Shown here: positions 1 to 64,000 of the stretch, in pieces
Position numbering within the stretch: position 1 is the first letter of the stretch
How the letters are laid out: each line of letters starts with the position of its first letter
Assembly (NCBI GenBank): GCA_963745295.1
Contig: CAVUWG010000007.1
Coordinates: 258,382 to 322,381 of the forward strand
Length of the DNA stretch: 64,000 nt
DNA from: an uncultured Chloroflexia bacterium
Lineage (GTDB): Bacteria > Chloroflexota > Limnocylindria > Limnocylindrales > CSP1-4
Direction: 5' to 3'
The notes under the pieces: generated by a model
What the model was told of the DNA's origin: nothing
Seen by the model: only the letters and a program-made list of their open reading frames with translations
The model's database searches: none
Translations under genes and position numbers: made by a program

Positions 1-92
1 CCTCGCCCAGCCGGAGCAGTGGGTCGAAATCGAACGCGATGACGGCGATCGGCACGGTGTCGGCCAGTGTATCGAACCCTCGATCGAGCGAA

Positions 93-122
93 CCGATGGG
101 TGTCGGCCCGATGGGTGTCGGC
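93..122. repeat. Perfect 15-bp tandem duplication (ccgatgggtgtcggc x2). Its second copy forms the 5' arm of an 8-bp hairpin (114-121 / 126-133).
   Basis: Read directly: unit 1 at 93-107 and unit 2 at 108-122 are identical. ggtgtcgg-cccg-ccgacacc follows. Confidence 0.9.
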
Positions 123-330
123 CCGCCGACACCTGCCCTGTCACGTATCGGGTCGCCCGCGTCCTCGGGCGCCGGACATCATGCCGCCAGAGCCGGAGGT
201 CGCGCGGGGGCGCGGCCACCTGGTTGGGGGCGGCGCGGAATGGCGGGTCTGGGGCCCGCCATTCTCGCTCCGGCGTCCGGCCCAAGGGGGGACGGGCCGG
301 GCGTCGCGGGCTTCACGACCGTGGGATGTC

Positions 331-1143
331 ATGCCGCGAGACGAATCGATCCAACGCACGATCCTCCGCGTCAACCTGCTCGGGCGCCTCGACGTCCGGA
401 CGGTCGATGGCACGGCGGTGCGACTCGGGGGCCGCCACGCACCCGCGTTGTTCGCGCTGCTGGTGCTGGCGCGGCGTCCGCGAACGCGGGAGGCGATCGC
501 CGCGGACCTGTGGCCGGACGCCGACAACACATCGGTCGGGTCGCTCCGCCAGGCGCTGTGGCTGGTGCGCCACGGGCTCATCGATGCCGGCGTCGACCCC
601 GATGCCGTGCTGGACATCCGCTCCGAATCCGTCGCGATCCGGCCCGAGGCCCGGCTCGAGGTCGATGCCATCGCCTTCGAACACAGCCTTGACGACGGAG
701 AGCGCGGCGCGGAGCTCGCGGTCGAGCTGTATCGCGGCGATCTGGTCGAGGCCCTCGCCCACGACTGCTTCGCCGCCGAGCGCGAGCGTCTGGCGGACCG
801 CTACGAGGACGCGCTCGTCGACATGGCACGCGCCCGGTTGCGTGCCGGAGACGCACGCGGCGCGCGGCGGGCGGCCGAGGCGGTCCTGGCGCGCGACCCG
901 TTGCGCGAGGAGGCGCACGCCATCCTCATGTCGGTCCTGGGCATGACCGGATCGCGGTCGCAGGTCGTTCGGCAGTACCGACGCCTGCAGGACGTCCTCG
1001 CCCGGGAGCTCGGCGAGCCACCCCTGCCCGAGACCGACGCGGCCTACCGCCGCGCGATGTCCCAGATCGTCCGTCGATCGGTCGAGCGAGCCTCGCTCAT
1101 CGAGCCCGACCGGATGCCCAAGCTCGTCGCGGTCGGCCGCTGA
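331..1143 (+). CDS. SARP/AfsR-type transcriptional regulator (winged helix + BTAD domain)
   Basis: ORF 67..1143. The N-terminus 'LRVNLLGRLDVRTVDGTAVRLGG...ALFALLVL' is an OmpR-like DNA-binding start. The C-terminus 'ELYRGDLVEAL...REEAHAILMSVLGMTGSRSQVVRQYRRLQDVLARELGEPP' is BTAD-like. ATG 331 is where homology begins; GTG 67 is the longest ORF. Confidence 0.8.
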   Translation: MPRDESIQRTILRVNLLGRLDVRTVDGTAVRLGGRHAPALFALLVLARRPRTREAIAADLWPDADNTSVGSLRQALWLVRHGLIDAGVDPDAVLDIRSESVAIRPEARLEVDAIAFEHSLDDGERGAELAVELYRGDLVEALAHDCFAAERERLADRYEDALVDMARARLRAGDARGARRAAEAVLARDPLREEAHAILMSVLGMTGSRSQVVRQYRRLQDVLARELGEPPLPETDAAYRRAMSQIVRRSVERASLIEPDRMPKLVAVGR

Positions 1144-1166
1144 CCCGACCCACGCGGAGGCTCGTT

Positions 1167-2463
<1,297 letters not shown>

Positions 2464-2467
<4 letters not shown>

Positions 2468-4101
2468 CCGGCGACCGCGCCGCCCGCGTCAAGGGTGGAC
2501 GCCGCCGCGACCTCAGCGGCCGTCGTGAGCGGCCCGGCGTCGCGGATCTCCTCGCTGACCCCGTCCGCGTACGCGCGGAAGTTCGCCGCGAACATCGCCG
2601 CGAGCCCGCGCGCCGCACGGTCGTAGGCCGCCGGATCCGCCCACGTCGAACGCGGGTCCAGGAACCCCGCCGGCACGTCCGGGACCTCGAGCGGAACCTC
2701 CACCCGGAAGATCGGATCGACGCGCGTCGGCACGCCGCGGAGGCGGCCGCCGAGCGCCGCGCGGACCATGGCCCGGGTGTGATCGATGTTCATCCGCTCG
2801 CCGACCCCGTACGGCCCGCCGGTCCAGCCGGTGTTGACCAGCCAGACCGTGACGTCGTGGGTCGCCAGCCGCTCGGTCAGCATCGCTGCGTACTCGCCCG
2901 GGTGGCGGGGCATGAACGGCGCCCCGAAACAGGCCGAGAACGTCGCGCTGGGCTCCTTCACGCCGACCTCGGTGCCGGCCAGCTTGGCGGTGTAGCCGCT
3001 GATGAAGTGGTAGGCGGCCTGGGCATGGGTCAGCCGGGCGATCGGCGGCAGGACCCCGAACGCATCGGCGGTCAGCAGGACGACCGTGCGCGGCTGGCCG
3101 GTCATGCCGTCCGGGTCGGTGTTGCCGATGAACTCGAGCGGGTAGGCGCCTCGGGTGTTCTCGGTGAACCGTTCCGAGTCGAGGTCGAGCTGGCGGGTGC
3201 GAGGGTCCAGGTCGACATTCTCGAGGACGGTCCCGAACCGGCGGGTCGTCTGGAAGATGTCGGGCTCGTACATCGGTGAGAGACGGATCGTCTTCGCGTA
3301 GCAGCCGCCCTCGAAGTTGAAAAGCCCGCGACGGCCCCAGCCGTGCTCGTCGTCGCCGATGAGGCTCCGCTCGGGATCGGCTGACAGGGTCGTCTTGCCG
3401 GTGCCCGACAGGCCGAAGAACACGACGCTGTCGCCGTCCGGACCCACGTTGACCGAGCTGTGCATCGGGAGCACGCCCTCATCGGGCATCAGGTAGTTCA
3501 TGACCGTGAAGGCCGACTTCTTGATCTCGCCCGCGTACTCGGTGCCGACGATGATGATCTCCATCCGCTCGAGGTGGAGCAGGATCGCCGTCTCGGAGCG
3601 GGTGCCCTCGGTGGCCGGATCGGCCTTGAACGACGGCACGCAGATGATCGTGAAGTTCGGCTCGAAGGCGCGTCGCTCCACGGCCGTCGGCCGGCGGAAC
3701 AGGTTGCGCGCGAAGATGCTGGCCCAGGCCGTCTCGGTGATGACGCGCAGGCGTCGCTGGTGGGCGGGATCCGCGCCGATGAGCAGGTCCTGGGCGTACA
3801 GGTCGCGATCCGCACAGAACGCCACGAGCCGAGCCCGCAGGCGGTCGTAGTCGGCCTCGGCGATCGGCCGGTTGACGGGCCCCCACCAGATCTTGTCGCG
3901 GCTCGTTGGCTCCTCGACGATGAACTTGTCCTGTGGGGAGCGCCCCGTGTGCCTGCCGGTCCGGACGACCAGGGGGCCGTCGGCGGCGACGAGGCCCTCG
4001 CCGTGGCGGATGGCGTCCTCGTACAGCTCGGCGACCGGCAGGTTGGCACGCAGGCGGCGGCCGAGGAGGGGTCGGGTGGTGGGCGGGATCGTGGTGGCCA
4101 T
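2464..4101 (-). CDS. pckA: Phosphoenolpyruvate carboxykinase (ATP-dependent)
   Basis: 545-aa ORF with 'GRHTGRSPQDKFIV', kinase-1a 'FFGLSGTGKTTLS' and 'IGDDEHGW' motifs of ATP-type PEPCK. Confidence 0.95.
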
Positions 4102-4353
4102 CGGGTGGCGACTCCTTTTGCGCGCGGGCGATCACTCGGATCGACCGGCCGCGCGTGACGCTGCCCCGAGAGGCGAGCGGGAGTCGGCTTCCACAGTCGC
4201 GTTGCCGGGTACGGTACCACGTTGCGAATGGGTGTCACCAAGGTTGCGGGCCGGTCACGACCAGAACCGGTGCGTCCGGGCGCCAAGGTTCCCGAGGACG
4301 CGGGCTCGTTGACAGCTCGCGCCACGCACCCGTAGCATCCGCCCACAACCGAA

Positions 4354-4465
4354 GAGCTCTTATCAAGAGTGGCAGAGGGACCGGCCCGTTGAAGCCACGA
4401 CAACCTACCGGCGTCGAGTCGGCAAGGTGCCAAATCCGGGCAGGACCTCCTGCGAGATAAGGGAA
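4354..4465 (+). promoter_or_regulatory. SAM-I (S-box) riboswitch in the leader of the ThrC-like/ThiS-like operon
   Basis: 'ctcttatcaagagtggcagagggaccggcccgttgaagccacgacaacc...ggtgccaaatccgggcag...gagataaggg' matches the SAM-I core (CTTATCAAGAG-GG-GAGGGAC-GGCCC-TGAA-CC-CAACC...GGTGC-AA-TCC-GCAG...AGATAAG). The P1 helix is 4357-4364 / 4456-4463. Confidence 0.85.
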
Positions 4466-4550
4466 CTCCCTTCGGAGCCCCCCGACTCACCCGAGCGGTC
4501 TTCCCGTTCCCGGTCCCGAGGCCAAGTCGTCCGCCTCCCGGGAGCCCGCC

Positions 4551-5879
4551 ATGTCGATCGAGACCCTCGCCCCAACGACCAGACCGGGTCCGACGCCGTC
4601 CGACGGCTCGTCGCGACCCCGCATCACCGGCCTGCGGTGTCGCAACTGCGGCCGCACCGAGGCGATCGGGCTGTCCTACGTCTGTGCGGCCTGCTTCGGG
4701 CCACTCGAGGTGGCGTACGACTACGGCGTCGTCGCGGAGACGCTGACGCGCGAATCGATCGCGAGCCGGGCGCCCGGCATCTGGCGGTACGCCGAGCTGT
4801 TGCCGGTCGATGCCCCGCCGGCCCGGTCCCTGCCGGTCGGCTCAACGCCGCTCCTGCAGGCCGATCGGCTGGCGCCCGTGCTGGGCGTCGAGCGGCTCTG
4901 GCTCAAGGACGATACGCGCAACCCATCGCTCAGCTTCAAGGACCGGGCGGTCGCGGTCGCCGCGGCGCGAGCGGTCGAGTTCGGGGTCGAGGCACTCGCC
5001 TGCGCCTCGACGGGCAACCTGGCCGGGGCCACGGCCGCCGCCGCGGCTGCCGTCGGCTTGCCCGCCTACGTCTTCATCCCCGCGGATCTCGAGCCGGCCA
5101 AGGTCGATCACGCCCTCGCGTATGGCGCGACCGTGGTCCCGATCTCGGGAACCTACGACGACGTGAACCGGCTCTGCCTCGAAGTCGCCGACGAGACCGG
5201 ATGGGGCTTCGTCAACATCAACCTGCGCCCGTTCTATGCGGAAGGCTCCAAGACCCTCGCCTACGAGATCGCCGAATCGCTCGGCTGGCGCTCTCCGGAC
5301 ATCCTCGTCGGGCCGGTCGCCTCGGGGGCGATGTTCACGCGGGTCGCGCGCGGCTTCGAGGAGCTCGCCGAGCTCGGGCTGATCGAACGGCGGCCGATCC
5401 GGTTCGTCGGCGGCCAGGCGGCCGGCTGCGCACCGGTGGCGACCGCGTTCGCCGCCGGCACGGACGTCATCGAGCCGATCCGGGAGCCCGACACCTTCGT
5501 CCGGTCGCTGGCGATCGGCAATCCCGCGGACGGCCTGTATGCCGTCGAGGTCGCGCGCGACTCCGGCGGCTCGATCGAGGCCATCGAGGATCTCATCACG
5601 GCCGAGGCGATCCGCGACGTCGCCCGTCTCGAGGGCATCTACCCGGAGACCGCCGGCGGCGTCACGCTCGCCGCAGTCGCCGCCGCTCGTCGATCAGGCG
5701 TCATCCGACCCGGCGACGAGGTCGTGGCCCTGCTGACCGGCAACGGCCTCAAGACGCCCGACGCGCGGACCCTCGGCCACGGCGATGGCATCGCCCGTCC
5801 CGGCGAGCCCGGCCTCGCGCCGGTCATCCGGCCGAGCCTGAGCGCCTTCGAATCGTGGCTGGCAGGGACCGAGGCATGA
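4551..5879 (+). CDS. Threonine-synthase-like PLP enzyme with N-terminal CxxC...CxxC zinc ribbon (MetM-like candidate)
   Basis: 'RCRNCG...VCAACFGPLEV' ribbon, then the PLP lysine region 'NPSLSFKDRAV' and fold-type II features ('GNLAGA', 'GPVASGAM'). Sits directly downstream of the SAM riboswitch; GGGAG lies 7 nt upstream of the ATG. Confidence 0.85.
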   Translation: MSIETLAPTTRPGPTPSDGSSRPRITGLRCRNCGRTEAIGLSYVCAACFGPLEVAYDYGVVAETLTRESIASRAPGIWRYAELLPVDAPPARSLPVGSTPLLQADRLAPVLGVERLWLKDDTRNPSLSFKDRAVAVAAARAVEFGVEALACASTGNLAGATAAAAAAVGLPAYVFIPADLEPAKVDHALAYGATVVPISGTYDDVNRLCLEVADETGWGFVNINLRPFYAEGSKTLAYEIAESLGWRSPDILVGPVASGAMFTRVARGFEELAELGLIERRPIRFVGGQAAGCAPVATAFAAGTDVIEPIREPDTFVRSLAIGNPADGLYAVEVARDSGGSIEAIEDLITAEAIRDVARLEGIYPETAGGVTLAAVAAARRSGVIRPGDEVVALLTGNGLKTPDARTLGHGDGIARPGEPGLAPVIRPSLSAFESWLAGTEA

Positions 5880-6148
5880 GCACGGTCCGGATCCCGCCGA
5901 CGCTTCGGACCGCCACCGGCGGGGCCAAGCAGGTCGAGGTCGCGGGCGGAACCGTCCGCGAGGTCGTCACCGCGCTCGTCGCCGCCCACCCGGGCCTCGA
6001 AGCCCAGCTGCTCGCGCCCGACGGCGAGCTCAACCGCTTCGTCAACGCGTTCCTCAACGACACGGACGTCCGCCACCTGCAGTCGCTCGACACGCCCGTC
6101 GGCGAGCGCGACACGCTCGTCCTGCTGCCCGCGATGGCCGGCGGCTGA
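5876..6148 (+). CDS. ThiS/MoaD-family sulfur-carrier protein ending in Gly-Gly
   Basis: 90 aa with an ATGA overlap onto the upstream stop. 'MSTVRIPPTLR...VEVAGGTVREVV...FVNAFLNDTDVRHL...DTLVLLPAMAGG*'. The beta-grasp pattern and C-terminal GG are hallmarks of thiocarboxylate carriers. Confidence 0.75.
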   Translation: MSTVRIPPTLRTATGGAKQVEVAGGTVREVVTALVAAHPGLEAQLLAPDGELNRFVNAFLNDTDVRHLQSLDTPVGERDTLVLLPAMAGG

Positions 6149-6163
6149 GCGCTCGTCGCCCGG

Positions 6164-6493
6164 TCAGTCCGTGTGGAAGACCTCGGGCACGGTCAGCCAC
6201 CAGGAGCCCGGCTCGCGTTCCGGGTAGGGCTCCTGCATCGCGTCGGTGAGCTTCCACCATGCCTGGACGATCGGGTCGGCGGCCATCGCCGCCATGTCCG
6301 CCTCGAAGGCATCGCCCGTGTACTCGAAATAGGCGAACAGCGTCTCGCCGTGCCGGAAGATCGAGTAGTTGCGGATGTTCGCGGCCGCGATGGCCGCCAG
6401 GACACCCGGCCACGCCTCGGCGTGCAGGCGCTCGTACGCCTCGATCGACGCCGGGCGCACGCGGATGACCTGGCCGAACCGCCTTACGCCCAC
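6164..6493 (-). CDS. L-rhamnose mutarotase family protein (6-deoxyhexose mutarotase)
   Basis: C-terminal 109 aa of ORF 6164..7165: '[77 protein letters not shown]' is the RhaM/YiiL pattern. GTG 6493 overlaps the dehydratase stop. Confidence 0.8.
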
Positions 6494-7779
6494 TCCGACC
6501 CGTCCGGATAGCGGTAGCGCGCCAGCGACGTGGCGAACATCTCCGCGCTGTAGCCCGGGGCCGACGGCAGCCGGTAGCGCCCGTCTCCGACGATCACCGG
6601 ATCGAGGAAGTGCTCGTGCAGGTGGTCGACGTACTCGATCATCCGGCCGTCGAGGCTGGCGCTCACCGCGATGTAGTCGAACGGGGCGAGGTGCTGGACG
6701 AGCTCGCACAGCCCGACGCCGCCGGCATGCGGGCAGACCGGGACCCCGAACCTCGCCGCCAGGAGCAGCACGGCCACGACCTCGTTGACGCCGCCGAGCC
6801 GGCACGCGTCGATCTGGCAGACGCCCATCGCCCCGGCCTGGAGGAACTGCTTGAACATGATCCGGTTGTGGACATGCTCGCCGGTGGCGACCCGGATGGG
6901 CGCCACGGCCCGGGCGATCGCCGCGTGCCCGAGGACGTCGTCGGGGCTGGTCGGCTCCTCGATCCAGTACGGATCGAACGGCGCCAGATGCGCCATCCAG
7001 TCGATGGCCGTGCCGACGTCCCAGCGCTGGTTGGCGTCGACCGCGAGCATCCGGTCCGGACCGATCTCCTCGCGCACGATCCGCGCCCGCCGGATGTCGT
7101 CCTCGACATCCGCGCCGACCTTGAGCTTGAAGCGCTCCCAGCCGTCGGCGAGGGCCTCCCGGCACAGCCGCCGGATCTTGTCGTCGTCGTAGCCGAGCCA
7201 GCCGACCGAGGTCGTGTAGGCCGGGTAGCCATCCCGAACCAGCTCGGCCTCCCGCTCGGCCCGGCCTGGGGCGGCCGACTCCAGCAGCGCGAGGGCGTCC
7301 GCCGGCGTCAGGGCGTCGGTCAGGTAGCGGAAGTCGACGAGCGCGACGATCTCGGCGGGTGTCATGTCGATGAGCAGTTTCCAGAGCGGTTTCCCGGCCC
7401 GCTTCGCGACGAGATCCCAGGCGGCGTTCACGACGGCCGCGGTCGCCAGGTGGATGACGCCCTTCTCCGGCCCGATCCAGCGCAGCTGGCTGTCACCGAC
7501 CAGGTCGCGCCAGAACCCGCCGAGATCGGCCTCGGTCGCCTCGACCGATCGGCCGACGACCAGTGGCGCGATCGCGCGCACGCCGGCGACGACGACCTCG
7601 GTCCCGCGGCCGGTCGTGAACGTGAAGCCGTGACCCTCCAGCCCATCGTCGGCGTCGGTGCGGAGCACGACGTAGGCGGCCGAGTAGTCGGGATCGGTGT
7701 TCATCGCGTCGGAGCCGTCGAGGGCCCGGGACGTCGGGAAGCGGACGTCGATGACGTCCAGGCTCGTGATCGTGGTCAC
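6484..7779 (-). CDS. fucD: L-fuconate dehydratase-like enolase-superfamily enzyme
   Basis: 431 aa. N-terminus '[39 protein letters not shown]...[11 protein letters not shown]' and the 'KLKVG', 'AVDANQRWD', '[10 protein letters not shown]' metal-ligand blocks are typical of the FucD subgroup. Confidence 0.85.
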
Positions 7780-7783
7780 AGGC

Positions 7784-8809
7784 TCAACCCTTCAGGGCAC
7801 CGACGAGGATGCCCCGCGTGATATAGCGCTCGAGGGCGATGGCCATCACGACGACGGGCGCGATCATGATCAGGATGAGGACCGACATCGCCCACCATTG
7901 TGGGCCGCGGGTCGCGTTCTGGGCGGCCACCTGTAGCGGCATCGTCTGGGCCTCGGCGCTGGTCAGCACCAGCGCGATCAGGAACTCGTTCCAGGCGAAG
8001 ATCAGGACGATCAGGAACGTCGCGACCAACCCCGGGACGGAGATCGGCAGGACGATCGAGCGCACCACCCGATAGACCGACGCGCCGTCGACCGAGGCCG
8101 ACTCCTCGAGCTCGCGGGGCAGCGACGCGAAGTAGTCGCGCATCAGCCACACGACGATCGGCAGGTTGGTCGCCACGTACGTGATGATGAGCGCGACGAT
8201 GCTGTCGAGCAGGCCGGTCTGCTGGAACAGGACATAGAGCGGGATGGCGACCGCGATCGGCGGGAGGATCCGCTGGGAGATCAGCCAGAACGCGATGTCC
8301 CGGTTGGCCAGCGACCGGCGGAACCGCCGCCCGACGGTCTGGGCGAGGATGATGAAGATCGCGATCGCCGAGGCGATGGCGATCGCCGGCGGCGCGCCGA
8401 GCGCGACGGTCACGAACACGAACGCGATGCAGCCGATGGCGACGCCGATGAGCCCGATGCGCGGCCGATAGGCGAACCGGACCAGGGCATACGCGGCGAA
8501 CGAGCCCAGGACCAGGGCGATGAGCGAGCTCGTCAGCCCGACGATCACCGTGTTGACGTAGGGGCGGAGCGTGTCGTTGCCGAGCTCGATGAGGATGTAG
8601 TGCCACGCGTCGAGGGTGGGCTGGAAGTCGACGAACGGCACGTAGAACGGTCCCTTGTCCACGTCCTGCGCGGTCTTGAACGAGGTCACGATGAGCCAGT
8701 AGATCGGGAACAGCACGACCAGCGCCCAACCGAGCAGGAGCGCCCACGCGCCGAACTTGGCGAGCGGCGAGAGGTCGAGCGGCGAGCGGCGCCGGAACGG
8801 GTTCCGCAC
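7784..8809 (-). CDS. Carbohydrate ABC transporter permease (MalG-like)
   Basis: Multi-TM ORF with the EAA loop '[23 protein letters not shown]'. Adjacent to a second permease and a solute-binding protein. Confidence 0.85.
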
Positions 8810-8810
8810 G

Positions 8811-9935
8811 TCACACCACCTCGGTGACGCGCCGGCGAACGAAGCTCACGTACACGGTCGCGATCACCGTGACGAGCACTAGCAACAGGTAGGCCACTGC
8901 GGCCGAACGGCCGGGGTTGAGCGTGTTCCAGTCGATGTATGCCTGAAGGGTCATCGACTGGGTGGCCGTGCCGGGTCCGCCACCGAGCAGGATCTGCGGC
9001 ATGTCGATGATCTTGAAACCCTCGATCAGCCGGATGAGCACGATCGTGGTGCTGACCGGGAGGATCGCGGGCATGATGATGTGCTTGAAGCTCTGCCAGC
9101 GGCTCGCGCCATCGACCAGGGCGGCCTCGCGGACCTCCTGATCGAGGCTCTCGAGGGCGGCGAGCAGCACGATGAACACGAACGGCGTCCATTGCCACGT
9201 GTCGCCGAGGATGACCGCCCCACGGGCCAGCCACGGGTCGGTGACCCAGGTGAAGTCACGCAGCCCGAGGGCCACCCAGAGCGGCTCGATCGGGCCCTTC
9301 GAGGTGTCGGTCATCATCAGGAACATGTAGCCGACCCCGACCGGCGTGATCGTCAGCGGGATGAGGAACACGACCCGGAAGAAGCGGCGCCATGGGACCT
9401 GCTGCACCGCGAGCATCGCCAGCCCGAGACCCAGGCCGAACTGGAGCGCGATGCCGACGAAGACGAAGATCAGGGTGACGAACAGCGCACCGGGGCGGCC
9501 GCCCTCGCTGAACATGGTCTGGACCAGCAGCCACGTGAAGCCCACCAGCACGATTCCGCCCATGAGCCGCAATGCGAGCCCGAACGGACCGAGCTGACCG
9601 CCGCGGACCGCCCGCGTCCAGGCCACACCGGCCAGGACCGCCGTGGTGATGACCACGGCCCAGCCCAGCAGCGTTGGCGGCTTCGCGACGCCGATGAAAT
9701 GGTTCCGCTCGCCGCCGAACAGCAGCTGCCCGTAGTTGTTGAACCCCACGAAGTCGAGCTCGACGCCACCCTGATGGAAGGCGAGCTTGGAGACCGACAG
9801 CGCCAGCGAGGCAACGAGCGGGAAGATCGACAGGAAGAGGACGAATAGGACGGTCGGCCAGATGAACAGCCACCTGGCGGCACCTTCGGAGCGGTCGCGA
9901 AGAGCGGACCCGCCGAGGGTCCGCTCTTCGGTCAC
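8811..9935 (-). CDS. Carbohydrate ABC transporter permease (MalF-like)
   Basis: EAA loop 'EAALVDGASRWQSFKHIIMP'. The longest ORF (to 10097) would overlap the SBP gene, so the in-frame GTG 9935 was chosen. The start is approximate. Confidence 0.8.
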   Translation of the reverse strand: MTEERTLGGSALRDRSEGAARWLFIWPTVLFVLFLSIFPLVASLALSVSKLAFHQGGVELDFVGFNNYGQLLFGGERNHFIGVAKPPTLLGWAVVITTAVLAGVAWTRAVRGGQLGPFGLALRLMGGIVLVGFTWLLVQTMFSEGGRPGALFVTLIFVFVGIALQFGLGLGLAMLAVQQVPWRRFFRVVFLIPLTITPVGVGYMFLMMTDTSKGPIEPLWVALGLRDFTWVTDPWLARGAVILGDTWQWTPFVFIVLLAALESLDQEVREAALVDGASRWQSFKHIIMPAILPVSTTIVLIRLIEGFKIIDMPQILLGGGPGTATQSMTLQAYIDWNTLNPGRSAAVAYLLLVLVTVIATVYVSFVRRRVTEVV

Positions 9936-9948
9936 GCGATCGAGTGAG

Positions 9949-11520
9949 CTATCGCTGGACGCCAAGGCTGGCGACGTAGGCAGCGAGCTGGGCGTCCTTT
10001 CCGGCCTCGTTGGTGATGTCATTCCATCCGTCCGAGATCTGTTGTTCGGTCGTCTGGGCGTCATTCTCACCCGCGAGGTACTGCGCGAGCGCGACATCGA
10101 GCACGTTCTGCTCGTAGCGCACCGTCAATGGGATCCGCAGGTCGAGGACCATGTTCTTGTTCTCGAGGCTGGCCTTGATGGCGCCGAGATAGTTGGTCGC
10201 GGCGTCGGCGCTGAGGCCGGCCTTGAGCCACAGATCCTGGCTCTCGAAGTGCGAGGTCCGGTACGGGTTGTAGCCGGTCTTGCCGAGGGTCACGTCCTCA
10301 CCCGAGATCGCGGGCGAGCTCATGTAGGACAGGAAGTCATAAACGGCGTCCTGATTCGCCGCCGGGGACGCCGCATTGATGGCGCCGGACCACCCGCCGA
10401 AGGACGCGAACGGGGCGTAGTTCACGCCGTCGACCGCGTTGGGGCAAGTCGTGGCGTCGCACGGCACGAGCTTGCCGGTCGCGCGATCGAGGGTCTCCTT
10501 CCAACCGGGCGTGATGGTGGCGCCGGTCTTGTCCTCCGCATAGGTCCCGATGGCGAGGGTGCCGATGTCGCCCCAGTCCATCGAGAGTGCGCAGCGACCG
10601 GTCGTGAACAGACCACGGGTCCCGCCGACGTCGAGGTTGAGCTCATCGGGTGGGCCGAAGTCGGTCGTCTTCTTGAAGGTCTCGAGGGCCTTGGTCATGG
10701 CCTCGTTCTGACCGAAGAGCGGGTTCATGTCGCTGGTGTTGAAGAACGCCCCCTCACTCGTGCCCTTGGCCTGGAGCAGGCCACCAGCGACGGAGATGAT
10801 CCACCAGAAGCTCTGGGCGCCCTTCTTCTTCGCGATGCACGAGCCGTAGTCGGCCTCACCGTCACCGTTGAGGTCCTGGCCCTGATACTTCGCCGCGACC
10901 GTGAGGTAATCGTCCCACGTGGCCGGCGGCGCGACGCCGTCCTTCTCGAGGATGTCCTTGCGGTAGTAGACCATGTGGAAGTCGCCGTCGAGCGGGATCG
11001 TGTAGACCTTGCCGTTGTAGGTCGAGTTGAAGTCGCGGAAGAACGGCCCGATGTCCTGCCAGTCCAGCTGGGCATCGCCGTTCACGCGATCGGTCAGGTC
11101 GAGCAAGTAGCCGGGTCCGGCGAAGTCGCCCAGCCATTGCGGGTTGAAGACATACGCATCGAAGGCGTTCGTCCCCGTCGAGGCATCCAGGAGCGCCTTG
11201 TCGTAGATCGTCTGGAAACCGACGGCCACGACGTTGACGTGACCACCGGTCAGCTGCGCCCAGTCGGGCGCGCGCCGCTGGAGCGGCTCGGCGACCTGCG
11301 GGCCGTTGAAGGTCAGGATGTTGACGTTGACCCCCGCGAACTTCGTCCCCGGGGCGGCCGCGGAGGCGCTGGCGGCGGGCTCCGACGCAGCCGGCTCGGA
11401 GGCGGGCGGCGCGGAGGTTGGAGCGCTCGACGCCGGCGGCGTCGGGCTCGCGGCGGGACTGCAAGCTGACAGGATGAGAACCAAGCCGACCGCTGGCGCG
11501 ATCGATCTGAACCGCGACAC
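9949..11520 (-). CDS. ABC transporter extracellular solute-binding lipoprotein (family 1)
   Basis: GTG 11520 is preceded by gaggagga. Lipobox 'LILSAC' is followed by a Pro/Ala/Ser linker and a sugar-binding-protein-like body. Confidence 0.85.
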   Translation of the reverse strand: MSRFRSIAPAVGLVLILSACSPAASPTPPASSAPTSAPPASEPAASEPAASASAAAPGTKFAGVNVNILTFNGPQVAEPLQRRAPDWAQLTGGHVNVVAVGFQTIYDKALLDASTGTNAFDAYVFNPQWLGDFAGPGYLLDLTDRVNGDAQLDWQDIGPFFRDFNSTYNGKVYTIPLDGDFHMVYYRKDILEKDGVAPPATWDDYLTVAAKYQGQDLNGDGEADYGSCIAKKKGAQSFWWIISVAGGLLQAKGTSEGAFFNTSDMNPLFGQNEAMTKALETFKKTTDFGPPDELNLDVGGTRGLFTTGRCALSMDWGDIGTLAIGTYAEDKTGATITPGWKETLDRATGKLVPCDATTCPNAVDGVNYAPFASFGGWSGAINAASPAANQDAVYDFLSYMSSPAISGEDVTLGKTGYNPYRTSHFESQDLWLKAGLSADAATNYLGAIKASLENKNMVLDLRIPLTVRYEQNVLDVALAQYLAGENDAQTTEQQISDGWNDITNEAGKDAQLAAYVASLGVQR

Positions 11521-11683
11521 GGGCCTTCCTCCTCTTGACCTCCGCCCGAAGCGTCCAGCATACTGAACGACCGGCGGCAGGTTGAACAAGTATGCGGACC
11601 GCAAGCTGCCGAAGTCAATATGCTGGACGCAGTCCATCCTGTTGGCCCGAATCGTTCGGGCGCAGGACCGATCTGGAGAGGTG

Positions 11684-12491
11684 ATGGCCGTTCGCGACAC
11701 GGTGACCGACGAGGCGTCCGCAAGCGAGGCCGACTCGCTCGCGCCGGCGGTGACCCGCGCCGCGCTCATCCTCGATGTCCTCGCGGAAGCGGGCGGCGAG
11801 CCGGTCGGCCCGAGCGAGCTGGCCCGCCGATTGGCACTGCCCAAGTCATCGATCGCCAACATCTGTGGCGCCCTGGCCGACGCCGGGCTGGTCCGTCGGA
11901 TCGGTACGGGGTTCGCGCTCGGTCGCCGGCTCGCCGAGCTCGGCGGCGCCTACCTGGTGACCGTGGACCAGGTCCAGGAGTTCTACGAGGCATCGCGCCT
12001 GCTGCCGACCGGCTCCGAGGAGACCGTCCAGTTCGCCGTGCTCGACGGTCTCGAGGTGACGTACCTCGCGCGCCACGACGGGCGCCAGCCCGTCCGACTG
12101 ACGTCCGGCATCGGTCGGCGCCTTCCGGCGTTTTCGACGGCGACCGGCAAGGCCGCCCTCGCCTCGCTCGACGACGCCGAATTGGGACGGCGGCTCGCCG
12201 GCCTGTCCGCCCTCCCCCAGGCCACGCCGCCGGGCGCACGCATCGGTCGAGGCGTTGCTCGCCGACCTGCACGACATCCGCCGTCGCGGGTACGCGATCG
12301 ACGACGAGGAGACCATGGAGGGGGTCGTCTGCTACGGCATCATGGTCCCGAGCCGCCAACCCGGCGAGGGACCGAACGCGGCGAGCATCACGCTCCTCAA
12401 GGTCCGCGCCACGCCCGAACGCGTGCCCGGACTGATCGAGGACCTCCACTGGCTGGCCGCCGAACTCTCCGACCCGCTGCAGCGCAGCTAG
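11684..12491 (+). pseudogene. IclR-family transcriptional regulator, reading frame broken once (about 12226-12236)
   Basis: N-terminal HTH and effector domain are in frame 11582+3n ('ALILDVLAEAGGEPVGPSELARRLALPKSSIANI...YLARHDGRQPVRLTSGIGRRLPAFSTATGKA'). The C-terminus 'LLADLHDIRRRGYAIDDEETMEGVVCYG...' is in frame 12255+3n. Deleting one nt in 'ccgccggg' restores 'ATPRAHASVEALLADL'. Confidence 0.7.
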
Positions 12492-12504
12492 CGACCAGAT
12501 CGGG

Positions 12505-13361
12505 TCAGCCGGGTCCGGGAGGCGGTACACGGAGCGGGCGGTCCCACCGAAGAGGGCGGCGCGTTCGTTCGCGCCAAGGCCGACGGTCAGCTCCCGTGCG
12601 GACTCGATCGTCTCCTGATACGAGGCCGCGAGCAGGCAGACCGGCCAGTCGGAGCCGAACAGCAGCCGGTCCGGACCGAAGGTCTCGAGCCCCACCTCCA
12701 CGAACGGGGCAAGGTCCCCGACCGTCCACGATGCCCATTCCGCCTCGGTCACGAGGCCGGAGAGCTTGCACCAGACGTTGGGCCGGGCGCCCAGCGCGCG
12801 GAGTCCCGCCGCCCATGCTTCGCGACCGCCGCCCAGGATCGGCGGCTTGGCGAGGTGATCGACCACGAACCGCAGGTTCGGCAACGCCTCGACGACGGCC
12901 AGCGCGGCCGGGAACTCGCGTGGCCGGATCAACAGGTCGTAGGCCAGGCCCGTCCGTTCGACCGCCTCGAGTCCGCGCCGAACGTCGCGTCGTCCCAGCC
13001 ACTCCGCGTTCGGCTCGTCATGGACCTGGTGGCGGATCCCGACCAGCCGGTCGCCGCCGGGACCCGCCCGCAACGCGGCGATCGTCGCGTCGACGCCGTC
13101 GGCGGTCAGGTCGACCCAGCCGACGACCCCGACGATGAACGGCGTGACGGCGGCGGTCGCGAGCAGGGTTCGGGATTCGGCGAGTTCGTGCCGAGCCTGG
13201 ACGACGATCGTGCCGTCCACGCCGGCGGTCGGCAGCAGCGGGGCAAGGTCCTCGGCCCCGAACCTGCGGACGATCGGGGCCACCGCCTCGGTCATCCATG
13301 GGTACTCCGCCTTGGCCGGGTCCCAGAGGTGATGGTGGGCGTCGATGACCGGCGCGGTCAT
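12505..13361 (-). CDS. Amidohydrolase-2 family lactonase (L-fucono-1,5-lactonase-like); 3' end uncertain
   Basis: 'MTAPVIDAHHHLWDP...VVDHLAKPP...KLSGL...LFGSDWPVC' are amidohydrolase_2 metal-ligand motifs. ATG 13361 overlaps the AKR stop (ATGA). Homology ends near 'ARSVYRLP', but the literal frame has no stop until 11766. Stops at 12505 and 12489 lie in the other two frames. Confidence 0.75.
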
Positions 13362-14392
13362 GACGGCGTGGGCGCGTCGGCGGCGATGAGCCGGGCGGAC
13401 CGCAACTCGTCCCACAGGGCGACCGGGATCGGCAGCTGCATCAGCGCCGGATACTCGTCGAGATGCTCGACGGTCCGGACCCCGGCGATCAGTCCGGTCA
13501 CCGCGGGATGGGCCAGCGGGAGCTGCATCGCGGCCGCTCGGAGCGGGACGCCGTGGCGTTCACACGCGGCGCCGAGCCCGCGTGCGCGCTCGAGGATCTC
13601 GGGCGAGGCCGGCCCATAGTCGAACGGCGCGCCCGGTCTTGGATCGGCCAGGACGCCGCTGTTCATCACCCCGCCGACAAGGACCGCGATGCCCCGCTCG
13701 AGACAGAGCGGCAACAGGTCGGGCAGGGCGTCCTGGTCGAGGAGCGTGTAGCGGCCCGCGAGCAGGAATACATCGACGTCGGCCTCGCGCGCGAAACGGG
13801 CCAGCATCGCCGACTGCTTCAGGCCGACGCCGATCGCGCCGACGACGCCCTCGTCCCGAAGTCGCTCGAGCGCGGGATACGCCTCCCCGATGGCCGCATC
13901 CCAATGGTCGTCGGGATCGTGGATGAAGACGATGTCGACCCGCGAGAGCCCGAGCCGTTCGAGGCTCTCGTCGATCGAGCGACGGACCCCGTCGGCGCTG
14001 TAGTCGAAGACGATGCGGCGGCCCGCCGTGTCGGCGTAGTAGGCATCGTCGCGACCATCGAGGGCCTGGTGATCGACGTCGGCATCCGGCCCGACATCTG
14101 CGCCGGCGCGAACCAGCCGACCGACCTTCGTGGAGACGACGAACTCGTCCCGCGGGCGACCGGCGAGACCCGCGCCGAGTCGTCGCTCCCCGGCGCCGTA
14201 GCCGTAGAGCGGGGCGACATCGAAGTAGCGGATGCCGAGGTCCCAGGCGTGCTGCACGACGGTCGTCGCGGCGACGTCATCGACCGGGGTGAACAGCCCG
14301 CCGATCGAGGCAGCGCCGAACCCGAGCCGAGTGACCGACAGGCCGGTCCGGCCCAGCGGGACGCGCGCGAACGGATCGTCGGTCAACGCCAC
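13358..14392 (-). CDS. Aldo/keto reductase (candidate L-fucose/6-deoxyhexose 1-dehydrogenase)
   Basis: 'LGRTGLSVTRLGFGAASIGG...YFDVAPLYGYGAGERRLG...VVSTKVG' is an AKR signature. GTG 14392 is taken as the start, next to GGAG; TTG two codons downstream is also possible. Confidence 0.85.
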   Translation of the reverse strand: MALTDDPFARVPLGRTGLSVTRLGFGAASIGGLFTPVDDVAATTVVQHAWDLGIRYFDVAPLYGYGAGERRLGAGLAGRPRDEFVVSTKVGRLVRAGADVGPDADVDHQALDGRDDAYYADTAGRRIVFDYSADGVRRSIDESLERLGLSRVDIVFIHDPDDHWDAAIGEAYPALERLRDEGVVGAIGVGLKQSAMLARFAREADVDVFLLAGRYTLLDQDALPDLLPLCLERGIAVLVGGVMNSGVLADPRPGAPFDYGPASPEILERARGLGAACERHGVPLRAAAMQLPLAHPAVTGLIAGVRTVEHLDEYPALMQLPIPVALWDELRSARLIAADAPTPS

Positions 14393-14559
14393 CTCCGGTC
14401 CACGGCGCGTCGTACGCCAAGCACGGTTGACGCCGTCACCTACGCTATCGTATCGTTCACTCCATCGTCCACGGGACAGTATACTGAACGTCAAGGAGCG
14501 GGCGTGGCCGTCCAGTCGATCCCCGGTTGCCTCGCGTCGGACTCGACAGGGCCACGACG

Positions 14560-15450
14560 ATGCGCCTGATCTCCTATCACCGGGCGGATGGCGGCGAGGG
14601 CCTCGGCGTGGTCTCGGATACGCGATGGATGCCGGCCTCGGAGCTCCTCCCCGACGGTCCGGCATCCATGGCGGCCCTCCTGGGTTCGGGACCGGCGACC
14701 GTCGGGGCCCTGGCCGCCGCCGCCCGACCTGAGCGCATCGCCGCCGACGGTCGCACCCTCGATGGGATCGACTGGCTCGCGCCCGTGCCGCGCCCCGGCA
14801 AGATCATCGGGATCGGGCGGAATTATCGGGACCACGCCCTGGAGGGGGGTTCGGAGCCGCCGCCCGCACCCCTGATCTTCGCCAAGTGGCCGACGTCGGT
14901 CATCGGGCCGGGGGCCGACATCCGCTGGGATCCGGCCCTCACGGCCCAGGTGGATTACGAGGCCGAGCTCGGCGTCGTCATCGGGAGCTACGCACGCCGC
15001 GTCGATGCGGCCGACGCGCTCGACTACGTCCTCGGCTATACGTGCATCAACGACGTCTCGGCGCGCGACCTCCAGTTCGGCGACGGGCAATGGACGCGCG
15101 GCAAGTCCCTCGACACGTTCTGCCCGATGGGGCCGTGGATCGTCACCGCCGACGAGATCCCCGACCCGCAGGCCCTCGACATCGCGTGTCGCGTCGGGGA
15201 GCGGGTGATGCAGCAGGCCAACACCGCCGACATGTACTTCGGGGTCGCGGCGATCATCAGTCATTGCTCGCAGGCGTTCACCCTGGAGCCCGGCGACGTC
15301 ATCGCCACCGGAACGCCCGGCGGCGTCGGGATCTTCCGCGATCCCCCGGTCCTGCTCGCTGATGGCGACGAGGTGACGATCGAGATCGAGCGGATCGGCC
15401 GGCTGACCAACACCTGTCGCTTCGAGCCCGCGAGGGTCCCGGTCTCGTGA
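14560..15450 (+). CDS. Fumarylacetoacetate hydrolase (FAH) family protein (candidate 2,4-diketo-3-deoxy-L-fuconate hydrolase)
   Basis: 'KIIGIGRNYRDHA...VDYEAELGVVIG...INDVSARDLQ...QWTRGKSLDTFCPMGPW...LEPGDVIATGTPGGVG' are canonical FAH motifs. Confidence 0.9.
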   Translation: MRLISYHRADGGEGLGVVSDTRWMPASELLPDGPASMAALLGSGPATVGALAAAARPERIAADGRTLDGIDWLAPVPRPGKIIGIGRNYRDHALEGGSEPPPAPLIFAKWPTSVIGPGADIRWDPALTAQVDYEAELGVVIGSYARRVDAADALDYVLGYTCINDVSARDLQFGDGQWTRGKSLDTFCPMGPWIVTADEIPDPQALDIACRVGERVMQQANTADMYFGVAAIISHCSQAFTLEPGDVIATGTPGGVGIFRDPPVLLADGDEVTIEIERIGRLTNTCRFEPARVPVS

Positions 15451-16463
15451 CCGGAGGCAACGAACGCTTCCTCGTCACCGGGGCACTCGGCTGCATCGGC
15501 GCGTGGACGGTCCGGACCCTCGCCCGTGAAGGCGCCGACGTCATCGGCTTCGACGTCGGCAGCGACCCGCGCCGGCTGCGCCTGATCATGTCGCCCGAAG
15601 AGCTCGACGCCGTCACGCTCGAGACCGGCGACATCACGGACCTCGCGGCGCTGGAGTCGGTCATCGACCGCCACGGGATCACGAACGTCATCCACCTCGC
15701 CGCGCTGCAGGTGCCCTTCTGCCGGGCGGATCCGCCGCTCGGTGCCAAGGTCAACGTCCTCGGCACGGTGAACGTGTTCGAGGCCGTCAAGCGCCGGGGC
15801 GTCGGCATGGCGCCGGTCGTCTACACGAGCTCGATCGCCGCGTTCGCCGACGACGATGCAGACCCGGCGACGGGCCGTCTCACCGTCGAGGCGACCGGCC
15901 ATCCGCGCACCCACTACGGCGTCTACAAGGTGGCCAACGAGGGCAACGCCCGGGTCTACTGGCTCGACGACGGCGTGCCCAGCATCGGGTTGCGGCCGAT
16001 GACGGTCTACGGCGTCGGGCGCGACCAGGGCATGACGAGCGGCCCGACGAAGGCCGTCGTGGCCGCGGTGCTCGGCCTGCCGTACACGGTCGCGTTCGGC
16101 GGGCCGACCCTGTTCCAGTACGCCGAGGACGTCGCCCGGACGCTCATCGCGGCGAGCCGGAGTCGCGTCGCCGCCGCCCACGTCTTCAACCTGCCCGGCG
16201 AGGTGGCCGATGGTCCGGCCCTCGTCGAGGTCATCGAGGCGGCCGTGCCCGGATCGACGGGCCGCGTCACGTTCGAACCGGTCAGCCTGCCCTTCCCGTT
16301 CGAGATCGATCACGACGGCATCGAGGCCCTGGGGCCGCTCCCGGTCACGCCCTTCGCCGCCGGCATCGAGGCCAGTGTCGCGATCTACCGGGAGCTGGCG
16401 GCACGGGGCCGGCTCGATCCGGCCGAGCACGGCCTCGACGTCGCATCGAGGGCCACCTCCTAG
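15447..16463 (+). CDS. NAD-dependent epimerase/dehydratase-type extended SDR
   Basis: GTGA overlap with the FAH stop. 'FLVTGALGCIGAWTVRTL' Rossmann motif and 'YGVYKVANE' YxxxK catalytic motif. Confidence 0.8.
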   Translation: MTGGNERFLVTGALGCIGAWTVRTLAREGADVIGFDVGSDPRRLRLIMSPEELDAVTLETGDITDLAALESVIDRHGITNVIHLAALQVPFCRADPPLGAKVNVLGTVNVFEAVKRRGVGMAPVVYTSSIAAFADDDADPATGRLTVEATGHPRTHYGVYKVANEGNARVYWLDDGVPSIGLRPMTVYGVGRDQGMTSGPTKAVVAAVLGLPYTVAFGGPTLFQYAEDVARTLIAASRSRVAAAHVFNLPGEVADGPALVEVIEAAVPGSTGRVTFEPVSLPFPFEIDHDGIEALGPLPVTPFAAGIEASVAIYRELAARGRLDPAEHGLDVASRATS

Positions 16464-16468
16464 CGGCG

Positions 16469-17644
16469 TCAGCCCGCGTCGAGCGCCTGGGCCAGGTCTG
16501 CGATCAGGTCGTCGATCCCCTCGATCCCGACCGACAGCCGGATCAGTGCGGGATCGACTTCCAGCGGCGACCCGGCCACCGACAAGTGGGTCATCGCCGC
16601 CGGGACCTCGATGAGCGATTCGACGCTGCCGAGCGATTCGGCGAGCGTGAAGAGCCGGGTGCCCTCGGCGACGGCGATCGCCCGGGCCGCCGCGGAGCGC
16701 TCCGTCCCCGCGCCCGGCGCCGGCACGAACGAGACCATCCCGCCCCAGCCCGGGTAGTGCACGGTGGCGACGTCGGGGCGGGCGCGCAGGAACGCCGCGA
16801 TCGCCGCGGCATTGGTGCCATGCCGTTCCACGCGCAGGTGCAGCGTCCGCAGGCCGCGCAGCACCAGGAAGCAGTCCAGGGGCCCGGGCACGGCGCCCAT
16901 CGCGTTCTGGAGGAACCGGAGGCGCTCCGCCACGGCCTCGTCGGAGGTGACCGCCACGCCGAGGATCGTGTCGGAGTGGCCGGCGAGGTACTTCGTGGCC
17001 GAGTGGAAGACGATATCGGCGCCCAGCTCGAGCGGCCGTTGCAGGGCCGGCGACGCGAACGTGTTGTCGATGACGACGAGCGGTCGTCGACCGCCTTCGG
17101 CCGCACGGCGGGCCACGACGGCCACCGCCGCGGCGATATCGACGACCTTCAGATACGGGTTCGAGGGTGACTCGAACCAGACGAGGCGGGTCCGCTCGGT
17201 CAGGGCCTCCCACAGGACGTCCGGCCCGGCCGAGAGGTCCACGTAGCGCGAATCCACGCCGGCCGCTCGGCGGACGTGCTCGAGGTATCGGAACGTGCCG
17301 CCGTAGACGTCATCGCCGACGACGATCTCGTCGCCGGGCTGGGCCAGTTCGGCGAGCGCGGCCGTGACCGCCGAACCCGAGGCGAACGCGATGCCGTGGG
17401 TCCCGTGCTCGAGTTCCGCGACCGCGCGTTCCAGCCGTTCCCGCGTGGGGTTCTGCGAGCGGGCGTACTCGTAGCCGCCGCGCGGATCCCCGACCCCGTC
17501 CTGGGCGAACGTGCTCGTCTGGTAGATGGGCGGGCTGACGGCACCGGTCAGCTCGTCGGGCTCGGCTCCGGCGTGGACGGCCAGCGTGTCGAACGAGGGT
17601 CGCGCCCGGCCGGCATCGGTCCTGTGGGTCGGCATGGCGGCCAT
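16469..17644 (-). CDS. Cys/Met-metabolism PLP enzyme (cystathionine gamma-lyase/gamma-synthase family)
   Basis: 'PPIYQTSTF...YARSQNPTRERLE...ESPSNPYLKVVDI...HSATKYLAGHSD' includes the PLP-lysine motif. ATG 17644 is in frame with ORF 16469..18115. Confidence 0.9.
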   Translation of the reverse strand: MAAMPTHRTDAGRARPSFDTLAVHAGAEPDELTGAVSPPIYQTSTFAQDGVGDPRGGYEYARSQNPTRERLERAVAELEHGTHGIAFASGSAVTAALAELAQPGDEIVVGDDVYGGTFRYLEHVRRAAGVDSRYVDLSAGPDVLWEALTERTRLVWFESPSNPYLKVVDIAAAVAVVARRAAEGGRRPLVVIDNTFASPALQRPLELGADIVFHSATKYLAGHSDTILGVAVTSDEAVAERLRFLQNAMGAVPGPLDCFLVLRGLRTLHLRVERHGTNAAAIAAFLRARPDVATVHYPGWGGMVSFVPAPGAGTERSAAARAIAVAEGTRLFTLAESLGSVESLIEVPAAMTHLSVAGSPLEVDPALIRLSVGIEGIDDLIADLAQALDAG

Positions 17645-17660
17645 GATGGCATCCGCGCGG

Positions 17661-18215
17661 TCAGGCCGTGGGTGGCCAGTCGTCGAGCTCGAAGACGAGT
17701 TCGGTCCCGTCGATGTCGTCGAGCTGGACGCCGGCCGCATGGAAGCCGAACCTGGCCACGACGGCGAGCGAGGCGACGTTGTCGGGCGCGATGGCGGCCC
17801 GGAACCGTCGCACGCCGTGCTCGCGGGCGGCCCAGTCGAACAACGACCGGACGGCCTCGGTGGCCACGCCCTGGCGGCGGTACTCGGGCTCGACGTGGTA
17901 CCCGACCTCCACTCGCCCTGTCGGGTCCGGTGGGCCGTGGAAGCCGACCGAGCCGATGACCCGCGGACCGTCCGCCTCGATCGCCACGATGGCTCGTCCG
18001 AGCCACGGCTGCACGGCCGGGTCCTCGGTGAGGTCGGCGATCCGGAACTGGAGGAACCCGTCGAGGCGGTCCGGCAGGTCGGCCGGGACCGCGGCGCCGA
18101 TCGCGGTCGCGGCACCCGCCAGGTCCCGGGCGAGCAACGAGCGCATGAACGGCACCGACATCGAGACCAGCGAGTACCTGGGGGTCGGGATCGGGGGGAC
18201 GTTCGGGTCGGTCAC
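17661..18215 (-). CDS. GNAT-family N-acetyltransferase
   Basis: 'IGSVGFHGPPDPTGRVEVGYHVEPEYRRQGVATEAVRSLFDWA...APDNVASLAVVARFGF' is the acetyl-CoA binding motif A region. Confidence 0.8.
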   Translation of the reverse strand: MTDPNVPPIPTPRYSLVSMSVPFMRSLLARDLAGAATAIGAAVPADLPDRLDGFLQFRIADLTEDPAVQPWLGRAIVAIEADGPRVIGSVGFHGPPDPTGRVEVGYHVEPEYRRQGVATEAVRSLFDWAAREHGVRRFRAAIAPDNVASLAVVARFGFHAAGVQLDDIDGTELVFELDDWPPTA

Positions 18216-18388
18216 GCCGGCATCATCGCAGCCGATGCATCGGGCGAACGTGCCGGGGGCCGTCCGGCTCGACGAAAAATGAGGGCGAACGTCCGTCCGG
18301 GATAAGGCATCAGACGATGGCGGGGCCGTCCTGGGTGTCTAGCGTGAGGGTCACCAGATCGACATCCGATCTCGATGAGGAGACCCAG

Positions 18389-18586
18389 ATGCATCCCTTC
18401 GCCAGCCTCCTTGCAGCCAACGACATCGAGGCCGGGGCTCGGCAGCGGATCGACGCCGCGGCTCGTGCCATGTACGCGCGACCCGACGCCTTGCCGTTGC
18501 CACCGGAACCGGAGCGCCCCGGACTGATCGCGCGGATCGCGGGCCGGCTGCCCGTCATCCGGCGGGTCGTGTCCGGACGCGCCTAG
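18389..18586 (+). CDS. Hypothetical small protein (65 aa)
   Basis: gaggag lies 6 nt upstream of ATG 18389. No recognisable family; it could be a non-coding intergenic stretch. Confidence 0.25.
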   Translation: MHPFASLLAANDIEAGARQRIDAAARAMYARPDALPLPPEPERPGLIARIAGRLPVIRRVVSGRA

Positions 18587-18599
18587 TCACCGAGGCGTC

Positions 18600-20024
18600 T
18601 CAGCTGCCGCCGGTCGCGCCGTGATGCGTGAGGTACTCCAGCAAGTCGAGCTTTGTGACGACGCCGGCCGGCCGGCCCTCGCGAATCGCCACGAGCGCAT
18701 TGGCCCCGCCTGACAACAGGGCGAACGCCTCGTCGAGGGTGGCGTGCGCATCGACGAGCGGCAGCGGCGGGTCCATGACCTCGCCGACGGTTCGGTCCAC
18801 GACGCTGGGATCGCGGAAGGCACGGTCGAGGAGACCCTTCTCGCTGATCGAGCCGACCAGGCCCTTGACCGCCTCGCCGTCGGCGTCCTCGGAGACCGGC
18901 AGCTGGCTGATGCCGTACGTCTGGAGCGTGGCGATCGCGTTCCCGACGCGCTCGGTCGTCCGGGCGACCACGACGGTCGGGATGTCGGGTGCGTGGTGGC
19001 GGTCGGCCAGGAGCTCCGCGACGCGGGTGGCGGAGCCGGTCGTCGCGATCAGGGCGTTCGCGCGCATCCACTCGTCGTTGTAGATCTTGGAGAGGTAGCT
19101 GCGGCCGCTGTCGGGCAGCAGGACGACGACGACGGCCTCGCTGCCCTCCTTGTCTTGGCTCAGCTCCCGCACGACCTCGCGCGCAGCGACCATCGCGGTC
19201 CCGCACGAACCGCCCGACAGGATGCCCTCCTCACGCGTGAGCCGGCGGGCCATGGCGAAGGCGTCACGGTCGCTGACCCGGACCCATCGGTCGATGACGG
19301 CCGGGTCGTAGGTGCCGGGGAAGAAGTCCTCCCCCACCCCCTCGGTCAGGTACGGACGGGCGAGATCCCCGGACAGGACGCTGCCCTCGGGGTCCGCGCC
19401 GATGACCCGGACGGCCGGGTCCTGGGCCTTCAGGAAATGGGCTGCGCCCGAGATCGTCCCGCCGGTCCCGACGCTCGCCACGAAATGCGTGATCCGGCCG
19501 TCGGTCTGCTCCCAGAGCTCGGGGCCGGTGGTCTGCTCGTGGGCGGTCGGGTTCTCCTGGTTCCAGTACTGGTCGGGCTTGAAGGCGCCAGGGATGTCGC
19601 GGGCCAGCCGTGCCGCCACGCTGTAGTAGGACTCGGGCGACTCGGGCGCGACGTTGGTCGGGCACAGGACGACCTCGGCGCCATACGCCCGCAGCAGCTG
19701 TTGCTTCTCGGCGGACTGCTTGTCGGCCATGACGAAGATGCAGCGGTAGCCCTTGAGCGCCGCGGCGATCGCGAGGCCGTGGCCGGTGTTCCCCGACGTC
19801 GGCTCGATGATCGTGCCGCCCGGCTTGAGGAGGCCCGCCCGCTCGGCGGCCTCGATCATCGGGAGGCCGATCCGGTCCTTGACCGAGCCGCCGGGATTGA
19901 GCATCTCGAGCTTGGCCAGCAGCAGCGGCTGGCGTTCGAGCGGGCCGAGGTCGCGGACGACCCTGGTGATCCGGACCAGCGGGGTGTGGCCCACCAGGTC
20001 AAGGATGGACTCGGCGTACTGCAT
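18600..20024 (-). CDS. cbs: Cystathionine beta-synthase (PLP domain + C-terminal CBS pair)
   Basis: 'LEMLNPGGSVKDRIG...EPTSGNTGHGLA...VGTGGTISG', followed by a tandem CBS-domain tail ('VSEDADGEAVKGLVGSISE...LVAIREGRPAGVVTKLDLL'). Confidence 0.9.
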   Translation of the reverse strand: MQYAESILDLVGHTPLVRITRVVRDLGPLERQPLLLAKLEMLNPGGSVKDRIGLPMIEAAERAGLLKPGGTIIEPTSGNTGHGLAIAAALKGYRCIFVMADKQSAEKQQLLRAYGAEVVLCPTNVAPESPESYYSVAARLARDIPGAFKPDQYWNQENPTAHEQTTGPELWEQTDGRITHFVASVGTGGTISGAAHFLKAQDPAVRVIGADPEGSVLSGDLARPYLTEGVGEDFFPGTYDPAVIDRWVRVSDRDAFAMARRLTREEGILSGGSCGTAMVAAREVVRELSQDKEGSEAVVVVLLPDSGRSYLSKIYNDEWMRANALIATTGSATRVAELLADRHHAPDIPTVVVARTTERVGNAIATLQTYGISQLPVSEDADGEAVKGLVGSISEKGLLDRAFRDPSVVDRTVGEVMDPPLPLVDAHATLDEAFALLSGGANALVAIREGRPAGVVTKLDLLEYLTHHGATGGS

Positions 20025-20075
20025 CGCGGGCGAGTATAGGGGCCGGTCGCGCGGTGTCGGGGCAGGTTCGTCGGT

Positions 20076-20963
20076 CTAGCCGTCGCGATCGATGCGGCCG
20101 GGTCGCAGCAGCAGCCAGGTCAGCCGCCGCCGGAGGCGTCGCGGATGTCCGGGCGGGTCAAGGGTCAGCGGATGCAGCTCCTCGACGACCGGGCCGAGGA
20201 TCGCGGCCAGCGAATCGCTCATCCGATGCGCGGTCTCGAGCTCCTCGCGGGAGCCGACCTCGGGCAGGGCGGCATCCGGCGCGAGTCCGGCGAGCGCGCG
20301 TGCTGTCGTCGTCGGCAGGATGCGCGACACCATCCGCTTGCCGAGGTACAGGTCCTCGGTCCCGACCATCGCGAACGGCACGATCGGGGCGTCCGTCCGC
20401 AGGGCGATGATCGCCCAGCCGGTGCGGAACGGTCCCAGGCGGCCGGGCGGACCGCTCACGGTGCCTTCCGGCATCTGGACGAAGACCGCGCCGTTCGCGA
20501 CGACCGCCCGCGCCGAGGCGACGTGCTGTTCCACGCCGATCCCGCCACGCCAGACCGGCAGCAGTCCGCCGAGGCGATGGACGAGCAATTCGCGCCAACG
20601 CGACGTGAAGGTCGATGGGGCGCTGCCGAGGAACCAGCACCGTGGGGCCGTCGGCAGCGCGTGCATGACCACGAACGGGTCCATCCATCCGCGATGGGCC
20701 GCGCCGACCAGCAGGTAGCCGCCATGCGGCAGGTGCTCGCGGCCCGACGTCCGGATCCGGAACCGGAAGCCCACGAAGATCACGAACCGCGCGACGAGCC
20801 GGAGGGCCCGGTACAGGATCGAGGCCTTCGCCTCGGGCGGGCGTCCCAGCCAGGCGAGGCCCTCCAACGCGCCGCCCCGCGCGGCCGCCAGCGCCTCGGG
20901 CGAGACCCGGGCCGGCGGCGGGCGCCGTCGTCGGTCGTCCGGCGACGGCTCCGGGGCGGTCAC
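20076..20963 (-). CDS. Lysophospholipid (1-acyl-sn-glycerol-3-phosphate) acyltransferase
   Basis: HxxxxD box 'GAAHRGWMDPF' and 'FVQMPEGTVSG' (PEGT box) of the PlsC family. Confidence 0.8.
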   Translation of the reverse strand: MTAPEPSPDDRRRRPPPARVSPEALAAARGGALEGLAWLGRPPEAKASILYRALRLVARFVIFVGFRFRIRTSGREHLPHGGYLLVGAAHRGWMDPFVVMHALPTAPRCWFLGSAPSTFTSRWRELLVHRLGGLLPVWRGGIGVEQHVASARAVVANGAVFVQMPEGTVSGPPGRLGPFRTGWAIIALRTDAPIVPFAMVGTEDLYLGKRMVSRILPTTTARALAGLAPDAALPEVGSREELETAHRMSDSLAAILGPVVEELHPLTLDPPGHPRRLRRRLTWLLLRPGRIDRDG

Positions 20964-20964
20964 G

Positions 20965-21888
20965 TCAGGCCGTCGCCGGGACCGCCTCGGGGTCGGCGTC
21001 CTCGGCGTCCACCTCGGGTTCCACCGGCCGGCCGAGGGCGCCCCACGTCGCGACCGCGGGATTCGTCGGCGGATCGTCGAGCGGATGGCCCGGGCGGTGC
21101 CGCCACACGAGGATCGCCAGGGACGGGACGATGAAACCGAGCGAGACGACCTGGGCGGTCGGGATCCCGAAGAACATCCAGTTGTCGTTCCGGAACGTCT
21201 CCAGCACGAAGCGCACGACGCCGTACCAGACGAAGAAGGCCAGCAGGATGTCGCCCGGTCGCAGCCGGTCGCGAAGGTGGTAGCCGATCCAGATCAGCAC
21301 GATCGCCCCGAGGACGCCGGAGATCGACTCGTACAGGAAGAGCGGGTGGAAGCGCGTCGTCGCCTCCGGGAATGCCGCGCACGAGTAGACGTCCTGCAAT
21401 CGGTGCGCGCAGTCGATCGGGATGCCCCAGGGCAACGTCGTCGGCGTGCCGTACAGCTCCTGGTTGAACCAGTTCCCCCAACGCGCGATGGCCTGCATCA
21501 CGAACAGGCCCGGCGCGATGATGTCGGCCCAGCGCAGGAACGGGACGCCCTTGTAGCGCGCGTACAGCCAAGCCGCGATCGTGCCCGTGACGATCCCGCC
21601 GTACACGCCCAGACCCGCGTAGGGCGGCAGGAAGATCTTGGTGGGGTCCGCCTTGTACAGCGCGTCCCACTGGTCGATGACGTGGTAGGCCCGGCCACCG
21701 ACGAGCGCGGCCAGCGCCACGACGATCATCCCGTTGCCGAGGATGTCGGGGTCCTCGCCCGCCCGGCGCGCCAGCCGGACCATCACGAGGTACGCCACGG
21801 CCAGCCCGACGGCATACCCGATGCCATACCAGCCGATGGTCAGCGGGCCGAGCTGGAGCGCGGTCGCGTTCGGGATGAAGTCGAGCAT
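20965..21888 (-). CDS. lgt: Prolipoprotein diacylglyceryl transferase
   Basis: 'LGPLTIGWYGIGYAVG...GGRAYHV...LGVYGGI...IARWGNWFNQELYGTPT..PWG' are Lgt signature blocks. Confidence 0.9.
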   Translation of the reverse strand: MLDFIPNATALQLGPLTIGWYGIGYAVGLAVAYLVMVRLARRAGEDPDILGNGMIVVALAALVGGRAYHVIDQWDALYKADPTKIFLPPYAGLGVYGGIVTGTIAAWLYARYKGVPFLRWADIIAPGLFVMQAIARWGNWFNQELYGTPTTLPWGIPIDCAHRLQDVYSCAAFPEATTRFHPLFLYESISGVLGAIVLIWIGYHLRDRLRPGDILLAFFVWYGVVRFVLETFRNDNWMFFGIPTAQVVSLGFIVPSLAILVWRHRPGHPLDDPPTNPAVATWGALGRPVEPEVDAEDADPEAVPATA

Positions 21889-21927
21889 CGGCGGCAGTGT
21901 AGCGGGCGGCTGCCCGTAGCCCGCGCG

Positions 21928-22302
21928 TCAGGCCGCGAAGGGCTCGATGACGAGTCGCCCGAAGGCGACGAATGCGGCGAGCAGACCCAGCACGAGGTTG
22001 ATGGCGATCGCGGCGCGCTCACCGCGACGGGCGTGGAAGATGATCGCGAAGACCATGATGAGCGCGAGGAGCGCCGCGGCCAGCGGAGCGAGCCATGGCA
22101 GGGCGCCGGTCAGCAGCGGGACGAGGACTCCGATCCCACCGAGGATCTCGAGCGTGCCGATGACGCGCAGCCGCTCAGGGCCCACGGCAGCCATCCAGGC
22201 CATCTGCCGCGAGGCCCTGGCGTAGTTCAACGCATGGTTCACACCGGCGAGCACGAAGGCGATCCCGAGCAGGACCTGGGCGATCCAGATGACCGTGTCC
22301 AC
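21928..22302 (-). CDS. DoxX-family membrane protein
   Basis: Four hydrophobic helices: 'VIWIAQVLLGIAFVLAGVNH...IGTLEILGGIGVLVP...ALLALIMVFAIIFHARRGE'. GTG 22302 is preceded by gaggagg. Confidence 0.7.
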   Translation of the reverse strand: MDTVIWIAQVLLGIAFVLAGVNHALNYARASRQMAWMAAVGPERLRVIGTLEILGGIGVLVPLLTGALPWLAPLAAALLALIMVFAIIFHARRGERAAIAINLVLGLLAAFVAFGRLVIEPFAA

Positions 22303-22382
22303 GAAATCGCCTCCTCGACGATGGCTATGCTTGGCTGGAACCGGTAGGATGTACCGGAACACCGTAACATCGGACATCGTGT

Positions 22383-22853
22383 ATGTCTACAGCATCACCG
22401 AAGACAGTAACGGATCCGGTCGAACTCGCCGAGGCGGTCGAGTCATTCCTCGCCGCGTTCATGCACTGGGCGCGCGCCCAGGTGTCGTTGAGCGGCACGA
22501 GCTATTCGCGGATGCGCCTGCTCTACGAGCTCCACTGCGACGGGCCGCAGAAGATGGCCGACCTCGCGGGCGGGCTGGGCGTCACGCCCCGCAACGTCAC
22601 GGCGCTCGTCGATGGGCTGGAGGCGGAGGGTCTCGTCCGGCGCCGCGACCACCCGACCGACCGTCGCGTGACGATCATCGAGCTGACCGGCGACGCCCCC
22701 GATGCGGGCGAGCTGTTCGAGACGTATCGCGCGTCCGTCGCGCGGCTCTTCGAAACGCTCAGCCCGGAGGACCGTGGCGAATACCTTCGCCTGACCCGCC
22801 TCCTTGACGAGCGCTTGCGCGAGGGTGTCGAGCCGGCGGCTCCTGGCGCCTGA
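22383..22853 (+). CDS. MarR-family transcriptional regulator
   Basis: 'RMRLLYELHCDGPQKMADLAGGLGVTPRNVTALVDGLEAEGLVRRRDHPTDRRVTIIELT' is a winged HTH. Divergent from the DoxX gene. Confidence 0.85.
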   Translation: MSTASPKTVTDPVELAEAVESFLAAFMHWARAQVSLSGTSYSRMRLLYELHCDGPQKMADLAGGLGVTPRNVTALVDGLEAEGLVRRRDHPTDRRVTIIELTGDAPDAGELFETYRASVARLFETLSPEDRGEYLRLTRLLDERLREGVEPAAPGA

Positions 22854-22900
22854 GGGCGCCCGGCGGCCCCGTCCGCGCCGCGTCCCTATACTCGGACGCG

Positions 22901-23275
22901 GTGAACGCCGAGTTCAATTGGTGGCTGCTCATCGTCGGGCTCGTCGTCGGGGCCGGGCTGGTCTGGTTCGTGGTCGCCGACTCGCGCCGACGCGACGCCG
23001 ACATCGACGCCGATGAGCGACCGCGCGAGGCCCTCTGGTTGAGCGCGGTCCTTGGCCGTGAAGGCCGGCCGGTCAACCCGGAGACCGTCGACCGCCTGCT
23101 CGAGCTCCACAAGGTCTACCTGGAAAGCCCGCCCCCGGACGAACCGACCCCTCAGGAACCGCCGCTCAGGACCGGATCCGGGGCGACCGTGCCGCCCTCC
23201 AACGAGACGAGGGAGACGCCGAACGTCGCCTCGCCGTCGAGCCCGGCCACCGCGGGCGACGGTCCGACCCAGTAG
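22901..23275 (+). CDS. Hypothetical single-pass membrane protein
   Basis: GTG start. Has the 'WWLLIVGLVVGAGLVWFVV' TM helix and a Pro-rich tail. The 3' 124 nt overlap the convergent anti-sigma gene, so the true end is uncertain. Confidence 0.4.
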   Translation: MNAEFNWWLLIVGLVVGAGLVWFVVADSRRRDADIDADERPREALWLSAVLGREGRPVNPETVDRLLELHKVYLESPPPDEPTPQEPPLRTGSGATVPPSNETRETPNVASPSSPATAGDGPTQ

Positions 23276-23994
23276 GCAAGGCCGCCCCCGAAGAACATCT
23301 TGCCGATCCCCTCTCGATCGCCGTCGACCGCGACCCAGCACCGATACTCCATCCCGGACTCGGGCTCGGTCAGCCCGTCGGCAACGACGACCAGGTCCGT
23401 CGTCGAGGGCGAGAACACGAGGGTGCCACTGACCCCCGCCCCGGACGGACTCGCGAGACCGACCCGGGTGACATCGGGCTCGGCGGTGACCTGCAGGGTG
23501 GCCGTCGTGACCTCGGCGAGCCCCTCGATGGCGGCATCCTGGGCGGCCAACCGGTCGTCCAGGCGCCAGCCGATGATCGCGGTGGTCGCGATCACGGACA
23601 GGACGACCGCAGCGGCGAGCGATGCCACCCATGTGACGACCGGACGCGCGCGACCGGCGGACTGACTCCCCGCGACCGACCCCGCCGCGACCGCGACGGG
23701 CAGCGCGACGGGCGCCTGGCCGGGCGCGACCGCCTCGCCGCGCGGGCGGCCGTGCTGGCGGACGTAGGCGAGCGTCCGGTCGCGCAGGTCGGGCGACGGC
23801 GTGGTCACGACGGTCTCGCGGACCAGCGCCCCAAGGCGCCGGAGCCGGTCGAGCTCGAGCGTGCATTCGGGGCAGCCCGCGAGGTGGCCGGCCACGGCCT
23901 GGGCCGCCGGCGTGTCACCGGCCATCAGCCGATCCAGGCCGTCCGGCTCCACCGTCGCCAGCTCCAGCGCTTCGAGTACCGCGTCGTGATCCAT
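23152..23994 (-). CDS. Anti-sigma factor with ZAS (HxxxCxxC) motif, single TM and extracytoplasmic domain
   Basis: 'GHLAGCPEC' zinc motif, TM 'WVASLAAAVVLSVIATTAII' and an RskA-like C-terminal domain. Lies immediately downstream of the ECF sigma gene. Confidence 0.75.
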   Translation of the reverse strand: MDHDAVLEALELATVEPDGLDRLMAGDTPAAQAVAGHLAGCPECTLELDRLRRLGALVRETVVTTPSPDLRDRTLAYVRQHGRPRGEAVAPGQAPVALPVAVAAGSVAGSQSAGRARPVVTWVASLAAAVVLSVIATTAIIGWRLDDRLAAQDAAIEGLAEVTTATLQVTAEPDVTRVGLASPSGAGVSGTLVFSPSTTDLVVVADGLTEPESGMEYRCWVAVDGDREGIGKMFFGGGLAYWVGPSPAVAGLDGEATFGVSLVSLEGGTVAPDPVLSGGS

Positions 23995-24002
23995 CGTGTC
24001 CT

Positions 24003-24659
24003 TTAGCCGTCTTCGCCGGATCCGGCCGGCACCGCGTGATAGTCGTCGAGGGCCTCGCGCAGGCGTCGCAGGGCCCGCCGGGTCCGTGTCTTGACCGTCC
24101 CGAGCGGCCATCCCAGCCGCTCGGCGATCTCCGTCTGGCTCAGGCCCTCGCGATAGGCGAGGACGATCACCGTGCGTTCCTCGGTCGCCATGCCACCGAG
24201 GGCCCGGGCGATCGAGTCCCTCGTCTCCTTCGAGGCGAGGGCGACCTCCGGGCTGTCCGGAGCGACCGATCCGGCGACGATCGTCCCCGATGACGCAGCC
24301 CGTTCGAGGAGCTGTGTCTCCGAGTCATCGCCGTTCGAGCTCGATGGCGGCGCGACGAACTGCGGCCGGCGGCCGGCCGCCCGAAGGCGATCGACCGTCC
24401 GGTTCCTGGCGATCGTGTGCAGCCATGCCGACAGCGATCCCGCCGCCGGGTTGAAGGTCTCTGCCCGGTCCCAGAGCGCGAGGAAGGTGTCCTGGACCAC
24501 CTCTTCCGCTACCCCACGATCCGATGTCAACCGGGAGGCCGCCGCGAACACCGCATCGCCATGCCGGTCATAGAGGCTCGCCAAGGCATCGAACGACCCG
24601 CTCGCGACCATGCGGACGAGAGCGATGTCGTCTGGGCGGCCGTGACGGTCCTCGTGCAT
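24003..24659 (-). CDS. ECF-type RNA polymerase sigma-70 family factor
   Basis: Region 2 'AEEVVQDTFLALW' and region 4 'VIVLAYREGLSQTEIAERLGWPLGTVKTRTRRAL'. Confidence 0.9.
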   Translation of the reverse strand: MHEDRHGRPDDIALVRMVASGSFDALASLYDRHGDAVFAAASRLTSDRGVAEEVVQDTFLALWDRAETFNPAAGSLSAWLHTIARNRTVDRLRAAGRRPQFVAPPSSSNGDDSETQLLERAASSGTIVAGSVAPDSPEVALASKETRDSIARALGGMATEERTVIVLAYREGLSQTEIAERLGWPLGTVKTRTRRALRRLREALDDYHAVPAGSGEDG

Positions 24660-24661
24660 CC

Positions 24662-25177
24662 CTACGGCTCCCGCGCCTCTCCGGTTTCAGCCGCCGTCGG
24701 GACGAGCCGAAGTGGCCGGTGCTCGAACGCACTCGAGAGGACGATCTCGGTCTGGGTCGTGAACACGTGCGGGGTCGCCTGGAGGCGGACGAGGACCTCC
24801 TCGAGATGGCGCGTGTCGCGTGTCCGGATCTTGAGCAGGTAGTCGGCCTCTCCCGCGATGTGGTGGCATTCCTCGATCTCGTCGATGGCCTCGAACGAGT
24901 CCGTGAGGTCCGCTCCGGCCGAGCCGGGTGCCTGGGTCAGCCAGCAGAACGCGACGATGGGATAGCCCGCGGCCGTCGGATCCACGGCGGCGGCGTAGCC
25001 CGTGATGACCCGTTTCGCCTCGAGCTTCTTGACCCGCTCATGGGCCGACGGGCCGCTGATGCCGACATCGGACCCGAGGTCGGCATACGCCCGCCGGCCG
25101 TCCACCTGGAGTCGCTCCAGGAGTCGGGCGTCGATCGCGTCAATCTTGGGTCGATCGGCCACTGAACCTCTATCCAT
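24662..25177 (-). CDS. Lrp/AsnC-family transcriptional regulator
   Basis: 'IDAIDARLLERLQVDGRRAYADLGSDVGISGPSAHERVKKLE' HTH plus a RAM/ACT-like C-terminal domain. Confidence 0.9.
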   Translation of the reverse strand: MDRGSVADRPKIDAIDARLLERLQVDGRRAYADLGSDVGISGPSAHERVKKLEAKRVITGYAAAVDPTAAGYPIVAFCWLTQAPGSAGADLTDSFEAIDEIEECHHIAGEADYLLKIRTRDTRHLEEVLVRLQATPHVFTTQTEIVLSSAFEHRPLRLVPTAAETGEAREP

Positions 25178-25190
25178 TAGTCATATGCCG

Positions 25191-25219
25191 TTGCAGACAC
25201 ACATCTGTTAGGCTAGAAT
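25191..25219 (+). promoter_or_regulatory. Sigma-70-type promoter candidate TTGCAG-N17-TAGAAT. It lies in an unusually AT-rich lrp-divergent region flanked by two TAGTCATAT boxes (25178-25186 and 25219-25227).
   Basis: Hexamers and the 17-nt spacer were read directly. It points toward the small ORF at 25275. No experimental support. Confidence 0.4.
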
Positions 25220-25274
25220 AGTCATATCGGCCACCTAACGGCCGTCACCAACCTGCAGCGAAGGAGAACACGAG

Positions 25275-25415
25275 ATGATCGTCGCGATCGTCATCGGCCT
25301 CCTGGCGCTGTTCTCGCTGATCAGCTTCCTGCTGGACACCGACGAACCACGCCAGGCCAGCGTCGACCCAGCCAACGAGTACGCCGCGTACCTGATGCGG
25401 TTCAGCGCCCACTGA
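25275..25415 (+). CDS. Unlisted 46-aa membrane micro-protein candidate
   Basis: aaggag at 25261-25266 lies 8 nt before ATG 25275. Product is 'MIVAIVIGLLALFSLISFLLDTDEPRQASVDPANEYAAYLMRFSAH*'. A stem-loop terminator follows. It is below the 60-aa cutoff of the ORF track. Confidence 0.45.
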   Translation: MIVAIVIGLLALFSLISFLLDTDEPRQASVDPANEYAAYLMRFSAH

Positions 25416-25447
25416 GCGTCGCGCACCGCCGATAGCCTAACGCCTAA

Positions 25448-25475
25448 CGAGGTCCCGACCGTCGGGGCCTCGTTT
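25448..25475. terminator. Bidirectional intrinsic-terminator-like hairpin
   Basis: cgaggtcccgac (25448-25459) pairs with gtcggggcctcg (25461-25472), then TTT. Sits between the convergent small ORF and the cupin gene. Confidence 0.5.
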
Positions 25476-25487
25476 CGCGTCCGTCGC

Positions 25488-25811
25488 CTACCACTCGCCC
25501 GCGGCGCGTCGGGCGACTTCGTGCAGTGTGCCCGCCGGGGCGTGCGCCTCCAAACAGGTCACGCCGTCCGGGCCGACCAGGGCGTCGTGCGTCGTCCCCG
25601 CCGGGAGGTCCAGGCGGTCACCGAGGGCGAGGTCCACGGTCGTCCCCGTGCTGGGCAACCCGAACCGGATCGAGCCCCGGGCCACGACGAGGACCTTGTC
25701 GTAGTCGTGGGTGTGGGCTCGGTAGTCGTCGCCGGGGCCGTTCGACCACGGCGCCGGCTGCCAGCCCTCGCCCCGCAGGCGCGCCGTGAGGTCATCGCCG
25801 CCAACGCTCAT
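25488..25811 (-). CDS. Cupin-domain protein
   Basis: 107 aa. 'YRAHTHDYDKVLVVARGSIRF...LDLPAGTTHDALVGPDG' is a cupin metal-site pattern. Confidence 0.7.
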   Translation of the reverse strand: MSVGGDDLTARLRGEGWQPAPWSNGPGDDYRAHTHDYDKVLVVARGSIRFGLPSTGTTVDLALGDRLDLPAGTTHDALVGPDGVTCLEAHAPAGTLHEVARRAAGEW

Positions 25812-25818
25812 CGCCGCC

Positions 25819-27012
25819 CTACCCCGCCGTCGCCACGCCGATGACGCTGCCGATGCCGTAGGTCACGAGCGCCGCGACGAGCCCGATGACGAGCTGTCGC
25901 GTGCCGGAGAAGAGCATGCTCCGGCCGGTCAGCAGGCTCACGGCGGCGCCGACGGCGAACAGGGCACCGAGGCTGATCCCGAGACTGATGAGCGTCACCG
26001 CGGTGCCGCCACCGAACAGGTACGGGATGACGGGCACGGCCGCACCGACCGCGAAGGCGAGGAACGACCCGAACGCCGCCCGGATCGGCGATCCGAGCTG
26101 ATCGGGATCCAGGCCGAGCTCCTCGCGGACGAGCATGTCGAGCGCCGCGACGGGGTCGCGGAAGATGCGATGGGCGACGCGCGTCGCCTCCGCCTCGCTG
26201 AAGCCCTTGGCCCGGTATGCGGCGGCGAGCTCGGCCTCTTCCTCCTCGGGCATCGCCGCCATCTCGGCGCGTTCGAGCGCGATCTGGCGTTCGAACAGCT
26301 CGCGCTGGCTCTGCATCGAGACGTACTCGCCGGCGGCCATGCTGCACGAGCCCGCGACGAGGCCGGCGATGCCCGCGAGGAAGATGAAGCTCGGGTTCTG
26401 CGTGGCCGCGCCGGCGACGCCCATGACCAGGGCAAGGTTGCTGACCAGGCCGTCGCTGACACCGAAGACGACGGCCCGGAACGTGCCGGAGCGCCCGCTG
26501 GTCCGATGCCATGTCTCCACGGCACCGATCTCGGCCGGCGTGGTCGCCCGTCGCGCGATGGCCATCCCGTCGCGACTGTCGGCCGACACCGCGATCGCCG
26601 CGGCCGATCCGTCGTCCACGCGGAGCTGGTCCCAGATGCGGGCGTGCTCGCGCTCGTCGGCGGCGATGGCCACGACCTCGGGCGACGATCCCTGGGCGTC
26701 GTAGGCCTCTTCCTCGTCGCCCTCGAGCGCCTTGACCAGGTCGCTGACGGCCTTCGTCCCGAACACCCGCGCGACGAGGACGATGAACCGCACCCGGGCC
26801 CGCGGTCGCCCGGCCGGGGGCACATCGACCCCGAGCTCGGTGAGCTTCGAGGCCCAGACGTCCGCGTGCCGTCGCTCGTTCGCGGCGATCCGCTCGAACG
26901 CCCCGGCGCGCCGGGGGTCGCTCTCGATCGATGCCAGGGCGTCGTACAGGACGATCGCGTCGCGCTCGAGCTTGAGGTTCTCCAGGCTGGTCTGGACGTC
27001 GATCGGGGCCAT
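25819..27012 (-). CDS. Erythrin-VIT1 fusion (ferritin-like domain + VIT1/CCC1 iron transporter; MbfA-like)
   Basis: N-terminus 'ERDAIVLYDALA...ANERRHADVW...ADEREHARIW' has ExxH di-iron motifs. C-terminus 'AVVFGVSDGLVSNLALVMGVAG...AAGEYVSMQSQRE' is a VIT1 membrane domain. ATG 27012 is in frame. Confidence 0.85.
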   Translation of the reverse strand: MAPIDVQTSLENLKLERDAIVLYDALASIESDPRRAGAFERIAANERRHADVWASKLTELGVDVPPAGRPRARVRFIVLVARVFGTKAVSDLVKALEGDEEEAYDAQGSSPEVVAIAADEREHARIWDQLRVDDGSAAAIAVSADSRDGMAIARRATTPAEIGAVETWHRTSGRSGTFRAVVFGVSDGLVSNLALVMGVAGAATQNPSFIFLAGIAGLVAGSCSMAAGEYVSMQSQRELFERQIALERAEMAAMPEEEEAELAAAYRAKGFSEAEATRVAHRIFRDPVAALDMLVREELGLDPDQLGSPIRAAFGSFLAFAVGAAVPVIPYLFGGGTAVTLISLGISLGALFAVGAAVSLLTGRSMLFSGTRQLVIGLVAALVTYGIGSVIGVATAG

Positions 27013-27083
27013 GTCGCGATGGTAGCGCGGCGCGTCGGCCCGGGGCCCCGTCGGTCGTCTGCCCCGCGTAGACTCGGGCGGCC

Positions 27084-28094
27084 ATGGCGCCCGTCGACGT
27101 CCCACCGCTGCGCTACCTCTCGTCCGGCGACGTGCTCGCGGCGATGCCGTCGCTCGAGGAGCGCCTGACGCTCGCGGAGCGGACGATGACGGCGCTCGTG
27201 TCTGATGCCGAGCTGCCACCGAAGATCGGCGTCCACCCGCGGTCGGAGGGCTCCTTCGCCCACGCGATGCCGGCGCACCTGCGCGGCGCCGACGGTGGCG
27301 GGGCGGACGACCTGCTCGGGATCAAGTGGGTGGCTGGGTTCGGCTCCAACGCCGCGCTCGGCCGGCCGGCGATCAGCGCCCTGGTGGTCCTGAGTGACCC
27401 GACGACCGGCGAGCCCGTGGCGATCCTCGATGGCGGACCGATCACCGCGATGCGCACGGCCGCGGTCTCGGGCGTCGCGATCCGCCGGTTCGCGCCAGCA
27501 GTCCACGGCCGTCCGACCCGGGTGGCCCTGATCGGAGCCGGTGTCCAGGGTCAGAGCCACTTGCCGGTCCTCGGCGCGACCCTGCCGAATCTGGAGCTCG
27601 CGATCAACGACCGGGACCCGGTCCGGGCCGAGGGGCTGGCCGCGCTCGCCCGCGACACCGACGGGATCGCCTCGGTCCGCGTCGCGCCGTCTGCCCGGGA
27701 TGCGGTGGGCGATGCGGACGTCGTGGTGACCGCCGCGTCGTTCACCTCCCCATCCGAGCGCCAGCCGATGACGGGGGACTGGCTCACCGCGGACGCCCTC
27801 ATCGTGGCCGTCGACTACGCCACGTTCGTCGCCGCCGAGGTCGCCCGCGACGCCGCGCTCTTCCTCGTCGACGAGCGCGTCCAGTTCCTCGCGAACCGCG
27901 ACGTCGGCCAGTTCGACGACTATCCGGACCCGACGGCCACCCTCGGTGAGGCGATCCTCGCCGGCACGCCGCGCCCGCCGACCGGTCGCGTGCTCGTCAC
28001 ACACCTGGGCGTCGGCCTCGCCGACGTCATCTTCGGGGCCGCGATCCTGCGCCGGGCGGCCGAGGCCGGCCGTGGCGTGGTCCTGCCGCGATGA
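27084..28094 (+). CDS. Ornithine cyclodeaminase/mu-crystallin family protein
   Basis: 'GIKWVAGF..N...GRPAISALVVLSDPTTGEPVAILDGGPITAMRTAAVSG...ALIGAGVQG' is the OCD/mu-crystallin pattern. Confidence 0.85.
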   Translation: MAPVDVPPLRYLSSGDVLAAMPSLEERLTLAERTMTALVSDAELPPKIGVHPRSEGSFAHAMPAHLRGADGGGADDLLGIKWVAGFGSNAALGRPAISALVVLSDPTTGEPVAILDGGPITAMRTAAVSGVAIRRFAPAVHGRPTRVALIGAGVQGQSHLPVLGATLPNLELAINDRDPVRAEGLAALARDTDGIASVRVAPSARDAVGDADVVVTAASFTSPSERQPMTGDWLTADALIVAVDYATFVAAEVARDAALFLVDERVQFLANRDVGQFDDYPDPTATLGEAILAGTPRPPTGRVLVTHLGVGLADVIFGAAILRRAAEAGRGVVLPR

Positions 28095-29299
28095 CGGAGC
28101 GCGGCGAGGCCCCGTCGCCCGAGGTCGTCGTGATCGGGGCCGGGACCATGGGCGCCTGGACCGCGCTCCACGCCCGGCGGGCGGGCATGGCCACGACCCT
28201 GATCGACGCGTTCGGGGCCGGCAACGCCCGGGCCACCTCGGGCGACGAGACGCGGATCATCCGGGCGTCGCACGGCGACGACCGGCTCTACTCGACGTGG
28301 TCGCGGGCGGCCCAGGCGGCCTGGATCGCGTTCGGGGAGCAGGTCGGCGAGACGATCTTCGTGCCGGCGGGCGTGCTCTGGCTCGCGCACGGCGAGAACG
28401 GCTTCGAGCGCGCATCCGAGACGCTCCTCCGCGACATGGGCGTCCCGGTCGAGCACCTGGGCCCGGCCGACGTCGCCGCGCGCTGGCCGCACATCGCGGC
28501 CGACGACCTGGCCTTCGCCACCTTCGAACCCGAGGCGGGCCTCCTGCTGGCGCGCAAGGGCATCGCGGCGGTCGCCCGCCGGTTCACCGAGGAGGGTGGC
28601 CGGTTCGAGTTCGGCTGGGCGCGGCCGGGCCGCACGAGCGGTCGACGGCTCCTCGAGGTGGTCACGGAGGACGGCCGGGCCTTCACGGCGGACCAGTTCG
28701 TGTTCGCGGCCGGGCCCTGGCTGCCGCGGCTCTTCCCCGGCATCCTCGGCGACGTCATCCGGGTGACCAAGCAGGACGTCGTCTTCGTCGGGCCGGCGCC
28801 AGGCGACGACCGGTTCGATTCCGACCATCTGCCGTGCTGGGTCGACTACGACGCCGCCTTCTACGGGATCCCATCGATCGACGGCAAGGGCATGAAGCTG
28901 GCGCCGGACCGCTACGGGCCGGTGTTCGACCCGACCCACGGCGAACGGATCGTCGACGCCGAGTCGGTCCGCCTGGCCCGCCGGTACGTGGCCCGGCGGT
29001 TCCCGGGGCTCGCCGACGCGCCGGTCGTGGAGTCGCGGGTCTGCCAGTACGAGACGACGCCGGACACGCACTTCGTCATCGACCGCCACCCGGACTTCGA
29101 CAACTGCTGGCTGGTCGGTGGCGGCTCCGGCCATGGCTTCAAGCACGGCCCCTCGATCGGCGAGCACGTCGTCGGGCGGCTGACCGGCCGGCCGGCGAGC
29201 CCGGACGAGGCGCGGTTCGCCCTCGGGCACGAGCGGGTCTCGCGACGCAACCTGCGGACCGGGGCGGACACGATGGTCCAGGGCTGGTCGGACTGGTAG
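28091..29299 (+). CDS. FAD-dependent oxidoreductase (DAO / sarcosine-oxidase-like)
   Basis: 4-nt overlap with the OCD gene. 'VVVIGAGTMGAWTA' dinucleotide fold and 'WLVGGGSGHGFKHGPSIG' C-terminal FAD motif. Confidence 0.85.
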   Translation: MTERGEAPSPEVVVIGAGTMGAWTALHARRAGMATTLIDAFGAGNARATSGDETRIIRASHGDDRLYSTWSRAAQAAWIAFGEQVGETIFVPAGVLWLAHGENGFERASETLLRDMGVPVEHLGPADVAARWPHIAADDLAFATFEPEAGLLLARKGIAAVARRFTEEGGRFEFGWARPGRTSGRRLLEVVTEDGRAFTADQFVFAAGPWLPRLFPGILGDVIRVTKQDVVFVGPAPGDDRFDSDHLPCWVDYDAAFYGIPSIDGKGMKLAPDRYGPVFDPTHGERIVDAESVRLARRYVARRFPGLADAPVVESRVCQYETTPDTHFVIDRHPDFDNCWLVGGGSGHGFKHGPSIGEHVVGRLTGRPASPDEARFALGHERVSRRNLRTGADTMVQGWSDW

Positions 29300-29328
29300 G
29301 GATGCCGCGGGGTGTGCCGGCGGCTGGG

Positions 29329-29910
29329 TCAGCCCTCGCGCAGCTCCCAGTGGAACCGTTCGGCCTGCTCGGCGGGCGACTCGAGCTGGCTGTAGAGACC
29401 GCCGTGGTACAGGAGCGGCGGGGCGTCCTGCGGGTTGAGCCAGACCGACCGGATGAGCGCCACGAAGACCGTGTGCGAGTACGCCTCGTATGAGGTGTCG
29501 ACCTCGCACTCGAGATGGGCGAGCGACCCGCGCAACCGGGGCGTCGCGTCGGCGGTCGGGTCGGGCATGAGCCAGTCGCCGCGCAACCGCTTGTCGCCGC
29601 CCTGGCGGCTGCAGTGCAGCGCGATGGGGCGCTGCCCGATGGACAACAGGTTGACGCCCAGCCAGCGCGCCTCGGCGATCTCGCCGTGGGCACGCGCCTC
29701 CTTGTTGATGCACAGCAGCAGCGATGGCGGCGTGTCGGACAACGAGCACATCGAGGTCGCGGTCATCCCGCACGGCGCACCGGTGCCGTCGACGTAGGTC
29801 ACGACGACGACGGTCGCCGCATGGCGTCGAAACGCCTGGCGGAACAGTTCGGCGCCGGTCAGCGGATCGTCGTCGAGGCCGCGCGTCAGATCGTCGGGCA
29901 TGGCGCTCAT
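29329..29910 (-). CDS. NAD(P)H-flavin reductase component (HpaC-like)
   Basis: 'FRQAFRRHAATVVVVTY...GMTATSMCSLSDTPPSLLLCINK...HTVFVALI' is a flavin_reduct domain. ATGA overlap with the HpaB-like stop. Confidence 0.85.
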   Translation of the reverse strand: MSAMPDDLTRGLDDDPLTGAELFRQAFRRHAATVVVVTYVDGTGAPCGMTATSMCSLSDTPPSLLLCINKEARAHGEIAEARWLGVNLLSIGQRPIALHCSRQGGDKRLRGDWLMPDPTADATPRLRGSLAHLECEVDTSYEAYSHTVFVALIRSVWLNPQDAPPLLYHGGLYSQLESPAEQAERFHWELREG

Positions 29911-31346
29911 GATTCCCCGATGCCTTCCAGGCTTCGCCGGACATGCGCCCGGCCGGTCTCCCAGTCGTAGGCACGGAACACGCGCAGGTCGGCGATGTGT
30001 TGTGCGGTCGAGTAGAACATCTCGTACTGCAACTGTCGACCACCGAACTCCGTGCCGACCAGGTCCCACAGCAGCCGCAGGAGGCCGGACGCGGTCGCGG
30101 GCCGGCAGCGTCGCGGACCGGAAGTAGCGCTGGACGTCCTCGGCCGTCTCGGGCGATTCGAAGCTCTCGGCCGACGGGAGGGCGATGAACCCGCCGCCCC
30201 CGAGCTCACGGAGCGCGCGCATCAGGTCGACGATCCAGCGGCGCTGCAGGCTCATGGCCGGGTAGATGAACCGTGGCGCCGGCAGGGCCAGATCGCCCCG
30301 CAGCTCCGGGCGGAGCTCCGCGCCGAGGACGAGCGCGTCGAGCGCGGAGCAGAAGGCCGCGATCTCGCCACCCATCTGGGCCTGGACCGGCGTGATCGCC
30401 GAGATCCCGTGGGCGTCGGCGAGTTCGATCGCGAGACCCGACGCGAACTCCATCTTGACGAGGAAGCGCACGAGCGCCTGGTAGTTCGCCAGCAGGTGCG
30501 CCCCGGTCTCGTGGAACTGGGCGCTGACGAGCCCGGGATCGCGATGGACGAAGACGTGCTCCCAGGGGATCGAGCACGTCGTCGAGCACGATGAGGCTGT
30601 CGGACTCGTCGAAGCGCGAGGTCAGCGGGTAGTCGAACGTGCTCGTCGTGGGCGAGGCGTACGGACGTCGCGGGTAGATGCGCAGGCCGGCCGCGTCGAG
30701 CGGCATCACGACCGAGATCGCGTAGTCCTCGTCGCCCGGCTGCAGGGGCACGATCGAGCTCAGGAAGAGCCAGTCGGCGATGGCCGCCGACGTGCCGATC
30801 ATCTGCGCCCCGCGGATGACGATGCCGTCGTCGCGCTCCTCGACGATCCCGGGATACAGGAACGGCTCGGGCTGGAGATGGGCGGGCTTCGAGCGATCGA
30901 CCTGGGGCGGCGTGATCGCGTAGGCGATGAACCAGTCCGCCGCGCGCGCCCGCTCGTAGAAGGCGATGACGTTGTCGCCGTATCGGGCTGCCGGCCCGGT
31001 CGAAGACCTGGCGCATCCCCGCGAAGCCCGTGATGAGCGACGCGACGTGGTCAGGCGTCCGACCCATCAGCCCGAAGCTGCCCTCTGCCCAGTGGCGATG
31101 GACGCGCCGCCGGGCCGCGAGGTCCTCGGCCGATCTCGGGATGAGCCACATCGCGCTCGATGTGCGCCCGCCGTCCTCGTGGGCGAGGTCGGGGCGTTCG
31201 AGTGCGCTGTCGTACAGCGAGGCGATGACGCGTGCCGGGCCGGCGAAGCCCGGGTGCGTGCTGACGTCGGCGACCGGCTCGCCGTCGAGCAGCACGGTCC
31301 GCCCATCCCCGGCGATGGCCGAGAGGTAGTCCGCTCCGCGCCGCAT
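29907..31346 (-). pseudogene. 4-hydroxyphenylacetate 3-monooxygenase-family oxygenase component (HpaB-like), broken by three frameshifts
   Basis: Homology runs through 4 segments in 3 frames. Segment 1 is 'MRRGADYLSAIAGDGRTVLLDGEPVADVSTHPGF...GMRQVFDRAG' (31346 to about 30990). Segment 2 is 'YGDNVIAFYERARAADWFIAYAITPPQVDRSK...IRGAQMIGTSAAIADW...SLIVLDDVL' (to about 30577). Segment 3 is 'PWEHVFVHRDPGLVSAQFHETGAHLLANYQALVRFLVKMEFASGLA...DVQRYFRS' (to about 30090). Segment 4 is 'LLRLLWDLVGTEFGGRQLQYEMFY...GIGES*'. Confidence 0.8.
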
Positions 31347-33208
31347 CAGGCCACGCCCCGCTTGTCGGTCCGGGACGCACGCGGCTTGCTCGCTCGCGCC
31401 CGTGCCGGGGCGGCGTCGGTGACACGATGCAGCTCGCGCTTGAGCTCCACCTCGAGCAACTCGTGCACGGCCAGCTGCGCGACGATCGGACGCAGCGTGT
31501 GATCGCGAGCGGGCAGCTGGCCCATCTCGAGGTTCGGCCAGCGATGGAGCTGGCCGAGCAGGCCATCCCGTTCGAGCTCGGCGTGGACCGGCTCCTCGTC
31601 GGAGAAGGCCATCACGACCCGGATGTTCCGGTCCCGCAGTCGGTCGAGGATGCCCTCGACCGACGCCGCGACGGCATCCGGCCGGCCGCCCCGTCGCACG
31701 AGACGCCCGGGCAGCGCGGCGACGTCGCGCATGCCCTGGCTGGCGGTCGCGCGGGCCACCGCGACGATGTTCTTGCGCTTGACCTGACCGCGCAGGATGC
31801 GGTTCCACCATGCGGTGCGTCGCAGGCGGTGGAGCTTGCGGGCGTTGCGATCCTTCACGAGCTTCGGGTGCCACTCGAGGGCGCCGGGGTTGACCATCAG
31901 GGCCGCCACCGCGCGCTCGTCGCGATCGGCCGCGTTGAACGCCCAATAACCGCCGGCACACAACCCGGCGAGCACGAACCGGTCACCGTAGCCGCGGGCC
32001 TCGAGCGCATCGAGGAACGTGCTGACGAAGCCGCCCAGCTCGGAGCGGTAGAACTCGCCGACGTCGCGGTATCGGCTCGCATCCCCGTCCGAGTCGCCGA
32101 TCCCCTCGAGATCGACACGCAGCGTCGGCAGTCCCTCGGCCGCGGCTCGGCGCGCGGCCTCGACCCAGAGTCGGTTGGGGCCGATGCGGCGGACCGCGCC
32201 GGCGTTGAGGAAGACCGCGGCAAGGGGCGGCCGCGGCCCATCCACGGGTTCGGCCAGGATCCCGAAGAGGGTCCCGACCTCGTGCTCCACCATGAACGGG
32301 GCCTCGCGGACGCGGACCCCGCCGACATCGAGGAACGCCTCGTCCCGCCCGACCACCGTTGCCTCGGACGGCGGCGCCGTGGCGCCGCGCACGACGGGTG
32401 CCGCGGCCAGCCAGGCGTCAACCGCCGCGAAGACCCCGAGCGGCGGGTCGAAGCGCTCCGGGTGGAACGTCATGGCGCCCCAGCCGGCTCCCGACGCGGT
32501 GGTCACGTCGACGACGGCATCCTCGAGGTGCCGGCGCAGACCGGCATCGACCGGGATCCCGTCGTGGTCGAGCAGCAGGGCGCGCTGGAGCCCACCGGTC
32601 GACAGGCCAGCCAGGGTCAAGGCCTCGAGATCGGCCACCGTCTCGGCCGAGAGGGTGAACCCGTTGACCTCCATCCAGCCCTCGGGCAGCAGGGACGGTT
32701 CCGGTTCGCCGGTCAGGCTGTAGCGCGAGGTCTGGAGGCCGGCGAAGGCCCGCTCCGCCCGCACGAACGCGCGGCCGTTGCCGGGCGTGGCCCAGGCCAC
32801 GAATTCGTCGATCGCCGCGTCCTCGCTGATCGCCTTGATCGCGACCAGGCCGCCCAGGCCCATCCCGATCGCTGCGACGCTCCGGCCACCGGTCGAATCG
32901 CGCAGCCAGGCTGCGGCGGCGGCCGTGGCCTCGGTCCAGGCCGCGAACCTGCCGCCGTCGGCGGGGACGCCGGCGCTGTCACCGGAGCCCGGGAAGTCGA
33001 AGCGCAGCGTCGGATGGCCGGCCTCGGCCAGGTGCTCGGCCCACGCCCGGCGAGCCCGATACGACGCCACGTCGTTCCAGCCCCAGGGCGGGCACAGCAG
33101 GACGGCCGTCGCCGGCGAGGCGTCGGACGACGGGGCGTGATACACCGCGAACACCGGCCCCGAGGCCAGGTCGAGGTAGAGCGGGCGGGCGGGCGGGCGT
33201 CGGGTCAT
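31346..33208 (-). CDS. Fused double alpha/beta-hydrolase. The N-half has GMGLG in place of GxSxG; the C-half has a GLCAG Cys-type nucleophile elbow.
   Basis: 620 aa with two alpha/beta-fold halves. First half: 'LLCPPWG...RFDFPGSGDSAG...AAIGMGLGG'. Second half: 'AVFLNAG...LRVDLEGIGDSDGD...FVLAGLCAGGYWA'. ATGA overlap with the GH2 stop and a 1-nt overlap with the HpaB-like start. Confidence 0.7.
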   Translation of the reverse strand: MTRRPPARPLYLDLASGPVFAVYHAPSSDASPATAVLLCPPWGWNDVASYRARRAWAEHLAEAGHPTLRFDFPGSGDSAGVPADGGRFAAWTEATAAAAAWLRDSTGGRSVAAIGMGLGGLVAIKAISEDAAIDEFVAWATPGNGRAFVRAERAFAGLQTSRYSLTGEPEPSLLPEGWMEVNGFTLSAETVADLEALTLAGLSTGGLQRALLLDHDGIPVDAGLRRHLEDAVVDVTTASGAGWGAMTFHPERFDPPLGVFAAVDAWLAAAPVVRGATAPPSEATVVGRDEAFLDVGGVRVREAPFMVEHEVGTLFGILAEPVDGPRPPLAAVFLNAGAVRRIGPNRLWVEAARRAAAEGLPTLRVDLEGIGDSDGDASRYRDVGEFYRSELGGFVSTFLDALEARGYGDRFVLAGLCAGGYWAFNAADRDERAVAALMVNPGALEWHPKLVKDRNARKLHRLRRTAWWNRILRGQVKRKNIVAVARATASQGMRDVAALPGRLVRRGGRPDAVAASVEGILDRLRDRNIRVVMAFSDEEPVHAELERDGLLGQLHRWPNLEMGQLPARDHTLRPIVAQLAVHELLEVELKRELHRVTDAAPARARASKPRASRTDKRGVA

Positions 33209-35769
33209 GCGCTCGGGGCCATCGTGATCGGGACGCGGCCCGCGAGGTTGATGGCGCTGAGCTCGCCGCCGAGGACGGCGTCGGGCGTCACGGCCCGCAG
33301 GTCGATCTCGCGCGAGCCACCGGGCTCGATCGAGAAGGCGTCGTCGTCGGGCCGGAAACCAGGGGCGTGGACCCGCACGCCGTACGCGAGGCGCCGGCTG
33401 CGAACGGTCATCCGCACGATCCCGTCGCCGCACGGCCGTGCATCGGCCGACAGGCCCAACCGATCGGCGGGCTCGATGCGGGACGGTCGTCCGGCCGGGA
33501 AGCGGAACGCCTGGGACAGCACGGCCGGGCCCGGTCCACCGTCGCGTTCCAGGGTCGCCACGATCACGTCCTGGGCCGGCGGCCCGAAGCGATAGGCCCA
33601 TGACACGTCGGCGAAGTGCCCGATGAGGGCCTCGACGCTGCGCTCGTCGGCACCGTGCGCCTCGATCCGGAGGGTCTCCTCGCCGTCCCCGACGCGCTGC
33701 TCGAGGTCCCGGTAGAGCGCGACCCGGAGCCTGGCGTCGAGCGGTTCGGGCCCGTCGTTGGCGACATGGGCGACGACGCCGCCCAGCCCTTCGTCCGTCG
33801 TCCAGACGGCGGCCGGCGCGAGGGCTCGCCGCAGGTGGTGGTAGACGACCTTGGGCGCGCCGTGATGGTCGACCACGCCCCAGCCGGCGCCCGCCACCAG
33901 GTCGCGGAGCCACAGGACGAGCCCCCCGCCGCAGGGCGATCCGGCACGCCGCCACTCGCCGAAGACCTCGGCCATCACCTCGCCGCTGACCGCGCGCGAC
34001 AGCTCGAGATATCGGGCGTGGTCGACGCGCCGGAGCTCACCGGGGTCGAGCTCGAAGAGCAGCGCCAGGTAATGATCGCGCACGTCGTCGAAGTCCCAGC
34101 CGCTCCCGGCGTCGCGGGGCACACCGGCCTTCCAGACCGGGTGATGGACGACCACGCCGGTCGTGGCGCCCGGCAGCATCGACTCGATCACCGCGTCGTC
34201 GGGGACGTTCGCGAAGGCCAGGCACTCCGACGCGAACCGGACGCCGGCGATGCGGGCGTCGGTCAGCGGCCGCTGGTACCCGCCGACGCCGTAGTAGTTG
34301 GCGACGCCGTGGTCCGGGCGGAACGGGAGGTCGCCGCCGAAGGGCGCCGAGGGGACGTAGACCGCATCGCTGCCGGCATCGACAGCGAGGGCCGGCAGCG
34401 TGCTCGCGAAGAATGCGTCCCGGCCGAGCGTGGGGTCCAGCCCCAGCATCGCGACCTGCTGCTCGATCTCGCTGTTGCCGCACAGGACGGCGGTGCTCGG
34501 GCGGCCCGACAGGCGACCCAGCACCTCGGTCGCCTCGCGCTCGGCGAGCCCGCGGAACGCGTCGTCGGCGAACGGGTAGTCGAGGTTGGCGAACATGAAG
34601 TCCTGCCACACGAGCAGGCCGAGCTCGTCGCACAGGTCGTGGAAGTCGTTCGACTCGTAGGCGCCCGTGCCGGGCAGCCGGACCATGTTCATCCCGGCGC
34701 GGCGCACGGTCTCGAGGGCCGCTGGGCGGTCCGCGGCGGTCGTGGCGAGCCCGACGATGTCGGTCGGTGTCCAGAGCGCACCGCGGGCGAACGTCCGGAC
34801 GCCGTTGACGTGCAGGTCGAGGCCGTCGCGCTCGATGTCGTGCGCGGCCGTCGGACCGGCGGTGAGCGTCCGGAACCCGACGCGTCCGGCATCGATCGCG
34901 GTCGTCGCCGTCCCGGACCCGACGACCAGGCGGACCTCGTGGAGGGCAGGGACGCCGTGCGTGTGCGGCCACCAGCGCTCGACCGACGGGACTCGCAGCG
35001 TGCCACGGAACGTGATGCCGCCGCCGGCCGGCGACAGATCGAGGGCGACCGTGTGGTGGCCGGACGGCCCGTCGATCTCCGCCCGGACCTGATCGGGCGT
35101 CGTCCCGTCGAGCGTGCGGATGCGACCATCGACGTGCAGGAGGCCGGCCTCACCCTCGACGCCGGGCCGCAACGTGAGTGCTTCCACGACCAGGCCGCGA
35201 CGGCGCGCCAGCCAGACCGGTCGCCACGGGCCGACGGCCGGCGGACCGGGCGCGAACCCGGGCGCCCGGCCGAGGATCATGGTCCGGACCCACCGGAGCC
35301 GCCCGTCCGCGACGAGGTTGGTGCGCCAGCGGGCCCGCGGCTTGCGCGGGACCTCGAGGGCCGGGGTCAGCGGCAGGCAACGGATCACCAGCTCATTCGT
35401 GCCGCGCAGCCGGCCGCCCACCTCGATCTCGTGGGCCTCGAACATCGAACCCACGTCGGCGATCCGCTCGCCATTGAGCTCGACCTCGGCCAGGGTGGCG
35501 ATGCCGTCGAGACGGAGCACGACATCCTCACCGCTCCCCGCCGGGGCGGCCTCGAACGTGGTCCGGAACGTCCACGCCTGGCCGTCGAGGTCGTCGCCGA
35601 TCGCGACGCCCGCGTCACGAAGGACGCCCGCGGCTGTGCCCGGGACGTGCGCCGGCCGCCAGGTCAGCGCGTCGGAGCCGTCGGTGACGGCGGCTTCCCA
35701 GCCGTGGTCGAGCGACCGGATGTCGTGGCCATCCACGCGATGGCGCCACGGGGACTGCGCGAGCGGCAT
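33205..35769 (-). CDS. Glycoside hydrolase family 2 protein (beta-mannosidase-like)
   Basis: 854 aa. N-terminal sugar-binding domain 'VVLRLDGIATLAEVELNGERI', 'NMVRLPGTGAYESNDFHDLCDELGLLVWQDFMFAN', acid/base-like 'CGNSEIE' and nucleophile-like 'FASECLAFANVP'. Confidence 0.85.
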   Translation of the reverse strand: MPLAQSPWRHRVDGHDIRSLDHGWEAAVTDGSDALTWRPAHVPGTAAGVLRDAGVAIGDDLDGQAWTFRTTFEAAPAGSGEDVVLRLDGIATLAEVELNGERIADVGSMFEAHEIEVGGRLRGTNELVIRCLPLTPALEVPRKPRARWRTNLVADGRLRWVRTMILGRAPGFAPGPPAVGPWRPVWLARRRGLVVEALTLRPGVEGEAGLLHVDGRIRTLDGTTPDQVRAEIDGPSGHHTVALDLSPAGGGITFRGTLRVPSVERWWPHTHGVPALHEVRLVVGSGTATTAIDAGRVGFRTLTAGPTAAHDIERDGLDLHVNGVRTFARGALWTPTDIVGLATTAADRPAALETVRRAGMNMVRLPGTGAYESNDFHDLCDELGLLVWQDFMFANLDYPFADDAFRGLAEREATEVLGRLSGRPSTAVLCGNSEIEQQVAMLGLDPTLGRDAFFASTLPALAVDAGSDAVYVPSAPFGGDLPFRPDHGVANYYGVGGYQRPLTDARIAGVRFASECLAFANVPDDAVIESMLPGATTGVVVHHPVWKAGVPRDAGSGWDFDDVRDHYLALLFELDPGELRRVDHARYLELSRAVSGEVMAEVFGEWRRAGSPCGGGLVLWLRDLVAGAGWGVVDHHGAPKVVYHHLRRALAPAAVWTTDEGLGGVVAHVANDGPEPLDARLRVALYRDLEQRVGDGEETLRIEAHGADERSVEALIGHFADVSWAYRFGPPAQDVIVATLERDGGPGPAVLSQAFRFPAGRPSRIEPADRLGLSADARPCGDGIVRMTVRSRRLAYGVRVHAPGFRPDDDAFSIEPGGSREIDLRAVTPDAVLGGELSAINLAGRVPITMAPSA

Positions 35770-35773
35770 GGTG

Positions 35774-36748
35774 TCAGCGTACGACCTCGTCCAACGCGCT
35801 CATCGCCCGGTCCCACGCGGACGCCAGGCCCCCGAGCGCCTCGCTCGGGTCGAACGGCCGCCGCCGCGCGAGCTTGAAGCCCAGGAGCTTCGAGCCGTCC
35901 ACGATCTCCGCCATCGCCGCCGACGCCGGCGCACCCGCTTCGCCCAGCAGCCAGTCGACGTGGGCGGCGCAGAGCTCGAACCCGGCCCCCGCCATCCGGA
36001 CCGTCGCGAAGGCGTACGCGTGGTAGTCGGACTCGTCGCCGTCGAGGAGCACCGGCAGGTCGATCGCGAGCTGCCCGCCGAAGCGCCCGAACGGGTTCCC
36101 TGGCGCGACCCGGTCCAGGTGGTAGCGCAGCCGTTCTCGCGCCGCAGCCTTGAGGCCGTCGCCCTCCAGCCGAGGCCCGACGTCGAAGCGGACCAACTCC
36201 GTGTACGGCGGCAGCACATCGTCCGTGAGCATCGTGGCCTGGCGGAAGACGCCGCGGTAGTCCTCGCCCTCGAGCTCGTACAGCGACGCGTTGTGGAAGT
36301 AGCGGAGCCGCTCCTCGTCGGGGTCGATCGCCTCGACCGCGACCGAGGTCTTCACGTGTTCGCGGCGATAGCTCGTGGCCGCGGTGTCGGGCAGGTACCA
36401 GGCGTCCAGCTCGACCGTCAGGGTCCGGCCCTCGCGGATGAGCTCCGAGATCTGGACCGGCAACGGCCGGTACGGCTGCATCTCGTGGATGTCGACGCCG
36501 AAGAGCAGCTCCATGTCGGCCGGGTGAGGCTTGAAGAACGTCCACTGGTCACCCTCGAAGTCGAGGCGGACCGTGGAGCCCAGCGCCGCGAGCGGCTCGT
36601 CGCCGCGAGCATGGAGCAGCTCGATGAGGATGTCCGTGTAGCAGTTGGTCTCGTGGTACGTCTGCCCACCGGCGTGGAGCGGGTGGGGCTGGTAGGTCGC
36701 CGGATCGTGGCCGAACAGGCTGACGAGACCGGCGGTCGAGGTGCTCAT
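35774..36748 (-). CDS. DUF1839-like protein (possible BtrH-like carrier-protein-dependent acyl/aminoacyl transferase). In the literal sequence it is read through from the ligase ORF.
   Basis: 'MSTSTAGLVSLFGHDPATYQPHPLHAGGQTYHETNCYTDILIELLHARG...FEGDQWTFFKP...LDAWYLPDT' about 324 aa. The family call is from memory of DUF1839 proteins that neighbour aa:CP ligases. It needs HMM confirmation. Confidence 0.6.
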   Translation of the reverse strand: MSTSTAGLVSLFGHDPATYQPHPLHAGGQTYHETNCYTDILIELLHARGDEPLAALGSTVRLDFEGDQWTFFKPHPADMELLFGVDIHEMQPYRPLPVQISELIREGRTLTVELDAWYLPDTAATSYRREHVKTSVAVEAIDPDEERLRYFHNASLYELEGEDYRGVFRQATMLTDDVLPPYTELVRFDVGPRLEGDGLKAAARERLRYHLDRVAPGNPFGRFGGQLAIDLPVLLDGDESDYHAYAFATVRMAGAGFELCAAHVDWLLGEAGAPASAAMAEIVDGSKLLGFKLARRRPFDPSEALGGLASAWDRAMSALDEVVR

Positions 36749-37679
36749 CCCCAGAGCTGCCCGGCGGACCTCGGCCGGCCACGACTCGACATCGAGGCCA
36801 TGGGTCCGCAGCAGGGCAAGCACGATCCGCTCGTGACCGAACCCGAGACATGCCGTGTGGACCTCGCCGCCGTCGGTCGTTGTCAGGCCATGCATCGTCG
36901 CGAAGTGGCTCTGGTGGTAGTTGAACGAGGCCACCGCCGTAGGCGCGGGCCCGGCGATCTGCACGAGGATCTCGAACTTCAGCGCCTGTTCGCGCTGGCT
37001 GGCCGCGAGCATCCGGCCGCTGCGTCCGAAGAACGGGTCTGCCGCGACGTCGTAGGCGGCGGCGAGGCCCAGCCCCCGCAGGAGATCAAGCCCGCGCTGC
37101 AGCCACTCGTCGCGCCAGGCCGAGACCGTCTCCGGCTCGCCCATCCGGATCAGCTCGCGCATGTGGAACATCTGGAGCCGGGCCGGGTCGTCCGACGGCT
37201 CGTGCCGGAAGACGTACGAGCCGCCCGGATCGATCGTGACGCCGCCGGGCGGGAGCGGACCGCGCGCGGCGATCGCGGGGTAGATCGGGTAGCAGGCGGC
37301 CGGCACGAGGACCAGCTCGGTCATGCGCTGGTGTTCGCTCCAGTCCTCGTGGCGCGACGCGCGCTCGTACTGCTCGAGGGCCTGCGCCTCGGTCCCCTCG
37401 AAGCCGAAGATCGCGCCGGCCAGGTGCGGGAAGGACTTGAGGTAGCCGCTGGTCTCGAACTGGCCGCGCGGGAGCACGCGGCGGGAAGCGGATCGGCTCG
37501 GCGTTCTGGTCGGCCGAGCAGCGCGTCGACAAGCTCGTCGAAGCGCAGGCGGATGTCCTCGAAGACGCGGCCGCGCCCATAGACGCCCGAGGTGCCGGTC
37601 CGGATGAGCAGGCCGTGCTCGAACAGTTCGCGCGAGGAAGGCAGATCTGGTCGGCGGTGGCCGGCTGGAACTCGGCCAC
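36745..37679 (-). pseudogene. Amino acid:[carrier-protein] ligase (tRNA-independent truncated SerRS-like class II synthetase). There are three frameshifts in the first 70 codons plus loss of the stop codon.
   Basis: AAGGAGG-N5-GTG start at 37679. Core in frame 37477: 'VLPRGQFETSGYLKSFPHLAG', zinc-site 'PAACYP', motif 2 'YVFRHEPS', 'ASFNYHQSHF' and motif 3 'TACLGFGHERIVLALL'. The N-terminal pieces 'VAEFQPATADQICL', 'SRELFEHGLLIRTGTSGVYGRGRVFEDIRLRFDELVDALL' and 'ADQNAEPIRFPP' lie in alternating frames. Removing one G/C at 36760-36762 gives 'VRRQLWG*' with an ATGA overlap onto the next gene. Confidence 0.75.
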
Positions 37680-38855
37680 CTAGACCTCCTTGGCGATGAG
37701 CAGCAGGCTCGCGTTGGTCTGGTGGATGCGCTCGTTGGCGACCATCAGCGATGCCGACATCGTGTCGCGCAGGTGACGACCGATGCTGAAGGGCGTGTCG
37801 TTCTTGTAGCCGACGATGCCGCACACCGACATCGCGCCCTGGCAGACGCGGGGCGCCTGCTCGGAGGCCGCGATCTTGAGGTTGTTGAAGCGCAGGATCG
37901 TGGACATCATCGAGAGGCGTTCCCGGCCGGGGCTCTCAGAGGCCTCGGTGAACTCGCGCAGCGCCGAGTGGACCTCGGCCCGCAGCAGCGAGAGCTCGCT
38001 CATGAGATGCGAGAGGCGCAGCGCGGTCGGCGGCACCTGGTCCGGTCGCTGCTTCGCCGAGGCCCGCACGAAGGCGCGGGCACGGTCGAACGCGTCGGTG
38101 GCGATGCCGAGCCAGATGTGCGACCAGAGGAGGTGCGAGACCGGGACCATCGATTCGGTCGCGACCACCGGGAAGGGGGTCGGGAGGACCTGGCCGGCGT
38201 CGAACTCGGCGCGGACCACGTACCCGGGCGAGCAGGTGCCGCGCATCCCGAGCGGGTCCCATGTGCCGGTCTGCTCGAGCGTGACCTGGTCCTTGTTGGT
38301 GAGCGCGACGACCTGGTCGCCCGGCTCGGCATCGGGGGTCCGCCGGAGCGTGGTGAGCAGGTCGTCGGCATAGGCGCCGTACGAGACGGTCGGTGCCTGC
38401 TTCTCGAACGTGGCGCGGCCGTCGCTCCCCGGCGTGACCGCCGCGATCGATCGACCCAGGTCGCCACCGGTGCCGACTTCGGACGTGACGGACGCGACGA
38501 GCCGCTGCTCGCTCGCGACGTCCCGGAGCCAGGCCTCGAACCACGGCGCCCCGTCGAGGTGCCGCACCACGCAGGCGATCTGGATCTGGTGCATCGCGAA
38601 GACCATGGCGGTCGCGCCGCAGCGACGGCCGAGCTCGAAGCACGCGGCCGCGATCGCCTCGAACGAGACGCCGCCGCCGTCGAACTCCTCGGGGATGAGG
38701 GCCGAGAGCGCGCGCTCCTCACGCAGCGCGGCGATGGCCTCGACCGGGAATCGTGCCTGCTTGTCGACGTCGTCGGCGTTGGGCGCCGCGACCTCCTCGG
38801 CGATCCGGCGGATCGCGGCGAGGAACGCCTGGTCGCGATCGATGGCGACGCTCAT
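37680..38855 (-). CDS. Acyl-CoA dehydrogenase-family flavoenzyme (likely acts on a carrier-protein-bound substrate)
   Basis: 391 aa with the ACAD three-domain pattern ('ATAMVFAMHQIQ', 'VTSEVGTGGDLG', 'WDPLGMRGTCS', 'CGIVGYKNDTPFSIGRHLRDTMSASLMVANERI'). ATGA overlap with the ACP stop. Its stop abuts the ligase GTG. Confidence 0.9.
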   Translation of the reverse strand: MSVAIDRDQAFLAAIRRIAEEVAAPNADDVDKQARFPVEAIAALREERALSALIPEEFDGGGVSFEAIAAACFELGRRCGATAMVFAMHQIQIACVVRHLDGAPWFEAWLRDVASEQRLVASVTSEVGTGGDLGRSIAAVTPGSDGRATFEKQAPTVSYGAYADDLLTTLRRTPDAEPGDQVVALTNKDQVTLEQTGTWDPLGMRGTCSPGYVVRAEFDAGQVLPTPFPVVATESMVPVSHLLWSHIWLGIATDAFDRARAFVRASAKQRPDQVPPTALRLSHLMSELSLLRAEVHSALREFTEASESPGRERLSMMSTILRFNNLKIAASEQAPRVCQGAMSVCGIVGYKNDTPFSIGRHLRDTMSASLMVANERIHQTNASLLLIAKEV

Positions 38856-39097
38856 GCCGCCTGCGCGCCCAACGACTGGAGCGCCTCCGTGATCGAGGCG
38901 ACGCTCTGGAAGACGCTCCGCTTGAGCATCGCGTCCGGGAACTCCACGTCGAACGCGGCCTCCAGCGCGAGCATCAGGTTGACGCTCGCGTGTGAGGTCA
39001 TGCCGGCCTGGTACAGGTCCGCGTCGTCAGGCAGTCCCTGGACGTCGACGGGCAGGCGGCCGTGTTCCTTGATGATCTGTCGAACCTGGTCGCTCAC
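38852..39097 (-). CDS. Dedicated acyl/aminoacyl carrier protein
   Basis: 81 aa: 'VSDQVRQIIKEHGRLPVDVQGLPDDADLYQAGMTSHASVNLMLALEAAFDVEFPDAMLKR'. This is a four-helix ACP pattern with the Ser in 'GMTSHA' at the phosphopantetheine position. GTG 39097 was chosen; in-frame ATG 39205 is an alternative. Confidence 0.75.
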   Translation of the reverse strand: MSDQVRQIIKEHGRLPVDVQGLPDDADLYQAGMTSHASVNLMLALEAAFDVEFPDAMLKRSVFQSVASITEALQSLGAQAA

Positions 39098-39392
39098 GAC
39101 CGAACCCCCAAACTGATAAGTGCATTGACCCCGATGAACCCCGATTCCTCGGCCCACAGGCCGGCGGAGCATACGATAGCCGTACTGGCCAGAGTATCCA
39201 GCCATAAGTCCTACTCCGCGTTGGCCGAAGGCAACACTTGCACCAGGTTGCGGTCGTGATGCCCGCCTTCCTGCCCCGAATCCAGACCGCCCAAGACCGC
39301 CGCGCACCACCCGGGACCGCTCCGGATCGACATCGATGGGGCGTGCGGCTGGCGGTCTCGGCCCATGATCCGGGCGGCGTAGGATTCGGGCC

Positions 39393-39797
39393 ATGCCGAT
39401 CCGGGTCGGTCTCGATCTCGTGGCCGTGATGAGCGTCGAGGAGTCGCTGCGCGCCGCGCATGGCGAGCGCTATCTCGAGCGCCTCTTCACCGAGCGCGAG
39501 GTCGCGGACTGTCGGACGGCGGCGGGCGTCGACCCGGAGCGGCTGGCGGCAAGGTTCGCCGCAAAGGAGGCGACGCTCAAGGTCCTGCCGGCCGCCGATG
39601 AGGGTGTGTCCTGGCAGGAGATCGAGGTGCGACGCGAGCCATCCGGGCGGGTCCATCTCGAATTGCGCGGTCGTGCCGCGCAGCTTGCCGCGGAGGCCAA
39701 GATCATCGACCTTGCCCTGAGCCTCACGCACGAGGGCGGGTTCGCGGCGGCCGTGGTCGTCGCCGAGGTCCGTCACGAGGCGAGCCGCGAGTCCTAG
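39393..39797 (+). CDS. acpS: Holo-[acyl-carrier-protein] synthase (AcpS-type 4'-phosphopantetheinyl transferase)
   Basis: 'IRVGLDLVAV...RLFTEREVADC......RFAAKEATLKVL......WQEIEV......LSLTHEGGFAAAVVVA' is the AcpS family pattern. Divergent from the carrier-protein operon. Confidence 0.85.
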   Translation: MPIRVGLDLVAVMSVEESLRAAHGERYLERLFTEREVADCRTAAGVDPERLAARFAAKEATLKVLPAADEGVSWQEIEVRREPSGRVHLELRGRAAQLAAEAKIIDLALSLTHEGGFAAAVVVAEVRHEASRES

Positions 39798-39803
39798 GGC
39801 GAC

Positions 39804-40139
39804 CTACTCGCTGATCTCCAGCGGCCCGTCCGGGACCTCGATCGCGACCCGGCCGTCGACGATCACGACCGGATAGATCGCGAGCGGCTCCTCGGCCGGG
39901 GGGTCGAGCGGCTCGCCGTTCTCGAGATCGAAGCGCGACAGGTGCAGCGCGCACGTCAGTGTGCCGTTCGTCAGGAAGCCCTTGTCCAGCTCGAAATACT
40001 CGTGCGAACAGATGCCCTGGAGGGCCTGGAAGTCGCCGTTCATGTTGACCACGAGGACCTGGTCCGTGCCGTCGACGAAGCACATCTTCATCGTGCCCTC
40101 GGGCACCTCGTCGACCCCGCACAGGTCAAGGCGCCTCAT
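39804..40139 (-). CDS. Rieske [2Fe-2S] domain protein (suf-operon associated)
   Basis: 'CSHEYFEL' (CxH) and 'CALHLSRF' (CxxH) Rieske ligands. 111 aa, downstream of sufD. Confidence 0.8.
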   Translation of the reverse strand: MRRLDLCGVDEVPEGTMKMCFVDGTDQVLVVNMNGDFQALQGICSHEYFELDKGFLTNGTLTCALHLSRFDLENGEPLDPPAEEPLAIYPVVIVDGRVAIEVPDGPLEISE

Positions 40140-40191
40140 GCCGTTGCCCGGAGGTCCGACCCGCGTCGCCGCGGGCGAGGTTGTGGTGGCA

Positions 40192-41562
40192 TCAGGCCGC
40201 GGTGGCTCCCTGCCCGACACCGCCGGTCGTGCCGGCCGTCCACTTCGCCTCGAGCAGGTCGCGCAGGTGATCCTGCGCCTCGCCGAGCGGCACGCGCGCG
40301 ACGACCGGTTCGAGGAAGCCGAGCACGATGAACTTGCGCGCCTCGTCCGGCGGGATGCCCCGGCTCTCGAGGTAGAAGAGCTGCGATTCGTCGATCGGGC
40401 CGACCGAGCTCGAATGGGCAGCCCGCCGGCAATCCGGCTGGTCGATCTCGAGCGAGGGGATCGCGACCGAACGCGCGTCCCGGGACAGGTTCATCCCGAA
40501 CTCGCCGAGGAAGCTGTCGGTGCCGACCGCGCTCTTCTCGATCGTGATGAGGCCCTTCATGTACGTCCGGGCCCGGTCCAGCAGCGCCCCCTTGGACAGG
40601 AGGTTGCCGGTCGTGTCGCGACCGATGTGGGTCGTGTAGGAGGTCAGGTCGAAGAGCTGGTCGACCGCGCCGAAGACGATCTCGACCTGCTCGACCGAGC
40701 TGCGATCGCCCTCGAGGCGATTGTCGATGCGACTGCGGACCAGGCGACCGCCGAGCTGCGCCAACGCCCAGTGCAGCTGGGCGCCCTCACCGATGCGGGC
40801 CACGCGGTGCTGGATCGCGATCGAGTCGGGCCCGAGCTCCTGCAGACCGGCGACCGAGAGCTTCGCGCCCGCCCCGAGGTTGACCTCCATCGTGCCGGTC
40901 AGGAGCGACTGCCGACCCTCGACGGCATCGGCGGACGGCACCAGCTCCTCGACCAGCGAGGCCGCGGCGCCGGTGCCGAGGACGATGAGCGTCCGGGTCA
41001 GGAGCGCCCGGTCGGGCGCGCCCGACACCCAGCGGATGATGATCGGCTGCTCGAGCCGGACGCCGTCGGGGATGTCGAGCACGACGCCCTGGGTCCAGAG
41101 CGCACGGGTCAGCTGGGCGAACTTGTCGTCGGCCGGCAGACCGCTGGAAGCGAGGAGCTCGAGACCACGGTCGCGCTTGCGAGCGAGGTAGTCGGCGATC
41201 GTCGTGAACTCGACCCCGGCGTCCATCGCCGCCGGTGAGAGTGCCGACGCCGTCAGGTCGCCGTCTGTGAACACGAGCAGCCCTGCCGCTCCGTCCGGCA
41301 CCGGCACCTGGACGGGCGACGAGGCGGGCGCCCAGTGGATGCTCGCGTCCGCGAGGGACGCGGCCCGGAGGTCGATGTAGGTCGTGTAGAGGCGGTTCGA
41401 CTCGGCCGGCAGGGCCTCCCAGGCCTCAAGCGCTGCCAGGCGGTCCGGGCTGTCACCGAGCCCGAGCGCACGCAGCCGATCGTCGAGATCGCCCCGGTCG
41501 ACGGGCAATGAGAGGTCGTCGAGGGCCCGGCGAGCCGGGCGGACTGGTCGGCCCTCGGTCAT
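40192..41562 (-). CDS. sufD: Fe-S cluster assembly protein SufD
   Basis: 456 aa with a beta-helix SufB/D domain: 'SRIDNRLEGDRSSVEQVEIVFGAVDQLFDLTSYTTHIGRDTTGNLLSKGALLDRARTYMKGLITIEKSAVGTDSFL...LFYLESRGIPPDEARKFIVLGF'. ATG 41562 overlaps the upstream stop (ATGA). Confidence 0.9.
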   Translation of the reverse strand: MTEGRPVRPARRALDDLSLPVDRGDLDDRLRALGLGDSPDRLAALEAWEALPAESNRLYTTYIDLRAASLADASIHWAPASSPVQVPVPDGAAGLLVFTDGDLTASALSPAAMDAGVEFTTIADYLARKRDRGLELLASSGLPADDKFAQLTRALWTQGVVLDIPDGVRLEQPIIIRWVSGAPDRALLTRTLIVLGTGAAASLVEELVPSADAVEGRQSLLTGTMEVNLGAGAKLSVAGLQELGPDSIAIQHRVARIGEGAQLHWALAQLGGRLVRSRIDNRLEGDRSSVEQVEIVFGAVDQLFDLTSYTTHIGRDTTGNLLSKGALLDRARTYMKGLITIEKSAVGTDSFLGEFGMNLSRDARSVAIPSLEIDQPDCRRAAHSSSVGPIDESQLFYLESRGIPPDEARKFIVLGFLEPVVARVPLGEAQDHLRDLLEAKWTAGTTGGVGQGATAA

Positions 41563-42491
41563 CCAGCGGGCTTCCGGGCCCGCGGCTTCGGGGTGGCCGC
41601 GCGGGGCTTCGGGGCAGCGGTCGCCCGCGGCTTCGGGGCGGCGGCTGCGCGCGGCTTCCGAGCGGTGGATGCTCGTCGTCGTGGAGCGGCGGCGGCCTTG
41701 GCGGCCGCGGCGGCTTCGGCGCGCAGACGAGCCGAGTAGATGTCGAGGGCCTTCCTGGTCTTGGTGTTCTGCTCGCCCGAGGTCTTGACGCCATGCCGCA
41801 GGAGCGATGCCCGGGCTTCGACGGCCGTCTGGAACGTCTGGGATGGCAGGCACTTCGTCGACAGCTCGAGCATGGCCGTGCCGTCGGGGTACAGCCAGAA
41901 CTCGGCGACCATCGGACGGCCGAACCGCTCGGGCGTGAACTTGGTCTTGAGCACGAAGATCGGCCCGAGGACCGAGAGGTCATCCAATGCGATCCCCTCG
42001 GGCGCGTGTGCCGCGTAGAACGCCCGCTGCGCCTTCGAGAAGAGCTTGCGGATGGGCCGGGCCTTGGCCACCACGGGCCGGACGTCGTCCTTGCCCAGCG
42101 CCGCGCTCAACGATGCCGAGCAGACGTACTTGCCGCCCGGCATCGCGTCCACCTCGACCTTGAAGCCGGGGGTCTGACGGAACGCGGGCGTGAGCTCCTC
42201 GGGCCGGATCGGCCGGAGCTTGACCGTCGAATCGTCACCTCGACCCTGGACGCGACGAGCGCGGACCACGACGCCGCTCTTGCTGAGCTTGAGGTCCGGC
42301 GTGTCGAAGAAGAACACCTGTCGGATCTGCGACCCCAGCGGATCGAGACCCAGCGCGTTGATCGTCGCCCGCCGGTCGGCATCCGCGACCGAGAGCTTGA
42401 GCTCCACGCTGTCGGACCCGCGGACGAGCTCCATCAGGTCTGTGAGTTGCTCGTCCGTCATGCGCAGACGGCTGGCTTCCGCGATCGCCAT
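41559..42491 (-). CDS. CYTH-like (triphosphate-tunnel) domain protein with Ala/Pro/Lys/Arg-rich histone-like C-terminal tail, embedded between sufB and sufD
   Basis: gaggagggga RBS lies before ATG 42491. Alternating charged beta-strands: 'SVELKLSV', 'VVVRARRV', 'STVKLRP', 'FKVEVDA', 'MLELSTK'. Tail is 'AAAKAAAAPRRRASTARKPRAAAAPKPRATAAPKPRAATPKPRARKPAG'. The fold assignment is tentative. Confidence 0.55.
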   Translation of the reverse strand: MAIAEASRLRMTDEQLTDLMELVRGSDSVELKLSVADADRRATINALGLDPLGSQIRQVFFFDTPDLKLSKSGVVVRARRVQGRGDDSTVKLRPIRPEELTPAFRQTPGFKVEVDAMPGGKYVCSASLSAALGKDDVRPVVAKARPIRKLFSKAQRAFYAAHAPEGIALDDLSVLGPIFVLKTKFTPERFGRPMVAEFWLYPDGTAMLELSTKCLPSQTFQTAVEARASLLRHGVKTSGEQNTKTRKALDIYSARLRAEAAAAAKAAAAPRRRASTARKPRAAAAPKPRATAAPKPRAATPKPRARKPAG

Positions 42492-42550
42492 GGTGCGTTC
42501 TCCCCTCCTCGATGTGCCGCGCTCGGTCCACAGTTCGGACCGAGACGGTA

Positions 42551-43954
<1,404 letters not shown>

Positions 43955-44088
43955 TCGATCCTCGGTCCTCGGAGCGCGGCTACGTGGCGCCGCTGGGAGG
44001 CTCACGGCCCCATACACTAATTCCTAGTCAGATTATCGGGATTACGGACCGGACCGTCAACGAGGAGGTGGTACTGGGTGTCGGTGCG

Positions 44089-44832
44089 CTACGCGACGGT
44101 GGACAGCAGCGCCGCCAGGCCGAACCCCATGACCGTTGCGAGCCCGGTCACGTTGCCGCCGTGCTCGAACGCCTCGGGGATCATCGTGTCGGCGATCATC
44201 GTGAGCAAGGCGCCGGCCGCGAAGGCCTGGATGAGCTCGCCGGTGGACCCGATCTGCGTCGCGAGGCCGAACCCGATCACCGCCGAGAGGGCGGAGCCGA
44301 GGACGATCGCCCCCCACATCCCGTAGATCCAGCGCGGCTTCATGCCGGCCGCCCGCAGCGAGATCGACGCGCCGATCCCTTCCGGGAGGTTCGAGATGAA
44401 CACTGCCGCCAGAAAGGCGACGCTGATCGAACCACCGAGCGCGAGGCCGATGCCCAGGACGAGTGACTCGGGGATCCCGTCGAGGACCGTGCCGAGGGCG
44501 ATCGCGCGGCCGGAACCGGGCGACGCCGCCGCGGCGGCGGCATCGGGGTCGAGACGCTTCCGCCGCTCGCCACCCATCCGCTCGATGAAGCTGTCCCCGA
44601 CGTAGAAGACGATCGCGCCGAGGCCGATCGCCAGGCCCACGCCGACCGGCTGGTCCGTCTCGATGGGCACCAATTCGTAGGCGACGGCGCTGATCAGGGT
44701 GCCAGCGCCGAACGCGAGCACGAGCCCGACCGTCCGGTTGGATGGCGTCGTCCGCAGGGCGAGGACCGCTCCGACCAGGAGCGACGACGCGCCGAGAGCG
44801 CCCCAGACGAGCGCTCCGAGGGCTCCGTCCAC
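44089..44832 (-). CDS. ZIP-family divalent metal transporter
   Basis: 'AFGAGTLISAVAYELVP', 'LDGIPESLVLGIGL', 'AVFISNLPEGI' and 'FAAGALLTMIADTMIPEAFEHGG' are ZupT-like motifs. Confidence 0.85.
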   Translation of the reverse strand: MDGALGALVWGALGASSLLVGAVLALRTTPSNRTVGLVLAFGAGTLISAVAYELVPIETDQPVGVGLAIGLGAIVFYVGDSFIERMGGERRKRLDPDAAAAAASPGSGRAIALGTVLDGIPESLVLGIGLALGGSISVAFLAAVFISNLPEGIGASISLRAAGMKPRWIYGMWGAIVLGSALSAVIGFGLATQIGSTGELIQAFAAGALLTMIADTMIPEAFEHGGNVTGLATVMGFGLAALLSTVA

Positions 44833-44882
44833 CGGTGGCCTCCAGACGAAAGACCGACCGGGGCAATGTACCCTCTCTCGCG

Positions 44883-45335
44883 ATGGCGAAGATCCACTAC
44901 GAGGCGGACGGAGCGGTATCGGCCGAGCGTTTCGTGGCCGCGCTCACCGACTTCAGCGAGCACCGGCCCGACCTGTGGCCGAACCTGGACACGAAGTTCT
45001 TCCGCCTCTACGAGCGCGGCGAGACGTGGGCCGAGGTGCAGGAGGGGACCGACGTCCTCGGTGGCGTCTGGGCGCGCGAGCGCTACGACTGGTCGGAGCC
45101 GGGACGGGTCACGCTGACGCTGGTGGAGTCACCGGACTTCCGCCCGGGTACCGTCATCGACTATCGCGTGACCGGACGACCGGATGGCGGCTGCCATGTG
45201 GCCGTCGACTTCCAGCGCATCGCCGCAAGCCCGCGCGGCCGGTTCGTGGGCGCGGTCGTCCAGCTCACTGGCGCCGGGCGCTTCGGCAAGGATCTGCGCG
45301 AGACGCTGTCGCGTCTCGCGCTCCCCTCGCCCTGA
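44883..45335 (+). CDS. SRPBCC (START/polyketide-cyclase-like) superfamily protein
   Basis: 150 aa: 'MAKIHYEADGAVSAERFVAALTDFSEHRPDLWPNLD...WAEVQEGTDVLGGVWARERYDW'. Family assignment is by overall pattern only. Confidence 0.6.
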   Translation: MAKIHYEADGAVSAERFVAALTDFSEHRPDLWPNLDTKFFRLYERGETWAEVQEGTDVLGGVWARERYDWSEPGRVTLTLVESPDFRPGTVIDYRVTGRPDGGCHVAVDFQRIAASPRGRFVGAVVQLTGAGRFGKDLRETLSRLALPSP

Positions 45336-45344
45336 TCCGACGGT

Positions 45345-45923
45345 TCAGGAACGGGACTTGGCGGCCTCGAAGGCGACGGTCCCATCCTCGGCGGCGGCCA
45401 TCAGGTCGGTCGTGACGCCGAGTCCCTCCGGGTAGTCGTTGGCGTTGACGCCCGCGTCGTCGAGCGCACCCGCGACGTCGTCGAAGGCCATGTCGTCGAT
45501 CGGGGCGGTCTCGGCGGCGGTGAACGCCACGGCGTCCGTGACCTCCCGGTCCTCGCGCATCTCGTCGATGCGCTCACGCGCGGTTCGGGCGACGCGGTCG
45601 AGACGATCGCGGACCGTGGTGGACTGCATGAGCGCCCAGGCCGTCAGGCCGGCGATGACGGCGGCACCGAGCACGAACGGCCAGCGGGGTCGGCTCGGCC
45701 GGACGAGCCCGACGGCGACAGCGGCATCGGTGACGGCCTTGCCGACGTCGATCCGCGGGAAGTCGATCTTCGAGAGATCCATGTCGGGCATCTCGACCTT
45801 CGGACGCTCCATCTTCGAGAGGTCCGGGGCGCGCATCTCGGACAAGCCGCGGATGATCGAGTCGCGGCTGATCTCCGGGAGTCGGAGCTCCGGCAGGCGG
45901 GACTCCTTGGTGGTCGTGGACAT
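45345..45923 (-). CDS. Hypothetical membrane-anchored protein with short degenerate N-terminal repeats
   Basis: gaggaga RBS plus ATG 45923. N-terminus 'LPELRLPEISRD...APDLSKMERPKVEMPDMDLSKIDFPRIDVGK', then TM 'WPFVLGAAVIAGLTAWALM'. No family recognised. Confidence 0.5.
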   Translation of the reverse strand: MSTTTKESRLPELRLPEISRDSIIRGLSEMRAPDLSKMERPKVEMPDMDLSKIDFPRIDVGKAVTDAAVAVGLVRPSRPRWPFVLGAAVIAGLTAWALMQSTTVRDRLDRVARTARERIDEMREDREVTDAVAFTAAETAPIDDMAFDDVAGALDDAGVNANDYPEGLGVTTDLMAAAEDGTVAFEAAKSRS

Positions 45924-46033
45924 CGGGGGGTCTCCTCGTAGTGGAGAGCCAGCGTACGGCCGAACCCCGGACGGCCCGACCGGTCGTGTCGCTCCCCGCA
46001 TTGCATCCGCATGACAGAGTCGTCTCCCGGACG

Positions 46034-46069
46034 TCGGAGGGCTACGATGGGTCGGAGGGATACGATGGG
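46034..46069. repeat. 18-bp tandem direct repeat (tcggagggCtacgatggg / tcggagggAtacgatggg) in a divergent intergenic region
   Basis: Read directly: 17 of 18 positions identical. Each unit contains GGAGGG-N5-ATG. Confidence 0.9.
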
Positions 46070-46153
46070 GCCAAGCGCATACATGGAGGGGTCGATGGCG
46101 TCAACCATCGGATCGACGATGACGGCGCACGGCCGGGATCGGAGGGCGTGGCA

Positions 46154-47485
46154 GTGAGCAAGGGACGCTGGCTGGCGGCCGGCGCCGGCGTGGCCGCGAC
46201 AGGGGCGCTACTCGCCCGGCGGGCGAAGCGCGTCACGGCCTTCCCGCCGGGTCCGGATGCGATCACGGCCGAAGGCGCTCGCGCCCACGTCGAGACCCTC
46301 GCGGACAAGGCCGCGCTGTCCAGGTCCGACCTGGCCATGGCGTTCGCGCCGGCGCTCGCGACATCGGTGGAGCCGCTCCTGCACGGCCACCGGTACTTCC
46401 CGCGGATGCTCGCCGACATCGGAGCCGCGCGGGACCACGTGCACCTGCTCATCTACGGGTACAAGCCGGGCGACATCGGGACCACGTTCCTCGACCAGCT
46501 GACCGCGAAAGTCGCCGAGGGCGTGGAGGTGCTCCTCGAGATCGACGCGATCGGCAGTGAGATCGATCTCGGCAGCAAGGGGCTCTTCGCCGACCTGACC
46601 GCCGCGGGGATCAAGGTCGTCGCGCACGACGGCCTCTTCGTGGTGCGGACCGGACCGCTCGGTGACCGGCGCTTCGGCCTGCAGCTCGAGAACGCCCTGC
46701 ACTTCGACCATCGGAAGATGGTCGTCATCGATGGCCGGATCGCGTACGTGGGCGGCACGGGCATCGAGGACCACTACAACGACGAACGGTTCTACGACGT
46801 CATGTGCCGGGTGACCGGACCCGTGGTCCACCAGCTGCAACTGGTGTTCCTCGCGAGCTGGCGGCACAAGGGCGGCACGCTTCCCCGGACGGGCGAGGCC
46901 CTCGACCGGTGGTTCCCGGCGGACGTGCTCGTCGTCCCGAAGGGAGCGACGACCCGGGTGCCCACCACGGTCCTCTGGAACGTGCCGGGCACCGGCCACC
47001 ACCCCATCAGCGACGCCATCGAGGCCTCGATCGACGGGGCCCGGACGCGGATCGACATCGTCAATCCCTACATCAGCAATCGGGCGATCCTGGCTCGAGT
47101 GCTCGCGGCGGCGCAGCGCGGCGTGAAGGTGCGCCTGGTGGCCCCAGGCAAGCCCACGCCCCCATATCCGGCCGCCGCGTTCCGCCACCACTACGAACGC
47201 CTGATGGACGCCGGCGTCGAGATCCTGCTCCACCCCGAGATGGCCCATGCGAAGGTGCTGCGGATCGACGACCGGGTCCTGATCGGCGGCTGCAACCTCG
47301 ACGACCTGTCGCTCTTCCGCAACGACGAGCTGAACTTCCTGTTCGACGACGCCGGAGTCGCGGCCGATACGGAGGCGGCGGTCTTCGATGAGCTCGTTGC
47401 GATGTCCGTCCCCGCCGTCGTCCCGAGCGGCAGGCGGACACGCGCCTGGAACGCCACGATGGACCGGGTGTCCCGCCTGCTCTAG
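46154..47485 (+). CDS. Phospholipase D/cardiolipin-synthase-family protein (two HKD motifs)
   Basis: 'HFDHRKMVVIDG' and 'MAHAKVLRIDD' HKD motifs, plus N-terminal TM 'WLAAGAGVAATGALLA'. Start is GTG 46154 or 46148, after ggaggg. Confidence 0.85.
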   Translation: MSKGRWLAAGAGVAATGALLARRAKRVTAFPPGPDAITAEGARAHVETLADKAALSRSDLAMAFAPALATSVEPLLHGHRYFPRMLADIGAARDHVHLLIYGYKPGDIGTTFLDQLTAKVAEGVEVLLEIDAIGSEIDLGSKGLFADLTAAGIKVVAHDGLFVVRTGPLGDRRFGLQLENALHFDHRKMVVIDGRIAYVGGTGIEDHYNDERFYDVMCRVTGPVVHQLQLVFLASWRHKGGTLPRTGEALDRWFPADVLVVPKGATTRVPTTVLWNVPGTGHHPISDAIEASIDGARTRIDIVNPYISNRAILARVLAAAQRGVKVRLVAPGKPTPPYPAAAFRHHYERLMDAGVEILLHPEMAHAKVLRIDDRVLIGGCNLDDLSLFRNDELNFLFDDAGVAADTEAAVFDELVAMSVPAVVPSGRRTRAWNATMDRVSRLL

Positions 47486-49647
47486 CCGGCAGGCTCCGGT
47501 ATCGGTTCCGGGGCGCCCGGCGGGATCGGCGGATCCACGACCTCCACGGGGGGAGCATCGGCCCCGTCGAACAGGTGCAGGACGGTCCGCCACGTGGTCG
47601 CGACCACGCCGAGGAACGGCACCACCAGGAACATGCCGATGATCCCGGCGATCGCGCTCCCGGCCGGGATGGCGAGCAGGACGATCGCCGGGTGCAGGTT
47701 GACGGCCTTGCCGTACACGAGTGGCGCGACGATGTTGCCCGTGACGATGTTGAAGATGATCGTGAACAGGCCCATGACGATGATGTCGGTCCTGTCGCCG
47801 GTCGCCACGGTGACGAGGAACGCGAAGCCCGTCGTGATGAACGACCCGATGTACGGGACGAACCCTCCGAAGAACGAGAGGACAGCGAGCGGCAACGCCA
47901 ATGGGATCCCGAGCACGACCATGATCACGAACTGGGAGACGGCCCCGAAGATGGAGATCGCCCCGGTCCCGACCATGTAGCCGCCCAGGACGCCCGACGC
48001 GCCGCGGCCGGCCTCGTTGAGCTTCGCGCGCTTGACGGGTGCCAGACCGGCGATCGCCTGGCCCCAGAGGCCGGGGCCATCGCGCAGGAAGAAGAAGGTC
48101 AGGACGGCGGCGAGCAGGAGGGCGACGACGAATCCGGCCAGACCCAGGATCAGGCCGGCGACGGACTCGAGCATGCCCGATCCGATCGACGCGACGAGGC
48201 CGGCCAGGCCAAGCGCCTTCGCGTCCGTCTGGTCGGCACCGGCCGCCGATGTCGTCACGATCTCCTGGAGCGGTCCGACCATGGAGGCCAGGGTCAGGAA
48301 CAGGATGGCGACGGCAGCGATGAAGGCCCCCAACGTCACGGCCGCGGCGGCCCCGGTCCGACTCCAACCCCGTTGGCGGAGCCAGCCGGCCCCCGGCTCG
48401 AGCGTCGCGGCGAAGACGACGGCGATGACGATCGGCAGGATCACGGACGGCACGTTCACGGCCGCGGCGATCCCGACCAGCAGCACGGCGACGACGACGA
48501 GTGCCCGCCAACTCCACTGCGCGAGCCGGTCCAGCCAGATCGGCACGCTCCCCGACGCCGCCGCCTCTCGAGCCTTCGGTCCGATGTCGAGGGCGTTGAC
48601 GACGGACCGGCTCGTCGTCTGGACGAACGCGACGACCGGCAGCGCGGCGACAAGCCCGAGGTATCCGGCGAGCGTGCCGCCGACCAGGAGCGCGATCAAC
48701 ACCAACGCCGGGTGGATGACGATGGTCCTCGGGTAGATCAATGGGTCGACGAACCGGCGCTGGATGACGTTCGTGATCGCGATCAGCGCGAGCAGGATCA
48801 CCACGTCGGTCAGGCCGTTGGTCCCCCACGTCACGAGGACGAGCACCGCCGTGGCCATGACGGGCCCGACGTACGGCACGAAGCCCGCGAGCAACACGAG
48901 CACCGCGAGCGGCCCGGCCAGGGGCACGCCCAGGATCGTGAGGAACACGAAGGTCGATGCGGCATCGGTGGCGGCGGTGACGGCGGTGGCGCGGAGATAG
49001 CCGCCGACCAGCTCCAGGGCATTGCGGCCGCTGGCCGTCAGGGACTCGCGCCGCCAGCCGCTGGTCCCACTGACCGTCCATTCCCAGGCCTTCTCCCCGT
49101 CCTGGAGCAGGAAGAACGTCAGGAAGCCCGCCAGGAACCCGATCGTGGCCATGGTTGCCACGGACCCGAGCGCCGCTCCGACGGCCGCCGCGATCGCTTC
49201 ACCGATGCCGGCCGTGACCTGCTGGATCGCGGTCAGGACCTCGGGCGGGACCGCAACGTCTGCGAGAGCCGATCGAAGCGATGTCAGGCCCACCTCGACG
49301 GCCGAGGCGACCGCAACGAGGGACGGGACGAGGGCCAGGATCACCAGGAGGACGGCCCCGCCGAAGATCCCAAGGGCAGCGACGCAGACGACGCCCGCCG
49401 CCTTGGTGGGTGACCATCCGCGCTGGCGGAGGGCGTCGACGTACGGCGCGAAGGTCGCGGCGATGATCACGGCGACCACGACCGATGCCGTGACCGTCGA
49501 CAAGACGAGCGCCAGGGTCACCAGGACCAGGCCGAACGCGAGCGCGACCAGGAATCGCCAGCCCAGCCCCGCGATATTCACGAGCCATGGCGGGACCAAC
49601 GCGCGACCGGGCGGCGCGGGACCGCCCGTCGTCGTCGAGGGGAGCAT
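47482..49647 (-). CDS. Tandem (duplicated) AI-2E/PerM-family transporter in a single polypeptide
   Basis: Two complete AI-2E-like modules. Each contains '...FFLLQDG/FFFLRDG...', 'GGYL/GGYM', 'VPLAGPLAVLVLLAGFVPYVGP / IPLALPLAVLSFFGGFVPYIGS' and 'HPALVLIALLVGG / HPAIVLLAIPAGS'. The junction is near 48540-48600 and has no stop. Confidence 0.85.
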   Translation of the reverse strand: MLPSTTTGGPAPPGRALVPPWLVNIAGLGWRFLVALAFGLVLVTLALVLSTVTASVVVAVIIAATFAPYVDALRQRGWSPTKAAGVVCVAALGIFGGAVLLVILALVPSLVAVASAVEVGLTSLRSALADVAVPPEVLTAIQQVTAGIGEAIAAAVGAALGSVATMATIGFLAGFLTFFLLQDGEKAWEWTVSGTSGWRRESLTASGRNALELVGGYLRATAVTAATDAASTFVFLTILGVPLAGPLAVLVLLAGFVPYVGPVMATAVLVLVTWGTNGLTDVVILLALIAITNVIQRRFVDPLIYPRTIVIHPALVLIALLVGGTLAGYLGLVAALPVVAFVQTTSRSVVNALDIGPKAREAAASGSVPIWLDRLAQWSWRALVVVAVLLVGIAAAVNVPSVILPIVIAVVFAATLEPGAGWLRQRGWSRTGAAAAVTLGAFIAAVAILFLTLASMVGPLQEIVTTSAAGADQTDAKALGLAGLVASIGSGMLESVAGLILGLAGFVVALLLAAVLTFFFLRDGPGLWGQAIAGLAPVKRAKLNEAGRGASGVLGGYMVGTGAISIFGAVSQFVIMVVLGIPLALPLAVLSFFGGFVPYIGSFITTGFAFLVTVATGDRTDIIVMGLFTIIFNIVTGNIVAPLVYGKAVNLHPAIVLLAIPAGSAIAGIIGMFLVVPFLGVVATTWRTVLHLFDGADAPPVEVVDPPIPPGAPEPIPEPAG

Positions 49648-49717
49648 CAGGTCACCGTCGTGAGGTGCGAGGCGACCGACGGCGCCGGCCATCGACCGGC
49701 GCCGGATCGCTCATCGC

Positions 49718-50185
49718 TCAGCCGATGGTCTGCGACTTGAGCTTCTCGAACTCGGCATCCGAGATCGCGCCCTTGGCCTTGAGGTCCAGGAGCAAGGCGA
49801 TCTGGTCGGCGGACGAGACGCCGGCCGCGGCCTTCATCCCGGCGTCCATCTGGGCCATCCGGCGGACATCGCCGGCGGTCACCTTCGGCCGCACGATGAT
49901 GTAGATCAGGGAACCGAGGAACGGGAGGACGATCAGCAACAGGATCCACAGCGCCTTGCTGAGGCCCGTGAGGTCTTCTCGCCGGAAGATGTCCCCGAAC
50001 AGCGAGATGAAGATCCAGAGGAACGTGAACCAGAAGAAGAAGAACACCATCGACCAGATGACATCCCAGAACGTCATGCTCTGGGTGCCGACCTGATTGC
50101 AGCCCGCGAGCACGACCGCGAGCAACGCCAGCAGCGGCAGCCCCGGCGTGCCGAAGCGGCGTCGGGCGATAGCCTGTCGAATCAT
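49718..50185 (-). CDS. PLDc_N (cardiolipin-synthase N-terminal-like) membrane domain + SHOCT domain protein
   Basis: 'FWDVIWSMVFFFFWFTFLWIFISLFGDIFRR.DL.G..KALWILLLIVLPFLGSLIYIIVR', followed by the SHOCT-like 'SADQIALLLDLKAKGAISDAEFEKLKSQ'. tggagga RBS lies before ATG 50185. Confidence 0.7.
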   Translation of the reverse strand: MIRQAIARRRFGTPGLPLLALLAVVLAGCNQVGTQSMTFWDVIWSMVFFFFWFTFLWIFISLFGDIFRREDLTGLSKALWILLLIVLPFLGSLIYIIVRPKVTAGDVRRMAQMDAGMKAAAGVSSADQIALLLDLKAKGAISDAEFEKLKSQTIG

Positions 50186-50455
50186 TCGAATCCTCCATGT
50201 CCCGTCGGAGTCACACCCCGACGCCCGGCATCCCCTCGCGGCCGGGGCCATGCTGACGTCCGATCTGGATGCAACAGCCACCCGGTGCGAGCGCCATCAT
50301 CAGACCCGGGTGTTGCCTGGTGACGCCCGACTCGGATGGTACGACCCATGACCAGCCTCGTTGAGCCGAACGTGCACCGCTGACGCCATCGTCACGGCAG
50401 CCGACAAGCACGGCGAGCCCATGGACCGGGCGGTATCCTCGGTCCCGTGCCTGAC

Positions 50456-51323
50456 ATGACCGCGCAGACGACCGCTCTCGTGGACTGGCTCAGCACCAAC
50501 GGCGTCGTGCTGGCCGTCGTCGCCATCGTGCTGCTCCTCGTCTACCGCTGGGCACGGCCGGCGATCCACCGGGTCCTGGTCAGCGTGATGCACGCTCAGG
50601 CGGTCAGCCTCGGTGAGGGCGTCGACCGTCACGAGCGAGATCGACCGCCGGGTCGCAACGATCGAGGACCTGCTGGCGAAGGTGCTCCGATTCGGCGTCG
50701 TGGCGACCCTGATCGTCGTCATCCTCGGCATCTTCGATCTCTGGTCGGTCCTTACCGGCCTCGGGCTGCTGCTCGCGGCGATCACCCTCGCCGGCCAGAG
50801 CATCGTCCTCGACTACCTGATGGGGTTCCTCATCCTCGTCGAAGGCCAGTACTTCAAGGGCGACGTCGTCCGCGTCGGGGCCGTCGAGGGGACCGTCGAG
50901 GAGGTCGGACTCCGCCGGACCCTGCTCCGCGACCCGCGCGGAGTCCTCCACTCGATCTCGAACGGCGAGATCCGGTCGTCCTCGAACCTGACCCGCACCT
51001 ACGCCGTCGCGATGATCAACATCGACGGCATCGCCGACACCGACATCGAACGCGCCATGGGCGTGATGGACATCGTCGGCGCGGAGCTGGCAACGGATAC
51101 CACCTGGACGGCGCAGGTCCTGGAACCGCCTGGCCCGTCGACCATCGTCCGGCTGCAGGCAGGCGGGGCGACCTTGCGGCTCGGCATCCGCGTCCGCCCG
51201 GAGGCACGGCTGGCGGTCGAAGCCGACCTGCGCCGGAGGGTCGCCGCTGGGCTCGCGGGGGCTGGCATCGAGCCGATCCGACCGTCCGTGCCCGCGGGCG
51301 TCGCAGGGACCCGGGTCCCGTGA
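50456..51323 (+). pseudogene. MscS-family mechanosensitive channel, single frameshift after TM1 (about 50610-50625)
   Basis: TM1 'GVVLAVVAIVLLLVY' is in frame 50447+3n. The remainder ('RRVATIEDLLAKVLRFGVVATLIVVILGIF...LAGQSIVLDYLMGFLILVEGQYFKGDVVRVGAVEGTVEEVGLRRTLLRDPRGVLHSISNGEI') is in frame 50613+3n. Confidence 0.7.
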
Positions 51324-52318
51324 AGGAGATGGCCTGGGTCCCCGGCGGCACGTTCCAGATGGGGTCCGATGACTGGTATCCGGAGGAGCGACCCGTCCAT
51401 CCGGTCAACGTCGATCCGTTCTGGATGGACGAGCACCAGGTCACCGTCGCCGAGTTCCGGCGGTTCGTGAAGGCCACGGACTACGTCACGATGGCCGAGC
51501 GGCCGTTGGACCCGGCGATGTACCCGGATGCCTTGCCGTCCCTGCTCGTCCCCGGGTCCCTCGTGTTCCAGCGGACCCGCGGGCCGGTGCCACTGAACGA
51601 CTACCGGAACTGGTGGGCGTACGTGCCCGGGGCGTCGTGGCGCCACCCGGAAGGGCCGGGCTCGACGCTCGACGGACGCGACCGGCACCCGATCACCCAC
51701 GTCGCGTTCGAGGATGCCGAGGCCTATGCGACGTGGGCGGGCAAGGCCCTGCCGACCGAGGCCGAGTGGGAGTTCGCGGCCCGCGGCGGCCTCGAGGGGG
51801 CCACCTATCCGTGGGGCAACGAGTTCGCGCCGAAGGGCCGGATGATGGCCAACACCTGGCAGGGCGAGTTCCCGTGGCAGAACACCCTCGACGACAAGTA
51901 CCAGGGCACGTCGCCGGTGAAGACGTTCCCGCCGAACGGCTACGGCCTCTACGACGTGGCCGGGAACGTCTGGGAGTGGACGGTCGACTTCTACGCCTCG
52001 AGCCACCCCGACGCGGTCGATCACCCGTGCTGCGCGCCACACAATCCGCGCAACCTCTCGCCCGACGACAGCTACGACACCGGGATGCCCGGCGACCACA
52101 TCCCGCGCCGGGTCACCAAGGGCGGCTCGCACCTGTGCGCGCCGAACTACTGCCACCGCTACCGGCCGGCGGCCCGCCAGGGCGAACCCGTCGACACCTC
52201 GACGGCCCACATCGGGTTCCGGTGCGTCGTCCGCGAGCGAGCCCGGACCCTAGGAACAGCCGGGCGGATCAGCCCAGGATCGCGTCGAGACCCTCGCCGA
52301 CGAGCTTCGCCCCGATGA
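51320..52318 (+). CDS. Formylglycine-generating enzyme (SUMF1/FGE family)
   Basis: 'MAWVPGGTFQMGSDDWYPEERPVHPV.VDPFWMDEHQVTVAEFRRFV', 'HPITHVAFEDAEAYATWAGKALPTEAEWEFAARGG', 'GNVWEWTVD' and 'RVTKGGSHLCAPNYCHRYRPAAR' (active-site Cys pair). Start is GTG 51320 or ATG 51329. Confidence 0.9.
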   Translation: MKEMAWVPGGTFQMGSDDWYPEERPVHPVNVDPFWMDEHQVTVAEFRRFVKATDYVTMAERPLDPAMYPDALPSLLVPGSLVFQRTRGPVPLNDYRNWWAYVPGASWRHPEGPGSTLDGRDRHPITHVAFEDAEAYATWAGKALPTEAEWEFAARGGLEGATYPWGNEFAPKGRMMANTWQGEFPWQNTLDDKYQGTSPVKTFPPNGYGLYDVAGNVWEWTVDFYASSHPDAVDHPCCAPHNPRNLSPDDSYDTGMPGDHIPRRVTKGGSHLCAPNYCHRYRPAARQGEPVDTSTAHIGFRCVVRERARTLGTAGRISPGSRRDPRRRASPR

Positions 52319-52956
52319 CGATGAAGAGCACCGCCATGACCGCGGCGTTGTTCGCCGTCAGCCAGGACCTTCCAGCCGTCGAGCGTCCGCTTCGCCCCCT
52401 CGCCGCCGACGAGCACGTAGACCACGGGCACCGCGACCGTGAGGCTGGCGAGGACCACGAACAGGATGATCAGGGCGGCCTCGTTGCCACCCGCGATGAC
52501 GGCACGGTCGATGACGACTCCGGCCGCGATCGCGAGGCCCAGGTTCTTGGGATTCAGCGCCGAGAGCGCGATCCCGAAGACGAGCGCCTTGCCCGGTGCG
52601 AAACCATCGATCGCCTGCATCCAGGACGGCATGGCCGCATCCTCGCCAGGCTTCGGTCGACCTCGCCACTGCTTGACGCCGAGCGCGATCGCCCCGAGGC
52701 CAAGGAGCAGCAGGATGAGGTCGCCGATGGACGGACCACCTCCCGTCTCGTCGTTGGCGTTCGTCGTGTCGGTGAGGATGACGACGACCGTGGTGACGAC
52801 CGCGATGCCGACCACCCAGCCGACGAGGAACGCCGGTCCGTTCACCCGCGCCTTCACCGAGAACAGCATCAGGATGCACGCGATGATCGGGATCGGGCTG
52901 ATGGCGATGCCGACGGCGAGCGGCAACAGGTCCCCGAGGGCGCTATCGAACATCAT
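52269..52956 (-). pseudogene. GAP (DUF2910/Sap-like) family membrane protein, frameshift near the 3' end (about 52368)
   Basis: 'MMFDSALGDLLPLAVGIAISPIPIIACILMLFS...' continues to 'RTLDGWK'. The conserved tail 'SWLTANNAAVMAVLFIVIGAKLVGEGLDAILG*' follows in the +1 frame and stops at 52269. The literal ORF instead runs to 52159. Confidence 0.6.
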
Positions 52957-52977
52957 GGCCTCCTTGGATGATCGTTG

Positions 52978-53292
52978 TCAGTCATGAGGCTCCACGGGCT
53001 GGATGTTCCTCGATGCTTCGACCGCGGCCGCGATGGTCGGATAGACGACCGCGTCCCCCGCCCCGTCAGCCCGCAGCACGTCGCGCACCTGTCCCACGTT
53101 CCGCGTGTAGACGATCGTCTGCCCGGTCGCCGCGAGCGTCGACTTCAGCTCATCGAGCATCTTCGCGGCCGTCAGGTCGACGGCCGGCACGGTCTCCAGG
53201 TCCAGCACGATGGTCCTGACGCCGGGCACCCCCGCCGCCGCCCGGATGGCGTCCCGGACCCGGTCCGCGTTCGCGAAGAATTCTTCATGAGC
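52978..53292 (-). pseudogene. Remnant of a SulP-family transporter: C-terminal STAS-domain fragment only
   Basis: The open frame from 53292 encodes 'EEFFANADRVRDAIRAAAGVPGVRTIVLDLETVPAVDLTAAKMLDELKSTLAATGQTIVYTRNVGQVRDVL', the typical STAS end of SulP. No transmembrane part lies upstream. The frame opens inside the 3' end of the neighbouring TRIC gene. Confidence 0.5.
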
Positions 53293-53968
53293 TCAGGACC
53301 GGCTGGCCGTGGTCCGCATGCGGCAGCGGCTCCTCCCATCTGAGGCGTCGGGCAGCCACCCGGAACGTGAAACCGACGACGAACGCGAGGAGCGTCGCCG
53401 GCCAGATCGTCAGGCCCAGTCCGGCATCTGCGACGATGTACACGACGCTGGTCAGGACCGCCGTCCCGACGAACCACTCGCCGCGCACGAAGTGCTGCGG
53501 GGTCACGCCGGACGTGATGTCGATCAGGAACCGGCCGGCGGTCGGCCCGACGACGCCGATCAGGACGCAGGCGAGGTATGGGAGCTGCGCGTCGAGGGCC
53601 TTGTTGGCGCCGACCGCGGCGTACCAGGGCAGCGAGAAGGCAGACATGAAGTCGAAGACGCGAGCGGTGCGCGCCGCGTCCAGCTGGCCGGAGATCCGCA
53701 AGGCCAGGAAGCCGGCCAGCGCGCACAGGATCAGATAGAGCGGGTTCGTGAGGGCCGACGGGATGTCGTTGAGCAGCACGTCCCGAGAGACGCCGCCACC
53801 GATGCCGCCGAAGACGGCGATCAGCAGGATGCCGACCACGGTGTACTTCCGGTAGTGCGACGGTTGCCGCGCCAGGAGCGCCCCGTTGAACGCGTTGGTC
53901 GTCGCGGCGATCAGGTCGATGATCGTGAAGTCGCCGAGGTCCAGATGCCAGAAGTTGCTCAGATCCAT
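53285..53968 (-). CDS. TRIC/UPF0126-family (YadS-like) cation channel membrane protein
   Basis: Two repeats of the glycine-rich motif: 'AVFGGIGGGVSRDVLL' and 'GVVGPTAGRFLIDI'. Seven predicted TM segments. Confidence 0.8.
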   Translation of the reverse strand: MDLSNFWHLDLGDFTIIDLIAATTNAFNGALLARQPSHYRKYTVVGILLIAVFGGIGGGVSRDVLLNDIPSALTNPLYLILCALAGFLALRISGQLDAARTARVFDFMSAFSLPWYAAVGANKALDAQLPYLACVLIGVVGPTAGRFLIDITSGVTPQHFVRGEWFVGTAVLTSVVYIVADAGLGLTIWPATLLAFVVGFTFRVAARRLRWEEPLPHADHGQPVLSS

Positions 53969-53986
53969 GCTGCGTGTCCGCCTTCC

Positions 53987-55669
53987 TCAAGCCGCAGGCG
54001 ACCCGGCGGGAGCCGCTCGCGGGGTGGCCGTCGTCGATGCCGGGGCCGCATCCAGCTCTCGGTATTCCGCGAGCAGCCGATGCTCCTCGTCCCGGTGGGG
54101 GAACTTCACGAAGACCAGGACCGCGCCGAGCAGGACGGCGATGATGCCGGCCAGGTACGCCCACTGGTCGCCGGCCAGGAACGCTTCCTTGGCGGCCTGG
54201 GTGATCTGCGCCGTGTACTGCGGATACTGCGCTGCGATGTCGGCCGCGCCCGCGTACGACATCGTGAGCTGGTTCTGGACACTGGAGGTGAGGTCCGGGT
54301 TGGGCGGCACCCCCGCAAGCGCCGCCGCTGCCGCGGCCGCATAGCCGGCGGTCAGTAGCGCACCGAAGATCGACTGCATGATCGCCCCGCCCAGGTCCCG
54401 CTGGAGATCGGCCGTCCCGGATGCCATCCCGGCCCGGGTGACCGGCACTGATCCCGTCAGTGAGCGTGACGCCGGCGTCCCCGCCAGCCCAACACCGATG
54501 CCCACCAAGCCGTAGCCAAGGCCCACGACGAGGTACGGGCTCCCCTCCCCCCACAGCAGCAGCATCGTCAGGAACCCGAGGAAGACGAACACGTAGCCGA
54601 ACAGGAGTGTGAAGCGCGCTCCCCGAGCCTCGACGATGACCGCCGATCGCGGTGCGACAAGGACCATCAGCAGTGCGGCGGGCAGGATCGCGATCCCCGC
54701 GTCGAACGTCGAGTACTGGAGGACGTTCTGCAGGTATTGCTGGCCGATGAACATCGCACCCATCAGCGAGCCGAACACGATGATCCCGGCCAGGGCAGCG
54801 ACCCAGAACGTCGGCCGGGCGGCGATGACGAGGTCGTAGAGCGGGTCCTTGGCCCGCCGCTGCCGGATGACGAACGCGATGGTCGCCGCGATGCAGATGA
54901 TCGCGAGCCCGATGACCAGAGCCCCCATGTTCGGCACGGGCGCGAAGTTGATGGCCAGGATCAGCGTCCCGACCAGGACGGCGGACAGGATGCCGCCCAG
55001 GTTGTCGACCGGGTCGCTCGTTTCATGCACGTGCGCCGGGACGAACCGCCAGGCCATGAACAACGCGACCGCGGCGAGTGGCAGCGTCACGAGGAAGACC
55101 GAGCCCCACTCGAACCGCTCGAGCAAGAACCCGGAGACGAGCGGGCCGAGGGCGGCGATGGCGCCGCCCAGGGCCGACCAGAGTGCGATCGAGTGCGTCC
55201 GTCCGGGTCCCGGCGCCCAGAGCGCCGTGATCAGGGCCAGGGTCGTCGGGTAGGCCATGCCGGCAGAGACCCCACCGAGAACCCGTGCCGCGATCAGCAC
55301 TTCGATCGATGGGGCGAATGCGGCGGCGAGACAAGCCGGGATGGACAGCCCGATGCCGAGCAGCAGCAACATCTTCCGGCCATAGCGGTCGCCGAGCGCA
55401 CCCAGCCACAGGACCGAGGCGGCCAGGCCCAGTGAGTAGCCGACCGCGACGAGATCCAATGCCGTCTGGGACGCCGTGAACGCGAGGCCGATCGAGGGCA
55501 GCGCGACGTTGGCGACCGACAGGTTCAGGTTCGCGACGGCCGCGACGATGATCAGTGACGCGAGGATCACGCCGCCATGCGCCGGGCCGCTGGCAGCACC
55601 CGCGGAAGCCGCGGGAGCCCCGGCTGGAGGCTTGGCCGCCTCCCCCGGGGCGTTGGCGGTGGCACTCAT
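53987..55669 (-). CDS. MFS transporter, DHA2 (14-TMS EmrB/QacA-like) family
   Basis: 'LNLSVANVALPSIGLAF', 'GALGDRYGRKMLLLLG' (motif A), 'RVLGGVSAGMAYP'. ATG 55669 is in frame, 32 nt downstream of the sulfatase stop. Confidence 0.9.
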   Translation of the reverse strand: MSATANAPGEAAKPPAGAPAASAGAASGPAHGGVILASLIIVAAVANLNLSVANVALPSIGLAFTASQTALDLVAVGYSLGLAASVLWLGALGDRYGRKMLLLLGIGLSIPACLAAAFAPSIEVLIAARVLGGVSAGMAYPTTLALITALWAPGPGRTHSIALWSALGGAIAALGPLVSGFLLERFEWGSVFLVTLPLAAVALFMAWRFVPAHVHETSDPVDNLGGILSAVLVGTLILAINFAPVPNMGALVIGLAIICIAATIAFVIRQRRAKDPLYDLVIAARPTFWVAALAGIIVFGSLMGAMFIGQQYLQNVLQYSTFDAGIAILPAALLMVLVAPRSAVIVEARGARFTLLFGYVFVFLGFLTMLLLWGEGSPYLVVGLGYGLVGIGVGLAGTPASRSLTGSVPVTRAGMASGTADLQRDLGGAIMQSIFGALLTAGYAAAAAAALAGVPPNPDLTSSVQNQLTMSYAGAADIAAQYPQYTAQITQAAKEAFLAGDQWAYLAGIIAVLLGAVLVFVKFPHRDEEHRLLAEYRELDAAPASTTATPRAAPAGSPAA

Positions 55670-55700
55670 CAGCGCGGACCGATCAGTGTGGTCACGGTCG

Positions 55701-58022
55701 TCACTCGCGGGCCAGCATCGCGGCCGCTTCACTCTCGAGGTCGAGGTACTGGTCGTCTCCGACATTGACTTCGACCTGGTGGATCGTCCCGCCATTGAAG
55801 CGATACGGCGACTTGTACTCGACGCTGACCGAGTCCGCGGAGTCACGGCCGATGCACAGGCCGTCACCGCACAGCGTGAACATGCCGATCTGCGCGCGCA
55901 TCGGCCCGGTGGCCACGACATCGTCGTTCACATAGAGCTTCGCCGTGCCCAGTGATTCGTGGTACTTGCCCATGGAGTCCTTGGTGAACTCCACGCCGAG
56001 CACGTACTTACCGGGCTGAAGCACGTCAGAGACGAACTGCTGCTCGGGCGGAACGCCCAGGAAGTTGTAGACGTACCACAGCTTCTGGTCCTTCAGGAAC
56101 AGCGCATGGCCACCGAATCGAGACCCGTGCGCGAAGATCACACCGCTCGCCTCCGGCGTGCCGATGGTCACATCCGCGAGGATCCGGAACGAGCGGCCGC
56201 GCACGTTCGCCGCCACCGCCTCCGGCACGTCGGCCGTGTCCGGGTAGTAGACGTACGTGTTGCGAGGCGGCTCAGGCTGCGGTCGTGGATCGTTGATGAT
56301 CTCGATGGGCAGGCGATCGTCCAACGGCAGAACGTTGAACTTCTCCGCTTCCTCGAACCAGGCCGCGATCAGTTGCTTCAACCGTTCGGGTTCCTGGGCC
56401 GCCAGATCGTGAGCCTCACTCCGATCGACCTCGGTGTGGAAGAGCTGCCACACGTCGTCGTCGAAATGGCCCAGACCGGACGTGGGGCCGTGGACGGTGA
56501 CGGCCTTCCAGCCGTCCTCCCAGATCCCGCGGGTGCCGAGCATCGCGTAGTACTGGCGCTTCTTGGGCGTCGGCGCGTCGGCATGATCGAACGAGTACTT
56601 CATCGAGTTGCCAGGCAACGGGACCTGCTCGTGACCGTTGAGGACCTCGGGGAATTCCAGACCGACGCACTCGAGGATGGTCGGCACGACGTCGATCGAG
56701 TGGTGGTACTGGTGGCGCACCTCGCCCTTGGCCTTGATGCCCTTGGGCCAGTGGATGACCATCGGGTCGCTGATGCCGCCCTGGTAGCTGTAGCGCTTGA
56801 ACATGCGGAACGGTGTCGAAAACGCCATCGCCCAGCCGGTCGGGTAGTGGTTGTACGTGTTCGGGCTACCCAGGTCGTCGAGGTGCTTCAGGTTCTCGGA
56901 CATCTCGTCCGGCCACCCGTTGAAGAACTTGTTCTCGTTGACCGAGCCGTTCGGCGATCCCTCGCCGGAAGCGCCGTTGTCGGCGCAGTAGAAGATCAGC
57001 GTGTTGTCCAGCTGGCCGGTCTCCTCGAGGTAATCGACGATCCGGCCGACTTGCGCGTCGGTGTACTCACTGAAGCCCGCATACACCTCGGCCATGTGCG
57101 AGAAGAGCTTCTTTTCGTCGTCGGAGAGCGATGCCCACGGACGCACGTCGTCAGCCGGCGAGTGGGTCCCCTCCGGCATCGGGTTCATGGGCGTCAGCTC
57201 GGTGCCCTCGGGAAAGATGCCTTTCTCGATCATCCGCGGCAGCACCCACTCGCGGTAGGCCTCGTAGCCGTCGTCGAACTTGCCCTTGTACTTGTCGATG
57301 TACTCCTGCGGTGCGTGGTGCGGGGCGTGGTTGGCGCCCGGGCAGAACCACTGGAGCCATGGCCGCGACGGGGCGCTCGCCTTGACGTCGCGGATCATCT
57401 GGATGGCGTGATCGGCCAGATCCTTCGAGAGGTGGTAGCCCTCCTCGGGGGAGTACGGCTGCTCGATGTAGTGGTTGTCGTGGACGAGATCCGGATACCA
57501 GTTGTTCGTCTCGCCGCCGAGGAAGCCGTAGAAGCCGTCCCAGCCCTGGTGGAGCGGCCAGGTCTCCTTGGTGCCGCCCTGCGCCAGGTCGTCGACCGGC
57601 ACGTTGTGGTTCTTGCCCAGCCAGAACGTGCTGTACCCGTTCTGGCGCATGACCTCCGCCATGGTCCCGCACCCAGGGGGGATGTGGGCACTCGCGCCCG
57701 GGTAGCCGATCGATCCCTCGGTGATGCACGCCATCCCGTTCTGGTGGTGGTTGCGGCCGGTCAGGAACGTCGAGCGCGTCGGCGAACAGAGCGCGGTCGT
57801 GTGCCACTGGCTGTATGTCAGGCCGCCGTCGGCCAGCTTCTGCATCGTCGGCATCTGGATCCGCCCGCCGAACGGCGACCAGGCCGCCAGGCCCGTGTCG
57901 TCGTACAGGACGATCAGGACGTTCGGCGCATCCTTGGGCGGTTTCGCCGGGGTGAACGGCGCCCAATCGGGGGTCGAGTCCCGGACGTCAAGCTTGATCG
58001 TGCCATTGAACGACGTCGCCAC
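55701..58022 (-). CDS. Arylsulfatase (Cys-type, formylglycine-dependent)
   Basis: 'NVLIVLYDDTGLAAWSPFGG', 'TTALCSPTRSTFLTGRNHH' (CxPxR FGly motif) and 'GKNHN'. GGGAGGTG RBS lies before GTG 58022. Confidence 0.9.
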   Translation of the reverse strand: MATSFNGTIKLDVRDSTPDWAPFTPAKPPKDAPNVLIVLYDDTGLAAWSPFGGRIQMPTMQKLADGGLTYSQWHTTALCSPTRSTFLTGRNHHQNGMACITEGSIGYPGASAHIPPGCGTMAEVMRQNGYSTFWLGKNHNVPVDDLAQGGTKETWPLHQGWDGFYGFLGGETNNWYPDLVHDNHYIEQPYSPEEGYHLSKDLADHAIQMIRDVKASAPSRPWLQWFCPGANHAPHHAPQEYIDKYKGKFDDGYEAYREWVLPRMIEKGIFPEGTELTPMNPMPEGTHSPADDVRPWASLSDDEKKLFSHMAEVYAGFSEYTDAQVGRIVDYLEETGQLDNTLIFYCADNGASGEGSPNGSVNENKFFNGWPDEMSENLKHLDDLGSPNTYNHYPTGWAMAFSTPFRMFKRYSYQGGISDPMVIHWPKGIKAKGEVRHQYHHSIDVVPTILECVGLEFPEVLNGHEQVPLPGNSMKYSFDHADAPTPKKRQYYAMLGTRGIWEDGWKAVTVHGPTSGLGHFDDDVWQLFHTEVDRSEAHDLAAQEPERLKQLIAAWFEEAEKFNVLPLDDRLPIEIINDPRPQPEPPRNTYVYYPDTADVPEAVAANVRGRSFRILADVTIGTPEASGVIFAHGSRFGGHALFLKDQKLWYVYNFLGVPPEQQFVSDVLQPGKYVLGVEFTKDSMGKYHESLGTAKLYVNDDVVATGPMRAQIGMFTLCGDGLCIGRDSADSVSVEYKSPYRFNGGTIHQVEVNVGDDQYLDLESEAAAMLARE

Positions 58023-58181
58023 TTCGCACCTCCCTGCGGTCGAGGGAGCGGGCGCGTTGGGGCGGGCGCTACCTGTGGACCGGACCAGTATCGATCTCTA
58101 CGCGCTCGACTCGATTGTAGGCAGACGTCGCGCGTGGGCGTCGCCCGGTCGCATCCAGCGACTCGCAGTCAGCCACTCGGC

Positions 58182-58532
58182 TCAGGACAAGTCGAGGTCC
58201 TCGAAGGAGCGGTCGATGTCGTAGCCGATGCTGAGGGCCAGCTTTGGGGCTGCGCAAACGACGTTGGCCGACCCGACGATCGGCGCGACCGCCAGGAGCG
58301 TGTCGACGAGATCATCGACCGTCGCTCCGGCGATCAGCGCGCTCGAGGCCGTGGCCGCGAACGAGGTCGTGGAGCCGCCCATGGCGACCAGCGCTGCGAG
58401 GCGAACGAGTGCCGTCATGCGCGCGTCGAGGCAGCCTCGCCCGGTCGCATCGCCGTGTCCGCCGAGGACGTCCTCGAGCAGCCGGTCGTCGGAGAGCGCG
58501 AGCCGCCTGAGCGTTTCCTCGGTGACCGCCAT
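58182..58532 (-). CDS. Carboxymuconolactone decarboxylase (AhpD-like) family protein
   Basis: 'LDARMTALVRLAALVAMGGS...ALIAGATVDDLVDTLLAVAPIVG' is the CMD-domain pattern. ATG 58532 has an AAGGA RBS; ATG 58565 is the alternative. Confidence 0.7.
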   Translation of the reverse strand: MAVTEETLRRLALSDDRLLEDVLGGHGDATGRGCLDARMTALVRLAALVAMGGSTTSFAATASSALIAGATVDDLVDTLLAVAPIVGSANVVCAAPKLALSIGYDIDRSFEDLDLS

Positions 58533-58657
58533 CGCGATAGTCCTTGACGGAAAGTGGTTGGTCATCGGCAGCCCCGATTCCGCTCCGTCGGGCAGTGGCC
58601 GGCATCATCCACTCCGGATGAAACGCCGCGTCGATGTGGCCTCGCGTCGCGTGTCGT

Positions 58658-60943
58658 TCAGGCGCCGCGCGCGACGGTCGCGGGCGCTGTGCCTTCCAGC
58701 AGGCCGAACTCGAGGGCCTGCTCCACGGCTTCCGACCGCGATGAGACGTCCAGCTTGCGGTAGATCGACTTCGCCTGCGTCTTGACCGTGTTCGTCGAGA
58801 GGACCATGCGCTCGGCGATGTCCGGGAACGTCAGGTGCGTGGCCAGCAGCGGCAGCAAGCGGAGCTCTGCGACGGTGAGCGTGGAGCTCCCCAGGGTCAT
58901 CCCGCCGGCCGCCTCCAGTCGGTGCTCGATCTCCCTGACCTCCCCTTCCAGGGCACCGAGACCGCCGCGCCGGGCGGTGATCTCGGCGACCTCGGTCATC
59001 AGGAGGCGCGCGCCGCTCGGGTCGCCGAGCGCGAGATGCGTCGTGGCCAGATCGATGCGAACCCGGACCGCGAGCCATGGGATGGCGTGGTTGAGCATCG
59101 GTCGCAACCGTTGCGCGTGGGCGAGGTCTGCCCGCGCCTGGTTGACCGTCCCGCGATGGGCCGCGATCCTCGCCGAGACCGCGTCGACCGCGAGCCCGAC
59201 GGCCTGCTCCTCCAGGTGCCCATCGCGCACGACCGCGCGGGCAAGTCGAACATGGCCCTCGGCGGCTGCCCACGCCCCACGCCGGATCGCCAGCGACGCC
59301 CGCTCGGCGAGGGCCAGCCCGGTCGCGGTATTGGTGTGTGCGCTGGCGAGCGCGACATCGAGCGCATCGGCGATCCGCGCATCGGCCTGATCCGGCTCCC
59401 CGTTCAGGTCGAGGGCGATGCCGACCAGGATGCGCGCCGCCGGCCCGAACGGATGGGCGACGGGCAATCCCGCTGCGGCGGCCTCCGCGTCCCGCGACAT
59501 GGCTTCGACTCCGTCACGGCACAGGACCGATCGGACGAACCGACCAAGGGCGGTCGTGACGACGTCGTGATCGCCGGAGCTCGACGCCAGGTCAGCCCAG
59601 CGCTCGGCACGCCCGGGGTCGCCGACGAAGGCGAAGAACATGGCCCCGAACCACGAAGCGGTCGGGTCGGCATCGCCGTGCTCGTGGCCCTCGAGCCAGT
59701 CATACCACCGGCGAACGGTCTCGGAGCGGCCGGCGTTGAACGCGCGTTGCGACTGTCTCGGCAACAGCCGCCGGACGCGATCGAGATCGGAGGCGGCGAA
59801 CGCATAGCGCAGGGCGGCGTCGAGATCGCCGGCCTCCTCGTGCCAGTCCGAAGCCCGCTCGCTGATCTCCCGGACGCCGAGGGGATCGTGCTCGGTCGCC
59901 TTCGTCAACAGGGAATCGTGGAGCAGCGTGTGATATCGAAACCAGCGTCCTTCCCCGTCCATCGGGATCAACAACAGGTTCGATCGCGCGAGCGCTTCGA
60001 GCGTGCTGGCGGAGTCGGATCTCTCCAGGGCGTGGTCGCACAACGGCGCACTCAGACGCTCCAGCGGCGCCGTGCGCAGCAGGAAACTGACTTCCTGATC
60101 GGACAGCCGGTCCAGCAGCTCCGTCCGGAGGTACTCATCAACGAGGCCGTGACCCGCCGGCAGGGCGGCCGTGGGTCCATCGGACCCGCCGTCCCCGGCT
60201 CGCGTCGTCAGGGCCATCAGGTACAGACCGGCCGGCCAGCCCTCGGCAGCGGCGTTGAGTTCGCGTACCTCGTCCGTGGATCGCCGCCGTCCGGTCCCGC
60301 TGAGGAGGGCCATCGCTTCCTCGTCGTCGAGCCGCAGGTCGTCCCGCTCCAGGAGCATCAGCCGCTCCGCCGCCATCAGGCGAGGGATCGGCAACCCCTC
60401 GATCGAGCGAGTCGCGATCGCGATCTGGGACCCGTCCGGGAGGTGGGCGGCGAGGGCCACGATCACGTCGAGGGATTCCTGGTTGTGCATGCGTTCGAGG
60501 TCGTCGAGCACCAGCAGGAATGGCGTCTCGGCGCGGGCGATCGCCGAGCCGAGGACGGGCACGGCCGTCGCCCAGATCGATGGGCCGACCCCGCCGGTCG
60601 CGGAGACCTTGTCCCGGCCGATCCCGATCGCCCGGTCGATCGCGACCGCGATGTAGCCCAGCAGGATGGCCGGATCGTCATCCCGTTCGTCCAGCTGGAG
60701 CCAGATCGCCTTTCGCGTCGTCGCCGTCGCCCATTCGGCCAGGACGGTCGACTTGCCGTATCCGGCGGGCGCGGCCAGGACGACGAGCGGCACGCCGGAT
60801 CCAGCCTCAAGCCGCTCCACGAGGCGCGGTCGGGCGATGAGACCGGACCGCCAGGCGGGCGACGCCAGCTTCGTCTCGAGGATGGGGTACCCACCGGGCA
60901 AGGTAGCCTGAACCACCTGGCCCCGGTCCAGCGTGACGGTCAA
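58658..60943 (-). CDS. LAL-type (large ATP-binding) LuxR-family transcriptional regulator
   Basis: Walker A 'LAAPAGYGKST', Walker B 'FLLVLDDLE', a long helical-repeat middle region and a C-terminal LuxR HTH 'LTVAELRLLPLLATHLTFPDIAERMVLSTNTVKTQAKSIYRKLDV'. Confidence 0.85.
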   Translation of the reverse strand: MTVTLDRGQVVQATLPGGYPILETKLASPAWRSGLIARPRLVERLEAGSGVPLVVLAAPAGYGKSTVLAEWATATTRKAIWLQLDERDDDPAILLGYIAVAIDRAIGIGRDKVSATGGVGPSIWATAVPVLGSAIARAETPFLLVLDDLERMHNQESLDVIVALAAHLPDGSQIAIATRSIEGLPIPRLMAAERLMLLERDDLRLDDEEAMALLSGTGRRRSTDEVRELNAAAEGWPAGLYLMALTTRAGDGGSDGPTAALPAGHGLVDEYLRTELLDRLSDQEVSFLLRTAPLERLSAPLCDHALERSDSASTLEALARSNLLLIPMDGEGRWFRYHTLLHDSLLTKATEHDPLGVREISERASDWHEEAGDLDAALRYAFAASDLDRVRRLLPRQSQRAFNAGRSETVRRWYDWLEGHEHGDADPTASWFGAMFFAFVGDPGRAERWADLASSSGDHDVVTTALGRFVRSVLCRDGVEAMSRDAEAAAAGLPVAHPFGPAARILVGIALDLNGEPDQADARIADALDVALASAHTNTATGLALAERASLAIRRGAWAAAEGHVRLARAVVRDGHLEEQAVGLAVDAVSARIAAHRGTVNQARADLAHAQRLRPMLNHAIPWLAVRVRIDLATTHLALGDPSGARLLMTEVAEITARRGGLGALEGEVREIEHRLEAAGGMTLGSSTLTVAELRLLPLLATHLTFPDIAERMVLSTNTVKTQAKSIYRKLDVSSRSEAVEQALEFGLLEGTAPATVARGA

Positions 60944-61197
60944 TGTCCGATCCCCGACTTGGGACGAAGCCTCTCTGCCCCGTCTGCGCGCGCAGACCGC
61001 AAATCGTACGCGGGGTACTCGCCGCCGTCCAGTTTCGACTCTCGTGGCTGGGGAACCCCACGGATCCGTCGCCTACTCGTGGGTGACGCCTCTGGCCATC
61101 AGGCGGGTATGCTCAGGACGAAGCACGGCCTGGGAAAGCGCCTTGCCGTCGCGGCCGGTCACGGCCGACCCAGCGGTGCACCGAGGGAGTCCCCACC

Positions 61198-63348
61198 TTG
61201 AGCGGTCCGATCGATATCCTGCGGACCCAGATCCACATCCTGTGGAACTGGCAGGGCGGTCCGTTGGCGCTGTTCAAGCGCCTGGTCATCACGCTGATCG
61301 TCTCGATGATCGCGCTCGCGGTGACCGCGGCCATCCTGCCGGGCATCACGGTCGACAGCGTGTGGGCCGGGATCCTGGCGATCGTCTTCATGGCGCTGTT
61401 CAACGCGATCGTCCGACCGATCCTGTTGGCCTTCGTCGCGCCCAGGTCGCTGATCCTGACCGCGGTCCTGGTGCTCGTGCTGCAGGTCGCCGCGTTCCTG
61501 TTCGTCGCCCCCCTCGCACCCGGCTTCCACGTGTCCAGCTTCGCGAACGCGCTCGTCGGGTCGTTCATCTACGCGATCGTCGACACTGTCCTGGTCTCGC
61601 TCTTCGCGATCGATCGCACCGGTTCCTACTTCGGCCTGCTGGTCCAGAGCCTGATGGCCAAGGGGGGCGGGCCGAAGACCGATGCGCCGGGCCTCGTGAT
61701 CATCCAGATCGACGGCCTCGCGCACCCGATCCTCGCGGGCCGGGTGCGGGCCGGATCCGTCAACACGATCGGCAGCTGGATCCGGGAGGACACGCACAAG
61801 CTGTCGCGCTGGGAAGCGCTCCTGCCGTCGATGACATCGGCGAGCCAGGCCGGCATCCTCCACGGCACGAACGACGGGATCCCCGCATTCCGCTGGTATG
61901 AACGCGATCGACAGAAGCTGATGGTGTCGAGCAACCCCGACGACGCCGCGGAGATCGTCCGCCGGCTGTCGAACGGTGAGGGTCTGCTCTCGAACAACGG
62001 GGTCAGCATCTGCAATCTCATGACCGGTGACGCGGCGCGGGCCTACATCACGACCGGCGCCATCCGCGACGAGTCCCAGGGGCTGGGTGACAGCAAGGCG
62101 TTCTACAGCTTCTTCCTGAGCCCGAGCGGGTACCTACGCTCGTTCACGCTCTTCCTTGGGGAGTTCGCCAAGGAACGCTTCCAGGCCCGCCGCACGCGAC
62201 GGTCGGGCGTCCAGCCCCAGATGCATCGCGGGATGAAGTACGCGGGCATGCGGGCCGCGAGCAACGTCCTGCTGCGGGACGTCAACACTTCGCTGATCAT
62301 CGAGGAGATGTACCGCGGAGCGAACGTCATCTACGCGGACTTCACCGACTACGACGAGCTGGCGCATCACTGCGGCCCGGAACGGGTCGAATCGTTCGAG
62401 GCGCTTGACGGGGTCGACCGGGCGATCGGGACGCTGGCGCTCGCCGCCAAGGACGCCCCACGCCCGTACAAGTTCGTCGTCCTCTCGGACCATGGCCAGA
62501 GCCTCGGCGCGACCTTCAAGCAGCGCTACGGCCAAAGCCTCGGGGAGGTCGTTCGCGACCTGATGAGCGGGCGGGCCATCGTCATCCAGGCCAAGACCCG
62601 GGCGGAGGGGTCGACCTTCGTCAACGCGTTCCTGTCGGAGATCACGCGCAGCAAGGGCGTCGGACCGACCGTGGCTCGCGCCGCACTCGCCAGCCGGACC
62701 ACGGACGGCGTCGTGGACCTCGACGGCCAGGAACCGCCACCGCCGGCCGACGAATCGACGATCGCGGTGGTCGGCTCTGGCAACCTCGGCCTCGTCTGGT
62801 TCACCGGCCACGAACATCGGCTGAGCATCGAGGAGCTCGAAGAGCTCCATCCCCACCTGGTCGAGAACCTCGCAGCGCATCCCGGGGTCGGCCTCTTGAT
62901 GGTCCGGACCAACGACCATGGCGCGGTCGTCCTCGGCTCGCGGGGACTCCGCTATCTCGACGAAGACCGGATCGAGGGCGAGGATCCAACGGAACTGTTC
63001 GGGCCACACACGGTCATGAGCCTGCAGCGTGAGGACGCGATGGAGCATGCGCCCGACCTGCTCCTGCTCAGCCAGTACGACCCGGAGATGGGTGAGGTGG
63101 CCGCTTTCGAGGAACTCATCGGATCCCATGGCGGGCTCGGCGGCCCGCAGACGGAGCCGTTCATCCTCCACCCCGTCGAGTGGACGCTGGACGAGGAGAT
63201 CCCGCTCGGCGCCCCGGCCATCTATCGGAACCTCCGCCGTTGGCTCGAGTCGATCGACATCCACCTCGGCAAGGCGCCGGCCCCGGCGGCCGCGGCGTCG
63301 GCAGCGACCCCGCCCGTCGAACCCGTCGCCGCGTCGCCAGGCGGCTGA
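61198..63348 (+). CDS. Fusion of a 4-TMS phage-holin-superfamily-IV-like membrane domain with an alkaline-phosphatase/nucleotide-pyrophosphatase-superfamily domain
   Basis: N-terminus 'AAILPGITVDSVWAGILAIVFMALFNAIVRPILL...FVAPLAPGFHVSSFANALVGSFIYAIV' is a holin_4_2-like internal repeat. The body has 'VIIQIDGL', 'PSMTSASQAGILHG', 'DYDELAHHCGP' and 'VVLSDHGQS' metal/nucleophile motifs. TTG start. Confidence 0.8.
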   Translation: MSGPIDILRTQIHILWNWQGGPLALFKRLVITLIVSMIALAVTAAILPGITVDSVWAGILAIVFMALFNAIVRPILLAFVAPRSLILTAVLVLVLQVAAFLFVAPLAPGFHVSSFANALVGSFIYAIVDTVLVSLFAIDRTGSYFGLLVQSLMAKGGGPKTDAPGLVIIQIDGLAHPILAGRVRAGSVNTIGSWIREDTHKLSRWEALLPSMTSASQAGILHGTNDGIPAFRWYERDRQKLMVSSNPDDAAEIVRRLSNGEGLLSNNGVSICNLMTGDAARAYITTGAIRDESQGLGDSKAFYSFFLSPSGYLRSFTLFLGEFAKERFQARRTRRSGVQPQMHRGMKYAGMRAASNVLLRDVNTSLIIEEMYRGANVIYADFTDYDELAHHCGPERVESFEALDGVDRAIGTLALAAKDAPRPYKFVVLSDHGQSLGATFKQRYGQSLGEVVRDLMSGRAIVIQAKTRAEGSTFVNAFLSEITRSKGVGPTVARAALASRTTDGVVDLDGQEPPPPADESTIAVVGSGNLGLVWFTGHEHRLSIEELEELHPHLVENLAAHPGVGLLMVRTNDHGAVVLGSRGLRYLDEDRIEGEDPTELFGPHTVMSLQREDAMEHAPDLLLLSQYDPEMGEVAAFEELIGSHGGLGGPQTEPFILHPVEWTLDEEIPLGAPAIYRNLRRWLESIDIHLGKAPAPAAAASAATPPVEPVAASPGG

Positions 63349-63387
63349 CCGACCCGGGAGCTGACCGGCCCTGACCGGACCGGCGCC

Positions 63388-64000
63388 TCAGGGCAGCGTG
63401 GCCGGCACGCTCAGCGCGAACCCGACGACCGTCGCGACGCCGGCAGCGCGTCGGCCGCGTTCGAACGCGAACGGCATCAGCGAATCGGTGAGCATCGCGA
63501 GCAGGCCGCCGGCTGCGATCGCGGCGAAACGGTCGCCTGTCACCAGGGGGCTGGCGGAGGCCAGCAGGTAGCCCACCCCGGACGCGGCCGCGGAGGCGAT
63601 CACGACCGCGCCCCACACGGTCGCGAGCCGGCTCCGCGACCAGCCGGCCTTGACCAGGTCGGCCGATGGGGCGAGCGCCTGCGGGATGTTCGAGACGATG
63701 ACCGCGGCCAGGAAGGCGACGCTCAGGGGGCTCCCGGTCGCCACGCCGACCCCGAAGATGAGCGACTCCGGGATCCCGTCGACGACCGCGCCGAGGACGA
63801 TGCCCAGCGGACTCGCCGGTGCCTCCGCGGGCGGCCCATCGGCCGGGGCATCGCCGGGTGGTGACCCGAACCGGCGCTCCACCAGGGCGTCCCCGATGAC
63901 GAAGATCGCGGCGCCCACCAGGAGCCAGAGCATCGTCTCGTAGCCGCCCAGCGACCCCTCCGCCTCGATGATCAGGTCGAAGGCGACGGCGCCGATGATC
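63388..64000 (-). CDS. ZIP-family metal transporter (second paralogue), 5' end beyond the window
   Basis: 'VDGIPESLIFGVGV', 'AVIVSNIPQAL', 'AAGGLLAMLTDSLMPFAFERG'. The frame stays open upstream of Met 63933 ('IIGAVAFDLIIEAEGSLGGYET') to the window edge. Confidence 0.8.
   Translation of the reverse strand, partial: IIGAVAFDLIIEAEGSLGGYETMLWLLVGAAIFVIGDALVERRFGSPPGDAPADGPPAEAPASPLGIVLGAVVDGIPESLIFGVGVATGSPLSVAFLAAVIVSNIPQALAPSADLVKAGWSRSRLATVWGAVVIASAAASGVGYLLASASPLVTGDRFAAIAAGGLLAMLTDSLMPFAFERGRRAAGVATVVGFALSVPATLP

Follow-up and report, generated by a model that had tools for sequence, protein, structure and literature searches.

The side-chain (AHBA) pathway of butirosin consists of BtrI, BtrJ, BtrK, BtrO, BtrV, BtrH and BtrG. 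The exosortase A (PEP-CTERM/EpsH) set contains an AMP-forming ligase, an ACP and hydrolases 1 and 2 (TIGR03100 and TIGR03101), and the Dlt system (DltA, DltC, DltB and DltD) is used for D-alanylation of teichoic acids. BtrH is a papain-like enzyme of ACP:aminoglycoside acyltransfer (PMC10318531, PMC12865890). CcbD transfers a carrier-protein-bound amino acid to the amine of an amino sugar by a Cys ping-pong mechanism (PMC12945683). CcbD and CtaG both use a cysteine to pass acyl groups from a carrier protein to amines, and the literature puts BtrH in the same structural class. In proteobacteria, the gene neighbourhood ACP-ACAD-ligase-DUF1839-GH2 has already been noted (Ozhelvaci and Steczkiewicz, 2023; PMC10318531, supplement). 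The locus described here, found in a window of 64,000 nucleotides (the whole stretch of DNA that was analysed), is a member of this known, widely conserved and functionally orphan module. We read the cluster as one copy of a module, shared between phyla, that would transfer aminoacyl groups from a carrier protein, probably to a sugar or polysaccharide; HpaB and flavin reductase are optional in this reading and the frameshifts most likely artefacts. We give it a probability of about 0.55.

All eight genes are encoded on the minus strand with the ends given by the original prediction, and the tight junctions and the divergent PPTase were found again where it had placed them (Table 1). ATGA overlaps of 4 nt join the CP/ACAD, ligase/DUF1839, GH2/hydrolase and HpaB/flavin reductase pairs. 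The hydrolase/HpaB junction is a 1-nt overlap, ACAD and ligase abut with neither gap nor overlap (TAG then GTG), and 4 nt separate DUF1839 from GH2. The predicted drop in GC between the PPTase and the operon is real: 65.4% in the 295-bp region against 72.0% in the cluster. This region, presumed to be the promoter region of both transcription units, gave no match to Rfam families and no sigma-70 consensus hit. All family assignments are backed by Pfam and NCBIfam searches.

Table 1. Features of the cluster and its flanks (positions in the window).
Feature	Position	Strand	Basis or remark
OCD/mu-crystallin and DAO-type FAD oxidase pair	27084..29299	+	convergent; Pfam OCD_Mu_crystall, DAO
Flavin reductase	29329..29910	-	Flavin_Reduct
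HpaB-family flavin monooxygenase	29907..31346	-	HpaB_N and HpaB on pieced translation
Fused double alpha/beta-hydrolase	31346..33208	-	TIGR03101 (N half), TIGR03100 (C half)
GH2 beta-mannosidase-like protein	33205..35769	-	Glyco_hydro_2_N2 and BtMan2A matches
DUF1839 papain-like protein	35774..36748	-	PF08893
Amino acid:[carrier protein] ligase, SerRS-like core	36745..37679	-	NF005479 on pieced translation
ACAD-fold flavoenzyme	37680..38855	-	Acyl-CoA_dh_N and Acyl-CoA_dh_1 domains
Dedicated carrier protein, 81 aa, GTG start	38852..39097	-	PP-binding, NF005480
Divergent intergenic region, 295 bp	39098..39392	.	GC, Rfam and sigma-70 checks
AcpS-type 4'-phosphopantetheinyl transferase	39393..39797	+	divergent from operon; Pfam ACPS, TIGR00556

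Gene presence was counted over 62 related loci with adequate flanks. The order CP-ACAD-ligase-DUF1839-GH2-double hydrolase is kept in 44 of them and recurs in three phyla; the arrangement is thus far beyond chance, and the combination is indeed present in related genomes. The carrier protein was found in 61 loci, the ACAD-like protein in 59, DUF1839 in 57, GH2 in 56 and the double hydrolase in 53. RefSeq annotation also shows the module in cultured Rhizobium, Azospirillum and Mycetohabitans; Caballeronia and Shinella have just its five-gene core. With homologues numbering in thousands, the module is very widespread. The original prediction that no described pathway combines all these parts does not stand, since the five-gene core is in the 2023 paper and the six-gene module is routine in RefSeq.

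The pieced ligase translation scores 393.6 with NF005479 (aa--[ACP] ligase) and so passes the equivalog cut-off of 357. Structures of Bll0957 match it with E=8e-79, and in alignment A1, which includes Bll0957, the two are about 45% identical and the Cys, Glu and Cys of the Zn site are invariant. The quoted motifs PAACYP, YVFRHE and TACLGFGHERIVLALL are all in the sequence. The 81-aa protein is a PP-binding carrier by Pfam (E=3.4e-07) and by NF005480, the model paired with the ligase model (score 107.4, equivalog cut-off 72). It also has weak DltC matches (E=4e-05), and its motif DLYxAG[ML][TS]S is kept across phyla. The PPTase matches Pfam ACPS (E=3.8e-13) and TIGR00556 (score 71.8, cut-off 45.35); in 48/62 loci, a PPTase is encoded no more than 3 kb upstream of the ligase (43 co-directional, 5 divergent). 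The idea that a tRNA-independent ligase works with a carrier protein and a PPTase of its own was thus supported at the level of sequence families, which supports a SerRS-like catalytic core, free of a tRNA-binding domain, that would load its own carrier protein.

The transfer step is assigned from structural models. The DUF1839 protein (PF08893, E=3e-93) has an AF2 model with pLDDT 86.9, and Foldseek matched this model over its full length to CcbD, CtaG and AziU3/U2 (TM about 0.6, probability 1.00), with ordinary papain-like proteins scoring far below. The link is structural only: identity to CcbD/CtaG is 13-16%, and a sequence profile did not retrieve them. No variation was seen between three phyla at Cys36, His131, His152, Asn153 and Asp163. 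For DUF1839, the 2023 paper proposed a triad of permuted C-(T/S)-H type, as against a CtaG-like Cys-His-Asp (PMC10318531). Because of the model match and the invariant Cys36 with its candidate His/Asp partners, DUF1839 is proposed to be a Cys-dependent transacylase that would accept the carrier-bound acyl group and hand it to an amine acceptor. This agrees with the transferase role suggested earlier, as far as the modelled fold and the class shared with BtrH in the literature can tell.

For the ACAD-like protein, which has the Acyl-CoA_dh_N and Acyl-CoA_dh_1 domains of Pfam, the earlier idea of an aminoacyl-S-CP dehydrogenase does not hold well. The canonical catalytic Glu is missing: the position of the YEG catalytic base reads MVA or MI[SN] in all phyla. 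With its model, whose C-terminus is of low confidence, the Foldseek ranks of TdsC/DszC, KijD3, DnmZ and MsuC were a little better than those of true ACADs, leaning to ACAD-fold oxygenases. It is probably an oxidase or oxygenase and not a canonical alpha,beta-dehydrogenase.

The GH2 assignment stands for the N-terminal domain by Pfam (Glyco_hydro_2_N2); for the rest it comes from a PDB sequence search, in which residues 14-655 match structures of the GH2 beta-mannosidase BtMan2A (E=6e-41). Both catalytic-Glu motifs are kept, CGNSE and FASE aligning with CGNNE and FMSE. Neither half of the double hydrolase reaches the cut-off of its family model (N half, TIGR03101, 86 bits against 202.75; C half, TIGR03100, 78 bits against 168.45). 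The elbow of the N half, G-x-[G/R]-x-G, has no nucleophile, and that of the C half, G-x-C-x-G, is invariant (Cys417, with His570 and a conserved DH near the C-terminus), as expected for the predicted Cys-type hydrolase.

HpaB and flavin reductase are optional accessories of a small subclade only. The pieced HpaB matches HpaB_N (4.5e-79) and HpaB (9.3e-49) in Pfam and Thermus HpaB (E=6e-71), and it scores 281.7 with TIGR02309, below the cut-off of 480.2. It occurs in 2/62 loci, and the flavin reductase (Flavin_Reduct, E=3.9e-30) in 6/62, some without HpaB (L003/L008). These counts, and the fact that the closest solved HpaB relatives are phenol-type hydroxylases, speak against the pathway step once given to HpaBC. 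The flanking pair (OCD_Mu_crystall, 2.8e-34; DAO, 2.8e-47) is syntenic in the closest relatives, both genes in L001, L002 and L005 and OCD alone in L003, L008-L010, L030 and L049; their membership of the pathway is putative.

From these parts, a pathway can be proposed. The PPTase would convert the carrier protein into its holo form. The SerRS-like ligase would adenylate a small amino acid and form the carrier-protein thioester, judging from the activity of its homologues, whose amino acids are Gly or Ala. The ACAD-fold flavoenzyme may then oxidise or oxygenate either the residue held on the carrier protein or the amine of the acceptor. Next, the acyl group would move to Cys36 of DUF1839 and on to the acceptor amine, as in CcbD, CtaG and BtrH; from fold and context, an amino sugar or glycan precursor is the most plausible acceptor. 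GH2 and the Cys-type double hydrolase may finally process the glycan, or release or proofread intermediates.

Whether such a pathway works in this genome depends on how the ligase and HpaB genes are read. The original prediction named both families correctly but took them for plain genes; as deposited they are not continuous ORFs. The ligase span of 935 nt is not divisible by 3 and has recognisable protein in several frames, and HpaB passes through frames 0, 1 and 2, then 0 again. Against intact orthologues, five single-base insertions lie in the ligase (at about 37647, 37633, 37528, 37478 and 36759) and three in HpaB (at about 30990, 30570 and 30084). The 3' part of the ligase and DUF1839 form one read-through ORF of 567 aa (P0214 in the public annotation). 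Eight frame-breaking insertions in two genes, with broken ORFs in the public annotation, could mean that the cluster is decaying and its pathway non-functional. The three HpaB insertions recur, each in one or other independent assembly (30084 and 30570 in L007, 30990 in L006), so that decay may be real for HpaB. It also fits decay that a majority consensus from three assemblies restored neither ORF. However, all eight breaks are +1 insertions, with no deletion and no nonsense change, and every piece of the broken genes still shows the GC3 signal of coding sequence and is 79-100% identical to intact orthologues. All five ligase insertions are missing from both sister assemblies, which are 98-99% identical overall and have many further extra bases at other sites. 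In L006, about 80 single bases are extra within 5 kb, which cannot be biological. Elsewhere in the window, an unrelated IclR gene is split as well, and for the related MFD assemblies only Nanopore reads and a single round of Medaka polishing were used (PMC12313526). Therefore, all eight frameshifts most likely arose as consensus errors when a region of diverse haplotypes was assembled from Nanopore metagenome reads only, and decay of the cluster is improbable.

With the genes taken as intact, the same enzymes might instead act on a free small-molecule acceptor to make a soluble specialised metabolite, such as an aminoacylated sugar or a small molecule of aminoglycoside-like or siderophore-like type. 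The characterised structural relatives of DUF1839 (CcbD and CtaG, and by literature BtrH and AsbE) are all natural-product enzymes. A check of the seven intact ORFs of the cluster for TM-like segments found none, so that a link to the cell surface, if any, is indirect. EPS-assembly gene families within 10 kb number at least one in 29 of 80 loci and at least two in 18 (raw counts); most loci have none nearby. In Caballeronia and Shinella, the core adjoins transporters and not glycan genes, with a TonB-dependent receptor beside it in Caballeronia. Nevertheless, other typical genes of secondary metabolism (NRPS, PKS, a sugar-nucleotide tailoring set) are absent from the window cluster and the conserved core, and a niche antibiotic would suit a module with thousands of homologues less well than a role in cell biology. 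In Rhizobium, the double hydrolase is fused with a Polysacc_synt_3 (Wzx-type polysaccharide export) domain and GT4 genes stand between module genes; together with the EPS neighbourhoods, this points to polymer assembly. These genes and GH2 in the core also support the glycoconjugate link first suggested, and a soluble product seems rather unlikely. Least probable of all is a catabolic or salvage module, in which GH2 and the hydrolases would degrade an aminoacylated glycoside after its import, and its amino acid would be recycled through the ligase and carrier protein. The hydrolytic motifs kept in GH2 and the amino-acid ABC or MFS transporters beside some proteobacterial loci would suit it, but ATP-dependent loading, a dedicated carrier protein and its own PPTase are the equipment of a biosynthetic route, the proteins related to DUF1839 in structure are ligases that form amides, and the conserved core has no transporter.

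Read as an aminoacyl transfer module, the cluster resembles several known systems in part. The butirosin pathway is built on the same principle: with the use of ATP, an amino acid is loaded on a small ACP, a flavin-dependent enzyme oxidises it there, a papain-like protein transfers the acyl group from the ACP to the aminoglycoside, and a hydrolase then cleans up. However, its loading enzyme is an ATP-grasp and not a class II aaRS-like protein, the oxygenase folds differ, the module has no decarboxylase, and GH2 has no butirosin counterpart. In the lincosamide system (CcbD/LmbD with the carrier-protein domain of CcbZ/LmbN), a stand-alone Cys enzyme likewise brings a CP-tethered amino acid to an amino-sugar amine, and CcbD matches DUF1839 in structure (sequence homology was not detected by profile search). 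There, an NRPS adenylation domain is used for loading instead of an aaRS-like ligase, and the thiooctose and mycothiol/ergothioneine genes have no equivalent in the module. Dlt also loads a small carrier protein of its own with an amino acid, which is used to decorate a cell-envelope glycopolymer; the module differs in its ligase family and papain-like transfer enzyme and has no MBOAT (DltB) or DltD homologue. For the double hydrolase, the best NCBIfam matches of the two halves, though far below the cut-offs, are hydr2_PEP and hydr1_PEP of the exosortase A set. In either system, hydrolases of this kind go together with a loaded carrier protein in an EPS-type setting, but in the module they are fused, and no exosortase or PEP-CTERM gene was seen in the loci examined.

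The ligase belongs to the same family (NF005479) as Bll0957/Bll6282 of Bradyrhizobium and Atu2573 of Agrobacterium (Mocibob et al., 2010, 2013), with which it shares the Zn-site Cys/Glu/Cys, the lack of a tRNA-binding domain and an adjoining dedicated carrier protein. It differs in coming from another phylum and in being frame-broken as deposited. The proteobacterial ACP-ACAD-ligase-DUF1839-GH2 neighbourhood has these five genes in the order seen here. In Azospirillum and Mycetohabitans, a double alpha/beta-hydrolase of about 600 aa comes next, as in the window. Unlike the proteobacterial loci examined, the window copy has a dedicated PPTase and, as in its subclade only, HpaB and flavin reductase.

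A tRNA-independent amino acid:[carrier protein] ligase (aa:CP ligase) with its own carrier protein, the centre of the original prediction, is borne out by profile searches. The ligase scores 393.6 bits on NF005479, for which the curated equivalog cut-off is 357, it matches the sequences of the Bll0957 crystal structures (PDB 4h2w and 3mey) with an E value of about 1e-78, and the dedicated carrier protein adjoining it also scores above the cut-off of its own family. Class II motifs 2 and 3 and the zinc site were found as PAACYP, YVFRHE and TACLGFGHERIV, together with the motif TACLGFGHERIVLALL, and the zinc-site residues C128, E159 and C276 are invariant in a ligase alignment that includes Bll0957. 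Intact ligase orthologues are 308-314 aa long. Methanogen-type SerRS is matched only in its catalytic C-terminal portion (profile positions 356-504 of 518), and the ligase is devoid of a tRNA-binding domain. No Pfam family matches the ligase. Enzymes of this family have been biochemically defined since 2010. According to a 2022 review, the fate of the aminoacyl-carrier protein and the biological role of aa:CP ligases are still unknown, and literature searches turned up no functional work on the module later than that review.

All eight genes lie on the minus strand with the ends originally predicted. They are joined by four ATGA overlaps, one 1-nt overlap, one direct abutment and one 4-nt gap, and because the junctions overlap, co-transcription of the cluster is plausible. 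GC content is about 70% in the window, 72.0% in the cluster and 65.4% in the 295-bp region between the PPTase and the cluster. An Rfam scan of this divergent intergenic region gave no family match, and scans for internal promoters and terminators in the cluster gave matches only at chance level. The family of every cluster product and of the PPTase is backed by Pfam and/or NCBIfam profiles, so that the assignments made from the sequence were upheld (see the table).

Features of the window, with the number of loci carrying each component among the 62 loci with adequate flanks (from the best 80 of at least 597)
Feature	Window position	Strand	Match or content	Loci (of 62)
SAM riboswitch	4357-4463	+	RF00162, 76.5 bits, E=3e-16; directly upstream of the PLP-dependent enzyme gene	
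PLP-dependent enzyme gene	4461-5879		PALP domain	
IclR regulator gene	11567-12491	+	HTH_IclR, IclR_C	
OCD/mu-crystallin and DAO-type FAD oxidase gene pair	27084-29299	+		
Eight-gene cluster	29329-39097	-		
Flavin reductase		-	Flavin_Reduct 3.9e-30	6
HpaB		-	HpaB_N 4.5e-79, HpaB 9.3e-49 (frame-pieced)	2
Double hydrolase	31346-33208	-	N half near TIGR03101 (86.1 bits, cut-off 202.75), C half near TIGR03100 (78.0 bits, cut-off 168.45), both well below cut-off	53
GH2-like		-	N-terminal domain alone detected in Pfam	56
DUF1839		-	PF08893, E=3.1e-93, profile positions 2-312 of 313	57
aa:CP ligase		-	NF005479	
ACAD-like		-	Acyl-CoA_dh_N 2e-14, Acyl-CoA_dh_1 1.2e-04	59
Carrier protein	38852-39097	-	PP-binding; NF005480, 107.4 bits, cut-off 72	61
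PPTase	39393-39797	+	Pfam ACPS	50
Suf Fe-S assembly set	39804-43954	-	SufB, unassigned 331-aa ORF, SufD, Rieske protein	

The genes, junctions and motifs were thus described correctly, but the ligase and HpaB, which had been treated as whole genes, are frame-broken as deposited by eight insertions that had been missed. Both are discontinuous reading frames, and translation from the predicted coordinates runs into stops or nonsense: the ligase was predicted to span 935 nt, over which its protein is scattered across several frames, and the HpaB coding path passes from frame 0 to 1, to 2 and back to 0. Intact orthologues at two related loci (L001 and L002), of 309 aa for the ligase and 478 aa for HpaB, served as the reference for placing the insertions. 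Since blastn alignments to these loci, at about 80-85% nucleotide identity, were too gapped for indel placement, tblastn and global pairwise alignment were used instead. By these alignments, the ligase carries five single-base insertions, located near 37647, 37633, 37528, 37478 and 36759, and HpaB carries three, located near 30990, 30570 and 30084; frame-pieced translations were used for the profile searches with both proteins. The 3'-most insertion in the ligase abolishes its stop codon, and readthrough into DUF1839 produces an ORF of 567 aa. This ligase-DUF1839 ORF is recorded in the public annotation, and the frameshifts therefore belong to the deposited contig (519,900 bp).

Errors of assembly are the favoured explanation of the eight insertions. 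The alternative, that the frameshifts are true mutations of genes in decay in this genome, fits poorly with the fact that all eight events are +1 insertions, that each piece of the two genes retains a GC3 coding signal and 79-100% identity to the orthologues, and that all five ligase insertions are absent from two near-identical sister assemblies (98.2% and 99.3% overall identity). These sister assemblies have many other single extra bases at other sites of the same cluster, one of them about 80 in 5 kb, which cannot be of biological origin. Outside the cluster, the IclR regulator gene is also split over two frames near 12.2 kb, with HTH_IclR and positions 22-85 of IclR_C in one frame and positions 98-173 of IclR_C in another, probably by another assembly frameshift. 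Furthermore, the related contigs are Microflora Danica MAGs, which are Nanopore-only Flye assemblies with one Medaka round (PMC12313526), and this also argues for assembly error. No common sequence motif was evident among the eight insertions, and none of them is inside a homopolymer. On the side of decay, the three HpaB insertions recur in one or other sister assembly, and a majority consensus of the three assemblies restored neither ORF; the consensus failed because the sister loci L006 and L007 have some extra bases in common. Decay of the two genes is improbable, and the chance is somewhat higher for HpaB alone.

The errors coincide with a real feature of the sequence. On either side of the cluster the three assemblies are almost the same and free of indels, but within it they diverge by as much as about 6%. 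The substitutions show an enrichment at third codon positions, with 132 of 237 there in the comparison with L006. Taken together, these observations mark the cluster locus as a haplotype-diverse island. In the comparison with the sister loci L005/L006 and L007, the haplotype-diverse stretches are 29900-31400 and 34000-39000 of the window, and in all three assemblies single-base indels concentrate in exactly these stretches, some being common between assemblies. A plausible origin of the indels is the mixing of haplotypes in the consensus; that the locus is affected through a recombination hot spot combined with such a mixed consensus is a guess. In Nanopore-only metagenome contigs, clustered frame-breaking insertions may thus occur in haplotype-diverse loci, where public annotation makes them look like pseudogenes and fused genes.

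A survey of species-representative genomes yielded at least 597 related loci, of which the best 80 were examined; they come from MAGs of Solirubrobacterales and from others that bear the label Chloroflexia, Anaerolineaceae or Limnocylindrales. Adequate flanks were available for 62 loci (among the best 80 of at least 597), and 44 of these retain the order carrier protein-ACAD-ligase-DUF1839-GH2-double hydrolase. The gene combination is therefore conserved across related genomes, and chance juxtaposition is rejected. In 48 of the same 62 loci from the best 80 of at least 597, a PPTase gene is found upstream of the ligase at a distance of at most 3 kb, co-directional in 43 and divergent in 5. In addition, tblastn found DUF1839 in 65 plasmid and chromid records of cultured proteobacteria. 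RefSeq annotates ACP, ACAD, aa--[ACP] ligase, DUF1839, GH2 and an alpha/beta-hydrolase of about 600 aa in Azospirillum brasilense and Mycetohabitans endofungorum, the same module with two GT4 genes and a 1,103-aa alpha/beta-hydrolase in Rhizobium sp. NLR16a, and the five-gene core (ACP-ACAD-ligase-DUF1839-GH2) only in Caballeronia and Shinella. Ozhelvaci and Steczkiewicz 2023 (PMC10318531) had already reported this five-gene neighbourhood in their supplement. Thus, the combination is real and old, not new, and the claim that no described pathway combines these parts is not supported, in view both of that supplement and of the RefSeq-annotated modules of cultured proteobacteria.

Among the matches listed, the nearest species-representative loci (L030, L008-L010 and L049) are labelled 'uncultured Chloroflexia', and the other ligase relatives are mostly Solirubrobacterales. 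The additions to the module, namely HpaB, flavin reductase and OCD, follow the Chloroflexia-labelled group. HpaB scores 281.7 bits on TIGR02309, below the cut-off of 480.2. Its step, with that of the adjacent flavin reductase, had been predicted as part of the pathway, but this is not supported: from the counts among the 62 loci (best 80 of at least 597), HpaBC is an accessory confined to a small subclade; a flavin reductase persists beside the module in some loci that have no HpaB. The OCD/mu-crystallin and DAO-type oxidase pair is convergent with the cluster and ends just downstream of the flavin reductase. It is syntenic in the closest relatives and absent from most loci, and could supply or consume the amino-acid substrate. 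On the other side of the cluster, the Suf set lies immediately beyond the PPTase with all genes intact, and its synteny with the cluster is preserved in the closest relatives. The SufB of the window has 96% identity to that of L002 and, in clustering at 90% identity, groups with a protein of 'Candidatus Dormibacteraeota'.

In the proposed pathway, the transfer step is assigned to DUF1839. Its AlphaFold model (pLDDT 86.9, pTM 0.87) has long C-terminal helices at 196-323, and Foldseek returned full-length matches to CcbD, AziU3/U2 and CtaG with TM of about 0.6 and probability 1.00 (for CcbD, E=5e-07 and TMq 0.61; for CtaG, TMq about 0.6); the next class, phytochelatin synthase, reached a TMq of 0.27. 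As modelled, DUF1839 shares the bipartite fold of the CcbD/CtaG type, in which the papain-like domain is N-terminal and the helical domain C-terminal. Residues invariant across three phyla are Cys36, which is the conserved Cys of the papain-like core and lies at the N-terminal end of helix 36-48, and His131, His152, Asn153 and Asp163. Along the sequence, the spacing of the candidate triad Cys36, His152 and Asp163 resembles that of Cys11, His128 and Asp144 in CtaG; a permuted C-(T/S)-H triad has been proposed for DUF1839 (PMC10318531). The relationship as modelled is structural only: structural alignments to CcbD and CtaG have 13-16% identity, the profile built from the DUF1839 alignment found neither protein among PDB sequences and gave spurious matches only, and a Pfam search at E up to 10 matched neither BtrH_N nor DUF6005. 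CcbD and LmbD work by a ping-pong mechanism with a Cys-His-Glu triad and transfer a carrier-protein-tethered amino acid to the amine of an amino sugar (PMC12945683). CtaG, a papain-like ligase that depends on a PCP, has BtrH and AsbE among its structural relatives. From the fold match, DUF1839 is likely a CcbD/CtaG-type transacylase, and would act as a CcbD-like condensing enzyme for the tethered amino acid. The mechanistic logic of the original prediction is largely supported, with its transfer step now on better ground.

The ACAD-like protein probably acts as an oxidase or oxygenase rather than a dehydrogenase. Its model matches ACAD-fold proteins with Foldseek TM of 0.7-0.8. By alignment to SCAD, the canonical YEG position is occupied by L-M-V-A-N in this protein and by L-M-I-[SN]-N in the proteobacterial ones, and Glu is missing there in every phylum compared, in a part of the model that is of low confidence. 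NCBIfam matches include SfnB, DszC and HsaA besides ACADs, and in the Foldseek ranking TdsC/DszC, KijD3, DnmZ and MsuC stand slightly above true dehydrogenases, by a small margin and with a low-confidence C-terminus. The protein is therefore treated as a probable oxidase or oxygenase.

The GH2-like protein aligns with the Bacteroides beta-mannosidase Man2A (BtMan2A) over residues 14-655, catalytic barrel included (E=6e-41). Its motifs CGNSE and FASE align with CGNNE and FMSE of BtMan2A, the sites of the acid/base and nucleophile Glu, which are thus retained. Of the two halves of the double hydrolase, the N half is without a nucleophile, and the C half contains a G-x-C-x-G elbow that is invariant, together with a conserved C-terminal His. 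At four loci (L014, L050, L053 and L062) a minimal variant consists of the carrier protein, the ligase and one or two double hydrolases, with neither DUF1839 nor GH2. This variant suggests that the hydrolase acts directly on the loaded carrier protein, and hints at a second, simpler system on the same ligase.

A glycan acceptor is suggested by the gene content of the loci. GH2 is part of the invariant core (56 of 62 loci, from the best 80 of at least 597). Within 10 kb, one or more EPS-assembly families occur in 29 of the best 80 loci, and at least two in 18 (families counted: Bac_transf, GT4, Wzy_C, Wzz/kinase, CpsB, DegT sugar aminotransferase and GFO/IDH/MocA). Against a glycan acceptor, most of these loci (best 80 of at least 597) are without such neighbours, and the figure of 29 stands without a background rate. 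On plasmid p3 of Rhizobium sp. NLR16a (L088, 13898-17209), the 1,103-aa protein is a fusion of a Polysacc_synt_3 (Wzx-type) membrane domain and the double alpha/beta-hydrolase, placed directly after the five-gene core and flanked by the two GT4 genes. At another relative's locus, L004, genes for glycosyltransferases, a UDP-glucose dehydrogenase and an epimerase surround the module, as do three FemAB-like genes. There (4884-8429 and 14574-17320), the three Acetyltransf_6 (FemAB-like) genes precede the module, and GINT1_N/GH43-like and beta-helix (NosD-like) genes are inserted between GH2 and the hydrolase. Also against a glycan acceptor, no TM-like segment was found in the seven intact cluster products checked, a set that excludes the ligase and HpaB.

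Our tentative reading, to which we give a probability of about 0.35, is that the module is a widespread tRNA-independent route by which a small, possibly N-oxidised or hydroxylated amino acid is attached to an amino sugar of a glycan, either of a polysaccharide repeat unit or of another glycoconjugate. The amino acid would be loaded on the carrier protein, oxidised while tethered and then transferred to the amino sugar by a papain-like enzyme, with DUF1839 as the proposed condensing enzyme. If true, this would give aa:CP ligases a biological role and explain how some glycans gain amide-linked amino acids. The scheme turns an orphan module into a concrete, testable proposal for a fifteen-year-old question on these ligases, and since the module is present in cultured Rhizobium and Azospirillum, it is genetically testable there rather than in the uncultured host. 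Among known systems, the cluster belongs to the aa:CP ligase family and to the catalogued ACP-ACAD-ligase-DUF1839-GH2 module. Lincosamide condensation and the butirosin side-chain pathway follow the same logic as proposed here, but the cluster does not belong to either at the sequence level, and exosortase A-associated hydrolases are resembled by the hydrolase halves, which nevertheless fail the cut-offs of both families. The cluster is thus a new member of a catalogued, functionally orphan module, and not a new kind of system.

Follow-up and report, generated by a model that had tools for sequence, protein, structure and literature searches.

Does a gene that changes reading frame repeatedly and then runs without a stop into its downstream neighbor represent a decaying enzyme, a novel fusion or a fault in the deposited sequence? 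The question is raised by an operon in a 64,000-nucleotide stretch of DNA (hereafter the window) from a metagenome-assembled genome (MAG; assembly GCA_963745295.1, referred to below as G000) of an uncultured Chloroflexia bacterium. [quoted passage not shown] According to the accounts cited here, aa:CP ligases resemble the class II enzyme SerRS but no longer possess a tRNA-binding domain; the amino acid that they attach to the phosphopantetheine arm of a carrier protein is Gly or Ala, with Ser also named (Mocibob et al., 2010, 2013; PMC9437257). An earlier, sequence-only reading of the window concluded that the ligase was either inactivated or locally misrepresented by the consensus, and that the fusion could also be genuine. 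On comparative and statistical evidence, we consider it highly probable that all five disruptions stem from single bases wrongly inserted into the consensus of a metagenome assembled from long reads, and reflect neither decay nor fusion.

The ligase gene as printed

The start of the gene is as first proposed, with an AAGGAGG motif (37691-37685), a 5-nt spacer and a GTG codon at 37679, which abuts the TAG stop (37682-37680) of the acyl-CoA dehydrogenase (ACAD)-like gene. Three-frame translation of the minus strand from 37700 to 35701 recovered all the peptides quoted by the sequence-only reading and reproduced the frame hops that it had described: VAEFQPATADQICL and ADQNAEPIRFPP share one frame, with SSRELFEHGLLIRTGTSGVYGRGRVFEDIRLRFDELV between them in a second frame and VLPRGQFETSGYLKSFPHL after them in a third. 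The literal read-through into the next protein was also reproduced, the third frame continuing as WPAEVRRAALGMSTSTAG within a 567-aa open reading frame (ORF; 37477..35774). In tblastn, the pieces of the ligase show 91-94% identity with an intact ortholog, a match far beyond chance. The first 240 residues of the 567-aa ORF cover approximately positions 76-314 of the 318-position ligase model NF005479 with 332-335 bits, below the cut-off of 357 bits, and residues 259-563 make up the full DUF1839 domain.

Five extra bases, site by site

Syntenic loci of relatives were reached by protein search with the 567-aa ORF. The references for the nucleotide alignment were L012 (ENA), L053 and L010 (JGI), and L054 and L055 (Logan contigs from separate SRA runs), which are 86-94% identical to the window in the ligase region; L010 is the closest relative and served to place the junction base. 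Compared with these intact orthologs, the window has five additional bases, precisely one per site, and is otherwise free of indels over 935 nt. The comparison with orthologous loci speaks for the suspicion of a locally wrong consensus, since every one of the five +1 bases is absent from the five independent assemblies of relatives (four full-length ones at sites 2 and 3). The frame hops reported earlier are therefore borne out, but they amount to five single-base insertions instead of four disruptions.

The region given for the first shift (37632-37645) was correct; the alignment resolves it into two +1 insertions about 14 nt apart rather than a single shift. The first one (37645..37646) reads CAG-A[T]-CTG on the minus strand, brackets marking the extra base or the bases among which it lies here and below. 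Relatives have CAA-ACT, CAA-TCT or CAG-GCT, so that the first base of the codon is A, T or G in relatives and A and T stand side by side in the window. The second (37630..37632) is found in CTCGCG[C]GAA, where four of four full-length relatives have one base fewer; between the two extra bases, four codons (TAFL) sit in the third frame. For the second shift, formerly placed at 37510-37518, the alignment puts the extra base 10-18 nt upstream, at 37528 (GT[C]GAC, against GGT-GACG in all four relatives), and the true protein around this hop reads DELVTRCSADQNAEP. The third shift had been located near 37478-37485, in agreement with the extra base at 37478..37479 (CCGCC[GC]GTG). At that site, relatives show either CCGCC-G or CCGCC-C, a third-position polymorphism of a Pro codon (CCG or CCC), and the window reads CCGC.

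The fifth extra base (36757..36759, G[CAG]CTC) is the one that produces the apparent fusion. As anticipated, removal of one nucleotide restores an ATGA overlap (36748-36745). The CCC run at 36760-36762 had been proposed as the place of the error, but alignment to L010 selects the G at 36757 (GCA[G]CTC), whose deletion yields '...VRRALWG*' followed by the overlap. L010 reads GCA-CTC, the other four relatives GAG-CTC, and the window GCAGCTC. The apparent fusion arises because this +1 insertion, like any other placed shortly ahead of an ATGA overlap, takes the ligase stop out of frame and brings the ligase into register with DUF1839.

At three of the five sites (37645, 37479 and 36759), the window hence carries adjacently two alleles that are found singly among relatives (GCA and GAG giving GCAG at the last of them). 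A second allele was sought among the aligned relatives for 37630-32 and 37528 and none was found; these two would be doublets of a third-position G or C. Homopolymers are mostly absent from the context of the extra bases. Methylation-linked basecalling errors at palindromes (AGATCT, GTCGAC, AGCT) were considered and set aside; the sites share no common motif.

An intact ligase by conceptual read-through

Removal of the five extra bases gives a 309-aa ligase that has the length of its orthologs, is 94.5% identical to that of L012 and contains no in-frame stop; the best 120 ligase homologs are all 308-314 aa long. On NF005479 (PRK07080), this conceptual protein scores 409.8 bits over positions 13-317 of 318, above the 357-bit cut-off, and it is only by such a five-base read-through that a full-length match is obtained, the literal ORF remaining below the cut-off. 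Residues 7-306 align with residues 31-329 of the Bradyrhizobium japonicum Bll0957 chain (PDB 4h2w/3mey; E 1.8e-80), whereas only positions 305-505 of the 527-aa type-2 SerRS 3w3s and positions 356-503 of the 518-position PRK00960 model are matched. The predicted protein thus has a SerRS-like class II catalytic core and no tRNA-binding domain, as does Bll0957 (3mey, 4h2w).

The selection acting on this coding sequence is equally ordinary. By the Nei-Gojobori method, dN/dS is 0.08-0.12 between the read-through and four intact orthologs and 0.06-0.11 among those orthologs, which shows that the sequence is under normal purifying selection with no relaxation. Marks of a pseudogene (relaxed selection, stop codons, deletions) were sought in the read-through and none was found. 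We are confident that an unremarkable and complete gene of 309 codons for an amino acid--[acyl-carrier-protein] ligase underlies the printed sequence.

Frame switches across the source genome

G000 is a 3.3-Mb MAG in seven contigs with 82.6% marker completeness. Its frames were called with a seven-state Viterbi HMM whose codon usage was trained on the genome's own long, high-GC3 ORFs, and same-strand switches were counted if no stop codon of the previous frame lay close to them. This HMM is our own method, calibrated on about 400 kb of control sequence only; its minimum piece is 150 nt, it missed the hops of the ligase and mislabelled 37478-37680 as plus-strand, and the 499 switches it called in G000 (15 per 100 kb) are a lower bound. 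The direction of these switches is strongly biased, 436 of the 499 (87%) being net +1 and 63 net -1 (binomial p ~1e-69). Clustering is likewise apparent, 85 gaps between switches being shorter than 500 nt versus 36 expected.

Other genomes of the same genus were scored by the same method and model. The rate in G000 is at least ten times that of the fragmented assemblies G006 (170 contigs, 93% complete, 0.9 switches per 100 kb) and G022 (180 contigs, 93%, 0.0 per 100 kb) and of the four-contig assembly G023 (92%, 1.0 per 100 kb). Together, the insertion bias and the raised rate, some 15-fold or more above these clean assemblies, are a technical signature and not a mutational one. High rates were also obtained for G001 (20 contigs, 75%, 12 per 100 kb), G010 (20 contigs, 95%, 12 per 100 kb), G011 (8 contigs, 59%, 32 per 100 kb) and G012 (10 contigs, 60%, 40 per 100 kb). 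Among the six few-contig assemblies, G000 included, the two least complete, G011 and G012, have the highest switch rates, G010 being an exception. Low completeness scores may be due in part to marker genes that are broken, and not to DNA that is absent. In the window, the HMM also flags stop-less switches on the plus strand at 12244 and at 50624, the latter immediately before an MscS-type channel domain (PF00924, 50625-51317).

The ligase is not the only broken gene of its syntenic block. About 6 kb away, an HpaB-like oxygenase gene (29913..31346, minus strand) is recovered by tblastn as four pieces of 79-100% identity in three frames, and its alignment to L011 and L012 reveals three single extra bases in the window (~30990, ~30570 and ~30084); the downstream flavin reductase gene (29332-29913, PF01613) is intact. 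All eight lesions resolved in the window are accordingly +1. The loci L011 and L012 (ENA ERZ25039511 and ERZ25039485), assembled from different samples, are 99.8% identical, with seven single-base indels between them over 13 kb. The broken gene is always in the copy with the extra base (SufD in L012, ACPS and ACAD in L011), and therefore the same type of error occurs in other public MAGs of the group. In the noisy assembly G001, the ligase ortholog hops between frames as well, at other positions, which argues that the breaks are not inherited.

Consensus error or gene decay

The locus shares several features with known errors of long-read (nanopore-type) assemblies: few contigs yet low marker completeness, hundreds of locally clustered frame breaks in conserved genes, and relatives and near-identical assemblies that lack the breaks. 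It departs from them in that most of the lesions here are +1 insertions outside homopolymers, and in that three of the five ligase sites resemble two strain alleles written in tandem. Nanopore errors are usually described as homopolymer deletions. Most likely, the errors would arise where reads of co-occurring strains differ by one base and the consensus writes both alleles one after the other, and the reads of the source sample would then be expected to lack the insertions. The operon was found in 2 of 25 same-genus genomes (G000-G024, G000 included); it is thus accessory DNA, for which strain heterogeneity is plausible, and such heterogeneity could account for the local clustering of the errors.

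Several observations stand against consensus error. Five lesions in 935 nt compare with approximately 0.14 expected at the lower-bound rate given by the HMM. The window shows no damage in the flanking ACAD, ACP, DUF1839 and GH2 genes, which would require the errors to be highly localized. At 37630-32 and 37528, the second allele that the mechanism postulates is seen in no aligned relative. The same contrast between a damaged ligase and intact operon neighbors is what would be expected of a true pseudogene, in a strain that really possesses some or all of the five insertions, where inactivation of the ligase would also disable the carrier-protein pathway, and the loss of an accessory operon would be tolerable. 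Such decay, however, would have required five independent +1 insertions, yet neither an in-frame stop nor a deletion accompanies them and dN/dS is as low as in intact genes. The decay of bacterial genes is biased toward deletions and is not known to favor +1 insertions. Moreover, the +1 signature recurs about 440 times across G000 and is absent from clean relatives. Of the two outcomes envisaged at first, consensus error is therefore favored by the +1 excess and the intact relatives, inactivation is opposed by the dN/dS values, and we regard a true pseudogene as unlikely.

Direct evidence was looked for in other assemblies. A contig of the same strain was sought for comparison and none was found, the closest references being 92-94% identical in DNA. 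Two scans of metagenome contigs for exact patterns of the window, in which the extra bases could be present or absent (sites 3 and 4 together; site 5), returned 0 matches, and they also missed L010.

With consensus error as the preferred reading, the main value of this case is one of caution. In a genome that carries hundreds of +1 artefacts, apparent pseudogenes, fusions and recoding sites should not be taken at face value without inspection of the reads.

The apparent ligase-DUF1839 fusion

The DUF1839 gene encodes a 324-aa protein with a full-length profile match (PF08893, E 1.6e-92, positions 2-312 of 313) and is 97% identical to a stand-alone 324-aa protein (P0002). For DUF1839, a papain-like fold containing a C(T/S)H triad is predicted; the family is without an experimentally tested function (PMC10318531). 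The gene tables of L010, L011, L012, L054 and L055 record a 4-nt overlap between the ligase and DUF1839 genes, and a stop followed by an ATGA or GTGA overlap is kept in five relatives, one of which has a 97% identical DUF1839. Most probably, then, DUF1839 is a separate gene translationally coupled to the ligase through the ATGA overlap.

The junction insertion (~36757) could nevertheless be real in a sub-lineage that co-occurs with the assembled strain, where it would produce either a genuine fusion or a true loss of the ligase; we hold this to be quite improbable, more so than a pseudogene. A genuine fusion in the strain itself, with one polypeptide made across a real insertion, is less probable again. 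In its favor, the literal sequence is open across the junction (VRRAALGMSTST) and four database proteins of 507-701 aa cover both domains. All four, however, bear scars, in the form of out-of-frame stretches rich in Arg, Gly and Pro or of missing termini: P0001 has lost the ligase C-terminus, P0003 both ligase residues 1-117 and the DUF1839 C-terminus, and P0005 both inner ends, while P0010 shows repeated frame hops. The best 120 database hits to the 567-aa ORF comprise 115 stand-alone DUF1839 proteins shorter than 340 aa and only those four of at least 500 aa; a clean full-length fusion was sought among these 120 hits and none was found. No fused form occurs among the best 120 ligase homologs, the five relatives retain the ligase stop and the overlap, and the literal fused ORF would miss approximately the first 66 residues of the ligase. 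The suggestion that the fusion could be genuine hence finds no support among these hits, and the DUF1839 family is not characterized by the fusion that the window displays. In all likelihood, neither the broken frame nor the fusion is a real biological feature.

Restoration of the frame during translation, by programmed ribosomal frameshifting or another form of recoding, is supported only in so far as the frames can be joined into one protein, and we reject it as having a negligible probability because five separate events would be needed on each mRNA at sites that share no common slippery motif, when orthologs encode the same protein in a single frame.

A carrier-protein cassette

Stripped of its presumed artefacts, the locus is a cassette predicted to encode a holo-ACP synthase, a carrier protein, an ACAD-like flavoenzyme, an aa:CP ligase and DUF1839. 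Upstream of the ligase on the minus strand, the intact ACAD-like gene (37680..38855; 391 aa; Pfam Acyl-CoA_dh_N and Acyl-CoA_dh_1) encodes a protein 91% identical to its L012 ortholog over the full length. It is preceded by the gene of an 81-aa carrier protein (38852..39097), the presumed substrate of the ligase, which matches NF005480 with 107 bits versus a 72-bit cut-off and is 94% identical to the L012 ACP. The holo-ACP synthase (phosphopantetheinyl transferase) gene lies on the plus strand (39393..39797), divergent from the operon, and matches PF01648 as well as several holo-ACP synthase models of NCBIfam. The ligase therefore has genes for a dedicated carrier protein and a phosphopantetheinyl transferase nearby, and in this respect the locus resembles Bll0957-type systems; the host of Bll0957 is a rhizobium, whereas the present ligase belongs to a soil Chloroflexota-like MAG.

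In L011 and L012, the gene order is SufB, SufD, a Rieske protein, the divergent ACPS, ACP, the ACAD-like protein, the 309-aa ligase and the 324-aa DUF1839 (with ATGA), followed by a GH2-like protein, a hydrolase, HpaB and a flavin reductase. Domain assignments are observed and the flow of the pathway is deduced from them. The ligase would aminoacylate the ACP, the ACAD-like enzyme would modify the tethered amino acid, and DUF1839 would transfer or release the product. The cassette may thus represent an uncharacterised carrier-protein pathway in which the papain-like DUF1839 acts as an aminoacyl-S-carrier-protein transferase or hydrolase. The tight overlap of the ligase and DUF1839 genes in many soil lineages provides a reasonable lead to the function of DUF1839.

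The best named database hits belong to Solirubrobacteraceae (Actinomycetota) and Limnocylindria, at 70-75% identity. The patchy distribution of the cassette suggests accessory DNA, possibly acquired by horizontal transfer. Farther upstream in the window, a well-formed ORF of about 268 aa (MAIAEASRLRMTDEQLTDL...; 41688-42491, minus strand) with no Pfam match is located between SufB and SufD and is absent from the syntenic loci L011 and L012; the HMM flags a stop-less frame switch at 41685, where this ORF meets the SufD frame.
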